Origin: an uncultured Bacilli bacterium | GTDB lineage: Bacteria > Bacillota_I > Bacilli_A > RFN20 > CAG-826 | Direction: 5' to 3' | Assembly: GCA_905236395.1 (NCBI GenBank) | Contig: CAJOPR010000008.1 | Coordinates: forward strand, 1 to 47,972 | DNA length: 47,972 nucleotides | Shown here: positions 1 to 47,972 of the stretch, one piece after another | How the letters are laid out: every line of letters begins with the position of its first letter | Numbering within the stretch: position 1 is the stretch's first letter | Notes under the pieces: model-generated | Told to the model about the DNA's origin: nothing | Seen by the model: the letters and a program-made list of their open reading frames with translations, nothing else | Databases searched by the model: none | Made by a program: the position numbers and the translations under genes

Positions 1-1540
1 AGATGTTACCGATTTTGAAGAAACATTTAACTATTCTAAAGAACAAGCACCAGTCGTTGGTGTCTTAGTTATTGATAACTATGAAGACGTTGTTCGTGGT
101 GATGATGACTTTAACGATATTGCCACTAAAGTGAAAAACGTTATTTTCAATTACTGCAGAGAATATGGTGTTCTTCTAAGAAGAATTAAGAACGACAGTT
201 ATTCTTTGCTTTGCAACTTTAAAAACTATACAAGAATGAAAGCTAACCACTTCTCCATCATCGACCAAGTTCGTGAAGTGAGTGGTGGCACTGATATTCC
301 ATTAACATTATCTATTGGCTTAGCCAGAGAATTCCCAGACGTTATTAAACTTAACGAACTCGCTAATGAAGCATTAGATATCGCTATGAGCCGTGGTGGT
401 GACCAAGTCTGTGTTGCTGTTTATGGTAGTGAAATGGAATTCTATGGTGGCAAGACCGAAGCCCAAGAAAAACGTAACAGAGTTAAAGACCGTGTTTTAG
501 CGGACTCCTTAATGACTTTAATAAAGTCATCAAGCAACATTGTCGTCATGGGCCACGCGATGATGGACATGGACGCGTTAGGCGCATGCTTAGGTATTAA
601 GGCCATTTGTACTCGTTTAGAGAAGAAATGCCGTATGGTTGTTGATTTAAAGAATACTGAAAGTAAAGCTAGATCAGCATTTACATCTTCTTTCTCAAAA
701 GAAGAATTAGAAGAAATTATGATTTCTCCTTCACAAGCGCTTGATGTAATCACACCTAACACATTGCTCGTAGTCGTAGATGTGCACATACCTGCGATGG
801 TTATGGCACCGAAACTACTTGATAAGAGCACAAAAGTCGTGGTTATCGACCATCATAGAAGAGGTGAAGAATATATTGAATCACCTGTCTTTAACCATAT
901 CGATCCTGCCGCAAGTTCAACTTGTGAAATTATTGCTGAATTTATTAGATTCTGTTCCATCTCTCCGAGAGTGGAAATTCCATCTATGTACGCAACAATT
1001 ATGCTCTCTGGTATCTTCCTAGATTCTAACCACTTTAAGAGCAAAGTCACTGGTTTAAGAACATTTGAAAGCTGCACTATTCTAAAAGAATATGGTGCGG
1101 ATAACTCCATGGCTGATGACTTCCTAAAAGACGACTATGAAGAATACAGTGTGGTTACGGAACTAGTTTCTAAACTAGAGCACCCTGCTTATGGTGTGGT
1201 ATGTGCATTCGCGCCTGAAGATAAAGTCGTTGATGATTCATCAATTTCTAAAGCAGCGAACTTGTGTATGACCCTTAAGGGTAATCATGCCTGTTTTGTG
1301 TGTGCACATACATCACCCAAAAAAGTGAAAATATCCGCACGTAGTGATGGTTCTATTAACGTTCAGCTTTTAGCTGAGAAACTCGGAGGTGGAGGACACT
1401 TCTCCAGCGCCGCTATTACATTTGATAATTCCCGCATCTCTGATATCAAAGATGCGTTATATGCTGTTATTCAAAAGCATCTCAATGAAGCTACCGCTGA
1501 TGCCAAGAGCAGAAAATTTGAAGTGGAAATGGATGATTAA
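1..1540 (+). CDS. gdpP: cyclic-di-AMP phosphodiesterase GdpP, 5'-truncated by the window edge
   Basis: Frame is open from nt 2 upstream of the listed 131 start. DHH motif (VVIDHHRRG) and DHHA1 motif (KLGGGGHFSSAA) are present. It lies directly upstream of rplI-dnaB as in Bacillota. Confidence 0.85.
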   Translation, partial: DVTDFEETFNYSKEQAPVVGVLVIDNYEDVVRGDDDFNDIATKVKNVIFNYCREYGVLLRRIKNDSYSLLCNFKNYTRMKANHFSIIDQVREVSGGTDIPLTLSIGLAREFPDVIKLNELANEALDIAMSRGGDQVCVAVYGSEMEFYGGKTEAQEKRNRVKDRVLADSLMTLIKSSSNIVVMGHAMMDMDALGACLGIKAICTRLEKKCRMVVDLKNTESKARSAFTSSFSKEELEEIMISPSQALDVITPNTLLVVVDVHIPAMVMAPKLLDKSTKVVVIDHHRRGEEYIESPVFNHIDPAASSTCEIIAEFIRFCSISPRVEIPSMYATIMLSGIFLDSNHFKSKVTGLRTFESCTILKEYGADNSMADDFLKDDYEEYSVVTELVSKLEHPAYGVVCAFAPEDKVVDDSSISKAANLCMTLKGNHACFVCAHTSPKKVKISARSDGSINVQLLAEKLGGGGHFSSAAITFDNSRISDIKDALYAVIQKHLNEATADAKSRKFEVEMDD

Positions 1541-1542
1541 TT

Positions 1543-1992
1543 ATGAAAGTAATTTTGCTTAAAGACGTAAAGAAAGTTGGCAAAAAAGATCAGACCGTAG
1601 AAGTCAGTGACGGCTACGCGAAGAACTTCCTTTTCCCACAAAAGTTAGCTGTTCCACTCACTAAGACATCCACTCAGATCTTAGCGAATCAAAAAGAAGC
1701 GGAGCGCTTAGAGTTTGAAAGAAAACAAGCGGAAGCTAGAGACATCTCTAAGAGATTAGAAGAAATCACATTAGAGTTTACTCTTAAAGGTAATAATGGA
1801 CGTTGTTTCGGAAATATATCTGCAAAGCAGATTGAAGAGAAACTCTTAAGCGAATATAACATCGTTATCGATAAGAGAAAATTTGTTGATAAGAAACCAT
1901 TAGATGCCTTTGGTATCTATAGATTAAAAATAGAACTCTTTAAAGGAGTTATCGGTGAAATAAAAGTACATGTAAAGGAGGAAGGAAAATAA
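1543..1992 (+). CDS. rplI: 50S ribosomal protein L9
   Basis: N-terminus MKVILLKDVKKVGKKDQTVEVSDGYAKNFLFPQKLAV is the canonical L9 signature. Length is 149 aa. Confidence 0.95.
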   Translation: MKVILLKDVKKVGKKDQTVEVSDGYAKNFLFPQKLAVPLTKTSTQILANQKEAERLEFERKQAEARDISKRLEEITLEFTLKGNNGRCFGNISAKQIEEKLLSEYNIVIDKRKFVDKKPLDAFGIYRLKIELFKGVIGEIKVHVKEEGK

Positions 1993-3500
1993 TGGCCAAT
2001 TATAAAACACCTAAAAAAGCTAGAACTGATTTGCCTTATAATTCGCAAGCAGAAAAGGCTGTTTTAGGTAGCGCTATGTTAAATAGCGATGCAATGTATA
2101 CAGTTTTATCTTCCCTCCTTGAAGATGACTTCTTTGAAGGAAGACACCAACTCATTTATCGCGCTATTAATCAACTCCGTGAAAGAGGTGTTAACGTTGA
2201 CTTATTAACGGCCTCTGAAGAGTTGTTAAATATGAAAGAACTCGACAACATCGGTGGTGTTGAGTACTTACAAGAATGTTGTGATTCCATGGTGGCTTTC
2301 GCTAACCTTGATCACTACATCGCAATCGTCAACGATCAATCCTGTTTAAGAAAGTTACTTCTCACAATCAGAAAGATCGATGAAAAGTACCATAACGAAG
2401 AAATTGATAACATCAATGACTTTATTCTTAATAGTGAAGAAATGATTAAAGATGCGACTGAAAAGAGAAGAATTTCTCAATTCAAACCCACAAGAGATGT
2501 GGCGCCTGAAGTGGAAAGCATCATTAAATCCGCAAGAGAATTAGAGGATGATGATGTTACCGGTATTAATACCGGATACGAAGGTATTAACAAGAAAACA
2601 CAAGGTTTCCAAAGAAGTAACCTTATCATTCTTGCTGCTAGACCTGCTGTTGGTAAAACCGCTTTAGCCCTTAACTTTGCCTATCGTGTGGCAACCAGAG
2701 CGAAAGTCCCGGTGGCGATCTTCTCATTAGAAATGTCTTCTGAGTTATTAGTGAGAAGACTTATTGCTTCTGAATCATACATCCCATTACAGTCCTTAAG
2801 CACAGGCAAGCTCACAGGTGAGCAACGTATTAAGCTCGCAGACGCAGTCAAGCGTGTGGGTAATGCGCCTATATACATTGATGACACTCCAGGTAATAAA
2901 TTAATGGACATCATCGCTAAGAGTAGAAAACTTATCGCTAAGGAACCAAACCTTGGTTTGATTGTTGTCGACTACTTAGGTTTAGTGGAAACTTCCGGCA
3001 ACGGAAAAGGAAATGATTCCCGCCAAGAAGAAGTCCGTAAGATTTCTTTAGCGTTAAAACAATTATCATTGGAATTAAAAATTCCAATCTTGGCCTTATC
3101 ACAGTTATCACGTCGTGTTGAACAAGATAAGAGAAAACCACAATTAAGTGACTTACGTGATAGTGGTTCTATCGAACAGGACGCTGACGTTGTTATGCTC
3201 ATGCATAGAGAAGACTATGGTAAAGAGAGCAAAAACAACGCTAACGAGAATAAAAAGATTAGTGAACTAAGCGAAGACGAGAGAAAGAAACTGTCCTATG
3301 GACAACAACAACAAATGCTCGCTGAGCAAATGCCTGGTGACGCTTCATTTGTTGAAGTAATCGTCGCTAAGAACAGAAACGGTCAAACTGGTAGTGTTGG
3401 TCTCTTCTTCTATAAATCTTTCGGTCGTTTCGATACCCCACCAAGAGAATGGGAAGAAAAGATGAAAGAAATTAGCAACCAAATGGCTGCTGCTGACTAA
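1992..3500 (+). CDS. dnaB: replicative DNA helicase (DnaB family)
   Basis: Contains the N-terminal PYNSQAEKAVLGS motif, Walker A ARPAVGKTA, DSGSIEQDADVV and IVAKNRNG. The start overlaps the rplI stop (TAATG). Confidence 0.95.
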   Translation: MANYKTPKKARTDLPYNSQAEKAVLGSAMLNSDAMYTVLSSLLEDDFFEGRHQLIYRAINQLRERGVNVDLLTASEELLNMKELDNIGGVEYLQECCDSMVAFANLDHYIAIVNDQSCLRKLLLTIRKIDEKYHNEEIDNINDFILNSEEMIKDATEKRRISQFKPTRDVAPEVESIIKSARELEDDDVTGINTGYEGINKKTQGFQRSNLIILAARPAVGKTALALNFAYRVATRAKVPVAIFSLEMSSELLVRRLIASESYIPLQSLSTGKLTGEQRIKLADAVKRVGNAPIYIDDTPGNKLMDIIAKSRKLIAKEPNLGLIVVDYLGLVETSGNGKGNDSRQEEVRKISLALKQLSLELKIPILALSQLSRRVEQDKRKPQLSDLRDSGSIEQDADVVMLMHREDYGKESKNNANENKKISELSEDERKKLSYGQQQQMLAEQMPGDASFVEVIVAKNRNGQTGSVGLFFYKSFGRFDTPPREWEEKMKEISNQMAAAD

Positions 3501-3501
3501 T

Positions 3502-4254
3502 ATGTTTTTTAACATCATCGCTAGTGGTTCCAAAGGAAATGCTAGTTTAGTTATATATAAAAAGACTGTGATACTCATTGATATGGGTATCACTTTAACA
3601 CGTCTTACTGAAGGACTCAGTGAAGCCAATTTAACTATGGATGATATCACTGGTGCAATATTCACCCATGATCATTCTGATCACATATGTGGTATTAGAT
3701 TTTTATCACCAAAAATCATGTATGGTTTAAAAGGCACACTACCTTCCTTGTGTAATGTTGTAGAACTTAATAAACCATTCACCATAGGTGATATGGAAAT
3801 CACACCATTTGAGACTAGCCATGACGCGAAGAATCCTTGTGGATATCTTTTAAAGGCGGGGGATGAATCTCTTGTTTATATGACCGATACAGGGTGCTTC
3901 TTAGAAGAATCACTTCCTTTGATTAAAAACCCCACATATTTGATTATTGAATCTAATCATGATATTAAAATGCTTTTAGCGACGAACAGAACATATGAGT
4001 TAAAGCAAAGAATTCTTTCAGAATTAGGACATCTTTGCAACGAAGATAGCGCAATCGCGGCATCTGAGATAATTGGTAAAGACACAAAAGAAATTGTACT
4101 AGCTCATTTATCTGAAGAAGCTAACACCCCAGAACTCGCTTTAGCGGCATATCTCAAAGTATTCAAACACTTTGGTATTAATATTGATAATTACAGAGTA
4201 AGATGCGCAAATCAGCACGTTTCTTTATTAGGAGGTAATCTTGATGAAGATTAG
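3502..4254 (+). CDS. MBL-fold metallo-hydrolase, YycJ/WalJ-like
   Basis: ASGSKGNA N-terminus and HxHxDH motif (THDHSDHICG). Its position between dnaB and rlmH resembles the Bacillus yycJ region. Confidence 0.8.
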   Translation: MFFNIIASGSKGNASLVIYKKTVILIDMGITLTRLTEGLSEANLTMDDITGAIFTHDHSDHICGIRFLSPKIMYGLKGTLPSLCNVVELNKPFTIGDMEITPFETSHDAKNPCGYLLKAGDESLVYMTDTGCFLEESLPLIKNPTYLIIESNHDIKMLLATNRTYELKQRILSELGHLCNEDSAIAASEIIGKDTKEIVLAHLSEEANTPELALAAYLKVFKHFGINIDNYRVRCANQHVSLLGGNLDED

Positions 4255-4723
4255 AATTTACGCGATTGGTAAGATTAAAGAAAGATACCTCAAAGAAGGT
4301 ATTGAAGAATATCTCAATAGAATCAAACCATATTCACAAATTGAAATAGTGGAACTTGCAGATGAACCTATCATAGATAATCCACATCCATCAGAGATCA
4401 AAAAGGCTATTGATACCGAAGGTAATAGAGTACTTAAGTTGTTAAAACCAAATGAACACCTCATTGGTTTAGATTTAAATAGAAAAGAACTTGATAGTGT
4501 ATCATTTGCTTCTTATCTAAATAAGCAATTTGTCATAGGTGGTTCTTCAATTAGCTTTGTAATTGGAGGATCCTATGGCTTAAGTGATGAATTAAAGAAG
4601 AGATGTAATGACTTTATTTCATTAAGTAAGATGACGTTCTTACATCAAATGACAAGATTAATCTTGTTGGAACAGATTTATAGAGCGTTTAAAATAAATA
4701 GAAACGAGACGTATCACAAATGA
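4244..4723 (+). CDS. rlmH: 23S rRNA (pseudouridine1915-N3)-methyltransferase RlmH
   Basis: MKIRIYAIGKIKE start and C-terminal SPOUT knot region (SLSKMTFLHQMTRLILLEQIYRAF). AGGAGG at 4230-4235 lies 8 nt before the ATG at 4244, so the TTG at 4241 is less likely. Confidence 0.9.
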   Translation: MKIRIYAIGKIKERYLKEGIEEYLNRIKPYSQIEIVELADEPIIDNPHPSEIKKAIDTEGNRVLKLLKPNEHLIGLDLNRKELDSVSFASYLNKQFVIGGSSISFVIGGSYGLSDELKKRCNDFISLSKMTFLHQMTRLILLEQIYRAFKINRNETYHK

Positions 4724-5061
4724 TTTACGAAGAATTTAAACAATATAAATTAGAGATGGATAATAATAATCCGTTCTGCAATAGATATTTCCTTGAAAGT
4801 GGAGAAGTATTCTACATAGAACCCGCTTTCTATACTCAATTAAAAGGATTCAAAGATAGACACAGTAATGAGGACTATCAAAGAATCATTAATAGGATGA
4901 TAGAAGTGGTGAAGAAAAACAAAAGAGTGGTGTTTGTGGGAAACTTTGAATATCCTCAAACAGAAGTAGAAGACTTTATATTCTTAGAAATAACTGACAT
5001 AACAGATCCACTTAAAATCTTCGTAGAAGATAAATCTCGTGGTTCTGATTACGGAGATTAA
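4720..5061 (+). CDS. hypothetical protein (113 aa), no family recognised
   Basis: ATGA overlap with the rlmH stop suggests translational coupling. A hairpin terminator follows. Confidence 0.5.
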   Translation: MIYEEFKQYKLEMDNNNPFCNRYFLESGEVFYIEPAFYTQLKGFKDRHSNEDYQRIINRMIEVVKKNKRVVFVGNFEYPQTEVEDFIFLEITDITDPLKIFVEDKSRGSDYGD

Positions 5062-5097
5062 AAAAACAATCGGTTCATGACGCCGATTGTTTTAATT
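5061..5097. terminator. bidirectional rho-independent terminator
   Basis: 8-bp stem acaatcgg/ccgattgt (5066-5073 / 5083-5090) is flanked by an A-run upstream and a T-run downstream. It lies between convergent genes. Confidence 0.6.
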
Positions 5098-5110
5098 TGT
5101 TTATTAATTA

Positions 5111-5626
5111 TTAGGCAACGTATGAGATTGTCATGCCTGTAATTTTGGCTTGTTTTTCAGCTGATAATGTGATTGAAGTAGCGCTTCCTGACCATGCACC
5201 ATTTTTGGTTCCGTCTGTATATGTGTAGCCTTCACCAGATAATTGGTTTGGACCACCTTTATCAGATGATGTGTTATTTGCAAATGTAAATGCGATACTA
5301 GAGATTGTTGCGCCACTAATTGTGATGGTTTTTCCTGCATAAACTCTGACTTCATTGTTATCGTCGAAGTGTTTGTAAACGCCGTTCCATGTAACTGTAA
5401 TTGCGCCGACTGTCTTTGTGACATCACCAACTTCTGAATCGGCATCGCCCATTTGACTAACGATTTCAACTGTTTGCGCTCCGCCGCCACCTTGGCTTCC
5501 TCCGGATCCTTCGCCGCCACCTTGGCTGCCACCTTGGCTGCCACCCTGGCCGCCTTTACCGCCTGTACAGCCAGCTAATAATAATCCAGCTGTTAATGCG
5601 AAGATAGGTAATAATTTCTTTAACAT
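5111..5626 (-). CDS. lipoprotein with a Gly/Ser/Gln-rich linker
   Basis: Signal peptide plus lipobox (LLLAGC), then the GGKGGQGGSQGGSQGGGEGSGGSQGGGG linker and a roughly 120-aa beta-rich domain. Confidence 0.75.
   Translation of the reverse strand: MLKKLLPIFALTAGLLLAGCTGGKGGQGGSQGGSQGGGEGSGGSQGGGGAQTVEIVSQMGDADSEVGDVTKTVGAITVTWNGVYKHFDDNNEVRVYAGKTITISGATISSIAFTFANNTSSDKGGPNQLSGEGYTYTDGTKNGAWSGSATSITLSAEKQAKITGMTISYVA
5516..5551. repeat. 12-bp tandem repeat (gccaccttggct x2 plus one degenerate copy), with another copy at 5486-5497
   Basis: Read directly from the sequence. It encodes the GGSQ repeats of the lipoprotein linker. Confidence 0.8.
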
Positions 5627-5680
5627 ATTAGTTTTTTTCTCCTATATGTAATTATTCTAGCACATATAGAATAATTTGAA

Positions 5681-5706
5681 AGAAAGAAAAACCCCGCATA
5701 GCGGGG
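5681..5706 (-). terminator. rho-independent terminator of the 5714-6799 gene
   Basis: Stem ccccgc/gcgggg (5692-5697 / 5701-5706) with a 3-nt loop. On the minus strand it is followed by tttttctttct. Confidence 0.65.
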
Positions 5707-5713
5707 TATTTAC

Positions 5714-6799
5714 TTATTGTTGAGCGGTTGGATTGAGCTGTCTCATCGCTAACCACATTGTTCTTAAACCGATTAAGACAATGTATGCTAGACCAGCGGC
5801 TTGTGCCCAGACAAATCCTAAGACCATTGCGAGCACTGCAGGGGTGAAGCAGATCCACCAGGAGATTTTGATACCAATCCAGACTGTTAAGTTTCTATTT
5901 GGATTGTTCTTACCACGTGTTAATAGCCATAGCATGAAGCCCATGAACACACCTAATGCGAGGTAGATGCCCCAGTATAATCCAGAGTTGAACCAGAAGG
6001 TTCTTGTCTTTTGGTTGAGATAAGCATCATTGGAGATTTGTTTCCAATTTGCTAAAGCACCTTGGACATAATTCAAATCTTCCACAACTGGGGTTTCAAA
6101 ACCTTCAACGGTAAGGAGACTTGTTAATAGTTCTTCGAACTTAGCGTTTTTCCAGTCAAGGTTCACATAAGTTGAACTTGCTGCGGTAGCGGTGTTCATC
6201 TTGTAGATCTTGGAATAGAAACCAGTCTTATAAAGAATTAAATATGAAGGAATGTAAACACTCTTTTTATCATCTGTTTCAGCATTGAATAATCTATCTT
6301 CACCTAAAGCATACTTTGTAGCTTCGATGGTTTTGATCAATGACTTAACTGTTTTGCCTGAACCAGAATATGGTCTATCTGTGTAATAGAGATTGAAGGA
6401 ACGTTGTGTAACACCTTCTCTAGTAGTGGAGTATTTAGCGATAGGAGTTTCATCTTTGCTGACTCCATCAACTTCCACCCAAGTTTGCTCTTGAACTGTT
6501 TCACCAATTCTTTCAATTAATTGATTGTCTTCAACTTTGAAGGAATAGGATGCTGTTTTGAGTTGAACACCACAGGTGACAAGTCCTTGCTCATAACCAT
6601 ATGTTGTTGCGCTGACATATGAAGCACCATAGGTCTTACTGGCGTTAACCATAATTGGAATAATTGGTAAGAATGTACCAATCACAAACATGATGACGCC
6701 GATCCACCATGGAGCGGTTTTAGCGCCTTCAATTGCCGCGTCATTCTTAATTAGTGATAAGAATGTCGTTTTTAATGTTCTCTTTGTATTTTCTTTCAT
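5714..6799 (-). CDS. membrane protein with a large extracytoplasmic loop (361 aa), family not recognised
   Basis: One N-terminal TM helix (WWIGVIMFVIGTFLPIIPIMV), a hydrophilic region of about 220 aa, then 3-4 C-terminal TM helices. Confidence 0.7.
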   Translation of the reverse strand: MKENTKRTLKTTFLSLIKNDAAIEGAKTAPWWIGVIMFVIGTFLPIIPIMVNASKTYGASYVSATTYGYEQGLVTCGVQLKTASYSFKVEDNQLIERIGETVQEQTWVEVDGVSKDETPIAKYSTTREGVTQRSFNLYYTDRPYSGSGKTVKSLIKTIEATKYALGEDRLFNAETDDKKSVYIPSYLILYKTGFYSKIYKMNTATAASSTYVNLDWKNAKFEELLTSLLTVEGFETPVVEDLNYVQGALANWKQISNDAYLNQKTRTFWFNSGLYWGIYLALGVFMGFMLWLLTRGKNNPNRNLTVWIGIKISWWICFTPAVLAMVLGFVWAQAAGLAYIVLIGLRTMWLAMRQLNPTAQQ

Positions 6800-6823
6800 A
6801 TTACTTTTTCCGTTCGGTTGTAT

Positions 6824-6852
6824 ATTGTATGTTAACCCCCGCTATTTTTCAA
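6824..6852 (-). promoter_or_regulatory. candidate sigma-70 promoter for the 5714-6799 gene
   Basis: Minus strand reads TTGAAA (6852-6847), a 17-nt spacer, then TACAAT (6829-6824). Confidence 0.4.
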
Positions 6853-6872
6853 ATAGTTTAGAAAATACCTAT

Positions 6873-6917
6873 ATAAAAAAATAAGGGCTAATTTGCATAG
6901 CAAATCATAACCCTTAT
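6873..6917 (-). terminator. rho-independent terminator of the 6938-7639 gene
   Basis: Long hairpin with outer stem ataaggg/cccttat (6881-6887 / 6911-6917) and inner stem atttgc/gcaaat. A T-run follows on the minus strand. Confidence 0.55.
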
Positions 6918-6937
6918 TAATATATTCCTAATCTAGC

Positions 6938-7639
6938 TTATTCTTGTTTCTCTTCAACAGCTGGTTTTTCTTCTGGCTTCGGTTCTTCCTTTTTAGCCCA
7001 ATCACGATAGGCGAGCACTGCGTAAACGCCTTCGAATGCGACTGGTAATCCAAGTAATGCTAAGCCCACCATTAAGATTGTGATACCGATAGCGGGATCA
7101 TCAGCGACTGCGGCGATAATGCCACCGACTAACGCTAGGACAGCACACACAAACACCAACACTGCAACGACAATGATATGGATAATCGCGGCTTTGTTGT
7201 GTTTTCTTTCAAGATCGATTTCTTTATCGATTCTCTCATCGAGAGGAGAGATGTGGAAGTGGAATCCACCTAAGCTTGCTACATAACCAGCACATTGTGT
7301 GAAGAAGTAGCAGATGTAGATATCAACAATCATCAATGCGTAGAACACATAGAAGATGAAGATAATTGGCCAGGATAGATAATAAATTAACATCCTGAAC
7401 GCTAAATGGTGTTCTTTAGTTTCATCTTTGATGAGATTATGTAAGAACTTAATAGGTGCCTCAACAATGGTGAAGAAAATCGCACTAAAGAATGTCCATG
7501 CTACCATCACTCCAAATAAGATAAAGAATGGGCACATAAAAATACCAACAAAAACAGCGAGAACTTTGTTTAATTGTTTGTATTTTTTGAATGCGAGAAA
7601 TTCACGTGCTAAACGCTTCGTATTTTCAAAAAATTGCAT
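6938..7639 (-). CDS. polytopic membrane protein (233 aa) with a Lys/Glu/Pro-rich C-terminal tail
   Basis: About 5 hydrophobic helices and the tail KKEEPKPEEKPAVEEKQE. SD AAGAGG lies upstream of the ATG. Confidence 0.7.
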   Translation of the reverse strand: MQFFENTKRLAREFLAFKKYKQLNKVLAVFVGIFMCPFFILFGVMVAWTFFSAIFFTIVEAPIKFLHNLIKDETKEHHLAFRMLIYYLSWPIIFIFYVFYALMIVDIYICYFFTQCAGYVASLGGFHFHISPLDERIDKEIDLERKHNKAAIIHIIVVAVLVFVCAVLALVGGIIAAVADDPAIGITILMVGLALLGLPVAFEGVYAVLAYRDWAKKEEPKPEEKPAVEEKQE

Positions 7640-7751
7640 AGTATTTACCTCTTACCATTATTTTAACAATTTTATTCGACTGTGATTATCTTTTTATTTA
7701 TTTTTCAATCAATAAAAGTTATAGTATTTAGGCTACTTAGGTAGCACACAT

Positions 7752-8145
7752 GGGGTCGTATTGGATTCGACAGGGGTGTGCTAGGCTCTAATTGCAGTCG
7801 AGTGATGACGTTATCATCAAAAGAAAAATAACTGACAACAGTTATATGAGAGCTCCTAGAGCTCAATCTCTCTGCTTAGCATAATTGCTCCCGACATAGG
7901 GTACTGGTCTCTTTAGATCAGACAGAGCATCCTCCAAGGTTTTAGCCTTTCACGCTTGGGTAGGGTGTCATACCAAAAGGATAGGAAATAGGAGTGGACT
8001 TGTTACTTGTTTCTGAAATCCGGTAAGTCTCGCGTATTGTAGTGAGTCGATATACGAAAATACGTTAAATATAAATATCGTCTAAACTGTAGACGTTATT
8101 GAAGAGCCATCCTTGGACAGGGTTTCGACACCCTCGACTCCACCA
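7752..8145 (+). ncRNA. ssrA: tmRNA (transfer-messenger RNA) with encoded CCA
   Basis: 5' end is ggggtcgtattggattcgacaggg and 3' end is ggacagggtttcgacaccctcgactccacca. Acceptor stem ggggtcg pairs with cgactcc via one G-U pair. The tag ORF follows aaaataact (compare B. subtilis aaauaac-GGC): gac aac agt tat atg aga gct cct aga gct caa tct ctc tgc tta gca taa (7834-7884), giving (A)DNSYMRAPRAQSLCLA. Confidence 0.9.
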
Positions 8146-8157
8146 GAAGAATATTAT

Positions 8158-8187
8158 TACCAAATCATATGATTTGGTATTTTTCTT
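8158..8187 (+). terminator. rho-independent terminator of ssrA
   Basis: 9-bp stem taccaaatc/gatttggta with loop atat, followed by tttttctt. Confidence 0.7.
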
Positions 8188-8197
8188 CAAATTGAGA

Positions 8198-8226
8198 TGT
8201 ACAATATCACGGAATAGTGATATAAT
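8198..8226 (+). promoter_or_regulatory. extended -10 promoter overlapped by a 7-bp inverted repeat (candidate operator)
   Basis: TGaTATAAT lies at 8218-8226 with a weak -35 tgtaca at 8198-8203. A perfect inverted repeat ATATCAC-n6-GTGATAT spans 8204-8223 and overlaps the -10. Confidence 0.45.
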
Positions 8227-8252
8227 ATAAGTGTAAGAAAGGAGGTATTTAA

Positions 8253-8507
8253 ATGCCAGTAATATCTAGGTTCTATGGCCTAGTTATTAAGATGTACTTC
8301 TCTCAAAAAGAACACCACCCACCACACATACATGTTAAATACGGCGAATATGTTTGCTCAATCGCAATTGCGGATGGACATATAGTTGATGGCAAACTAC
8401 CGCCTAAAGCATTACTATTAGCTCGCGAATGGTTGGAATTACACAGAGCTGAAGTACAGAAAATATGGGATACTCAGATATTTCAAAGCATCCCGGGATT
8501 GGAATAA
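8253..8507 (+). CDS. DUF4160-family protein (84 aa)
   Basis: MPVISRFYGLVIKMYFSQKEHHPPHIHVKYGEY is the characteristic DUF4160 N-terminus. Strong SD AAAGGAGG lies upstream. Confidence 0.85.
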   Translation: MPVISRFYGLVIKMYFSQKEHHPPHIHVKYGEYVCSIAIADGHIVDGKLPPKALLLAREWLELHRAEVQKIWDTQIFQSIPGLE

Positions 8508-8513
8508 AAAAAT

Positions 8514-8945
8514 ATGTTTCACAAGATAAAAAATGTCGCTGCGCTTAACAATTACTTGTTATCTGTATCCTTTGTTGAAGGAGTCACAAAGATTTATGAT
8601 GTAAAACCACTATTTAAAAAATGGGATGTTTTTAACGAACTCAAAAAGAATGACTTGTTCAAAAAGGTAAAAGTGGACCAAGGCGGATATGGAATCTCTT
8701 GGAATGACGACATTGATTTAGCTTGTGACGAACTATTTTTCGAAGGAAAGTTGGTTCAAAGTCCGTTTGATGGTCTTATAGCTTTTACAGAAGCATGCCA
8801 AATGTGGAATCTTAACGAATCAACATTAAGAAAGGCCGTATCATATGGAAAACTTGTTGATGGTATTGATGTTTGCAAATTTGGCAAACAATGGGTCGTC
8901 ACCATCCAAGCAATGGAAAGAGAATATGGGCCAAGGATTGGATAG
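8514..8945 (+). CDS. DUF2442 domain fused to a C-terminal helix-turn-helix domain (143 aa)
   Basis: The N-terminal ~80 aa match the DUF2442 pattern (LSVSFVEGVTKIYDVKPLF...VKVDQGGYGISWNDDIDLACDELF). The C-terminal FTEACQMWNLNESTLRKAVSYGKLVDGIDVCKFGKQWVV resembles an excisionase/MerR-type HTH. Confidence 0.8.
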   Translation: MFHKIKNVAALNNYLLSVSFVEGVTKIYDVKPLFKKWDVFNELKKNDLFKKVKVDQGGYGISWNDDIDLACDELFFEGKLVQSPFDGLIAFTEACQMWNLNESTLRKAVSYGKLVDGIDVCKFGKQWVVTIQAMEREYGPRIG

Positions 8946-8964
8946 AGTTTAGGGATATAGACCT

Positions 8965-8991
8965 AAGCGCTCAAAGAGCGCTTTTTCTTTT
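8965..8991 (+). terminator. rho-independent terminator
   Basis: Stem aagcgctc/gagcgctt with loop aaa, followed by tttcttttg. Confidence 0.75.
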
Positions 8992-9012
8992 GTTCATAAG
9001 AACATATAAATA

Positions 9013-9021
9013 TGATAAAAT
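9013..9021 (+). promoter_or_regulatory. extended -10 element (TGaTAAAAT) 9 nt upstream of the GT2 ATG
   Basis: There is no SD between it and the ATG at 9031. A weak -35 ttcata lies at 8993-8998. This implies a leaderless or near-leaderless mRNA. Confidence 0.4.
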
Positions 9022-9030
9022 TTATACAAC

Positions 9031-10050
9031 ATGAAAAGAGCAGTTGTATTAATCCCTAGTTATGAACCGGATGACTTATTAGTCAATACAGTTCAAGGAC
9101 TTGTCGATGAAGATTTTCCTGTGCTTGTTGTGAATGATGGCTCAGGACCAGAATTCGAACATGTTTTTGATCAGGTTAAACCAATGGTCAAATATCTTGC
9201 TTTTGAAAAGAATAAAGGCAAGGGTGCAGCGATGAAATACGGCTATAAACATTTACTCGAATTATACCCTGATGCAGAGTTTGTAATTACTGCGGATGGG
9301 GATGGTCAACACGCACTGAAAGATATCATCAGAGTGTATGATAAAATGTGTGAGACAAATCAACTCGTCTTTGGTGTTCGTTCATTTGGTAAAGATGTAC
9401 CATTCCGTAGCAGATTTGGAAATGACTTCTCAAAAACGACTAGATCTCTATTAACCAAAACATATATCCAAGATGACCAATGTGGTTTAAGAGGATTTCC
9501 AGTTAGATACCTTGATCAATTGATTAAAATTAAGGGCAATAGATATGAATATGAGATGAACCAAATTGTCTCTTTCCAAATGATGCAATGCCCTCTATAT
9601 ACAATCCCAATTGAAACCATTTATTTGGATAGTAATTCTAGAAGTCATTTCTCTCCGTTTAAGGATACTTTTAGAATTCAAACAATTATCTTCACTCATT
9701 CCATCGGAGCGATTATTTGTAATGCATTATTGATGGCGATGATGATTATTGGATTGAACCATCATTTGATGCCCACAATTGGTGTGATATATATCTCATA
9801 CACTTTGTGTTTCTTACTATATTTCTTAATCATCAATATCTTCTATCCCACACAAACCTTCTTTAGAAGATTGTTTAAAGAATTACTATTTACTGCAATC
9901 AAGATGGGGAGCTGTCATGGATTCTTATTCTTGATGTTTGATTTAGCCCATGTTCCAGCGGGAGTGTGTGTTCCTATAGGTGTGCTTTTATGCGCATTTT
10001 TGAACGTTTTATTCTCCTGGTTATTTAGAAAGATGTTTCCATCCTTCTAA
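9031..10050 (+). CDS. family-2 glycosyltransferase with a polytopic C-terminal membrane domain
   Basis: GT-A N-terminus AVVLIPSYEPDD, VVNDGSG, KNKGKGAAMKYG and DGDGQH (DxD-type). The last ~120 aa form 3-4 TM helices. Confidence 0.85.
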   Translation: MKRAVVLIPSYEPDDLLVNTVQGLVDEDFPVLVVNDGSGPEFEHVFDQVKPMVKYLAFEKNKGKGAAMKYGYKHLLELYPDAEFVITADGDGQHALKDIIRVYDKMCETNQLVFGVRSFGKDVPFRSRFGNDFSKTTRSLLTKTYIQDDQCGLRGFPVRYLDQLIKIKGNRYEYEMNQIVSFQMMQCPLYTIPIETIYLDSNSRSHFSPFKDTFRIQTIIFTHSIGAIICNALLMAMMIIGLNHHLMPTIGVIYISYTLCFLLYFLIINIFYPTQTFFRRLFKELLFTAIKMGSCHGFLFLMFDLAHVPAGVCVPIGVLLCAFLNVLFSWLFRKMFPSF

Positions 10051-10092
10051 TACAAAGTGTTATTGTTGTCACTTTTTTATTACCACTCGTTA

Positions 10093-10120
10093 TTGAAACA
10101 ATTTATATTAAATATATAAT
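10093..10120 (+). promoter_or_regulatory. candidate sigma-70 promoter for the acylation operon
   Basis: TTGAAA (10093-10098), a 16-nt spacer, then TATAAT (10115-10120). The ATG at 10128 is only 7 nt downstream and has no SD. Confidence 0.45.
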
Positions 10121-10127
10121 TGATAGC

Positions 10128-10790
10128 ATGAGTGTTAAGAGTAAATATAAAGCTCGTGTTATCAAACCCCGTTACATCTTATTTGATATAGCTAGATGGT
10201 CTGGATGGCCATTTTTATTGTGGTATCGAATTAAGAAAGTTTACGAAAACAAAAATCAAAAAAAGAGGATTAAAGGTGGCGCACTTATAGTGTCAAACCA
10301 CATTCTCTACAGTGATGTTATGGTGTTATCTACAGCATTTTGGAAGAGAAGACTCCATTATATGGTTATGAAAGAAATCATGGCGAATAAATTCCTAACC
10401 TGGTTCTACACCCATTGTGGTTGCATTCCAGTGGATAGAGAAAAACCATCTTATAATTCTATTAGAGAAGTCACTCAATTACTTGAAGGTGGTAACGTTG
10501 TTACCGTCTTCCCTGAAGGACATGTCACATTCAAGAATGAAAACCCGATGTCTTCATTCAAAGGTGGTGCGGTCTTAATGGCCTATCAAGCCAACGTACC
10601 CATCATCCCTGTGTATAGGGAAGTGCGTAAGAGCGTGTGGCACAGACAAAAAGTAGTGGTGGGTGAGCCTATTAATCTCAGAGAGAAATTCGGAGAGAGA
10701 ATGGGCATGAAAGAAATAGAAGAGGCCACACAATACCTATTTGATAAAGAACAAGAGTTAAAAGCTCTCTACCATAAGGAGGAGAAGTAA
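10128..10790 (+). CDS. PlsC-family (lysophospholipid-type) acyltransferase
   Basis: HX4D motif NHILYSD (10299-10316), FPEGHV motif, N-terminal hydrophobic segment, 220 aa. Confidence 0.8.
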   Translation: MSVKSKYKARVIKPRYILFDIARWSGWPFLLWYRIKKVYENKNQKKRIKGGALIVSNHILYSDVMVLSTAFWKRRLHYMVMKEIMANKFLTWFYTHCGCIPVDREKPSYNSIREVTQLLEGGNVVTVFPEGHVTFKNENPMSSFKGGAVLMAYQANVPIIPVYREVRKSVWHRQKVVVGEPINLREKFGERMGMKEIEEATQYLFDKEQELKALYHKEEK

Positions 10791-10791
10791 T

Positions 10792-12309
10792 ATGAAATAT
10801 TTAGACAATCCATTCAAAAATTGCACTGACGCGGAAACATTAAAAAGAATTAAATGTTTCGATAGCGTTAACGAGATGTGGGCAAACTCCGTTAAAGAGT
10901 TCGCTAGTCAAGTCGCTTTAGCGGATCCAACAAGACAACTCACTTACAGTGAATTAGACGCTGAAGTTGCAAAATTCCGTTCAGTTTTAAAGGCTAACGG
11001 TTTAGCGAAAGGTGATTTTGTTGGTGTTTACGCCCCTAACACACTTGAATGGGTAAAAGCTTATTTAGCGGTTTCAACTTTAGGTTGCTGCGCAGTTTTA
11101 CTTCCACCTCATTTACCAGAACAAGCCTTGTTCGGCTGTGGAATGAAATTCCAAATGAAGGCTATTGTCTATCATCCAGCTTTGCAGGCAAAAATTGATG
11201 CACTTAACGCAATGCCTCACAAGATGAAACTTATCAATGTGATGGAAACAAGCGCTTCTTTAGAACCCGCTGTAGAAGTTGGTCCAAAAGATCCAGCGGT
11301 TATTATCTTCACAGGTGGTACAACTGGTAAGAGCAAGGGTGCTTTATTAAATCATAAGGCATTAGCGAGAGGCACATGCAATGGTTGTTATGGTATTCCA
11401 AATGTCTTTAACCAAAGATATTTGTTAGTCCTTCCATTAACACATGTATTTGGTTTAGTGAGAAACTTATTAACCAACTTACAAACTGGTAGTGCATTAT
11501 TCATCTGCCAAAACAATAAGGATATGTTTAAGGACATCGCTGTCTTTAGACCAACAATTATGGTTATGGTTCCCGCTTTAGCGGAAATGTGTTTGAACTT
11601 ATCCAAACAATTTAAGAGAAATATGTTAGGTGATTCCCTAACTCACATTATATGTGGTGCTTCCACAGTTCCTCCATACTTAGTGAAGGAATATAAACAA
11701 TATAACATCACCTTATTACCTGGTTATGGTTTAACCGAATCCGCCAACTTGGTTTCTGGCAACCATAGAAGTGATTACAAACCAGCATCCGTTGGTTTCC
11801 CATATCCAGAACAAGAACTCAAAGTAGTGGATGGTGAACTCTGGATTAAAGGTGATAACGTTATGGATTGCTACTATAACGATCCAGAAGAAAATGCAAA
11901 TGCGTTCTCTGAGGACGGATTCTTTAAAACAGGTGACCTTGTCAGATTTGATGAAGAGGGCTTCTTATTCATCGTTGGAAGAATCAAAGAAATCATCGTT
12001 CTCCCCACTGGAGAAAAGATTTCTCCATTTGATTTAGAGAACAAATTTGATGAATTAGATATTATCCAAGACTGTATGGTTTATCTTAATGAAGAAACTG
12101 GTGCGTTAGAGATTCAGGTGTACCCACGTATGCTCGAAATCGCTAGACTTGGATTAAGCAATCCTGAAGAATATGTCCGCGAGGAAGTGAAAAAAGTAAA
12201 TAATTTATTACCTTCTCATATGAGAGTTAGTAAAATTGTTATAAGAAAAGAAGACTTTATTCGTACCCCAGCGATGAAAATCATCAGAGGAAAGGCTAAC
12301 GCTTTATGA
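10792..12309 (+). CDS. fatty-acyl-AMP ligase / acyl-carrier-protein synthetase-like adenylating enzyme
   Basis: ANL-superfamily motifs FTGGTTGKSKGA, LPGYGLTE, FKTGDLVRFDEEGFLFIVGRIKE and a C-terminal PAMKIIR Lys. GYGLTE is typical of fatty-acyl rather than D-Ala/amino-acid activating members. Confidence 0.85.
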   Translation: MKYLDNPFKNCTDAETLKRIKCFDSVNEMWANSVKEFASQVALADPTRQLTYSELDAEVAKFRSVLKANGLAKGDFVGVYAPNTLEWVKAYLAVSTLGCCAVLLPPHLPEQALFGCGMKFQMKAIVYHPALQAKIDALNAMPHKMKLINVMETSASLEPAVEVGPKDPAVIIFTGGTTGKSKGALLNHKALARGTCNGCYGIPNVFNQRYLLVLPLTHVFGLVRNLLTNLQTGSALFICQNNKDMFKDIAVFRPTIMVMVPALAEMCLNLSKQFKRNMLGDSLTHIICGASTVPPYLVKEYKQYNITLLPGYGLTESANLVSGNHRSDYKPASVGFPYPEQELKVVDGELWIKGDNVMDCYYNDPEENANAFSEDGFFKTGDLVRFDEEGFLFIVGRIKEIIVLPTGEKISPFDLENKFDELDIIQDCMVYLNEETGALEIQVYPRMLEIARLGLSNPEEYVREEVKKVNNLLPSHMRVSKIVIRKEDFIRTPAMKIIRGKANAL

Positions 12310-12557
12310 GTAGAAACGAAATATTTAACAAATTAAAAGAACTCATTAAATTAGCAAATTCAAGTAATCCAGAAGTTCTAGATTCTTGTAGTGAAGAATC
12401 AGACTTAAGAGGAGATCTTGGATTAACATCTATCGGTGTTTTATATCTCGCAATTTCAATCGAACAAGAATTTAATATTGAATTCACCGATTCATCTTTT
12501 GATGATTTTACTAAAGTAAAAGACGTTATTGATTACATCGAAAAGAATCAGAAATAA
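12306..12557 (+). CDS. acyl/peptidyl carrier protein (83 aa)
   Basis: GDLGLTSIGVLYLAISIEQEF matches the DLGxDSL phosphopantetheine attachment motif (Ser42 codon at 12429-12431). ATGA overlap with the ligase gene. Confidence 0.75.
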   Translation: MSRNEIFNKLKELIKLANSSNPEVLDSCSEESDLRGDLGLTSIGVLYLAISIEQEFNIEFTDSSFDDFTKVKDVIDYIEKNQK

Positions 12558-13132
12558 TGGAAAAATTTGTCGCTATATATTTTGCCCATATTCCCTTTCT
12601 CTGTGATGGATATGTTCCAGATATCAGAAAGAAAGAAATTGAATCTTGTAACAATTTCAAAGTGAAACAAGAAAAGTTTTACATTTGGAAGTTACTAGAA
12701 ACCGCGATTAAAGAATGCTTTGGTGTCGATCCAAAAGAAGTAGTCTTTACTAAGTTAGATAATGGCAAATGGGTTTGCGATAGATGTTTCTTCTCCTTGT
12801 CGCACAGCCATGGTATTGTATGTGTTGCGGTCAGTGATGCCTACGTCGGTGTGGACATTGAATACATGGACACGAAGAGACATCCATTAAATCTCGTTGG
12901 TAAAACAGTTCATAAGAACGAGAAGTGTGAAACAGAAAATGATTTCTTCCCGTTATGGACAATGAAAGAAGCGTGGTTCAAATATTCAAACGATAATAAC
13001 TTCGTTCCAAATAAGATTGATACCACCGCGTTAACAAATGTGAAGACCGATTATCTTAATATCGGCGCTGAAAGATATGTTTGGAGTGTTGTCGGAGACA
13101 ACATTAACAATATAAAAATTTATTTTAAATAG
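12557..13132 (+). CDS. Sfp-type 4'-phosphopantetheinyl transferase
   Basis: GVDIE and WTMKEAWFK motifs, 191 aa. The start shares a base with the carrier-protein stop (TAATG). Confidence 0.75.
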   Translation: MEKFVAIYFAHIPFLCDGYVPDIRKKEIESCNNFKVKQEKFYIWKLLETAIKECFGVDPKEVVFTKLDNGKWVCDRCFFSLSHSHGIVCVAVSDAYVGVDIEYMDTKRHPLNLVGKTVHKNEKCETENDFFPLWTMKEAWFKYSNDNNFVPNKIDTTALTNVKTDYLNIGAERYVWSVVGDNINNIKIYFK

Positions 13133-13155
13133 GTCATAAATTGGAGGTAACTATT

Positions 13156-14088
13156 ATGGCTAATTATATTATTCTCTCTGATTCCTGCATGGACTTAAAT
13201 GCAGAAGAGAGAAAACAGTTCGGTATTGAAAAACCAGTTCCTGGTTCAATTCTTTACCCAGATGGTGCAGACCATCAAGCAGATATCGATTGGGAAACAA
13301 TCACGTTCGAAGATTTCTATCATCGTTTAGACAAGAAAGAAGTCTTTAAAACAGGTTTACCAAATCAATACCTTATTGGTTTAAGAGCGGAAGAAGCTTT
13401 CAAAGAAGGAAAAGACGTTCTCGCTATTACACTTTCTAGTGGTATGAGTGGAACATTCAACGCCTTCCTTATCGCTAAAAACGAATTAGAAGAAAAATAC
13501 CCAGGTAGAAAATTACTTGTCGTTGACTCTAAACGTTATAGTGGTGGTATTTCTATGCTTTGTATCGCCGCAAGCGAAAACCGTAAAGCTGGTATGTCCA
13601 TTGATGAAAACTACAATTTCTTAATGGAAAAGAAAATGTGCTTACACCAAATTGGTATTTTAGATAACTTATTCTTCTTACACAGAAGTGGTCGTATTAG
13701 TTATGGCAAAGCTTTCTTTGGCTCCATGGCTGGTGTTAAACCAATGGCGGATTTCTCCAATGAAACCGGTATGCCATGTGTCTTAGGCAACGCCAGAGGA
13801 TATAAAGCTTCCTATAAAGTGGCAAAAGAATTTATGTCCGCTTTAATTGAAAAAGATCCAAAGTACTTAATCGTTGTTCACAGCATCAGAGAAGAACAAG
13901 CGAAAGAGTTTGAAAAGATCGCAAAAGAAGTCGCTCCAAAGGCTGAAGTCATCGTTTCCCGCATGGGTCAATCAAACGGTGTTAACGTCGGTCCAGGCTT
14001 AGCCGTTGTCTTCTTCTTCGGTGAAAAACCAGTCAGTAAAGATTGTGAAGAAGAAAGAGCACTTTTAACTCAAATTTTGAAGAAATAA
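13156..14088 (+). CDS. DegV-family fatty-acid-binding protein (divergent)
   Basis: YIILSDSCMDL start and AITLSSGMSGTFNAF motif. GGAGG lies 8 nt before the ATG at 13156, so the listed 13141 TTG is unlikely. Confidence 0.8.
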   Translation: MANYIILSDSCMDLNAEERKQFGIEKPVPGSILYPDGADHQADIDWETITFEDFYHRLDKKEVFKTGLPNQYLIGLRAEEAFKEGKDVLAITLSSGMSGTFNAFLIAKNELEEKYPGRKLLVVDSKRYSGGISMLCIAASENRKAGMSIDENYNFLMEKKMCLHQIGILDNLFFLHRSGRISYGKAFFGSMAGVKPMADFSNETGMPCVLGNARGYKASYKVAKEFMSALIEKDPKYLIVVHSIREEQAKEFEKIAKEVAPKAEVIVSRMGQSNGVNVGPGLAVVFFFGEKPVSKDCEEERALLTQILKK

Positions 14089-14100
14089 TAAGGTTTTGCA

Positions 14101-15087
14101 ATGATTTTGCCCGTAATTCAAGCAAATTTACTATGGTATCACTGGCTTATAATTGGAGTCGGAATTTTCATTTTTGTTTCGCTTGTCGTCGGCATTGCCT
14201 TGATCGTGGAGACCGCTAGACGTGTGTATCTTCACACCTTATCAAAGAGAATGGCGAAAGAGGGAAGCTGGGGAAGAGTTTGCTCCGCTCCAGATAACCC
14301 AGAACAGATGAAAATGTGGAACGACGGCATTGAATACATGTCCCAATTCCAAGATAAAAAAGAGGACGTCCAAATTGAAAATGATGGACTCAAACTTTAT
14401 GGTGAGTTCTACAATTTTGGCGCCAAGAAAACCGCTCTATTCTTGTGTGGTAGATGCGAATGCTTGATGTACGCTTACTACTATGCAAAACCATATATCG
14501 AATCCGGTTTAAATGTTTTGTTCATCGATCCAAGAGCCCATGGCTTAAGCGATGGTGAGTTTTCCACAGTTGGTATCAAAGAAAGTGAAGACGCCTTGGC
14601 ATGGATGAAATATTTAAAGGAAACCAAAGGGCAAGAAAAGTTTGTTTTACACTGTCTCTGTGTTGGTGGTTCCGCTGGTTTATTAGCGGTCACAAGCAAA
14701 AATAACACCGACTTAGTGGAAAAGATTGTCTTAGATGGTGTCTTTATTAACTTCTTAGATTCCTATAGAAGACACTACGTGGATTTAGGCCACAAAGTAT
14801 TTCCAGTTTTTTACCTCATCTGGATGTGGTTCAGAATCTACACTAAAGTGTCCGTCAAACAATCTTCGCCAATTAATCTAGTTCCAAACGTTCATATTCC
14901 TGTCCTTTTTATTCACACAAGGAATGATAAATTCTCTGTTCCAGAAAACGCTGTTAAGGTGTTTGATGCTTGCGCCAGCAAAGAGAAAACCTTTGTTTGG
15001 TTTGATGAAGGAACTCATTCCCATATCAGAAATCATGCGATGGCAAAATATGATAGTGCTATCAAAGATTTTTTGACAAAAAAGTAA
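14101..15087 (+). CDS. membrane-anchored alpha/beta-fold hydrolase/acyltransferase with Cys at the nucleophile elbow
   Basis: N-terminal TM helix and PRAHGLSDGEF. The nucleophile-elbow position reads LHCLCVGGSAG, with Cys codon 14659-14661 where GxSxG Ser is expected. Downstream candidates are Asp (HTRNDKF) and His (EGTHSH). Confidence 0.75.
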   Translation: MILPVIQANLLWYHWLIIGVGIFIFVSLVVGIALIVETARRVYLHTLSKRMAKEGSWGRVCSAPDNPEQMKMWNDGIEYMSQFQDKKEDVQIENDGLKLYGEFYNFGAKKTALFLCGRCECLMYAYYYAKPYIESGLNVLFIDPRAHGLSDGEFSTVGIKESEDALAWMKYLKETKGQEKFVLHCLCVGGSAGLLAVTSKNNTDLVEKIVLDGVFINFLDSYRRHYVDLGHKVFPVFYLIWMWFRIYTKVSVKQSSPINLVPNVHIPVLFIHTRNDKFSVPENAVKVFDACASKEKTFVWFDEGTHSHIRNHAMAKYDSAIKDFLTKK

Positions 15088-15127
15088 TTACTATGTAATA
15101 TAAACTCTCCTAATGAGGAACCAATTT

Positions 15128-15979
15128 ATGAAAATTGCTATTTCTACAGAATCAACATTAGATATCCCAAAGGAATTACAAAAAGAATACGAAATATCCG
15201 TTATTCCATTCACTGTTATCCTAGGTGATGAAAGTGGTCTTGATGGAGAAATTACTCCACAAGATATCTTTGATTTTGTTGATAAGACTGATGTCTTACC
15301 AAAAACCAGTGCGATTAATGAGTATCAATACGATAAACATTTCACAAAGCTTCTTAAAGAATATGATGCTATCATTCATATTTCATTAAGCTCAGGCATT
15401 TCTTCTGCTTGCGCTAATGCACAACACGCAGCATCTATCTTAAAGAATGTTTATGTCATTGACTCCCAAAGTCTTTCTAGTGGTATTGCTTTATTAGCCA
15501 TTTACGCTCGTAAGTTAGCTAACAAAGGTTTAACCCCAGAAGAGATCGTGGAAAAAGTGGAAGCAAGAGTTCCATTTGTGCAAGCTAGCTTTGTAATTAA
15601 TTCTTTGAATTATTTATATAAAGGTGGTCGTTGTTCTGGACTTGCTAGATTCTCCGCAATGCTATTCAGAATCAAACCACAAATCATCGTTAAAGATGGC
15701 AAGATGATGCCACAAAAGAAATATCATGGTAAGAGTGAAGTCTGTGTCCAACAATATTGTGAAGACACACTCACTGAATTCAATAATCCTGATTTATCAG
15801 TAGCGTTTGTGACACACAGTCACGCTACAGAAGAAATGAGGAAGATTGCTTATGACTTCCTTAAGGAACGTGGATTTAAGAAAATCTATGACACATACGC
15901 GCAAGCGACAATCACTTCGCACTGCGGTCCAAAGACATTAGGCATTCTCTTCATTAATGATGGGTTGGAAGATGATTAG
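15128..15979 (+). CDS. DegV-family fatty-acid-binding protein
   Basis: MKIAISTESTLDIP, LPKTSA and HISLSSGISSACANA are canonical DegV motifs. GAGGA SD precedes the ATG at 15128. Confidence 0.85.
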   Translation: MKIAISTESTLDIPKELQKEYEISVIPFTVILGDESGLDGEITPQDIFDFVDKTDVLPKTSAINEYQYDKHFTKLLKEYDAIIHISLSSGISSACANAQHAASILKNVYVIDSQSLSSGIALLAIYARKLANKGLTPEEIVEKVEARVPFVQASFVINSLNYLYKGGRCSGLARFSAMLFRIKPQIIVKDGKMMPQKKYHGKSEVCVQQYCEDTLTEFNNPDLSVAFVTHSHATEEMRKIAYDFLKERGFKKIYDTYAQATITSHCGPKTLGILFINDGLEDD

Positions 15980-16000
15980 CCCTTAAGGGCTTTTCTTTTT
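15978..16000 (+). terminator. rho-independent terminator ending the lipid module
   Basis: Palindrome agccc-ttaa-gggct followed by tttttcttttt. Confidence 0.6.
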
Positions 16001-16026
16001 ATACAAAAAAAGATCATTTCTGATCC

Positions 16027-16632
16027 TTATTTGTTTTTCTTACTGTTCTTCTTTAAGAAGTACCAGAGAATTGCTAATCCTTCTAGTGGCACCCCAATGG
16101 TGAATAATAACCACGCATTAGGAATATCTGTTTTTAAGATCACTGTGAGGAATACTGATGTAATAGTGCACCAGATAATTCCGGATGTCGCTATTAACTG
16201 ATAGAAATTCTTATGATAGATTCCTGACCAAACCACCGCGAGAATGAATGCTGCAGCGGACGCATAGACGAATAATAGCCACCAAGGGAAGAGATTTGGT
16301 AAGGCGATGGATAAAATCACATACGCTAGTCCAAACACGAGCCAGAGAAGCGCTTCGCTTAATCCAACAATAAACCAATGCTTCTTTGTCTTGTTCTTTG
16401 GAAGCTTTTTCTTTTCTTCTTGAAAAAAGTCATCCACGGTAATGCCATAGAAGTCTGCGAGAGATTTTAAAACTAAAACATCCGGCATGCCTTCCGCTCT
16501 TTCCCATTTAGAGATGGATTTATCAGAGTAGTTGAATTTCTCTGCGATCTCTAATTGGGTAAGACCTGCGGCCTTGCGGTAGTAGATGAGATTCTCAGCA
16601 ATAATGTCTTCGATACGTCTTTCTTCTTGCAT
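16027..16632 (-). CDS. membrane-tethered XRE-family HTH transcriptional regulator
   Basis: HTH_3 motif LIYYRKAAGLTQLEIAEKFNYSDKSISKWERAEGMPD followed by 4 TM helices. ATG at 16632 is preferred over the listed TTG at 16650. Confidence 0.8.
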   Translation of the reverse strand: MQEERRIEDIIAENLIYYRKAAGLTQLEIAEKFNYSDKSISKWERAEGMPDVLVLKSLADFYGITVDDFFQEEKKKLPKNKTKKHWFIVGLSEALLWLVFGLAYVILSIALPNLFPWWLLFVYASAAAFILAVVWSGIYHKNFYQLIATSGIIWCTITSVFLTVILKTDIPNAWLLFTIGVPLEGLAILWYFLKKNSKKNK

Positions 16633-16744
16633 AGCATATATAATATACAACGATTTTTAATTTAGGCAACCAAAATCAACCGCCATTATTTATAATGGAG
16701 CGGCAAATCACACTCATAGTATTACATAGTAAAACAGCCTTTTT

Positions 16745-16772
16745 TTGTCACTGTCTAAATTTTATCTATAAT
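16745..16772 (+). promoter_or_regulatory. candidate sigma-70 promoter for the small acidic ORF
   Basis: TTGTCA (16745-16750), a 16-nt spacer, then TATAAT (16767-16772). It predicts a leader of about 90 nt. Confidence 0.45.
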
Positions 16773-16871
16773 TTTCTTGCGTTATACACGTGCGATGATA
16801 TAGTTATTCACAAGAGAAAAGACAGGCTGATAATCAAGCCATCTAGACTCCAATCCATAAGGAGGTATTTT

Positions 16872-17018
16872 ATGAGCAATTTCTTAGGACCTAGAGATCG
16901 TAACAACGATTTAACTGAAAATGAAGAATTAGAAGTTTATGAAGCCTACCAATCCGCTGATGAATACCTTGATATGGGTAGCGAAGTGGACGACTTCTAT
17001 TTCGAAAGCGAAGAATAG
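16872..17018 (+). CDS. small acidic protein (48 aa)
   Basis: Strong SD AAGGAGG lies 7 nt upstream of the ATG at 16872. A hairpin terminator follows. The listed 16695 start would read through the predicted promoter. Confidence 0.55.
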   Translation: MSNFLGPRDRNNDLTENEELEVYEAYQSADEYLDMGSEVDDFYFESEE

Positions 17019-17029
17019 TCCAATAAATT

Positions 17030-17051
17030 GAGGCGTTTGCCTCTTTTTTTG
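17030..17051 (+). terminator. short rho-independent terminator
   Basis: Stem gaggc/gcctc with loop gttt, followed by a T7 run. Confidence 0.45.
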
Positions 17052-17082
17052 TGCCTTTCTTATCTTTTCTATATAATAATAA

Positions 17083-18549
17083 ATGCGCATGGAACAAGCA
17101 GAAGCGAAACCCAGAAAGATAATTGATCTCACAACTTATGGAACAGTCGTGGGATTTTTATGTATTGAGGTATTAGCCTTAATATCCTTTTATCTAGGAC
17201 ACTCATTCCTTTTATACGGAATTCTTTCTGTTGTCTTAGTGGCTTTATTACTTTTAGTTACATTTAGACAGATTAAAAAAGATGGCATTACAACATTTGC
17301 TTTCTTCTTATTCCCAGTATTTGTATTTGGGTTATTAACCGCGTTAAGCCAATTCAACTATTCATCAGTTGGCGCGATTGGTGTAGCGGAATCTGTTTTT
17401 GTTCCTATTGCTCTAACTTGTTTAGGCCTTGCTGGATTCCTTTCTTCATACATTAAAGGATTCAAAATTAAACAAGTGATGATTGTTATCTATGGAGCTT
17501 TAGCGATCTTTGTTCTTATAAACTTGTTTATAACAATGATCTATTATGTGCCGTTCTACACATTGATTTATAAGAATTCATATATTGTTTATAACGGCAA
17601 ACCATCAGTTCTACCTATTGGTAGCATGGCATATATGCTCTTTGGTTTCCAAGTGGAAGAAGTGACAATTGAATATTGGTCTTTATTCCCTTCAATTTTA
17701 TTAACATCTGTCATCCCATTATTCTTTATTAAGTTTAAAGAGAATAAGAGAGACTTCTTAATTTACTTAAGCTACGCAGTCTTAGCGTTCCTCTCATTAT
17801 TATTTACTATTAGTAAATACACGATTATCACTGACGTGGTCTTAGTGATGGGTATCGCAATTATTGTTCTTGCTGGAAAGATTAAGAAATCACGCGATAT
17901 CTTAAACGGCATGATGATTGCCGCTGGTATTATCCTCGTTCTTGTTTTGATTTTTGTTTTCTTAATCGCTCAAACAAGTTGGGGATTCACCGCAGGAATT
18001 AAAAACTTCATTTCAAGTAAAGAGATACTAAATAGGTTATTCATCGCAAACAGATTTGCTTCTAAAGCTATTGTGATATTCCAAGACCTATTCTCATCAT
18101 TTAAATTATTCGGTGTCCCAGTTGGTGGATACGATTATTTATACCCCAATGGAGTGCAACAAGAAGTATCCAATATCTGGTTATTTGATAATTTATTATC
18201 AAGTGGCCTCTTTGGTGCGGTTTTCTTCTTGGGTGCTTTAGTCATCGGCATTAGAAGATTATTCAAGTATTTAAAAGAGAATGAGGATGATGAAAGTGAT
18301 CGTTATTTGATCGCTGGTTATGTTCTCGGTTTCTTAGCAGTATCCTTATTGCTATTTAGTTATAGACCTTTGGTCAACTCTGATAAATTATTCCCATTCT
18401 TTACCTCATCACCATTATTAGTGGCCATTTTCTTATTAGGTTACACATTTAATAGGACCATTAAGGTTAAAGAAGAGGAACCAAAACCAGCTGAAGAAGT
18501 CAAAGTAGAAGTGGAGGAAGAGAAAGATGAAAAAGTTATCACACTTTAA
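17083..18549 (+). CDS. polytopic membrane protein, O-antigen ligase/polymerase-like (Wzy_C-type), function tentative
   Basis: At least 10 TM helices. The late loop FGVPVGGYDYLYPNG...SNIWLFDNLLSSGLFGAVFF resembles the G-x-G...HN-x-L...E-x-G segment of the O-antigen ligase family, but with FDN replacing HN. The tail is K/E/P-rich. Confidence 0.6.
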   Translation: MRMEQAEAKPRKIIDLTTYGTVVGFLCIEVLALISFYLGHSFLLYGILSVVLVALLLLVTFRQIKKDGITTFAFFLFPVFVFGLLTALSQFNYSSVGAIGVAESVFVPIALTCLGLAGFLSSYIKGFKIKQVMIVIYGALAIFVLINLFITMIYYVPFYTLIYKNSYIVYNGKPSVLPIGSMAYMLFGFQVEEVTIEYWSLFPSILLTSVIPLFFIKFKENKRDFLIYLSYAVLAFLSLLFTISKYTIITDVVLVMGIAIIVLAGKIKKSRDILNGMMIAAGIILVLVLIFVFLIAQTSWGFTAGIKNFISSKEILNRLFIANRFASKAIVIFQDLFSSFKLFGVPVGGYDYLYPNGVQQEVSNIWLFDNLLSSGLFGAVFFLGALVIGIRRLFKYLKENEDDESDRYLIAGYVLGFLAVSLLLFSYRPLVNSDKLFPFFTSSPLLVAIFLLGYTFNRTIKVKEEEPKPAEEVKVEVEEEKDEKVITL

Positions 18550-19426
18550 GTTATTATTAATCGCACCTACACTTGTTTTGACTGCCTGTGGTTATGGTTT
18601 AAAAGAAGTTTATGAAGGCATTCCATATAACTCCTCCAACTTCTTTGAAAACTATTTCAATGAATGGAATTCACAAATTAATCCATATGATAGCAATAAC
18701 AGAATCACAGATAAGAAAGATGTCTATTCTTTGAATAGTGATACTGATAGAGTTTTCACTTCATTAGATGACGTGAACTTCCGCGATTGCGATCCAAATT
18801 GGAATAATTACGCATACACGTACGATAAAGAGAATCCGGATGATGGAACTTTAGCGTATGGTCCCGCAGTTTGCTTAGCTAAAGCCAATAACTCATTTAA
18901 ATATGGTATTACATCGAAGATGTTTGATGGACAGATGTTCTGCAATGGCGACTACCAAAAATCCAGAACACAAGTCGAACCCACAAATCATGGTGAAAGC
19001 AAAGGCTTTGGTGTTTTATTCTCCAAAGAATGTAATAATCCATCATATTTTATGATGAACTTCAAATGTTCTGTTGTTTTAGCCGATAATCAAAACTTAA
19101 GATCCGGCTTAAGCAATCTAAAGATTACAGTCAGCTTTGTTCTAAAGAACGATATAGGATACACATACGTGCCTGTAACGTACACCGTTAATGAAGTACC
19201 CACAAACAGTGGTGATGATCATTTCGTTCCTCCATATTCTGGAAGAAAAGAAATGTACACATGCTTTGGCTTTAAATTAGATAATCTCAATTTAGATAGA
19301 TTGATTGGTTTTACCATTCAATATGAAAAAATCTCCGACACCGTTTCGCCTACATACGAAGGTCAGGAGACATATCATGCGATGATGCTTTACGAAGTAA
19401 GCTTCCCGCACACTACTTGGCATTAA
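18527..19426 (+). CDS. lipoprotein (299 aa), family not recognised
   Basis: Signal peptide with lipobox LVLTAC. It overlaps the upstream membrane-protein gene by 23 nt. Confidence 0.8.
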   Translation: MKKLSHFKLLLIAPTLVLTACGYGLKEVYEGIPYNSSNFFENYFNEWNSQINPYDSNNRITDKKDVYSLNSDTDRVFTSLDDVNFRDCDPNWNNYAYTYDKENPDDGTLAYGPAVCLAKANNSFKYGITSKMFDGQMFCNGDYQKSRTQVEPTNHGESKGFGVLFSKECNNPSYFMMNFKCSVVLADNQNLRSGLSNLKITVSFVLKNDIGYTYVPVTYTVNEVPTNSGDDHFVPPYSGRKEMYTCFGFKLDNLNLDRLIGFTIQYEKISDTVSPTYEGQETYHAMMLYEVSFPHTTWH

Positions 19427-20357
19427 TATACTTACTTATATCTAGCCACTTGCCCATTTCAAAGTCGCATTGATCATCATCTAAAATCAATGTGCCTTTT
19501 GCGGGTGTGAAAGTCATTTCGGAAAAATAAATTTTTCCGTTGATGTTATATAGATCCACTCTAACAAATGGGAAAGGTTGAGATAATATCTCTGCCATTT
19601 CAACCATATCATCCCAGTGGTCCGGTTTCTTTAATGGATAATCTGTCTTTTTCCAACCATTGAATTGACTGCCATCAAATGGTGTCCAGTCGATGTAATA
19701 GTTGTTGTATCTAATATCAATTCCACGTGATGTAACAACGTACATGCTACGTGCTTTTCCATTGAAAACATGAATCTTATATTCGATTGGTAACTTGCCA
19801 TCTTCTTCCAAATATTTCTCAATAATAATCTGTGGCTTTATTGGAGCGTAGTGGAGTTCAACAGTCTTTTTGCCATAGTTAGTTTTGAGCCACTTATCGA
19901 ATTTCTTCTTCAATTCTTTGAGGTTAATTTTGCTCTTATCTAAACATATGTAATTGAAAGCACATGCATGGGTGCATTTCATTACAAATTGGTTTGGCAA
20001 TTTATCAAAATCAATATCATCAAATCTATCAAAAATACCATAAATTGGTATTAATTTGTCCGCAAAACCGCGCTTATTTAGATATTCTCTGACTCCAGCA
20101 CGTCCTGCACATTGAACGACAAGAGGATCTTTTGGATAGACAAATAATCTGAGATATTGGAGCTTCTCAGTGTATCTGGTTGGGTTCTTCAAATCACATT
20201 TATGATGGGTAATATATTTATATTGAGATTTGACGTACCAGGTTTTAGAAATAGCTTTCACTAAACCACGAAAAGGGACGACGAGCGCTCTTTTAAATTT
20301 GTTTTCTTTCAAGTTAGGATTTGGCATAACTTTTCTCTTTATTAAGTATATTCTCAT
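19413..20357 (-). CDS. TupA-like ATP-grasp enzyme
   Basis: YTEKLQYLRLF, DKLPNQFVMKCTH, KFDKWLKTNYG, KPQIIIEKYLEE..IEYKIHVFNG and FVRVDLYNINGKIYFSEMTFTPAKG match the TupA-type ATP-grasp family. The start could instead be the Met11 codon. Confidence 0.8.
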   Translation of the reverse strand: MRIYLIKRKVMPNPNLKENKFKRALVVPFRGLVKAISKTWYVKSQYKYITHHKCDLKNPTRYTEKLQYLRLFVYPKDPLVVQCAGRAGVREYLNKRGFADKLIPIYGIFDRFDDIDFDKLPNQFVMKCTHACAFNYICLDKSKINLKELKKKFDKWLKTNYGKKTVELHYAPIKPQIIIEKYLEEDGKLPIEYKIHVFNGKARSMYVVTSRGIDIRYNNYYIDWTPFDGSQFNGWKKTDYPLKKPDHWDDMVEMAEILSQPFPFVRVDLYNINGKIYFSEMTFTPAKGTLILDDDQCDFEMGKWLDISKYINAK

Positions 20358-20753
20358 TTGTGGTATATGTGTTATTCTATTTGCGTGAAAAACGCACTAA
20401 AAAATTGGAAGGTATATCTTATAGCTGGCGCATTAGCGACAGTCAGTATCGGTGTGCCTTTTTTAATTTTGGTTATCACTTTGAATGTTGATAAAGCCAC
20501 TCCATTTCAATATCCGTTACTATTAGGAGCGCTATCTGCTTTATACCTTTTAGTGGGCTTTGTGTGGGGTGATTTGCATATCGTTGTATGGCGTAGAAAG
20601 AACAAAAAATGGGATGATGAACTTCCACCAGAAATCAAAGATTCTGCCTGGGTGAGAAGAACTCCATTTTATCTCGCTGCCGCATTAACATTCTTAGTGT
20701 TTATTTCTTTTGAAATAATCTTCTGGGTAACTGGCGGTTATCCATTCCTATAA
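20358..20753 (+). CDS. small membrane protein (3-4 TM helices), start uncertain
   Basis: Hydrophobic ORF. The listed TTG start abuts the divergent gene start. ATG 20367 and GTG 20385 are alternatives, and no SD is seen. Confidence 0.45.
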   Translation: MWYMCYSICVKNALKNWKVYLIAGALATVSIGVPFLILVITLNVDKATPFQYPLLLGALSALYLLVGFVWGDLHIVVWRRKNKKWDDELPPEIKDSAWVRRTPFYLAAALTFLVFISFEIIFWVTGGYPFL

Positions 20754-20885
20754 GCGACACGCATTACTAATAAATATCAGCACATGTGTAAATATACGTA
20801 CACGAAAAATGTGTTGATTTTTTTTAGTTATCAGCGTATTGTTGTAAACAATCATTAAATTTTCGAAGAAAGGAAGTAAACAAAC

Positions 20886-23288
20886 ATGAAATCAAAAGTA
20901 AATGCATTAATGATTCTCGCATTATGCGGCATGCTTGCTGGTTGTAACGCCACTAAATATGGCACCATTGGTGAAGGTGATACTCCATATTCACAATTAG
21001 TCGGAAGAACCTCCAAGCTCTCTTATGATACATTAGCGGTAAGTGGTATCGGTTCGTTGAACTACTTATCCTCATCAGAAGCTGCTGATGCTGGTCACTT
21101 CGCCAACTTTATTGATGGTTTAGTGACACACAATGAATTCGGTATCTTGGTGTTGAATCTTGCGGAATCCGCAACACATGACGCTGATTATAAAGAATTC
21201 ACATTCAAACTTAGATCCGACAAACACATCGTCTGGTCTAACTACAAAGGCCAACCATACAAATACAATGGTCAAGTGCAATACGTCAAAGCATCCGACT
21301 TTGTCTCCGGTGCGAAAGCTGTTTCCACCTTCTCAACAGGTTCTAACACTTTCTACTTAGTTAGAGATTTCGTCTCCGGTGCCGCTGAGTATTACCTCTA
21401 CACCAGAATTCTTGATGGTAAAGCCAAAGGTAACAAACAATTCACCAATTTGAAGACAAATGACCAAATGGCCAACTGGATTCAAACACAATTATCCACA
21501 GACGCTAACTACAGAACGGCTTACACAGCTGGTGGTTATGCGGATAACCCATTAAAGGGAAGCGATATTCCAAACATCGCTAATGGTAGCAGATTTGGTG
21601 TTCAAGCTAATGATGAAGAAAGAACAGTCAAGTATACATTATTGAACTCTTCAATGTACTTCCCAACCATGCTCACCTATTCTCCATACCTCCCAGTGAA
21701 CCAACACTTCTTAGATGAAAAAGGTAGTGCCTTCGGTGTTGCAAAAGTTGATGCAATCCTCTATAACGGACCATTTATCTTAAACAAGATGGACGAAACC
21801 AAGATCATCTACAAGAAGAATGCTGAATACGTCCAACGTGAAGCATTAGAAGGTTTCCAAAAACCACGTGTTGATACAGTTAAGATTAACTTAGTCAAAG
21901 CTAATATTGACGCAACATACATCAGAAACCAATTCGAGAACGGCCGTATCGATGGCTTCTCTCTCGATCCATCTGACTCCGTCGGTTGGAAGAAATATGT
22001 TACAGGCGCTGATGGCAGTGGTGACAAAGAAAATCCAGTCAATGGTTTAGTCAACTCTCGTTTATTAGACACAATCGGTAGTTGCTATGGTACAAACATC
22101 GTTATGGAACGTACCAAGAATGCTACAAGTAAGAAATCTTACAGCAATTCATCCACAACAACTTCAGTCGCTAATACTGAAAAAGCATTAAGACTTGAAG
22201 ATGTTAGAAAAGCCATTATGGCTTCCTTCGACTACACCGAGTACTATTCACGTAAGAACCCAGACGGTAAGAACCCAGATTTAGCAACTCAAAACCTCGT
22301 TCATACCTATGTTCCAAAGAACTTCGTCTATGACGATAACGGTGAAGAATACACAGATTACTACTATGCTCAAGCTTTAGCCACCAAACGTGGTATCACA
22401 TTAGATGAAGCAAGAGCGCAAATCGAAGTTGGTCAATATGCCACACGTGAAAAGAGTGATGAAGCAGTTGCTGAGTATGTCGATAAGGCTTTAGCAGCAG
22501 TCACTGCTTACAATGAATCTGCCGTTGCCGCTCAAGAAGGCTATGGTCAAATCTCACTCCCAATCATCGTTGAGTATTACTCACCATGGTTCGACCAAGA
22601 ATCCAAACTCTATGACACCTCAATGATCAATGAGATGAATAGACGTCTTAATAAGTTAGCAGAACAAGCTACTTCTGATACACAACTTCAATACTTCAAA
22701 GTTGTCCCAACAGACAAGATTACTGAAAGTAACTATGAAGATGTTAGCGGAAGTAATGGTGGACACGCTGCATTCGACTTCGCTGCAGTCCAATGGGGTT
22801 GGGGCGCAGACTACGGCGATCCATTAACATATATGAACACCTACACCAAGAATGGTGACTGGGGCGGTGTCTTCGACTTTATCGGATACGACTACGTTCC
22901 AAACATCAAAGTTGAAGGTAATACTGTTACTGAGTCTGACTTATTAGCTCACTACACAGAAATCGTTAGAGATGGTGCGGAAATCAATGACAACTTAACA
23001 GACCGTTACACCAAGTTCGCGGAAGCGGAAGTTGAACTCATTGAAGACTTAGCTATCTATTTGCCACAAGTCAACTATGGACAAGGTTGGTCCTTATCAG
23101 TTTCTAAATCTGCTGGCTACGAAATGCCAACAGCTAACTATGGCTTATCCAGCGATCGTTTAACCGGTATGTGGATCCTCAAAGACCCATTAACCCGTGT
23201 TGAACGTAAAGAAATTCGTGATGAATACGAAGCAAAGAAAGCTGAATACAAAGCCAGCCACCCAGCCATTGACATCTATGGCGAATAA
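20886..23288 (+). CDS. oppA: ABC transporter substrate-binding lipoprotein, oligopeptide-binding (family 5), unusually large (800 aa)
   Basis: Lipobox GMLAGC and SBP_bac_5-like core, directly upstream of oppBCDF. Confidence 0.8.
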   Translation: MKSKVNALMILALCGMLAGCNATKYGTIGEGDTPYSQLVGRTSKLSYDTLAVSGIGSLNYLSSSEAADAGHFANFIDGLVTHNEFGILVLNLAESATHDADYKEFTFKLRSDKHIVWSNYKGQPYKYNGQVQYVKASDFVSGAKAVSTFSTGSNTFYLVRDFVSGAAEYYLYTRILDGKAKGNKQFTNLKTNDQMANWIQTQLSTDANYRTAYTAGGYADNPLKGSDIPNIANGSRFGVQANDEERTVKYTLLNSSMYFPTMLTYSPYLPVNQHFLDEKGSAFGVAKVDAILYNGPFILNKMDETKIIYKKNAEYVQREALEGFQKPRVDTVKINLVKANIDATYIRNQFENGRIDGFSLDPSDSVGWKKYVTGADGSGDKENPVNGLVNSRLLDTIGSCYGTNIVMERTKNATSKKSYSNSSTTTSVANTEKALRLEDVRKAIMASFDYTEYYSRKNPDGKNPDLATQNLVHTYVPKNFVYDDNGEEYTDYYYAQALATKRGITLDEARAQIEVGQYATREKSDEAVAEYVDKALAAVTAYNESAVAAQEGYGQISLPIIVEYYSPWFDQESKLYDTSMINEMNRRLNKLAEQATSDTQLQYFKVVPTDKITESNYEDVSGSNGGHAAFDFAAVQWGWGADYGDPLTYMNTYTKNGDWGGVFDFIGYDYVPNIKVEGNTVTESDLLAHYTEIVRDGAEINDNLTDRYTKFAEAEVELIEDLAIYLPQVNYGQGWSLSVSKSAGYEMPTANYGLSSDRLTGMWILKDPLTRVERKEIRDEYEAKKAEYKASHPAIDIYGE

Positions 23289-23325
23289 CATTAATCGGTT
23301 TTAATCGATTCTATCAAACTAAAAT

Positions 23326-23362
23326 ATTAGGGCAACGGGAGATTTAATCTCCCGACCCTAAT
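23326..23362 (+). promoter_or_regulatory. intercistronic hairpin between oppA and oppB
   Basis: Outer stem attaggg/ccctaat, inner 8-bp stem cgggagat/atctcccg, 3-nt loop, and only a weak T-tract after it. Confidence 0.45.
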
Positions 23363-23388
23363 TTACTGCATTATAAGGAGGTAAGAAA

Positions 23389-24573
23389 ATGGCCACGTTT
23401 ATTGTCGGATACACATTAATCGCATTAGTTGTGCTTTTTATTGTTTTCTCCATTTTAGTGAAGAAAAGAATACTCTTTGGCAATACCATAGCCATGCAAA
23501 GAATCTTTGCTAATCCACTCCTCCATTACTCTATTAAAAGAATCTTTTCATCAATCATCTCTATTGTTTTAGCGATGTTGGTGACTTTTTTCTTAATTCG
23601 TCTTGCTAAACCTGCGGATGAAACTTGTGCGAAGTTATTCTTCGACCCCAAGTTACCACAGGAAGTTTATGACATGAAATGTAACACTTGGAAAGAAAAC
23701 ATGGGCTTATCAGGTTCAATATTTGAACAATTGTTAAGATTCTTCTTTTCTGTTATCCCATTCCCAAAATTAATTTGCCAAACTGACTATCAATCAATCG
23801 TCATCAATGGTGAAGTTACATTACAGGGTGTCCTTTCCGATTGTCGCACTGTCGTTTTCGATTTAGGACGTCTCTATGGTCTAAAGAATGTTGCCGATGG
23901 CACACTTGTTACCGACTATATGTTATCGAGAATGGGGATTTCATTTAGAATTGGTATTTTTGCAACTATTCTTGAACTTGCCTTAGGTTACCCATTTGGT
24001 ATCTTAATGGCGAAATATCAAAACGGTATCTTCGACCGTATTGGTAAAGGCTACATCATGATTATCGACGCGATACCTGGTGTTGCTTATTACTACATTT
24101 GGATGGCAATCTTATGTAACTTAATTAAGTTACCATTCCAATATTCCGAAGATAATATACTTTCATTCTTACCAGCGATTATCACCATGGGTGTTACCGG
24201 TATGTCCGGTATTGGCTTATGGGTCCGTCGTTACATGGTGGATGAATTTAATTCAGATTACGTAAAATTTGCCCGTAGTAAAGGTTTATCTGAGAACCGT
24301 ATTATGGGTATCCATATTTTAAGAAACGCTGTCGTTCCTCTAGTGAGAACATTCCCAGCCGCTGTTATCGGTGCGTTGATGGGTTCTTACTTTATTGAAA
24401 ATATGTACGGCATTCCTGGTATTGGTAACGCTTTGATGGCGGCTCAGGATTCCAGTAACGTCTGGTTGATCCAAGGCATCATCCTTTTCTCTGCGTTATT
24501 ATCCGTCTTGTCTTACTTATTAGGCGATATCGTGACTGCTGCAGTTGATCCACGTATCAGCTTTGAAGGATAG
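23389..24573 (+). CDS. oppB: oligopeptide ABC transporter permease
   Basis: BPD_transp_1 EAA region ARSKGLSENRIMGIHILRNAVVP. Polytopic, with SD AAGGAGG. Confidence 0.85.
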   Translation: MATFIVGYTLIALVVLFIVFSILVKKRILFGNTIAMQRIFANPLLHYSIKRIFSSIISIVLAMLVTFFLIRLAKPADETCAKLFFDPKLPQEVYDMKCNTWKENMGLSGSIFEQLLRFFFSVIPFPKLICQTDYQSIVINGEVTLQGVLSDCRTVVFDLGRLYGLKNVADGTLVTDYMLSRMGISFRIGIFATILELALGYPFGILMAKYQNGIFDRIGKGYIMIIDAIPGVAYYYIWMAILCNLIKLPFQYSEDNILSFLPAIITMGVTGMSGIGLWVRRYMVDEFNSDYVKFARSKGLSENRIMGIHILRNAVVPLVRTFPAAVIGALMGSYFIENMYGIPGIGNALMAAQDSSNVWLIQGIILFSALLSVLSYLLGDIVTAAVDPRISFEG

Positions 24574-24586
24574 AAAGGAGGCTAGT

Positions 24587-25654
24587 ATGAAGAAATTAAA
24601 AAGAAAAGTTGAAGAAGATAGACTTTTTCAAACGATCGATGATGATCCCCGTTTAGCGGATACCGTCTCTATCGATGATACTATCGAAACCAACGTCGAA
24701 GACTTGTTTAAAGTCGTCGGAACTTCTGACGAGAAGATTGAAAAATTAGATTCCACTCCATACTCATATTGGTCTCTAACATTCAAATATCTCTTCAAAA
24801 ATCCATTAGTTATTGTCTGCTTAGTCGTCTTAGCGGTCCTCATCTTCTTTACCATCTTTGGTCCTTTGATGAGAAACTACCCAATCCTTGAAAAATCAGG
24901 TTCTGGCTATGCAGCTATCAACCGTTGGAAAGAAGTTATCGGCCCGAACGCCGAACACTGGTTTGGTGTCTTCTATCCATCCGGTTCCGCAGTTTTTGAA
25001 GGTACTGACTTATGGTACATCGTTTGGAAAGGCAGCCAACTCTCCTTAATCTTAGGCACAGTTGTCGCTCTTATCGATACAGTTGTCGGTATCATCATGG
25101 GCTCATTATGGGGTTACTTCAGATGGTTAGACCCAATCCTTATTGAGTTCCGTAACTTTGTTAATAACATTCCTACATTGTTATTAGATATCTTATTGAT
25201 GCAGATCTTAAAACCATCTTTCTGGGTTTTAGTCTTCTTGCTTACCGCATTAGGATGGATTGGTTTAGCGGGCTTTATCCGTAACCAAATCATCATTATC
25301 CGTAACAGAGAATACAATATTGCATCTCAAACACTAGGTAGTTCATCCGTGACGATGATTACCCATAACTTATTACCTTACTTAGTCTCCGTTATTATCA
25401 CGGTTGTTTCTACAGCGATTCCAGAAGCTATCTCCGCTGAAGTCGGTCTAGCTTACTTCAATCTTTCCTTTAACGCCTCTAATAACGAGATTACTTTAGG
25501 TCAAGTTTTAACACAGGTGTCTCGATCCTTATCATGGATGGAACATCCATATTTGTTAATAGCACCGATGATGGTCATGGCCCCGTTAACGATTACGTTC
25601 TTCTATCTGGGACTCGCGTTAGCGGATGCAACTGACCCGAAATCGCATCGATAG
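24587..25654 (+). CDS. oppC: oligopeptide ABC transporter permease
   Basis: Polytopic permease. AAAGGAGG lies 6 nt before the ATG at 24587, so the listed 24545 start is unlikely. Confidence 0.85.
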   Translation: MKKLKRKVEEDRLFQTIDDDPRLADTVSIDDTIETNVEDLFKVVGTSDEKIEKLDSTPYSYWSLTFKYLFKNPLVIVCLVVLAVLIFFTIFGPLMRNYPILEKSGSGYAAINRWKEVIGPNAEHWFGVFYPSGSAVFEGTDLWYIVWKGSQLSLILGTVVALIDTVVGIIMGSLWGYFRWLDPILIEFRNFVNNIPTLLLDILLMQILKPSFWVLVFLLTALGWIGLAGFIRNQIIIIRNREYNIASQTLGSSSVTMITHNLLPYLVSVIITVVSTAIPEAISAEVGLAYFNLSFNASNNEITLGQVLTQVSRSLSWMEHPYLLIAPMMVMAPLTITFFYLGLALADATDPKSHR

Positions 25655-25669
25655 AAGGGAGGTTTGTTT

Positions 25670-26800
25670 ATGGAAGATGAATTATTAAAAGAAGAAGCTC
25701 TTCAAGAAGAAGCTCCAAATCTCGAAAACAAACAGCCTGAAGTTGTTATCGATGTGAAAAACTTAAGCGTTGGCTTCATCGTGAGAGGCAAGAAGATTAA
25801 TGTTATTAGAAACATTGATTTAAAAGTCTACCGTGGTGAAACTCTCGCGATTGTTGGTGAATCCGGTTCAGGTAAATCCGTTACCACAAAGACATTTACC
25901 GGTATGCTCGAAAGCAATGGTAAAGTCACAGGTGGCTCCATCATGTTTGATGGTATGGATTTAGCTAAATTCACCACAAATGAACAATGGCAACCCATCA
26001 GAGGTAAGAGAATCGCAACGATTTTCCAAGACCCAATGACTTCTTTAAACCCATTATTAACCATTGGTTTCCAAATTAGCGAAGTATTAAGACTTCACCA
26101 TGGTTTAAGTAAACAAGAGGCCAAAGAAGAAGCCATTCGTTTATTAAAGAAAGTCCGTATTCCAAACGCGGAAGCTCGTTATGACGATTATCCATTCCAA
26201 TATTCTGGTGGTATGCGTCAGAGAGTTGTTATCGCTATCGCGTTAGCGTGCCGTCCAGAGATCTTAATCTGTGACGAACCAACCACAGCGTTAGACGTTA
26301 CCGTTCAAGCGCAAATTATCGCTCTTATTAAAGAGCTCCAAGAGGAATACCATTGGACCACAATCTTCATTACCCACGACTTAGGTGTTGTGGCTAATGT
26401 CGCAAATAGAATCGCTGTCATGTATGGCGGACAAATCGTGGAATATGGAACAGTGGAGGATGTCTTCTATAATCCTGCACACCCATACACATGGGCATTA
26501 TTATGTTCCTTACCACAATTAGGAAGCAAAGATGAACCTTTAAGTTATATTAAAGGTAATCCTCCATCATTCTCTGGAGAAATCATCGGTGATGCTTTCG
26601 CCCCACGTAATGAATACGCAATGAACATTGACTTTGTCAAAGAACCACCAATGTTCCAAATTTCTCCAACACACTGTGCGAAGACATGGTTACTTGATCC
26701 TCGCGCTCCAAAAGTGGAGAAACCACTTGTTATTCAACAACTACACGAGAGAATGAAACGTGCAGCGGAAGAACTTAAGAGACAGGAGGGTGAAGAGTAA
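25670..26800 (+). CDS. oppD: oligopeptide ABC transporter ATP-binding protein
   Basis: Walker A GESGSGKS, signature YSGGMRQR, Walker B ILICDEPTTALD and an oligopeptide C-terminal extension. The ATG at 25670 follows GAAGGGAGG. Confidence 0.9.
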   Translation: MEDELLKEEALQEEAPNLENKQPEVVIDVKNLSVGFIVRGKKINVIRNIDLKVYRGETLAIVGESGSGKSVTTKTFTGMLESNGKVTGGSIMFDGMDLAKFTTNEQWQPIRGKRIATIFQDPMTSLNPLLTIGFQISEVLRLHHGLSKQEAKEEAIRLLKKVRIPNAEARYDDYPFQYSGGMRQRVVIAIALACRPEILICDEPTTALDVTVQAQIIALIKELQEEYHWTTIFITHDLGVVANVANRIAVMYGGQIVEYGTVEDVFYNPAHPYTWALLCSLPQLGSKDEPLSYIKGNPPSFSGEIIGDAFAPRNEYAMNIDFVKEPPMFQISPTHCAKTWLLDPRAPKVEKPLVIQQLHERMKRAAEELKRQEGEE

Positions 26801-27828
26801 TGGCTTTAAATAATAAGAATAAAATTCTCGCTCCTGAAAATGATGTCTTTGAAATCAGTAGAAAAGAACATCCAGAATGTGAAAAGAACATCGTCGAAAT
26901 GAGAGATGTTCGTGTCGCATTTAAGATTGGTTCTATTGAAAGAGTCATCATCAATCACCTCGACTTAGATATTAGACGTGGAGAAATCCTTGGCCTGGTT
27001 GGTGAATCTGGTTCTGGTAAGACCACAATCGGTCGTGCCTTAATTAGAATTAACAAAGTTAGTGGTGGTGAAATCACCTATAACGGTGTTCGTATTTCTG
27101 GCAAAATCAACAAGAAAGTCGAACGTCTGTTAAAAACAAAGATGCAAATGATCTTCCAAGACCCAGGTGATTCACTTAACGACAGAGCGAATATTGACTA
27201 CATCGTTAGTGAAGGTCTTAGAGCGTTCCATCTTTATAAAGATGAGCAAGATCGTTTAGCCAAGGTCACTCAAATGATGCAGAGAGTGGGCTTACGTCCA
27301 GAGTATTTAACTCGTTACCCACATGAGTTCTCCGGTGGACAAAGACAGAGAATCGGTATCGCAAGATGCATGATTATGAACCCTGAACTTGTTATCGCTG
27401 ACGAACCTATTTCCGCATTAGACGTGTCTATCCGTGCGCAGGTATTAAATCTTATTAGAGAATTCCAACAAGAAAGAAAGATGACGGTTGTCTTTATTGC
27501 ACACGACTTATCAGTCGTCCGTTATATTTCTGACCGTATCGCTGTCATCTATGCCGGCCATATCGTGGAAATTGCTCCTGCAAACAGATTATTTGAGGCA
27601 CCTTTACATCCATATACCAAATCACTTCTTTCTGCGGTTCCAATCCCAGATCCAAAAGTGGAGAGAAAGAAAAAGATTTTAGTATATAATGCAGCAGAAA
27701 CTCATCACTACGTGAAGAGTGACGCTCCTAAACTCGTGGAGATTGAACCAGATCATTTTGTCCGTTGCAATACTCCTGAGCTTGAAGCATACAAAGAAGA
27801 ATTAGTAAGGTTAGGAGGTAAAAAATAA
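26800..27828 (+). CDS. oppF: oligopeptide ABC transporter ATP-binding protein
   Basis: Walker A GESGSGKT, signature FSGGQRQR, Walker [13 protein letters not shown]. The start overlaps the oppD stop. Confidence 0.9.
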
Positions 27829-29966
27829 TGGCAAGAGACATTTCTGAACTCGGCGCAGATGTTTTCGACGATACCGTAGTTGTTAACAAAAGCAAAATTT
27901 CTCCTAAGAAAAGAAATTACATTATTGGTTTATCTATAACCGGCGTCCTTTTAGCGGGCGCAATTACCGCATCTGTCATTCTTTGTAACACAGTCTTATT
28001 AGACTATGCCAACGTGACAAATGTGACTTATTACTTCACCCCTCAAACCGCTCTTGAAGAAGGACAAGAATCAACTGCAGTTTTATATAAACTCCAATCT
28101 GATGTCACATATCCTTCAACATTCAGAATTCCTTCACAAGTGAAGGGCTATAAAGTTGTCGGTGTTGCCGAAGAAGCTTTCGCTGGTCACACCGAAATCA
28201 AACACGTTATTTTCCCTAACACTGTGGAATTCGTTGGTGAAAGAGCGTTCGCAGGATGTGAAAACTTATCCAAGTTCACTTGGGGTAAGAAGTTATACGA
28301 TATCGGTGTTGATGCCTTTGATGGCACAGCCTTCTATAACAACTTACTAAAACAAACCAACATTCTTTATGACTTACCAAGTGGTGTCTTAATTTATGTC
28401 GGTAAAGATTACTTACCACAAGGTATCGCTTTAGTTAGTGATGAACTTCCAGAAAGCGAATATGCAAGCATTAAAGCAGAATATGGATCCACATCAGTGA
28501 AGAAATTCTCTGAATATAACATCCGTAACTTCTGTTCTGGCGCTTTCAAAGGCAATGACAAGATTACTTATATCGATCTTCCTAAAGGAATTACTGAAAT
28601 CAGTAAGTCCACATTCGAAGGTTGTTATAACTTACAAGGCTTAGACACCACACACAGTTCCTTAACTAAGATTGGTGTGCGTGGCTTCGCTGAATGCTAT
28701 GCCTTAAATTATATTAAGTTAAAGGATACAGTTGATACTTTAGAGGATGAAGCCTTTAGAGGTATTGGCTTAACCGATTCTATTCCAGATTTAACTCACG
28801 TTGAATTATTAGGCGACTTCTTATTCGCTGAATGTAGTGAATTAACTGGCTTAACTTATGACTTAACAATCGTTCCAAACTATATGTTTGCGGGCTGTTC
28901 CAACTTAGCCACAATCGAATGGGGTGTTGATGATGCTAAAATCGATACAGTTGATTCGTTCGGTTTAGGCGCATTCATGGGCACAAAATTCTCTGAATTT
29001 GTTGTTCCAAAGAATGTCACCTCCATCGAAGATGAAACATTTGAAGGCTGCACAAGCCTTACCAAAGTCATGTTCTATGGCAATCCAAATTATGAACTCA
29101 TGCCAGATTTAGGCGGTTCATACATCGATGATGATGGCGTTGAACGTGAAGGTGTCCTTAAAGGACTCCAATTAATCAAAGCATCAGCGTTCGATGGCTG
29201 TACAAGTTTAGCCACAATCGGTTTATATGGTGATGACTATCTCGATTGGGATGTCACTCCTAATGAATTCCATTTCCCAAGATCTCTTGAAAAGACCGAT
29301 ATCAACACAACCGTTTCTGGTAGTAACAATAGAGTGTTCTATGGTAGCGCCGCTACGAAAGTGGTGTTCTCCGCGAACACAAAAGCCATTGGTTCTTATG
29401 CTTTCGCTAATAACTCATTATTAGAAGAAGTGGAATTCAAGAATGCTGATAAATCTAGATTAACAACTGTTAAGAAGAATGCATTTGAAAATTGTTCTTC
29501 ATTACAATCGTTAACATTCCCTGCTTCATTAGAATCAGTGGAAGCATCCGCTTTCAAGAACTGTACATCAATCACAAGTATTGATTTAGGCTCCACAAAG
29601 ATTAAATCAATTCCATCCGAATTATTTAACAATTGTCCAGAACTCGTCAGTGCCAGTATTCCAAATTCTGTCACTAACGTGAAATCAAATGCCTACTATC
29701 AAAACTACAAGCTTGAATATGTTATTCTTCCAACTTCAATTACAGAATTACAAAGTAAAGCTTTCACAAAGATGAGACTTGATGGTGAAGGTACAATGCC
29801 AATCTTCTTCGCTTGGGGTGCCGGTGACACCACTAGAAGAAACATTGCCTCTTCTTGGAAAGATATAACTGTGCAAGAATACTACTTCCTTGCTGAAGGC
29901 GAAGAAAAGGTTGAAGGTAAACACTATTGGCAATACGTTGCTGGTGTCCCAACAATCGTTGATTAA
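27828..29966 (+). CDS. BspA-type leucine-rich-repeat surface protein with an N-terminal membrane anchor (712 aa)
   Basis: N-terminal TM helix IIGLSITGVLLAGAITASVIL. Many repeats follow of the form xIxxxAFxxCxxLxxIxhP (LRR_5/BspA type). The start overlaps the oppF stop (TAATG). Confidence 0.85.
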   Translation: MARDISELGADVFDDTVVVNKSKISPKKRNYIIGLSITGVLLAGAITASVILCNTVLLDYANVTNVTYYFTPQTALEEGQESTAVLYKLQSDVTYPSTFRIPSQVKGYKVVGVAEEAFAGHTEIKHVIFPNTVEFVGERAFAGCENLSKFTWGKKLYDIGVDAFDGTAFYNNLLKQTNILYDLPSGVLIYVGKDYLPQGIALVSDELPESEYASIKAEYGSTSVKKFSEYNIRNFCSGAFKGNDKITYIDLPKGITEISKSTFEGCYNLQGLDTTHSSLTKIGVRGFAECYALNYIKLKDTVDTLEDEAFRGIGLTDSIPDLTHVELLGDFLFAECSELTGLTYDLTIVPNYMFAGCSNLATIEWGVDDAKIDTVDSFGLGAFMGTKFSEFVVPKNVTSIEDETFEGCTSLTKVMFYGNPNYELMPDLGGSYIDDDGVEREGVLKGLQLIKASAFDGCTSLATIGLYGDDYLDWDVTPNEFHFPRSLEKTDINTTVSGSNNRVFYGSAATKVVFSANTKAIGSYAFANNSLLEEVEFKNADKSRLTTVKKNAFENCSSLQSLTFPASLESVEASAFKNCTSITSIDLGSTKIKSIPSELFNNCPELVSASIPNSVTNVKSNAYYQNYKLEYVILPTSITELQSKAFTKMRLDGEGTMPIFFAWGAGDTTRRNIASSWKDITVQEYYFLAEGEEKVEGKHYWQYVAGVPTIVD

Positions 29967-29977
29967 TAATTATTAAT

Positions 29978-30006
29978 GGACGGCGAAAATGCCGTCCTTT
30001 TCTTTT
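29978..30006 (+). terminator. rho-independent terminator ending the opp-LRR operon
   Basis: Stem ggacggc/gccgtcc with loop gaaaat, followed by ttttctttt. Confidence 0.8.
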
Positions 30007-30013
30007 AAATAAA

Positions 30014-30041
30014 AACAAGATGATAATTTAATCACCTTGTT
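30014..30041 (-). terminator. candidate terminator of the flippase gene
   Basis: 11-bp stem aacaagatgat/atcaccttgtt with one mismatch. T-rich sequence follows on the minus strand. Confidence 0.45.
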
Positions 30042-30077
30042 ATTAAATATGTCTTAAAACCGTGCAAATTAATGGTT

Positions 30078-31613
30078 TTATTGGACTTCTGCTTTATTTT
30101 TATCTTTTCTAATGAAGGAATAAACGAGATCTTCTTTAGTTATTCCCAAGAATACTAGATAAATAATTGCATCTATGAACACTAATGAAACCATTTGTAA
30201 TATCGCGGATACTGTAGTTGATAATGCGAAATGTCCCCATAACATTTCAAGTGGTCTATAGAGCAATAATGAGACCGCTAAGATAATAAGGTTTGCGATT
30301 AAGAGTTTCAATGTGTTCTTGTTAAAGATGGCTTGCTTGACCCATTTCCATGTTAACGATATTAAGAATATAACAATTAATAAGTCGGTAGCCGCTGTAC
30401 CGATAGCCACACCGATGGCAGGTGACATCCACGCTACTTTAGTCGAAACATATCCACCCAAGAGGATTGATAAACCAATATTTAAAACGGTACCTGTTCC
30501 AATAGCGATTAAATAATATTTCTCTTTCTTCATTGGAAGAAGGATTTGACCATAGATGATATCACCGATGGAATAGGTGAGCATCATGGAACACAAAGTG
30601 ATAAGAATAGTGGGGGCTGTTAAATAACTAGCGTCCGCACTGGTGTAATCAAAGTTACCAGAAATCAAAGAACAGATTGGTTTAGCTAATACCGCCATGG
30701 TGACAATCGCGGGCATAACTATAAACAAACAGATGTTCATTGAGTATTTGGTTAAGTTATTAAAGAAACGTTTATCTTCTTTGCCATAGTAATAGGCTGC
30801 TCTTGGAATAAAGACAGTAGATAAACCAGCAATAATACCAATGATGATATCAATGCCTTTAATACCAACTGAGTAGCTAGCAACTTCCTTCTTATCAGCG
30901 TTGATGAAACCTAAGATAAATGTATCTGTTTGATTATATAAAGATAGAATCAAAGACAAGCTACACAAGATAAATAGAGGTTTCACATATTCTTTAAAGG
31001 AATATGGCATAGTCTTTTTAAAGGATATAAACTTCCTTACATATATCAAGTTAGCGATCGTGGTTACCACGGTCACACTGACGGCGATTAATGAATAGAT
31101 ATAGACATCACTTGGTGTGGTAACAAAGGCGATAACTAAAACAGCGCAGAGTGTTAAAGCAACGATGGATCTAACGGACATATAGAATTGTTTTTCTAAT
31201 GCGATAAAGACCCATTCAAATGAGAAAGCACCAACGATGAAGTTGATAGATAAGATGAATATTAATGCGCTACTATCTCTAAGTGCAGGAACACTAAAGA
31301 CAACCGCACACATAAGTCCGAAGGAAATCATCGTAGCGATGAGCTGCAATAAGAAGAATCCTTGAACTTTATTAGATAGTTTCTCTTTATCGTCTCTCAC
31401 TTTGACACATTCTCTAACCGCTAGGTTTGGGATACCAATTTTAGCTAAGATTAGGAAGTATGCGACAAAGGTATTTGCCCATGTATATGCACCTACTGCG
31501 GAGTCACCCAAGTAGCGGCACACCCATGGGAAAGTGATGAAAGATAATAAGGTCAATACAAGTGTCCTTATTATGTTGACGATAACATTAATTCTCGTAT
31601 TGTCGTTTTTCAT
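30078..31613 (-). CDS. Wzx-type oligosaccharide/polysaccharide flippase (MOP superfamily)
   Basis: 511 aa with about 14 TM helices. The N-terminal region VNIIRTLVLTLLSFITFPWVCRYLGDSAVGAYTWANTF is typical of the Polysacc_synt family. Confidence 0.85.
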   Translation of the reverse strand: MKNDNTRINVIVNIIRTLVLTLLSFITFPWVCRYLGDSAVGAYTWANTFVAYFLILAKIGIPNLAVRECVKVRDDKEKLSNKVQGFFLLQLIATMISFGLMCAVVFSVPALRDSSALIFILSINFIVGAFSFEWVFIALEKQFYMSVRSIVALTLCAVLVIAFVTTPSDVYIYSLIAVSVTVVTTIANLIYVRKFISFKKTMPYSFKEYVKPLFILCSLSLILSLYNQTDTFILGFINADKKEVASYSVGIKGIDIIIGIIAGLSTVFIPRAAYYYGKEDKRFFNNLTKYSMNICLFIVMPAIVTMAVLAKPICSLISGNFDYTSADASYLTAPTILITLCSMMLTYSIGDIIYGQILLPMKKEKYYLIAIGTGTVLNIGLSILLGGYVSTKVAWMSPAIGVAIGTAATDLLIVIFLISLTWKWVKQAIFNKNTLKLLIANLIILAVSLLLYRPLEMLWGHFALSTTVSAILQMVSLVFIDAIIYLVFLGITKEDLVYSFIRKDKNKAEVQ

Positions 31614-31669
31614 TAACTATAATTCTATACATTTTTTTCTCATGATTAAATTATTATTTAAGGTGATTA

Positions 31670-31699
31670 TTGATAACCGATAGTCAAAAATACTAAAAT
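31670..31699 (+). promoter_or_regulatory. candidate sigma-70 promoter giving a leaderless GT4 mRNA
   Basis: TTGATA (31670-31675), an 18-nt spacer, then TAAAAT (31694-31699). The ATG at 31707 is 7 nt downstream with no SD. Confidence 0.45.
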
Positions 31700-31706
31700 A
31701 AAGTCC

Positions 31707-32891
31707 ATGAAGATACTTGCAATCTGTCAATATTACTATCCCGAAAACATGGTTTTCACAAACATATGTGAAGAGTTAGTAAAACAAGGTAACGATGTTA
31801 CCGTTTTAACTGGTAAACCAAACTATGGATATGGAGAGATAATTCCAGAATATAAAAAAGTGAAATATGAAGAGATTAACGGTGTGAAAGTTCACCGCGT
31901 TAATTTGATTGCTCGTAAAAAATCTAGATTATCAATTATTAGAAACTACTTATCATTCTGGTCTAGTTCTAAGAAGTGGATTAGAAAATGTAAGGAAGAA
32001 TATGACATTGTTTATTCAATGAGTATGTCTCCAGTCACCATTCTTTCCGCGGGCAACTTATATAAGAAGAAACACCATGTTAAACATGTCGTCCACTGTG
32101 TGGACTTATGGCCAGAGAGTGTTCTTGTTACTCACGCGGTGAGAAAGAATTCTTTGATGTATAAGATTCTTTATAAGTGGAGTGTTGATCTTTATAAGGA
32201 TGTTGACCACGTCATCATCGGTTCCCCATCCTATAAAGAATACTTTGAAAAAGTATTAAAGCTAGAAAAGAAGACAACATTTGCGGCACTTCCAAGTTTA
32301 GTGGAATCTAATGATACTGAGCCATTTAAATATGAAAAGAAATTCAATATTCTCTATTGTGGTAACCTTGGTTTAATTCAATTAATTGACTTAATCCCAG
32401 AGGCTATGAAAGAGATTAATAATCCCGATATTCAATTCCATGTTATTGGTATGGGGCCAAAGAGTGATAAACTCCAATCCCTTATTAAAGAATATGGATT
32501 AGAAGACAAACTTGTTTATCATGGACCAATTCCTGCGAAGAAAGCCGCATCATATTTCGCTAGTGCGGATGCTTTATATGTCTCACTGAAGAACGATGGA
32601 TATGTTGGTAAAACCATTCCAAACAAGTTAATGATGTCCATGGCTTTTGGTAAACCAATTCTTGGTGTTATCTCAGGTGATGGTAAAGACTTATTAGAAA
32701 AAGCCGGTGGCGCATTGATTGCGGAAGAAAACGCATCTTCAATCGCAAAGCGCATTAATGAATTTGCGGATATGTCTGACGAAGAAAGAAAAAAACTCGG
32801 CAAATTGAACCAAGCTTATTACTTCTCTCATTTATCAATTGCCAGTTGTGGCAAGTTGATCAATGATATCTTACTTGATGAATTGAAGTAG
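31707..32891 (+). CDS. GT4-family glycosyltransferase (WcaI/WbuB-like)
   Basis: MKILAICQYYYPENMVFTNICEELVKQGNDVTVLTGKPNY N-terminal domain and a C-terminal Glycos_transf_1-like region. Confidence 0.85.
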   Translation: MKILAICQYYYPENMVFTNICEELVKQGNDVTVLTGKPNYGYGEIIPEYKKVKYEEINGVKVHRVNLIARKKSRLSIIRNYLSFWSSSKKWIRKCKEEYDIVYSMSMSPVTILSAGNLYKKKHHVKHVVHCVDLWPESVLVTHAVRKNSLMYKILYKWSVDLYKDVDHVIIGSPSYKEYFEKVLKLEKKTTFAALPSLVESNDTEPFKYEKKFNILYCGNLGLIQLIDLIPEAMKEINNPDIQFHVIGMGPKSDKLQSLIKEYGLEDKLVYHGPIPAKKAASYFASADALYVSLKNDGYVGKTIPNKLMMSMAFGKPILGVISGDGKDLLEKAGGALIAEENASSIAKRINEFADMSDEERKKLGKLNQAYYFSHLSIASCGKLINDILLDELK

Positions 32892-34025
32892 GAATTGATT
32901 AACGCTATTAGAGATAGATTCCAATGAATAGAGTTTTAAAACTCTATTTTTTGTTTTCTCTCCCATGTTTTCTCTTTCTACTTCAGTCATATCTAAGACT
33001 TTATTTAAACCAGAAAGAATATCTTTTTCATTAGAGGATTCAATCCAAATTATATCTTCCGGGAATTTTTCTTTTAAGATGGAATTCTTCACAGAGATAA
33101 CTGGTCTACCCATAGACATGTATTCAAGTGTTTTACTTGGGATAGAGAATCTATCTAAGTCTTCTGAGAATGGTCTTGGGTTAATACAGGCTAAGGAATT
33201 ATATTCATACTCCATAACTTTGTTAACTGGTAATAAACCAAGGAACTTGATGTTAGAAGAACCACCGATAGCTTCTTTTAATCTTTCTTTGTTTCCATGG
33301 TGGCCACAGATATATAACTCAACATCTTCGTTATTAAGTTTTTGGAATGCAGAGATGAGGCTATAGACACCATATCTTTCCATTAAAGCACCGCCGAAGA
33401 AGAAGTATGGTTTCTTATTATCACCATATTTCTCATATTTACGATCCTCTACGAGACCTTCAAATATATAACTTGGTTTGTTTTCTGGATTAAATAAATC
33501 TTTTAAACCTTCGGTTAAGGCAATAACACCACTATATTGTTCAGCAGCTTTCAATAAGTGAAGTGTATATGATCTGGATGTACCAGAAATGTTACTTGGT
33601 GAATCAGTACAAATACCGATAAGAGGACGTTTATAACGTTTAGCCATCTTTGTGGCGGTATTAACGACAGATGTATTAATGGTATCTGTTAAGAAAACAG
33701 ATTCAGATAAATCCATACCACTTAGAATTTTTCCGACATCTGGATTGATTGTTAATGTTCTATAAATCTTTCCACCCCATCTTTTGATATAGTGCCAGGT
33801 GATGTTGCCATCACTCTTAGTTTCTTTTTTTAAAGAAAGAACTCTAGTCTTACTGTTGGAGAATGGACGTATGGAAATAACTTCCACTTTGTTATTGATA
33901 GCAAGAGAACGAATTAACTTGTTATGGAAATTCTGATTGCTAGCATTAAGTGGGATTTTCCAAATATTTATAAAAGAACGATAGTCTTTTTCATCTTGAG
34001 CAGTGGTGAAATAAATAATTTTCAT
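32871..34025 (-). CDS. GT4/GT1-family glycosyltransferase
   Basis: GT-B fold pattern with C-terminal PSKTLEYMSMGRPVIS motif. The 3' end overlaps the convergent GT4 gene by 21 nt. Confidence 0.8.
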   Translation of the reverse strand: MKIIYFTTAQDEKDYRSFINIWKIPLNASNQNFHNKLIRSLAINNKVEVISIRPFSNSKTRVLSLKKETKSDGNITWHYIKRWGGKIYRTLTINPDVGKILSGMDLSESVFLTDTINTSVVNTATKMAKRYKRPLIGICTDSPSNISGTSRSYTLHLLKAAEQYSGVIALTEGLKDLFNPENKPSYIFEGLVEDRKYEKYGDNKKPYFFFGGALMERYGVYSLISAFQKLNNEDVELYICGHHGNKERLKEAIGGSSNIKFLGLLPVNKVMEYEYNSLACINPRPFSEDLDRFSIPSKTLEYMSMGRPVISVKNSILKEKFPEDIIWIESSNEKDILSGLNKVLDMTEVERENMGEKTKNRVLKLYSLESISNSVNQFLLQFIK

Positions 34026-35110
34026 TATTCCTTCCTCCCCAATAATTCGTTAAGTGTTTTAGCGGATTGTTCAATGGTGTTTTTCTTCGCGGTCGCGATT
34101 GCGTCTTCGCTAGATAATCTATCCGCTGTATCAATTGCGTTTGTAATACAAATTTCATCTTCAATATCTACGAGATATCCATTGTGTCCATCGTTGATAA
34201 TGTCTCTAGAAGAGACAACTCTATCAGAAGAGATAACTGGAAGACCATTAGCCATAGCTTCTAATGTCGTATGACCAAAGATATCTTCTTGAGATAAAGT
34301 TATGAAATAATCACAGGACTTTAAGATTTCGAATAACTCCGTTTTCTTTTGAAAATCCATTAACATAACGTTTGTTAAATCGTTATCTTTGATAAAGCGT
34401 TCATATTTCTCTTTATCTTTACCCGCACCGATTAATAGGAGAGATTCTGTTCTTCCTTTAAATGCAGACATTAATTGGATGTTATTCTTTCTTTCGATAA
34501 ATTGAGAAGCATTAGCAAAGAGTTTTCCACCAGGAAGATTATATTTTCTTCTTAATTCAAACTTTTCATCCGCGCTTAATGGTTTTGCGATAATTTCATT
34601 ATCGAAATAATTACCATATGGATAGTGATAGATTCTCTTTTCGTCCGCACCATAGTGGAGCAAATATTTATCGGCTTCTAGGCATGGTGAGAACCATTTA
34701 TCAGCATGAGAAATGAAATATGTCTTCATTTTCTTTTTCCATGAAGAATCTTTTTTAATAACGCCGCCATTTATTTGTAGGACATAGGGGACATGATGTT
34801 TGACCATCCATTTGATAGCGCGCATCTCAGCGATTGTACTATAACCATTCATGACTATTAAGTCATACTCATTATGGTGTTGTTTGATATATTTCTTTAA
34901 AGCACCAGTGAATGTGTTTTCATTACTAAATCCCCCGTGTTTCAAGAAAAATGTTGGGAAATTGTATTTATTTTCCGCATAAAAAGAAGCGGGCCTATCC
35001 TTAGCGGAACGTCTTTCAAATATCACTTGGATATCGGTTAATTTCGCTAATTCGTTAAAGACATGAACCTTGTATGGAGCGGGATGGTTAAATACGAATA
35101 ATGCCTTCAT
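34025..35110 (-). CDS. GT4/GT1-family glycosyltransferase
   Basis: FGHTTLEAMANGLPVISSD motif (E-x7-E region). Its stop overlaps the start of the downstream GT gene. Confidence 0.8.
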   Translation of the reverse strand: MKALFVFNHPAPYKVHVFNELAKLTDIQVIFERRSAKDRPASFYAENKYNFPTFFLKHGGFSNENTFTGALKKYIKQHHNEYDLIVMNGYSTIAEMRAIKWMVKHHVPYVLQINGGVIKKDSSWKKKMKTYFISHADKWFSPCLEADKYLLHYGADEKRIYHYPYGNYFDNEIIAKPLSADEKFELRRKYNLPGGKLFANASQFIERKNNIQLMSAFKGRTESLLLIGAGKDKEKYERFIKDNDLTNVMLMDFQKKTELFEILKSCDYFITLSQEDIFGHTTLEAMANGLPVISSDRVVSSRDIINDGHNGYLVDIEDEICITNAIDTADRLSSEDAIATAKKNTIEQSAKTLNELLGRKE

Positions 35111-35164
35111 AATTTCACATTATATACCATTTATACATTTTATAAAAAATGTTATCATTCTTTC

Positions 35165-35836
35165 ATGGACAAAATACCGACCACCTGGAATGAGTTTTTT
35201 AAATCCACACAGAACAAGGATTATTCCATTCGTCTACATAAGTTTTTAGATGAGGAATATAGTAACCATGTGTGCTATCCACCCAGGAAACTTCTTTTTA
35301 ATGCGTTTCAATTAACTCCATTAGATAAAGTAAAGGTCGTTATTATCGGACAAGATCCTTATCACGAACCAGGACAAGCCATGGGATTATCATTCTCCGT
35401 TCCTGAAACTGTCAAAGTCCCACCTTCTTTAATCAATATCTATAAAGAGATTGCGGATGAATATGACACTGAAGTTGATATGAGTAGTGGTGATCTTACC
35501 TATTTGGCAAAACAAGGCGTTTTGTTGCTTAACTCCATTTTGAGTGTGCGCGCTCATGAACCCATGAGCCATAACATTAAAGAATATGAAGATTTCTTCC
35601 ATGATGTTTTAGAAGTCTTGGATAAACAATATCGTCCAATCGTGTTTATGTTATGGGGTAACTCTGCGAGAAAGTTAAAGAAGTTATTACATAATCCAAG
35701 CCACCTCATATTAGAAAGTGTCCATCCATCTCCACTAGCTGCGAATCACGGAGGATGGTTTAAGAATAATCACTTCAGATTAGCTAACGAGTATTTGAAG
35801 AAAAACAAGGTCAAACCTATTGATTGGCTGAAATAA
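35165..35836 (+). CDS. ung: uracil-DNA glycosylase
   Basis: Contains the GQDPYH motif, LLLNS, and HPSPLA near the C-terminus. Length is 223 aa. Confidence 0.93.
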   Translation: MDKIPTTWNEFFKSTQNKDYSIRLHKFLDEEYSNHVCYPPRKLLFNAFQLTPLDKVKVVIIGQDPYHEPGQAMGLSFSVPETVKVPPSLINIYKEIADEYDTEVDMSSGDLTYLAKQGVLLLNSILSVRAHEPMSHNIKEYEDFFHDVLEVLDKQYRPIVFMLWGNSARKLKKLLHNPSHLILESVHPSPLAANHGGWFKNNHFRLANEYLKKNKVKPIDWLK

Positions 35837-35852
35837 AAGAATATACTTATTG

Positions 35853-35940
35853 ATAGGAGCTGGGCATTAACCCGGCTGAGAGGAACCGTGTTCCGGTTCG
35901 ACTGAACACCTGATCCAGATAATGCTGGCGGAGGTTAAAA
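35853..35940 (+). promoter_or_regulatory. TPP (THI-box) riboswitch aptamer
   Basis: Conserved elements are ggctgaga (35876-35883) and acctgatccagataatgctggcg (35910-35932). It sits immediately upstream of a ThiT-like transporter gene. Confidence 0.85.
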
Positions 35941-35982
35941 AGAGTTTTCCTCCGGGTGATGTATATCCAGGAGGTATTTTTT

Positions 35983-36978
35983 ATGGATAAACAAACCCAA
36001 ACCAAGAAAGAAAAAGGTCGCTTTTTTGAAAAATATGGTTGGATATTTGCTTTAGTATCTGGCTTTATTGCGATCTGTTTTTTATTCGGACAAGTCGTTA
36101 AAACAAAAGTTGATGGAGCGGTAGTTGATGTCCATTTATGGGACTATTTCATGGGGCTTCATCCATTTGATTGGTCCATGTACATAACGGTTGGATTATT
36201 AATGTTAGGAATTATATTTATGTCCCTTCATTTAGTGAATCCGACATTTGATTCTATTGCTAGTATGCTATTCATATTAGCGATTCCATTATTAGCTTTA
36301 TCACGTGAATTCTATGATTGTAATGAAATAGAAGGAGTAAAAGCATCCTTTGGATGGGGTGCTGCATGTTCTATTGGATTTACTGTAAGTGCTGCATTAC
36401 TTTCTTTATCCGCTCACTTTGTTGATAGACCTATTACTATTAGAGAGATTGCGGAAGATGGAATTTTGATTGCTGCCGCTATCATATTGAACTTCATCAA
36501 GATCCCGTTAGGTCCTTCAGGTGGATCAATTAACTTCCAGATGTTACCGCTTATGCTTATCGCCTTAAGACACGGTCCCGCTCATGGGCTTATCTGTGGT
36601 GGAATTATATATGGCTTAGTGACCTGTTTGATTGATGGTTGGGGATTTGCTACATATCCATTTGATTACCTTATCGGATTTGGCAGTGTGATGGTCCTCG
36701 GATTATTCAACAAATTCATCTTGGGTGAGAATCAAAAGTGGTATAACTTAAAAGGTGAAATTTTCTTACTTATTGGTGGTATTCTCTGTACTTTTGTGAG
36801 ATTTGTTGGATCCACAGCTTCATCCATGATTGTGTACGGATACACATTCGTAGCTGCGGCCGCATATAACGCTATATACATACCTGTTAGTGGAGCAATT
36901 GCCATCGCTATGATTATGGCGGCGTATGGTCCATTACTTAAGGTTCATAACTTGTTTCCAGTTAAAAAATCTATCTAA
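35983..36978 (+). CDS. thiT: thiamine transporter ThiT (ECF S-component) with an N-terminal extension of about 150 aa and 4 TM helices
   Basis: The C-terminal ~180 aa align by eye with ThiT (IREIAEDGILIAAAIILNFIKI...MLPLMLIALRHGPAHGLICGGIIYGL). AGGAGG lies 8 nt before the ATG at 35983. Confidence 0.8.
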   Translation: MDKQTQTKKEKGRFFEKYGWIFALVSGFIAICFLFGQVVKTKVDGAVVDVHLWDYFMGLHPFDWSMYITVGLLMLGIIFMSLHLVNPTFDSIASMLFILAIPLLALSREFYDCNEIEGVKASFGWGAACSIGFTVSAALLSLSAHFVDRPITIREIAEDGILIAAAIILNFIKIPLGPSGGSINFQMLPLMLIALRHGPAHGLICGGIIYGLVTCLIDGWGFATYPFDYLIGFGSVMVLGLFNKFILGENQKWYNLKGEIFLLIGGILCTFVRFVGSTASSMIVYGYTFVAAAAYNAIYIPVSGAIAIAMIMAAYGPLLKVHNLFPVKKSI

Positions 36979-37054
36979 TTAAATTAATTGCCCTCGTAAA
37001 GATACTATTTTCTAAATAAATATGATATATTTGTTAGAAAGCGAGGGCTTTTAT

Positions 37055-38071
37055 ATGAGCAAGAAAGTTAATGAAGAAGTTGTAGAGGAAGTTAAAGAAG
37101 AAAAGGCTGAAGAAGTCAAAGATATGAACGCCTTGTTACCGGGCGCAACACCTATTGAAAAGCCAACTCCTGAAACCCCTGCTTATGAAGATAGTATTGA
37201 AGAAGCTCGTTTAGCTTTCACAAAGAAATTCAAAGTTGGACGTAGAAATAGTTATATTGCCATGGGCGTCTTACTGCTTTTAGCAGTTGGTGCTGTTGTA
37301 TGCATTGGCATGAATGGTATGGGCTGGAAGATTGCTGGTTGGTCCTTAGTGGGAACCGCAGTAGTTGGAATGCTTCTATACTATATTTTGACAAGGAACA
37401 TAGTTCCTAACGCCACAAAAGAATATATTTCTGTCGTTAACTATCAATTAAATATGAGAAACTACGCAGACAACCGTTTTACGGATGTCTCCACTGATAA
37501 AAATGAAAAGATTGAATTAGCAGATCCTATCAGCGATGCAATCTTTAAAGATTTAAATCATATTGCTTCCAGAAATGTTATTAATGGTCACTTCGTAGGA
37601 AGATCATTTAAAGTTGCAGACTTGGGTGTCTATTCTGGACAAGGTCGCTCACGCACATCAGCATTCGTTGGAAAATACATCTCCTATCCAAATGATTTGC
37701 ATTTCGAAGGCAGATATATCCTTGTTAGCAAAGGTGTTGCTCCTGTTGATCTGCCAACAGATATTGAAGACCTCGTGGTTTTAAGTGAAGAAGATAACTT
37801 TGTTATCTACGGTAAAGAAGGAAATAAACCCGCTAGTGATTTAGGAAAAGATTTCCTAGAAAGCATTAAGAAAATCAGAGTAGAAAATCACTTACTCAAT
37901 GTTGATGTTGTTATTTGGGGCGGACATACTTCCATTTACGCCTCTTACGATGACAAGATCATGACGCTTCCTTATCAAGAAAAATACGATAAAGAGCCAA
38001 ATGAACAATTTGCGAATAATCTTATCGCTTACTTTGAAGCTTTAGCTTTATTAGTGAAGAAGGAGAAATAG
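37055..38071 (+). CDS. membrane-anchored hypothetical protein (338 aa)
   Basis: Acidic N-terminus, two TM helices (YIAMGVLLLLAVGAVVCIG and IAGWSLVGTAVVGMLLYYIL), then a soluble domain of about 220 aa. ATG at 37055 is preferred. Confidence 0.65.
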   Translation: MSKKVNEEVVEEVKEEKAEEVKDMNALLPGATPIEKPTPETPAYEDSIEEARLAFTKKFKVGRRNSYIAMGVLLLLAVGAVVCIGMNGMGWKIAGWSLVGTAVVGMLLYYILTRNIVPNATKEYISVVNYQLNMRNYADNRFTDVSTDKNEKIELADPISDAIFKDLNHIASRNVINGHFVGRSFKVADLGVYSGQGRSRTSAFVGKYISYPNDLHFEGRYILVSKGVAPVDLPTDIEDLVVLSEEDNFVIYGKEGNKPASDLGKDFLESIKKIRVENHLLNVDVVIWGGHTSIYASYDDKIMTLPYQEKYDKEPNEQFANNLIAYFEALALLVKKEK

Positions 38072-38072
38072 A

Positions 38073-38603
38073 ATGCCTTTAGTGGGTCGTTGGTTAGGAA
38101 TTGAATGCTTTAAGCATAACGGTAGCCTTCATCGTTGTTGGGACCGTGCTTTAGTATTGGAAAACAATTCTGATTACATAGTAACAGCGACCAAGAGAGC
38201 TAAAGTTATTGAAAGCAATGGCAGACGTTGGTTCACTAAAGAACCTGCAGTTACCATCTTCTCCAAGAAGGAGTGGTGGAATGTTATCTGCATGATTAAA
38301 ACAGATGGCATTTGCTATTACTGCAACATTGCTTCCCCATCTATTGTTAATAAAGATTACATTAAGTACATCGACTATGATTTAGACACAAAGCTTTTCA
38401 CCAACAATGAAATTCGTGTCTTAGATGAAAAAGAATACGCTCATCACCGTGCTACTTATAAGTATGGCGATGATTTAGATATGGTTTTGAAATACACAAC
38501 CAAGATTATCATCGAGAGAATGAAGAAAAGAGAATTTCCATTCGATGATTCAAAGATTAAAGACTACTTTGATGAGTTCTTGGAAATCACCAAGAAGAAA
38601 TAA
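38073..38603 (+). CDS. DUF402-family nucleoside tri/diphosphatase (Ntdp/YgaC-like)
   Basis: FKHNGSLHRCW...YYCNIASP...YIDYDLD pattern of the DUF402 family, 176 aa. Confidence 0.8.
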   Translation: MPLVGRWLGIECFKHNGSLHRCWDRALVLENNSDYIVTATKRAKVIESNGRRWFTKEPAVTIFSKKEWWNVICMIKTDGICYYCNIASPSIVNKDYIKYIDYDLDTKLFTNNEIRVLDEKEYAHHRATYKYGDDLDMVLKYTTKIIIERMKKREFPFDDSKIKDYFDEFLEITKKK

Positions 38604-38632
38604 AAGCCTTATAAAGGCTTTAAATTTTGCCC

Positions 38633-39082
38633 ATGAAAACGATTGAATATATTAGCAAATCAAAAGAAGAAACAATGGAATTAGCTAGTAAAATGGCAAG
38701 TAAACTTCCAGATGGTATCACTCTTACCTTTACCGGAGACTTAGGTGCAGGTAAGACTACTTTTGTTCGTGGACTTGCTAAAGGACTTAATATCAAAGAG
38801 GTTGTTCAATCTCCAACATTCAATATCATGAAGATTTATTTCAAAGGTGATCGTCCATTAGTACATATTGATGCTTATCGCCTTGCGGATATTGATACAG
38901 ATATCGGTTTAGATGAATATATCGGCTATGAAAGTGGTATCACTGTTATTGAATGGCCAATGTACATCCAAAAATTGATTCCCGATAACGCAATTGAAGT
39001 GGAAATTACCAACCTCGGTGACGACAATCGTAAACTCGTTTTCAAAGTAAAAGATGAGAGTCTTTTGGAGATGTTCAAATAA
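38633..39082 (+). CDS. tsaE: tRNA t6A37 biosynthesis ATPase TsaE
   Basis: GDLGAGKTTFVRGLAKGL P-loop and SPTFNIMKIY..HIDAYRL. The ATG at 38633 lies within the listed ORF. Confidence 0.9.
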   Translation: MKTIEYISKSKEETMELASKMASKLPDGITLTFTGDLGAGKTTFVRGLAKGLNIKEVVQSPTFNIMKIYFKGDRPLVHIDAYRLADIDTDIGLDEYIGYESGITVIEWPMYIQKLIPDNAIEVEITNLGDDNRKLVFKVKDESLLEMFK

Positions 39083-39666
39083 TGGTCACGATCCTATTAG
39101 ATTCCTCAAATACATCCTTAACTGTTGGTATAGCAAGAGATGATGTTTTGCTCGAGAACGTTTCCTATGAAGCGTGGCAGTCTCAATCGGAACATATGGT
39201 TCCAGAATTAGACAAACTTTTGAATAAATACGATGTTGATAAAACGGAAATCAAAGAAGTTGCTGTTGCGGTTGGTCCTGGCTCCTACACAGGTGTCAGA
39301 ATCGCTATCACAATCGCTAAGACAATTGCTGCTGCATTAGGAGCAAAAATATACGCAATTTCCTCATTAAGATGCCAAAAAGACTGCAAAAACCCATCAA
39401 TTTGCGTGATTAATGCAAGAAGTGGACGTTCATACTTTGGCGTTTTTGAAGATACAAAAATCATTGTTGATGACTGCATTATGACTAACGATAAAGTCAT
39501 TGAATTTGTCAAAGAACATCCTGATTTTGTGGTGTGTGGAAACGCATCTTATCTTGGCGTTGAGGGCAAACAACCAGACATTGCCAGAGAGCTACTTGAA
39601 TTAAAGAAAATTACTAAACCTGAGGCCGAACCTTTAGCGGTCAAACCGGTTTATATGAAGGATTAA
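39082..39666 (+). CDS. tsaB: tRNA t6A37 biosynthesis protein TsaB
   Basis: ILLDSSNTSLTVGI and VAVGPGSYTGVRIAITIAK motifs. Confidence 0.88.
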   Translation: MVTILLDSSNTSLTVGIARDDVLLENVSYEAWQSQSEHMVPELDKLLNKYDVDKTEIKEVAVAVGPGSYTGVRIAITIAKTIAAALGAKIYAISSLRCQKDCKNPSICVINARSGRSYFGVFEDTKIIVDDCIMTNDKVIEFVKEHPDFVVCGNASYLGVEGKQPDIARELLELKKITKPEAEPLAVKPVYMKD

Positions 39667-39667
39667 T

Positions 39668-40144
39668 ATGGACTATTTGTACGTGACAGTAAGAGAAGCG
39701 ACAGATAACGATATTCCAGCAATTTTGGAACTGGAAAATCTTTGTTTTATTGACCCTTGGAATAAGGAAAATGTGCTTTATGAGATGCACGAAAATCCAG
39801 TCAGTAATTTTTGGGTTATTGAACTAGAAGAAAAGACTCAAAACATTAAGTCGGTAGTGGGTTTTTGTGACTATTGGCACACATTCGACTCTGCGACAAT
39901 CGCCCAGATTGCCGTTCATCCACATTTACAGAGAAAACAACTCGGAAGTGCGATGATGGATGAGATCATTAATGATTGTTATGCAAAGAAAGTACAAACT
40001 CTCACCCTTGAAGTAAGAGCGAATAATGAAAAGGCTATCAATTTCTATCTGAAACATGGTTTTAAGAAAGAAGTTGTTAAACCTCATTACTATAAAGACG
40101 GTGAGGATGCGATTTATATGATTAGAAAGGTGGAAGACGATTAA
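39668..40144 (+). CDS. rimI: ribosomal-protein-alanine N-acetyltransferase (GNAT)
   Basis: GNAT motif A region (IAVHPHLQRKQLGSAMMDEII). It lies between tsaB and tsaD, as is conserved. Confidence 0.8.
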   Translation: MDYLYVTVREATDNDIPAILELENLCFIDPWNKENVLYEMHENPVSNFWVIELEEKTQNIKSVVGFCDYWHTFDSATIAQIAVHPHLQRKQLGSAMMDEIINDCYAKKVQTLTLEVRANNEKAINFYLKHGFKKEVVKPHYYKDGEDAIYMIRKVEDD

Positions 40145-40145
40145 T

Positions 40146-41162
40146 ATGGCTTTAATTCTCGCTATTGAATCAAGCTGTGATGAAACTTCTGTTGCTATTA
40201 CTCGCGATGGCAAATTACTTTCTAATGTCGTCAGCACACAAATAGAGGTTCACCGTAAATACGGTGGTGTTATGCCTGAAATAGCTTCTAGATTACACGC
40301 TGAGAATATCGGTGTGGTTTTAAAAGAAGCTGTTGAACAAGCCAATATCAAGATTGAAGATGTCGATGCTATTGCAGTCACACGTGGCCCGGGCCTTATA
40401 GGTGCATTACATGTGGGCTTACAATGCGCGAAGACACTTGCAATGCTATACAAGAAGCCACTCATTCCTGTTCATCACTTAACTGGGCATATTTATGCCA
40501 ATGAGTTTATTGAGCCATTACAATTCCCGTTATTGGCTGTTGTCGTCAGTGGTGGTAACTCTGAATTAGTGATCATGGAAGGGCCAATGCAATTCAAAGT
40601 CATTGGTGAAACTAGAGATGACGCGATTGGTGAATGTTACGATAAAGTCGCTCGTGTCTTAGGTCTTCCTTATCCAGGTGGCTTGCCAATTGATCAATTA
40701 ACTAAAGAGGGTGAACATACTTATGATTTGCCTATCCCATTAAAAGGTGAACATACATATGATTTATCTTATTCTGGTTTAAAGACCAACATCATCAATT
40801 TAGTTCATAATTTAGAACAAAAAGGTGAGAAGGTAAATGTACCTAATATGTGCCGCTCATTCCAAGACGTCGCTGTTGGATTAGTGATCGATAGAACCTT
40901 AAGAGCGGTTGAGGAATATAAAGTAAAACAAGTCATCCTTGCTGGTGGTGTTAGTGCGAACTCCTATTTACGTGGTGAAATCAAACGCGAGATGGAAAAG
41001 AGAGGAATTAAGTATATCATTCCTCCAATGTGGTGTTGTACAGACCAAGCCGCAATGATTGCAAAGGTCGCAGAACACTTATACGAAATGAAAGTCTTTG
41101 CCCCACTTGATATAGGGGTGGATCCAAACTGGTTTATTGAAGATTTTCAAAAATTTGAATAA
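40146..41162 (+). CDS. tsaD: tRNA N6-adenosine threonylcarbamoyltransferase TsaD
   Basis: ILAIESSCDETSVAI, VTRGPGLIGALHVG, PVHHLTGHI and AGGVSAN motifs. Confidence 0.93.
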   Translation: MALILAIESSCDETSVAITRDGKLLSNVVSTQIEVHRKYGGVMPEIASRLHAENIGVVLKEAVEQANIKIEDVDAIAVTRGPGLIGALHVGLQCAKTLAMLYKKPLIPVHHLTGHIYANEFIEPLQFPLLAVVVSGGNSELVIMEGPMQFKVIGETRDDAIGECYDKVARVLGLPYPGGLPIDQLTKEGEHTYDLPIPLKGEHTYDLSYSGLKTNIINLVHNLEQKGEKVNVPNMCRSFQDVAVGLVIDRTLRAVEEYKVKQVILAGGVSANSYLRGEIKREMEKRGIKYIIPPMWCCTDQAAMIAKVAEHLYEMKVFAPLDIGVDPNWFIEDFQKFE

Positions 41163-41213
41163 TGAAATGCAATAAATAAATTAATTGATATAATTTAAAC
41201 GAGGTATTTAATT

Positions 41214-42605
41214 ATGGAACCTATTAAAACAACAAACTTCGAATTATTCGATATCATCGTCAATGGTAACGAAGAAGAAAAGAAAGAAACAAAAGTCGTT
41301 GAACTAGAAGGTTGGGTCAAGACCAATCGTGATAATGGTTCAATCGGATTTGTGGAGTTCAATGATGGAACTTGTTTTAAAAACGTTCAACTCGTTTATA
41401 ACAAAGACGCTAAAGGATATGAAGTCTTAACTTCATTAAGAACAGGCGCTGCCATTAGAGTGGTTGGTGAAGTGGTTCTTACTCCTGAGAATAAACAACC
41501 ATTTGAAATCAAAGTATTAGAATGCGAACTTGAAGGTGATTGTGCGGATGACTATCCTCTTCAAAAGAAGAGACACTCATTTGAATTCTTAAGAGAAATT
41601 GCCCACATCAGACCAAGAGCAAATACTTTCCAAGCGGTTTATAGAGTCCGTTCTGTTTTATCCATGGCTATTCATGAATTCTTCCAAGATAGAGGATTTA
41701 TTTATGTCCATACGCCATTAATTACCACAAACGATGGTGAAGGTGCCGGTAATGTCTTTGATGTCACCACACACGATACAAAAGATCCAAACTATTTCTA
41801 TGGTAGAAAAGTTAACTTAACCGTTACTGGTCAATTACATGTTGAGCCATTTGCTTTAGCCTTTAGAGATGTTTATACATTCGGTCCTGCTTTTAGAGCG
41901 GAACACTCTAACACAGTGAGACACGCTTCTGAATTCTGGATGGTGGAACCAGAAATCGCATTTGCGGATTTAAATGACAATATGGATTTAATCGAAGACT
42001 GTGTTAAATACTGCATTAACTACGTTATGAAGTCTTGTCCAGATGAAATGGCGTTCTTCAATCAAATGATTGATAACACTTTGTTAGAAAGACTTAATCA
42101 CGTCCTTAACAGTGAGTTTAAGAGAATGAGCTACACCGAAGGTGTTAAGCTCTTACAAGATGCTGTTAAAGCCGGTCACAAGTTTGATAACAGCAAGATT
42201 GAATGGGGTATGGATTTACAATCTGAACACGAAAGATACCTCACAGAAGAAGTTGTTAAGGGTCCATTATTCTTAACTGATTATCCAAAAGAAATCAAAG
42301 CTTTCTATATGAGATTAAATGACGACGGCAAAACGGTTGCCGCATGTGACTTATTAGTCCCAATGGTGGGCGAACTCGTCGGTGGTTCTCAAAGAGAAGA
42401 AAGATACGACATTCTTAAAAAGAAAATGGAAGAACTCGGCAACGATAAAGGTCTTGAATGGTATTTAGACACCAGACGTTATGGTGGCTGCCGTCACGCC
42501 GGATTCGGTATTGGTTTTGACCGTTTATTAATGTATATTACAGGTATGCAGAACATTAGAGATGTTCAACCATATCCAAGAACATCAGGCTCAATTAAGT
42601 ACTAA
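41214..42605 (+). CDS. asnS: asparagine--tRNA ligase
   Basis: Class IIb OB-fold N-terminus and FRAEHSNTVRHASEFWMVEPEIAF (AsnRS-type motif 2). The C-terminus has GFGIGFDRLLMY...PYPR. Confidence 0.92.
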   Translation: MEPIKTTNFELFDIIVNGNEEEKKETKVVELEGWVKTNRDNGSIGFVEFNDGTCFKNVQLVYNKDAKGYEVLTSLRTGAAIRVVGEVVLTPENKQPFEIKVLECELEGDCADDYPLQKKRHSFEFLREIAHIRPRANTFQAVYRVRSVLSMAIHEFFQDRGFIYVHTPLITTNDGEGAGNVFDVTTHDTKDPNYFYGRKVNLTVTGQLHVEPFALAFRDVYTFGPAFRAEHSNTVRHASEFWMVEPEIAFADLNDNMDLIEDCVKYCINYVMKSCPDEMAFFNQMIDNTLLERLNHVLNSEFKRMSYTEGVKLLQDAVKAGHKFDNSKIEWGMDLQSEHERYLTEEVVKGPLFLTDYPKEIKAFYMRLNDDGKTVAACDLLVPMVGELVGGSQREERYDILKKKMEELGNDKGLEWYLDTRRYGGCRHAGFGIGFDRLLMYITGMQNIRDVQPYPRTSGSIKY

Positions 42606-42607
42606 TT

Positions 42608-42823
42608 ATGGAAGATAACAAATTAATTACTCCAGAAGAAAAACAAGCACGTAAGGAAAAATTACGTACTCGTTTATTTGTGCTTTTAATTATTTTAGAT
42701 ATCGCTCTTGTTGGATATCTCGTCTACGAGATGATATCTATTTTCACGATGAATAAAAACGGCTCTAATTCATCAGTTGAATCAGCAGCCGCTTTACTCA
42801 GTTGGTTCAGAACCATCATCTGA
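42608..42823 (+). CDS. small single-pass membrane protein (71 aa)
   Basis: The ATG lies 2 nt after the asnS stop and there is one clear TM helix (LFVLLIILDIALVGYLVY). No SD is seen, and the 3' end overlaps the convergent gene by 30 nt. Confidence 0.4.
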   Translation: MEDNKLITPEEKQARKEKLRTRLFVLLIILDIALVGYLVYEMISIFTMNKNGSNSSVESAAALLSWFRTII

Positions 42824-43477
42824 TGGATTTGGATTCTGACTTGCTACATATTTTGCATATTGTTGATTTTGATTAAACCCCTCGAGGGTTTTTTCAAATG
42901 CTGTTGTAGATAATCGGAACATCCTAATAGTTCTCGCTATTAATGATTGCAAAGCAATCAAATACCAGATGCCTCCTACAAGCATGGATGTGACAAAGAT
43001 ATAACTGCACCATGCTTCTGCTTCTAAGTGAGGTGTATTGATTAAGACAGGCCAATTAAGAACTAGTCCAACGCCTTCTTGTTTAACACAACCCGAGAAA
43101 TCCCAGAGGAACATAATTGTGCCAAAACCAGTCTTGTTGTAATCAAAGACGTTATAGGCAAAGTCTTTACAAATAGCGTCCCTGATTATTAACACTAATG
43201 CACCAGTTAAAAGAATGAGAATTGGAATATAGGATTGCTTGAAGAATAATCGCCAATTCTTTTTTCTTGCGTATCTGATGAAGTGCTTCTTGTTTGTAAT
43301 GACTCTGGTGATAACTGGATCCGCAACTACGGTATCGAGTTTCTTACCTTGCCACTTCATAACACGAGTGATGAGATAACCAATATAACCGATTAAAACA
43401 AAGACTAAAACGAAGATGATTAAAAGAGCAAAGATTAATCGTTTATCGTTTTCTGAAAGTGAAAGTAGAAAATTCAT
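42794..43477 (-). CDS. membrane protein (227 aa), family not recognised
   Basis: About 4 TM helices. SD GGAGGGAGG lies upstream of the ATG. It is the last gene of the minus-strand operon. Confidence 0.7.
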   Translation of the reverse strand: MNFLLSLSENDKRLIFALLIIFVLVFVLIGYIGYLITRVMKWQGKKLDTVVADPVITRVITNKKHFIRYARKKNWRLFFKQSYIPILILLTGALVLIIRDAICKDFAYNVFDYNKTGFGTIMFLWDFSGCVKQEGVGLVLNWPVLINTPHLEAEAWCSYIFVTSMLVGGIWYLIALQSLIARTIRMFRLSTTAFEKTLEGFNQNQQYAKYVASQNPNPSDDGSEPTE

Positions 43478-43488
43478 AATCCTCCCTC

Positions 43489-44034
43489 CTAATCAAAATT
43501 AATGTCGACGCCTGAACCCTTATCATCATCGTCGTCATCAATGTCATTTATTTCCAAAATAGTAGTGTTTTGCGTGCTTTTTTCAGCAGAAATAGGTTCT
43601 TTTTCCTCTTTTTTGGGTTCTTCTTCCTGCATCAATTCATTTCTGTTTTCATTAATAAAATTCTCTAAAGGAGTAGCTTCTTCTTCGGGTTCACTCGCCT
43701 CAGTTTGTTCTTCTGATTTCAAATATTCGGGAACGTAGAATGGGTCGCTTGGATTATTTGAATTATCCACGATTGAGGATGTGATAACTGGTCCTTCAGC
43801 GACAGGCTCTTCCGCTGGTTTATTGACTGCGGCGAGTCTTCTTTTTGCCTCTTTATCTTCGGGCAAATCTTCGTAAAGAGATCTTCCTGAGAAGAATAAA
43901 ACAAGACCTTTAATTGCTAAATAGATAAACACAAAAAGAGCGACAACAGCATAAAGCGCTAGGCCCACCAAAAGTATTGGAAGGACTAGTACATATAAGA
44001 CGCCTTTACCGAAATTCTTTAAGAAATTTATCAT
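43489..44034 (-). CDS. membrane protein (181 aa) with a long acidic, disordered tail
   Basis: An N-terminal two-TM hairpin is followed by a Pro/Glu-rich tail ending in DDDDDD. Confidence 0.65.
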   Translation of the reverse strand: MINFLKNFGKGVLYVLVLPILLVGLALYAVVALFVFIYLAIKGLVLFFSGRSLYEDLPEDKEAKRRLAAVNKPAEEPVAEGPVITSSIVDNSNNPSDPFYVPEYLKSEEQTEASEPEEEATPLENFINENRNELMQEEEPKKEEKEPISAEKSTQNTTILEINDIDDDDDDKGSGVDINFD

Positions 44035-44037
44035 AGC

Positions 44038-44949
44038 CTAACTAATTGTATCTTTCTTACGTCCTTTTAACAAATAATTATTGACTAAAACAATAATTGT
44101 GACGAGAAAGAAGAATATATTTACGAACAATAGCCCATATGGTGCAGGTACAAGCGGATAGAAGACCGCAAATAGAAATACCGAAACCACTAATGAGGCA
44201 ACAATGATTATGTAAATAATCTTCTTATTTTCCATGATTAAATAAATGAGAGCGTAGATGCCTAAAAACATAGCCACTAAAGTGAATAAGTAAGAAAGTG
44301 GTCCGTAGACAAATGCAAATATGACTGCAAGCACCAATGAGCTACCTAATCCAATAGCTAAGGACAATGGGAGATTCTTTGGTTCTTGTAATTCAACACC
44401 GAATTTGGGGAATTCTTCTCTGATAATAGCGAACGCTAAAACTTGTTGAGCAAGTGAGATAAAGAATATGAAACACGGTGTCACATAATCTAGATAAATA
44501 AACTCGTTTATTTTGAATACCGTAGCAAAATCAACAATGATATTTCTACCAGTCATTAATTGAATCAATGGAATGCTTACATAGGTAAATAATATTTGAA
44601 CAGCTGTTGAGGATAAGATAATCCAGAATGAAGGAACCTTCTTTTCCACCATAAAGCCAAATAGGAATCCAGAAATAACTGATGGAATAACGTAGAAGAT
44701 AGTGTCATCAATCTTCCACATCGTAACTAGCATACAAAGACCAATGGTTGTTATTGCGTAGATTGGATAATATCTCTTCTTACAATGGATGGTCACAATC
44801 GCTGATGTAAGTGGAAGTGCAAAAACGATCAAAAAGAACAAATATGGTACAAAAGTTGTGAGCAAAACAAAGATGACATTTATTGCTGCCATTAGAGCCA
44901 TATATGTAATATTTTGGATTAATGTTTCTTTCTTTGATTTCTGTTCCAC
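44038..44949 (-). CDS. polytopic membrane protein (303 aa), family not recognised
   Basis: About 8-9 TM helices. It is the first gene of the three-gene minus-strand operon, whose intergenic gaps are 3 and 11 nt. Confidence 0.7.
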   Translation of the reverse strand: MEQKSKKETLIQNITYMALMAAINVIFVLLTTFVPYLFFLIVFALPLTSAIVTIHCKKRYYPIYAITTIGLCMLVTMWKIDDTIFYVIPSVISGFLFGFMVEKKVPSFWIILSSTAVQILFTYVSIPLIQLMTGRNIIVDFATVFKINEFIYLDYVTPCFIFFISLAQQVLAFAIIREEFPKFGVELQEPKNLPLSLAIGLGSSLVLAVIFAFVYGPLSYLFTLVAMFLGIYALIYLIMENKKIIYIIIVASLVVSVFLFAVFYPLVPAPYGLLFVNIFFFLVTIIVLVNNYLLKGRKKDTIS

Positions 44950-45028
44950 GGATATAATTCTATCATTATTTTAATTTTTTTGAGAAAAAATTGCCTTTAA
45001 CCCCCTTATTAATAATAGGAGGGCTTAT

Positions 45029-45463
45029 ATGAAAATTATTAAATTCATGATCCCGTTATTGGTTTTGACTGGATGTAGTAAGAACAATATGATTTCACAA
45101 ACTGAAGTCAGTGAAGAATTATCTTACACTTTGATTGAAGACAAAACGATTGAGTGGGATCAGATATTTGGTGTTGAATTAGATGATTACTACACTTACA
45201 TCTATTCACCAACTTGTGGCCATTGTAGCGAAATTAAAAACATAGTTATTAATTACGGTTTGAATCATGATGATTTTTTCTTTGTTTTATATAATAAGGG
45301 CATTCCGGTAATAACAGAAAAAGACTTAATTATTGGTAAGACCTCAATAGAGGAAATTGGGGTGGTTGGAACGCCATCATTGTTCCATATTCTTAATGGA
45401 GTTCTTATAGAAAATATAGTGGGTAGTAATGCAATTATCGAGACATTGACTAATGATGTTTAA
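45029..45463 (+). CDS. thioredoxin-fold lipoprotein
   Basis: Lipobox LVLTGC and CGHC active-site motif (YSPTCGHCSEIK). A cis-Pro region GTPSLF is present. SD AGGAGGG lies upstream. Confidence 0.75.
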   Translation: MKIIKFMIPLLVLTGCSKNNMISQTEVSEELSYTLIEDKTIEWDQIFGVELDDYYTYIYSPTCGHCSEIKNIVINYGLNHDDFFFVLYNKGIPVITEKDLIIGKTSIEEIGVVGTPSLFHILNGVLIENIVGSNAIIETLTNDV

Positions 45464-45470
45464 ATAGAAA

Positions 45471-45499
45471 TTGTCGGTATGAAAGTATTGTGATATTAT
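45471..45499 (+). promoter_or_regulatory. candidate extended -10 promoter giving a leaderless pcrA mRNA
   Basis: TTGTCG (45471-45476), a 17-nt spacer containing TG, then TATTAT (45494-45499). The ATG at 45506 is 6 nt downstream with no SD. Confidence 0.4.
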
Positions 45500-45505
45500 A
45501 TTGCT

Positions 45506-47972
<2,467 letters not shown>

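Follow-up and report, generated by a model that had tools for sequence, protein, structure and literature searches.

The window (the whole 47,972-nucleotide stretch analysed, from contig CAJOPR010000008.1 of an uncultured gut bacterium of the Bacilli) contains four core genes, all on the + strand and translationally coupled, which encode a PlsC-fold acyltransferase (AT), an ANL ligase (LIG), a carrier protein (ACP) and an Sfp-type phosphopantetheinyl transferase (PPTase). These genes and their surroundings are as follows:

9031–10050, + strand: GT2 glycosyltransferase with a hydrophobic C-terminal region (PF00535; weak matches to polyprenyl-phosphate glycosyltransferase models)
10093–10120, + strand: sigma-70-type promoter TTGAAA-16-TATAAT (11/12 match, a score equalled but not exceeded elsewhere in the 7.9 kb scanned)
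10128–10790, + strand: AT, 220 aa
10792–12309, + strand: LIG, 505 aa
12306–12557, + strand: carrier, 83 aa
12557–13132, + strand: PPTase, 191 aa
13156–14088, + strand: DegV/FakB-type fatty-acid-binding protein 1, DegV1 (PF02645, 7e-42; TIGR00762, 164 bits, above cutoff)
14101–15087, + strand: membrane-anchored alpha/beta hydrolase, HYD (Hydrolase_4 and Abhydrolase_1)
15073–15101, + strand: candidate internal promoter TTGACA-17-TAATAT ahead of DegV2 (10/12 match)
15113–15979, + strand: DegV/FakB-type fatty-acid-binding protein 2, DegV2 (PF02645, 2.2e-55; TIGR00762, 209 bits)
15978–15991, + strand: intrinsic terminator AGCCCTTAAGGGCT followed by a T run, closing the unit
16027–16650, − strand: gene for an XRE-type HTH joined to a multi-TM domain, pointing towards the operon (HTH_3, 1.5e-12)

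Re-reading of the ORF coordinates gives the junctions reported in the preliminary description, namely a 1-nt gap between AT and LIG, an ATGA overlap between LIG and the carrier, and a common A (TAATG) between the carrier and PPTase; start and stop codons also overlap or abut in the clusters of relatives. The promoter said to precede the operon is likewise present, in an A+T-rich 7.9-kb region where the total number of promoter-like sites is not above chance. The AT message is probably leaderless, as the −10 box ends 7 nt from the start codon and no Shine-Dalgarno motif is seen ahead of it. Most relatives in the Bacilli clade (L003, L008–L011 and L015) also have a −10-like box 6–9 nt ahead of the AT start codon; none is evident in L013 and L014. 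Coupling of the four genes stands as first described, but the transcription unit is probably longer than a four-gene operon, running as AT-LIG-ACP-PPTase-DegV-HYD-DegV up to the terminator, with DegV2 possibly driven by its own internal promoter. Judged by conservation, the operon genes are real, since LIG, the carrier and DegV2 share 75–86% identity inside the clade (about 80% for DegV2), the same range as DnaB, GdpP and L9.

The four family assignments made beforehand are correct, all Pfam matches being above gathering score, and the motifs lie where they were placed; the catalytic and core motifs of the four proteins are conserved family-wide. AT matches Acyltransferase PF01553 (8.8e-26) and contains the motifs NHX4D (H58 and D63; HILYSD at 10299–10316) and FPEG, which are retained in at least 90% of 77 orthologues, together with an N-terminal two-helix element. 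Its AF2 model (pLDDT 77) has T. maritima PlsC (5kym, E 3e-8) as the top fold match, followed by GPAT, LpxM and PatA, so that on this model the nearest fold is that of the LPA acyltransferase PlsC within the GPAT/LPLAT superfamily. AT scores 90.9 bits against TIGR00530, under the cutoff of 102.95, and 86.9 bits against the Aas-type model PRK08633. As it falls below the curated PlsC-domain cutoff and no close relative was found among named PlsC proteins, its acceptor could be other than a lysophospholipid. AT is also the least conserved core gene, with 59–62% identity in the clade.

LIG matches AMP-binding PF00501 (2.4e-66) and AMP-binding_C_3, and contains the core motifs TGGTTGKSKG, GYGLTE, TGD and GRIKE, which like Lys496 are invariant across the family. 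Among curated models, those of long-chain fatty-acid-CoA ligases score highest (206 bits), the top PDB sequence match is FadD13 (4e-34), and the AF2 model has a pLDDT of 85. LIG is thus nearest, by sequence, to FadD13 and other long-chain fatty-acid ligases, as a compact FadD13/4CL-like ANL enzyme. It is predicted to be an acyl-carrier-protein synthetase for fatty acids; the substrate is only a prediction, because the scores are below the cutoffs of all curated models and LIG is about equally distant from fatty-acid, aromatic-acid and oxalate ligases. The earlier name fatty-acyl-AMP ligase does not hold in the strict FAAL sense, as no FAAL-type insertion was found in the 505 residues, and no AasS entry occurs among the best 60 PDB sequence matches; by the tests run, LIG does not appear to be an Aas, AasS or FAAL orthologue. 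Public annotation calls it acyl-CoA ligase or AMP-binding protein. Natural AT::LIG fusions with the Aas domain order occur in P0074 and similar proteins of relatives, while the best 150 carrier relatives include no LIG::ACP fusion. A second, paralogous ANL in the clusters of relatives bears its own fused carrier domain, which shows ANL-to-carrier loading to be the local theme.

The carrier matches PP-binding PF00550 (6e-9), with a predicted phosphopantetheine site at Ser42 (12429–12431), a serine invariant in 82 of 82 sequences. It contains the motif DLGL[NST]S[VI]GXLYXVIAIEE (X represents any amino acid) in place of DSL and an acidic helix II, shares about 25% identity with E. coli AcpP, and is below all curated AcpP cutoffs (TIGR00517, 42.2 against 70.45). 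A complete FASII with this ACP as its housekeeping AcpP would, by the preliminary description, be fatal to its own reading; by curated models and motif the carrier is not a canonical AcpP. Carrier matches amount to only 645 representative clusters, nearly all free-standing proteins of 80–86 aa. The carrier may be private, but were the organism without FASII, as many uncultured gut Firmicutes are (PMC6784871), it could be the only ACP of the cell.

The carrier is usually adjoined by an Sfp-type PPTase. That of the window matches ACPS PF01648 (1.9e-6; 28.3 bits against a cutoff of 25), contains GVDIE and WTMKEAWFK (family consensus VGVDXE and WTXKEXXFK), and is of the Sfp/AcpT type, with matches to AusB, HetI and AcpT models and to Sfp (1qr0, E 2e-3 over residues 25–146). 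The system was proposed to be self-contained, which is true of the window in that it has its own PPTase, but does not extend to all relatives: of 10 Bacilli-clade loci, 4 encode the enzyme in cis, with a clean absence in 6 of the 9 examined besides the window, and outside this clade it is present in 53 loci, mostly fused to an LRAT domain, while 13 loci have none adjoining the carrier.

DegV1 has DegV and FakB matches in PDB and likely starts at ATG 13156, ahead of which lies a GGAGG Shine-Dalgarno motif, although the longest ORF extends to TTG 13141; its type recurs in clusters of Clostridia and Treponema, adjoining FakA. In HYD, the nucleophile elbow HCLCVGG has cysteine as the nucleophile (family motif G-X-[C/S]-X-G-G, with 26 Cys and 12 Ser), and the Asp and His are conserved. 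HYD matches the esterase 5g59 (5e-10) and is a candidate lysolipid esterase, thioesterase or transacylase, with a cytoplasmic orientation suggested by the positive-inside rule; HYD families are present in 46 loci. DegV and HYD recur with the core genes in distant lineages. The flanking genes were described properly as to GT2, two DegV proteins and a Cys-hydrolase, but GT2 accompanies the system only in the Bacilli clade (all loci) and in one Treponema locus (L072, a 261-aa GT2), and is absent from the Clostridia loci examined. A weak hairpin and the promoter stand between GT2 and AT, and GT2 is a lineage-specific upstream neighbour whose link to the system is uncertain. The HTH/multi-TM gene keeps its position in the clade (68–72% identity) and encodes a candidate regulator bound to the membrane, whose connection with the system is tentative. 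Polysaccharide genes are also nearby in the window, and no transporter was found in it.

The cluster recurs in hundreds of uncultured gut Firmicutes (roughly 390 matching genomes). About 80 species-level genomes were examined, all of them uncultured MAGs, from the Bacilli clade, many Clostridia and one Treponema, and the co-localisation expected for the four genes in relatives is seen in them across classes and phyla. The order and strand of AT-LIG-ACP are kept in nearly all; among 82 loci, LIG is present in 78, AT in 73 and ACP in 71, many gaps being contig ends. Bacilli-clade clusters always occupy one and the same chromosomal site. The gene set is often linked to the fatty-acid kinase system, FakB and FakA lying within the same co-directional block in 15 species. 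Accessory genes of relatives are lipid-related and encode LRAT/PLAAT-like and TMEM164-family proteins, MFS_2-type transporters and alpha/beta hydrolases of three families. No published description of the gene set was found in the literature, and it is uncharacterised.

The operon is, on balance, probably a carrier-dependent module incorporating exogenous fatty acids, which follows the logic of Aas with separate proteins and a dedicated carrier. The unfused Aas-like pathway proposed beforehand thus holds in its central inference as far as sequence analysis reaches, as an analogy to Aas and not as orthology. Ser42 of the 83-aa apo-carrier would be phosphopantetheinylated by the Sfp-type PPTase (in relatives without one, by a different PPTase) to give the holo-carrier, and the 505-aa LIG would adenylate a free long-chain fatty acid and transfer it as a thioester to the holo-carrier, not to CoA. 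The co-transcribed DegV/FakB-type proteins may pass the fatty acid to the ligase, while the Cys-hydrolase at the membrane may free fatty acid from complex lipids or exchange it with them. Docked on the cytoplasmic membrane face, AT would then acylate a hydroxyl group on a glycerolipid acceptor, most likely a lysophospholipid or 1-acyl-glycerol-3-phosphate. If so, scavenged fatty acids are loaded on a small carrier of their own and then moved to a membrane lipid. The recurrent partners FakA/FakB, LRAT and hydrolases indicate fatty-acid/phospholipid turnover. Weighing against this reading are the lack of LIG::ACP fusions among those 150 carrier relatives, of a PPTase in cis in most close relatives and of a transporter in the window; moreover, as Fak and LIG/ACP represent two fatty-acid-activation systems side by side, the carrier branch could serve a product other than bulk phospholipid.

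E. coli Aas has the same N-to-C order of a PlsC-type acyltransferase and an ANL ligase, fused as in some relatives here, and the same chemistry as predicted for the operon, from free fatty acid via acyl-carrier to lysolipid; the MFS transporter and Hydrolase_4-type esterases of relatives recall LplT and PldB. In contrast to Aas, the genes are split, the carrier is a dedicated one that is not an AcpP, and an Sfp-type PPTase often belongs to the system. AT and LIG score so far below the curated models for Aas (NF005959, cutoff 886: AT 37.9 bits; NF006386, cutoff 1221: AT 86.9 and LIG 112 bits) that the relation is one of analogy. The transporter of relatives is of the GPH/MFS_2 type, not LplT, and is missing from the window, and the hosts are Gram-positive-type Firmicutes. 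V. harveyi AasS and chlamydial AasC also load exogenous fatty acids on ACP in an ATP-dependent manner for phospholipid acyltransferases, feeding PlsC (PMC12086093, PMC6167442), but they use the housekeeping AcpP and their genes are not beside a carrier and PPTase. E. faecalis AcpB, used with FakA/FakB-PlsX, is a second atypical, Fak-associated ACP for exogenous fatty acids in Firmicutes (PMC6509188), which however is loaded via PlsX from acyl-phosphate instead of by an ANL ligase, and has no adjoining acyltransferase or PPTase.

By analogy, the module appears to parallel two known dedicated-carrier systems. In sphingolipid-producing Proteobacteria, AasR, annotated as an acyl-CoA synthetase, loads only its cognate carrier AcpR and channels free fatty acid into one lipid pathway (PMC9386255), and there too an ANL enzyme has a small specialised ACP and a transferase for lipid synthesis as neighbours; that transferase is the PLP-dependent SPT instead of a PlsC-fold enzyme, taxa and product differ, and AcpR retains the acidic helix II that the window carrier lacks. 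The fatty-acid-amide (CTA/OaaA-OaaACP-OaaC) pathway of gut Clostridia, using diet- or host-derived fatty acids (PMC13310621, PMC13060934), likewise belongs to gut Firmicutes and is made up of a fatty-acid-activating A protein and an ACP, both free-standing, and a transferase. As judged from the descriptions, it is set apart by an NRPS condensation domain making amides with small amines in the order C-T-A, against the HX4D O-acyltransferase fold and the order AT-A-T-(PPT) found here.

It is unlikely, though still a serious alternative, that the organism is without FASII and that the operon is its main route to phosphatidic acid, where the carrier would be the sole ACP, LIG would replace PlsX as the supplier of acyl-ACP, AT would be the PlsC of the cell (sn-2), and FakA/FakB and PlsY encoded elsewhere would act at sn-1. 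FASII is lacking, and the lipid route only presumed, in reduced Christensenellales and in uncultured gut Bacilli such as RF39 (PMC6784871, PMC12306168), and all hosts of the cluster found here are uncultured MAGs. The statement that no FASII gene is in the window holds, and none of FASII, plsX, plsY, fakA and acpP was found in the 68 kb of the source contig either (a few small ORFs were outside the scan), although 68 kb of genome is too little to show FASII absence. The conservation of LIG, the carrier and DegV2, the constant chromosomal site, the two FakB-type genes in the operon and FakA in the block of 15 relatives are consistent with such a core function. However, the cluster also occurs in MAGs of Oscillospiraceae, Lachnospiraceae and Ruminococcus, lineages that normally have FASII and a canonical PlsC, and the extra ATs, second ANL and transporters it has there give it an auxiliary look; the low conservation of AT, which lacks a close named PlsC relative, and a carrier without the acidic helix II that partners of canonical ACPs use argue in the same direction.

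Rather improbably, the acyl-carrier may instead feed a non-phospholipid acceptor (candidate acceptors being a glycolipid or lipoteichoic-acid anchor, a sugar residue of a glycan linked to polyprenyl or diacylglycerol, and a small alcohol or amine), yielding a dedicated surface or signalling lipid. The fold shared with the sugar- and lipid A-acylating PatA and LpxM fits such a role, but the best fold and sequence match of AT is PlsC. Specialised lipids typically have carriers of their own (NodF, AcpXL, AcpR, PMC9386255; the fatty-acid-amide pathway, PMC13310621), an A-T-C NRPS-like gene adjoins the cluster in L073 and L085, and the polysaccharide genes near the operon would also be in line with it. 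GT2 lies directly upstream in all Bacilli-clade loci, GT2 and a CE4 deacetylase are in the Treponema block, and CE4 is found in L018, L039 and L042; yet most clusters have neither, the promoter sets GT2 off from AT, and the partners speak for fatty-acid/phospholipid turnover. That LIG is an ordinary acyl-CoA synthetase, with a carrier and PPTase serving an unrelated pathway, is very improbable: its public annotation would agree, and CoA versus carrier specificity is not readable from sequence, but order, strand and overlapping codons are conserved across Bacilli, Clostridia and a spirochaete, AT::LIG fusions occur, and the generic annotation of AasR likewise hid a carrier-specific synthetase (PMC9386255). 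Scarcely credible is the loading of D-alanine or another amino acid by LIG for teichoic acid or lipid modification, in the manner of DltA and DltC, which are of similar size (about 500 and 80 aa). LIG does score 142 bits with TIGR01733, a generic model for amino-acid adenylation, but fatty-acid ligase models score far higher and no DltA model is in the best 25; the DltA-like grouping that the preliminary description had held against itself is not seen, as DltA is absent from the best 60 PDB sequence matches and is only fold match 46, with 18% identity. The partners also disfavour it, as the system has a PlsC-type transferase, DegV and FakA for neighbours, and neither DltB (MBOAT) nor DltD.

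The four tightly packed genes encode a PlsC-fold acyltransferase, an ANL adenylating enzyme (the ligase), a carrier protein and an Sfp-type phosphopantetheinyl transferase (PPTase), and their best-supported reading, whose chances we put slightly above even, is a module for exogenous fatty acids that resembles Aas and depends on the carrier. The PPTase would convert the carrier to its holo form, the ligase would adenylate a free fatty acid and then load the carrier, and the acyltransferase would acylate a glycerolipid at the membrane from the loaded carrier, with two DegV proteins and a cysteine hydrolase encoded downstream plausibly supplying or exchanging acyl chains. Genes, motifs, folds, coupling, synteny, fusions and the link to Fak genes are observed; the fatty acid as substrate, loading of the carrier instead of CoA, the acceptor and the accessory roles are proposed.

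Features of the operon (ORF listing and terminator scan)
8965-8983: strong terminator (terminator scan)
10128-10790, + strand: acyltransferase ORF, 220 aa (ORF listing)
10792-12309, + strand: ligase ORF, 505 aa (ORF listing)
12306-12557, + strand: carrier ORF, 83 aa (ORF listing)
12557-13132, + strand: PPTase ORF, 191 aa (ORF listing)
15978-15991, + strand: strong terminator (terminator scan)

The close coupling reported in the preliminary description is borne out, with junctions, Pfam families and motif coordinates as first stated there: the acyltransferase and ligase genes are 1 nt apart, the ligase and carrier genes overlap in ATGA, and the carrier and PPTase genes have a common base in TAATG. 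All four products exceed the Pfam gathering score, for PF01553 (acyltransferase, 8.8e-26), PF00501 (AMP-binding, 2.4e-66), PF00550 (PP-binding, 6e-9) and PF01648 (ACPS, 28.3 bits against a cutoff of 25). The promoter proposed upstream is likewise present (TTGAAA-16-TATAAT, 10093-10120), matching 11 of 12 positions in a region whose AT-rich DNA holds promoter-like sites overall at no more than chance frequency. Most relatives of the Bacilli clade, the uncultured "Bacilli bacterium" metagenome-assembled genomes (MAGs) sharing the window's locus site, have a -10-like box 6-9 nt before the acyltransferase start without a Shine-Dalgarno motif (L003, L008-L011 and L015), and this recurrence suggests that the acyltransferase gene is the probably leaderless first gene of the operon. 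Shine-Dalgarno motifs precede the downstream genes, with aaggagg ahead of the ligase. The upstream glycosyltransferase gene (GT2) may also be leaderless, as a -10-like TAAAAT ends at 9021 and its ATG lies at 9031. The four genes are coupled as had been claimed, but the transcription unit, bounded by the two strong terminators, most likely comprises seven genes, adding DegV1, the hydrolase and DegV2 to the four; an internal promoter ahead of DegV2 is possible. In an Rfam scan the tmRNA is the sole match, and no riboswitch or leader is found upstream of the operon.

The acyltransferase contains the HX4D (NHILYSD) and FPEG motifs, both conserved in 90% or more of the 77 orthologues compared. Its AF2 model (pLDDT 77.4) has an N-terminal two-helix membrane element (helices 14-25 and 27-33) and is matched best in Foldseek by 5kym (TmPlsC; E 3e-8, TM 0.56), followed by GPAT, LpxM and PatA, while PlsC of T. 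maritima is the sole PDB sequence match. Motifs and fold thus place it with the PlsC/LPAAT enzymes, but the curated domain score does not, as it reaches 90.9 bits on the PlsC domain model TIGR00530, just below the cutoff of 102.95, and 18.2 bits on the E. coli-type PlsC model PRK15018. By curated models it does not appear to be a canonical PlsC system; among named PlsC proteins of cultured organisms none is close, the nearest named protein being 32% identical. The second of its best curated matches is the LplT-Aas model (86.9 bits).

Aas carries an HX4D domain N-terminal to an ANL domain within a single fused polypeptide, whereas the window holds the same order in two separate, adjacent ORFs. 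Acyltransferase::ligase fusions in the Aas order are found in six relatives (P0074, of 726 aa, P0076, P0096, P0102, P0109 and P0119). On the curated Aas equivalogs the acyltransferase scores 37.9 bits (NF005959, cutoff 886) and 86.9 bits (NF006386, cutoff 1221), and the ligase 112 bits on NF006386; orthology to Aas is therefore rejected, only the logic being common. The preliminary description of an unfused Aas-like pathway is in keeping with gene order, fusions in relatives and logic; the system would resemble Aas in working, but by curated models is not of the Aas family.

All ANL core motifs and Lys496 of the ligase are conserved across orthologues. Its best curated matches are long-chain fatty-acid-CoA ligases (206 bits), its best PDB match is FadD13, and its AF2 model (pLDDT 85) is approximately equidistant from FadD13, 4CL, oxalyl-CoA ligase, luciferase and FadD10. 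The earlier name "fatty-acyl-AMP ligase" does not hold in the strict FAAL sense, as residues 48-419 of the 505-aa protein align with FadD13 residues 42-432 without an extra segment, the absence of a FAAL-type insertion, which in FAALs lies in the N-terminal domain and blocks CoA ligation, being judged by alignment length alone; the model shows a compact ANL fold. Activation of an amino acid by a DltA-like enzyme, a grouping that the preliminary description had held to speak against its proposal, is rejected, since profile, sequence and fold rankings all speak against it: DltA models are absent from the 25 best NCBIfam matches, DltA is fold match 46 (18% identity), and the Pfam scan finds neither DltB (MBOAT) nor DltD in the operon. 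The ligase is predicted to load the carrier rather than CoA, to which synteny, the acyltransferase::ligase fusions and a paralogue in these clusters that joins adenylation and carrier domains (A-T didomain) point. No ligase::carrier fusion occurs among the best 150 carrier relatives in a HMMER search, where almost all matches are free-standing proteins of 80-86 aa, together with tandem-ACP proteins.

Ser42 of the carrier is invariant (82 of 82 carriers), and the attachment region reads LTS-IGVLYLAISIE (family consensus L[NST]S[VI]GxLYxVIAIEE). The protein falls under every curated ACP cutoff, with 53.9 bits on the best model (PRK12449, cutoff 70) and 42.2 bits on the AcpP model TIGR00517 (cutoff 70.45), and it contains neither the DSL motif nor an acidic recognition helix II. 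Against AcpP reference sequences entered by hand, its net charge is -8 versus -15 for E. coli AcpP and its identity to AcpP about 25%. Among 1.84 billion proteins it matches only 645 representative clusters, nearly all free-standing. A housekeeping AcpP would be expected among fab genes, and none is detected either in the window or in the 68 kb of contig examined; membership in the housekeeping AcpP family fails on score, DSL/acidic helix and neighbourhood alike. The presence of this dedicated, non-AcpP carrier argues against the use of AcpP by the acyltransferase and ligase. The earlier statement that the window has no FASII gene agrees with the scans, which detect no FASII, plsX, plsY, fakA or acpP gene in it or in the source contig as far as an extension by 10 kb per end reached (68 of 128 kb, a coverage that is not decisive).

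The 191-aa PPTase, whose length suits the two-subdomain enzymes of about 190-240 aa and not the 120-aa AcpS, contains VGVDIE and WTMKEAWFK (VGVDxE and WTxKExxFK in the family consensus), its residues 25-146 align with Sfp residues 26-159 with weak scores, and its NCBIfam matches are AusB, HetI and AcpT. By motifs, size and weak profile matches it is classed as Sfp/AcpT-type (group II), and it is predicted to modify the neighbouring carrier, given the stop/start overlap and the co-occurrence of the two in 57 loci (window counted). The idea of a self-contained system with its own PPTase applies to the window, but only four of the ten Bacilli-clade loci, the window included, encode the PPTase, which is cleanly missing from the other six.

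With each species represented by one genome, a scan detects 390 stretches encoding a relative, the best 80 of which are MAGs throughout, from the Bacilli clade, many Clostridia (Oscillospiraceae, Christensenellaceae, Lachnospiraceae, Ruminococcus, Ca. Scatosoma, Ca. Coproplasma and Faecousia) and one Treponema. Taxonomy entries for Ca. Scatosoma, Ca. Coproplasma and Faecousia are silent on genome reduction. Searches with the ligase return more than 2,000 clusters at 90% identity, all with generic automatic names, and neither these searches nor the genome scan show an isolate label, hence no cultured carrier of the cluster. The Bacilli-clade loci, from ruminant-gut MAGs, keep one order at one fixed site: GT2, acyltransferase, ligase, carrier, (PPTase), DegV, hydrolase, DegV, HTH. 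Unbiased ORF clustering of 82 loci recovers the ligase in 78, the acyltransferase in 73, the carrier in 71, a PPTase and/or LRAT domain in 66, alpha/beta hydrolases in 46, an MFS_2/GPH-type transporter of about 640 aa in 41 and DegV in 25, with the clustered genes nearly all co-directional and in fixed order (genes were called by plain six-frame ORF finding, which makes start codons and some lengths approximate). The preliminary description wished to see the four-gene order checked in relatives; its core, acyltransferase-ligase-carrier, is kept across Bacilli, Clostridia and Treponema loci. A typical expanded block reads A-T didomain ANL, (MFS), AT_b (a second PlsC-type acyltransferase), acyltransferase, ligase, carrier, LRAT::PPTase, hydrolase, DegV, (MFS), FakA, hydrolase. 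Treponema sp. UBA4307 (L072) has AT_b, acyltransferase, ligase, carrier, hydrolase, DegV, FakA, hydrolase, CE4 deacetylase and GT2, and its ligase, 53% identical to that of the window, implies transfer between phyla. CE4/DUF3473 deacetylases are also present in L018, L039 and L042.

The window's DegV1 and DegV2 score 164.5 and 209.6 bits on TIGR00762 (cutoff 99.7) and thus contain the DegV domain; their PDB matches are DegV and FakB proteins. In 15 loci a full-length FakA lies in a co-directional block with the core, beside a DegV1-type FakB, as in this example:

L084, 5707-7374, co-directional with the core: FakA, beside a DegV1-type FakB

The other 14 are L038, L039, L042, L046, L049, L050, L055, L070, L072, L073, L081, L083, L085 and L086. 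The hydrolase (14101-15087) has a cysteine at the nucleophile elbow (HCLCVGG), and its single N-terminal TM helix followed by basic residues points to a cytoplasmic catalytic domain; the elbow G-x-[C/S]-x-G-G carries Cys in 26 and Ser in 12 of 38 homologues. This box resembles those of dienelactone hydrolase and PHA synthase.

Outside the Bacilli clade, 50 loci encode an LRAT domain (NlpC/P60, PLAAT-like acyl-Cys enzyme) fused to an Sfp-type PPTase (L005 8240-9244 and 49 others), three the PPTase only and eight the LRAT domain alone (about 140 aa); within the clade three loci are PPTase-only. To our knowledge, no LRAT::Sfp-type PPTase fusion has been described. The second ANL protein, with a C-terminal fused carrier (A-T didomain, GGSS motif; L005 1305-3227 and about 45 further loci), is 21% identical to the ligase and in most Clostridia clusters is paired with AT_b. 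No plsX or plsY lies inside the expanded blocks of relatives, where previously unassigned ORFs are CE4 deacetylases, Zn-ribbon membrane proteins, a carboxylesterase and an A-T-C protein. The latter two, an NRPS-like protein of 996 aa and a carboxylesterase of 559 aa, lie immediately upstream of the cluster in L073 (852-5521) and L085, and the A-T-C protein resembles a fused fatty-acid-amide CTA system. Small proteins recurring 3' of the cluster (L066 16639-17196, 23 loci; L085 16829-17434, 9 loci) consist of an N-terminal zinc ribbon joined through a Pro/Gln-rich repeat linker to TM helices at the C terminus, with weak DUF7139 and DUF4190 matches. The 658-aa MFS protein and GT2 have no PDB sequence matches. 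Bacterial members of the TMEM164 family are encoded upstream of some clusters (L005 365-1075; L035 7397-8179), and the human family member is an (ether-phospho)lipid acyltransferase (bioRxiv 10.1101/2022.07.06.498872).

Alternatively, the genes may be the housekeeping route of an organism without FASII, whose sole ACP would be this carrier. Identities within the Bacilli clade favour this account for the ligase (75-86%), carrier (78-84%) and DegV2 (about 80%), which are as conserved as the housekeeping proteins DnaB, GdpP and L9 (mostly 71-86%), but the acyltransferase is divergent (59-62%), and the cluster occurs, in more elaborate form, in lineages that normally have FASII. FASII is absent from RF39 and reduced Christensenellales (PMC6784871, PMC12306168), and on balance the housekeeping account is judged unlikely. 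A specialised acylated glycolipid or glycan as the product is in keeping with PatA and LpxM among the fold matches of the acyltransferase and with GT2 and CE4 neighbours, both in a minority of clusters, and seems quite improbable. Coincidental neighbourhood is rejected, as the synteny of the cluster is conserved.

The proposal of a carrier-dependent module is reasonable in view of three precedents: AasR, which annotations had long called an acyl-CoA synthetase, charges its cognate AcpR alone, in the synthesis of sphingolipids (PMC9386255); in gut Clostridia, fatty-acid amides are the product of OaaA, OaaACP and OaaC (PMC13310621, PMC13060934); and in E. faecalis exogenous fatty acids have an auxiliary ACP of their own (PMC6509188). 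The window's system shares the logic in which a ligase and a carrier, both dedicated, are combined with a transferase, but the transferase of the Oaa system is a free-standing NRPS condensation domain, whereas here it is a PF01553 acyltransferase and the window has no PF00668 condensation domain. The system is not canonical PlsC, AcpP, FAAL or DltA/DltC, and a literature search found no paper on its acyltransferase-ligase-carrier architecture. The use of external fatty acids by rumen and gut anaerobes has been described as largely unexplored (PMC12394162), and abundant uncultured gut lineages have been pointed out as noteworthy for their complete FASII loss, with the mechanism presumed only (PMC6784871). 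The cluster couples Aas-like acylation with a carrier of its own and in many cases is linked to FakA/FakB. Conserved, widespread and unannotated to date, it is a candidate for fatty-acid salvage in such lineages, and its interest lies in its breadth in uncultured gut Firmicutes, the FakA/FakB linkage, the unusual carrier and the question of membranes without FASII. If confirmed, it would be a fourth architecture for fatty-acid salvage, a marker of lipid auxotrophy in MAGs and a source of hints for cultivation supplements; the core lends itself to direct reconstitution, being made up of three or four small proteins of soluble or peripheral type.

A broader proposal, tentative and itself rather unlikely, is that the core together with FakB, FakA, Cys/Ser hydrolases, LRAT-type acyl-Cys enzymes, the MFS_2 transporter and the TMEM164-family protein forms the principal, PlsX/FASII-independent pathway of membrane-lipid assembly and scavenging in fatty-acid-auxotrophic uncultured gut Firmicutes. 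Phospholipid would then be made from fatty acids and lysolipids supplied by the host, the diet or neighbouring cells, the carrier would interact with the enzymes of the cluster only, and DegV might pass fatty acid to the ANL ligase besides FakA. If true, this would explain how membranes are built without FASII and which supplements are needed for culture.

The window is otherwise ordinary chromosome, encoding GdpP, L9, DnaB, tmRNA, an Opp transporter, polysaccharide genes, TsaD, AsnRS and PcrA. The tmRNA (7752-8145) has the predicted tag peptide DNSYMRAPRAQSLCLA, the same as in the Bacilli-clade relative L003. Between it and GT2 lie two genes, DUF4160 and DUF2442 (8253-8945), which look like a small toxin-antitoxin pair or one of phage origin; in L003, GT2 (8246) directly follows the tmRNA (7783-8176), so that the pair is a small insertion at the ssrA 3' side. 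Convergent with the operon, at a clade-conserved position, is a gene for an XRE-type HTH fused to a multi-TM domain (16027-16650, - strand), which may be a membrane-bound regulator. Two conserved proteins of 488 and 299 aa without Pfam match (17083-19426), syntenic across the clade, adjoin an ATP-grasp TupA-like gene (19413-20357, - strand), and a 712-aa BspA-type leucine-rich-repeat protein (27828-29966) is encoded directly 3' of the Opp-type oligopeptide ABC operon (20886-27828).
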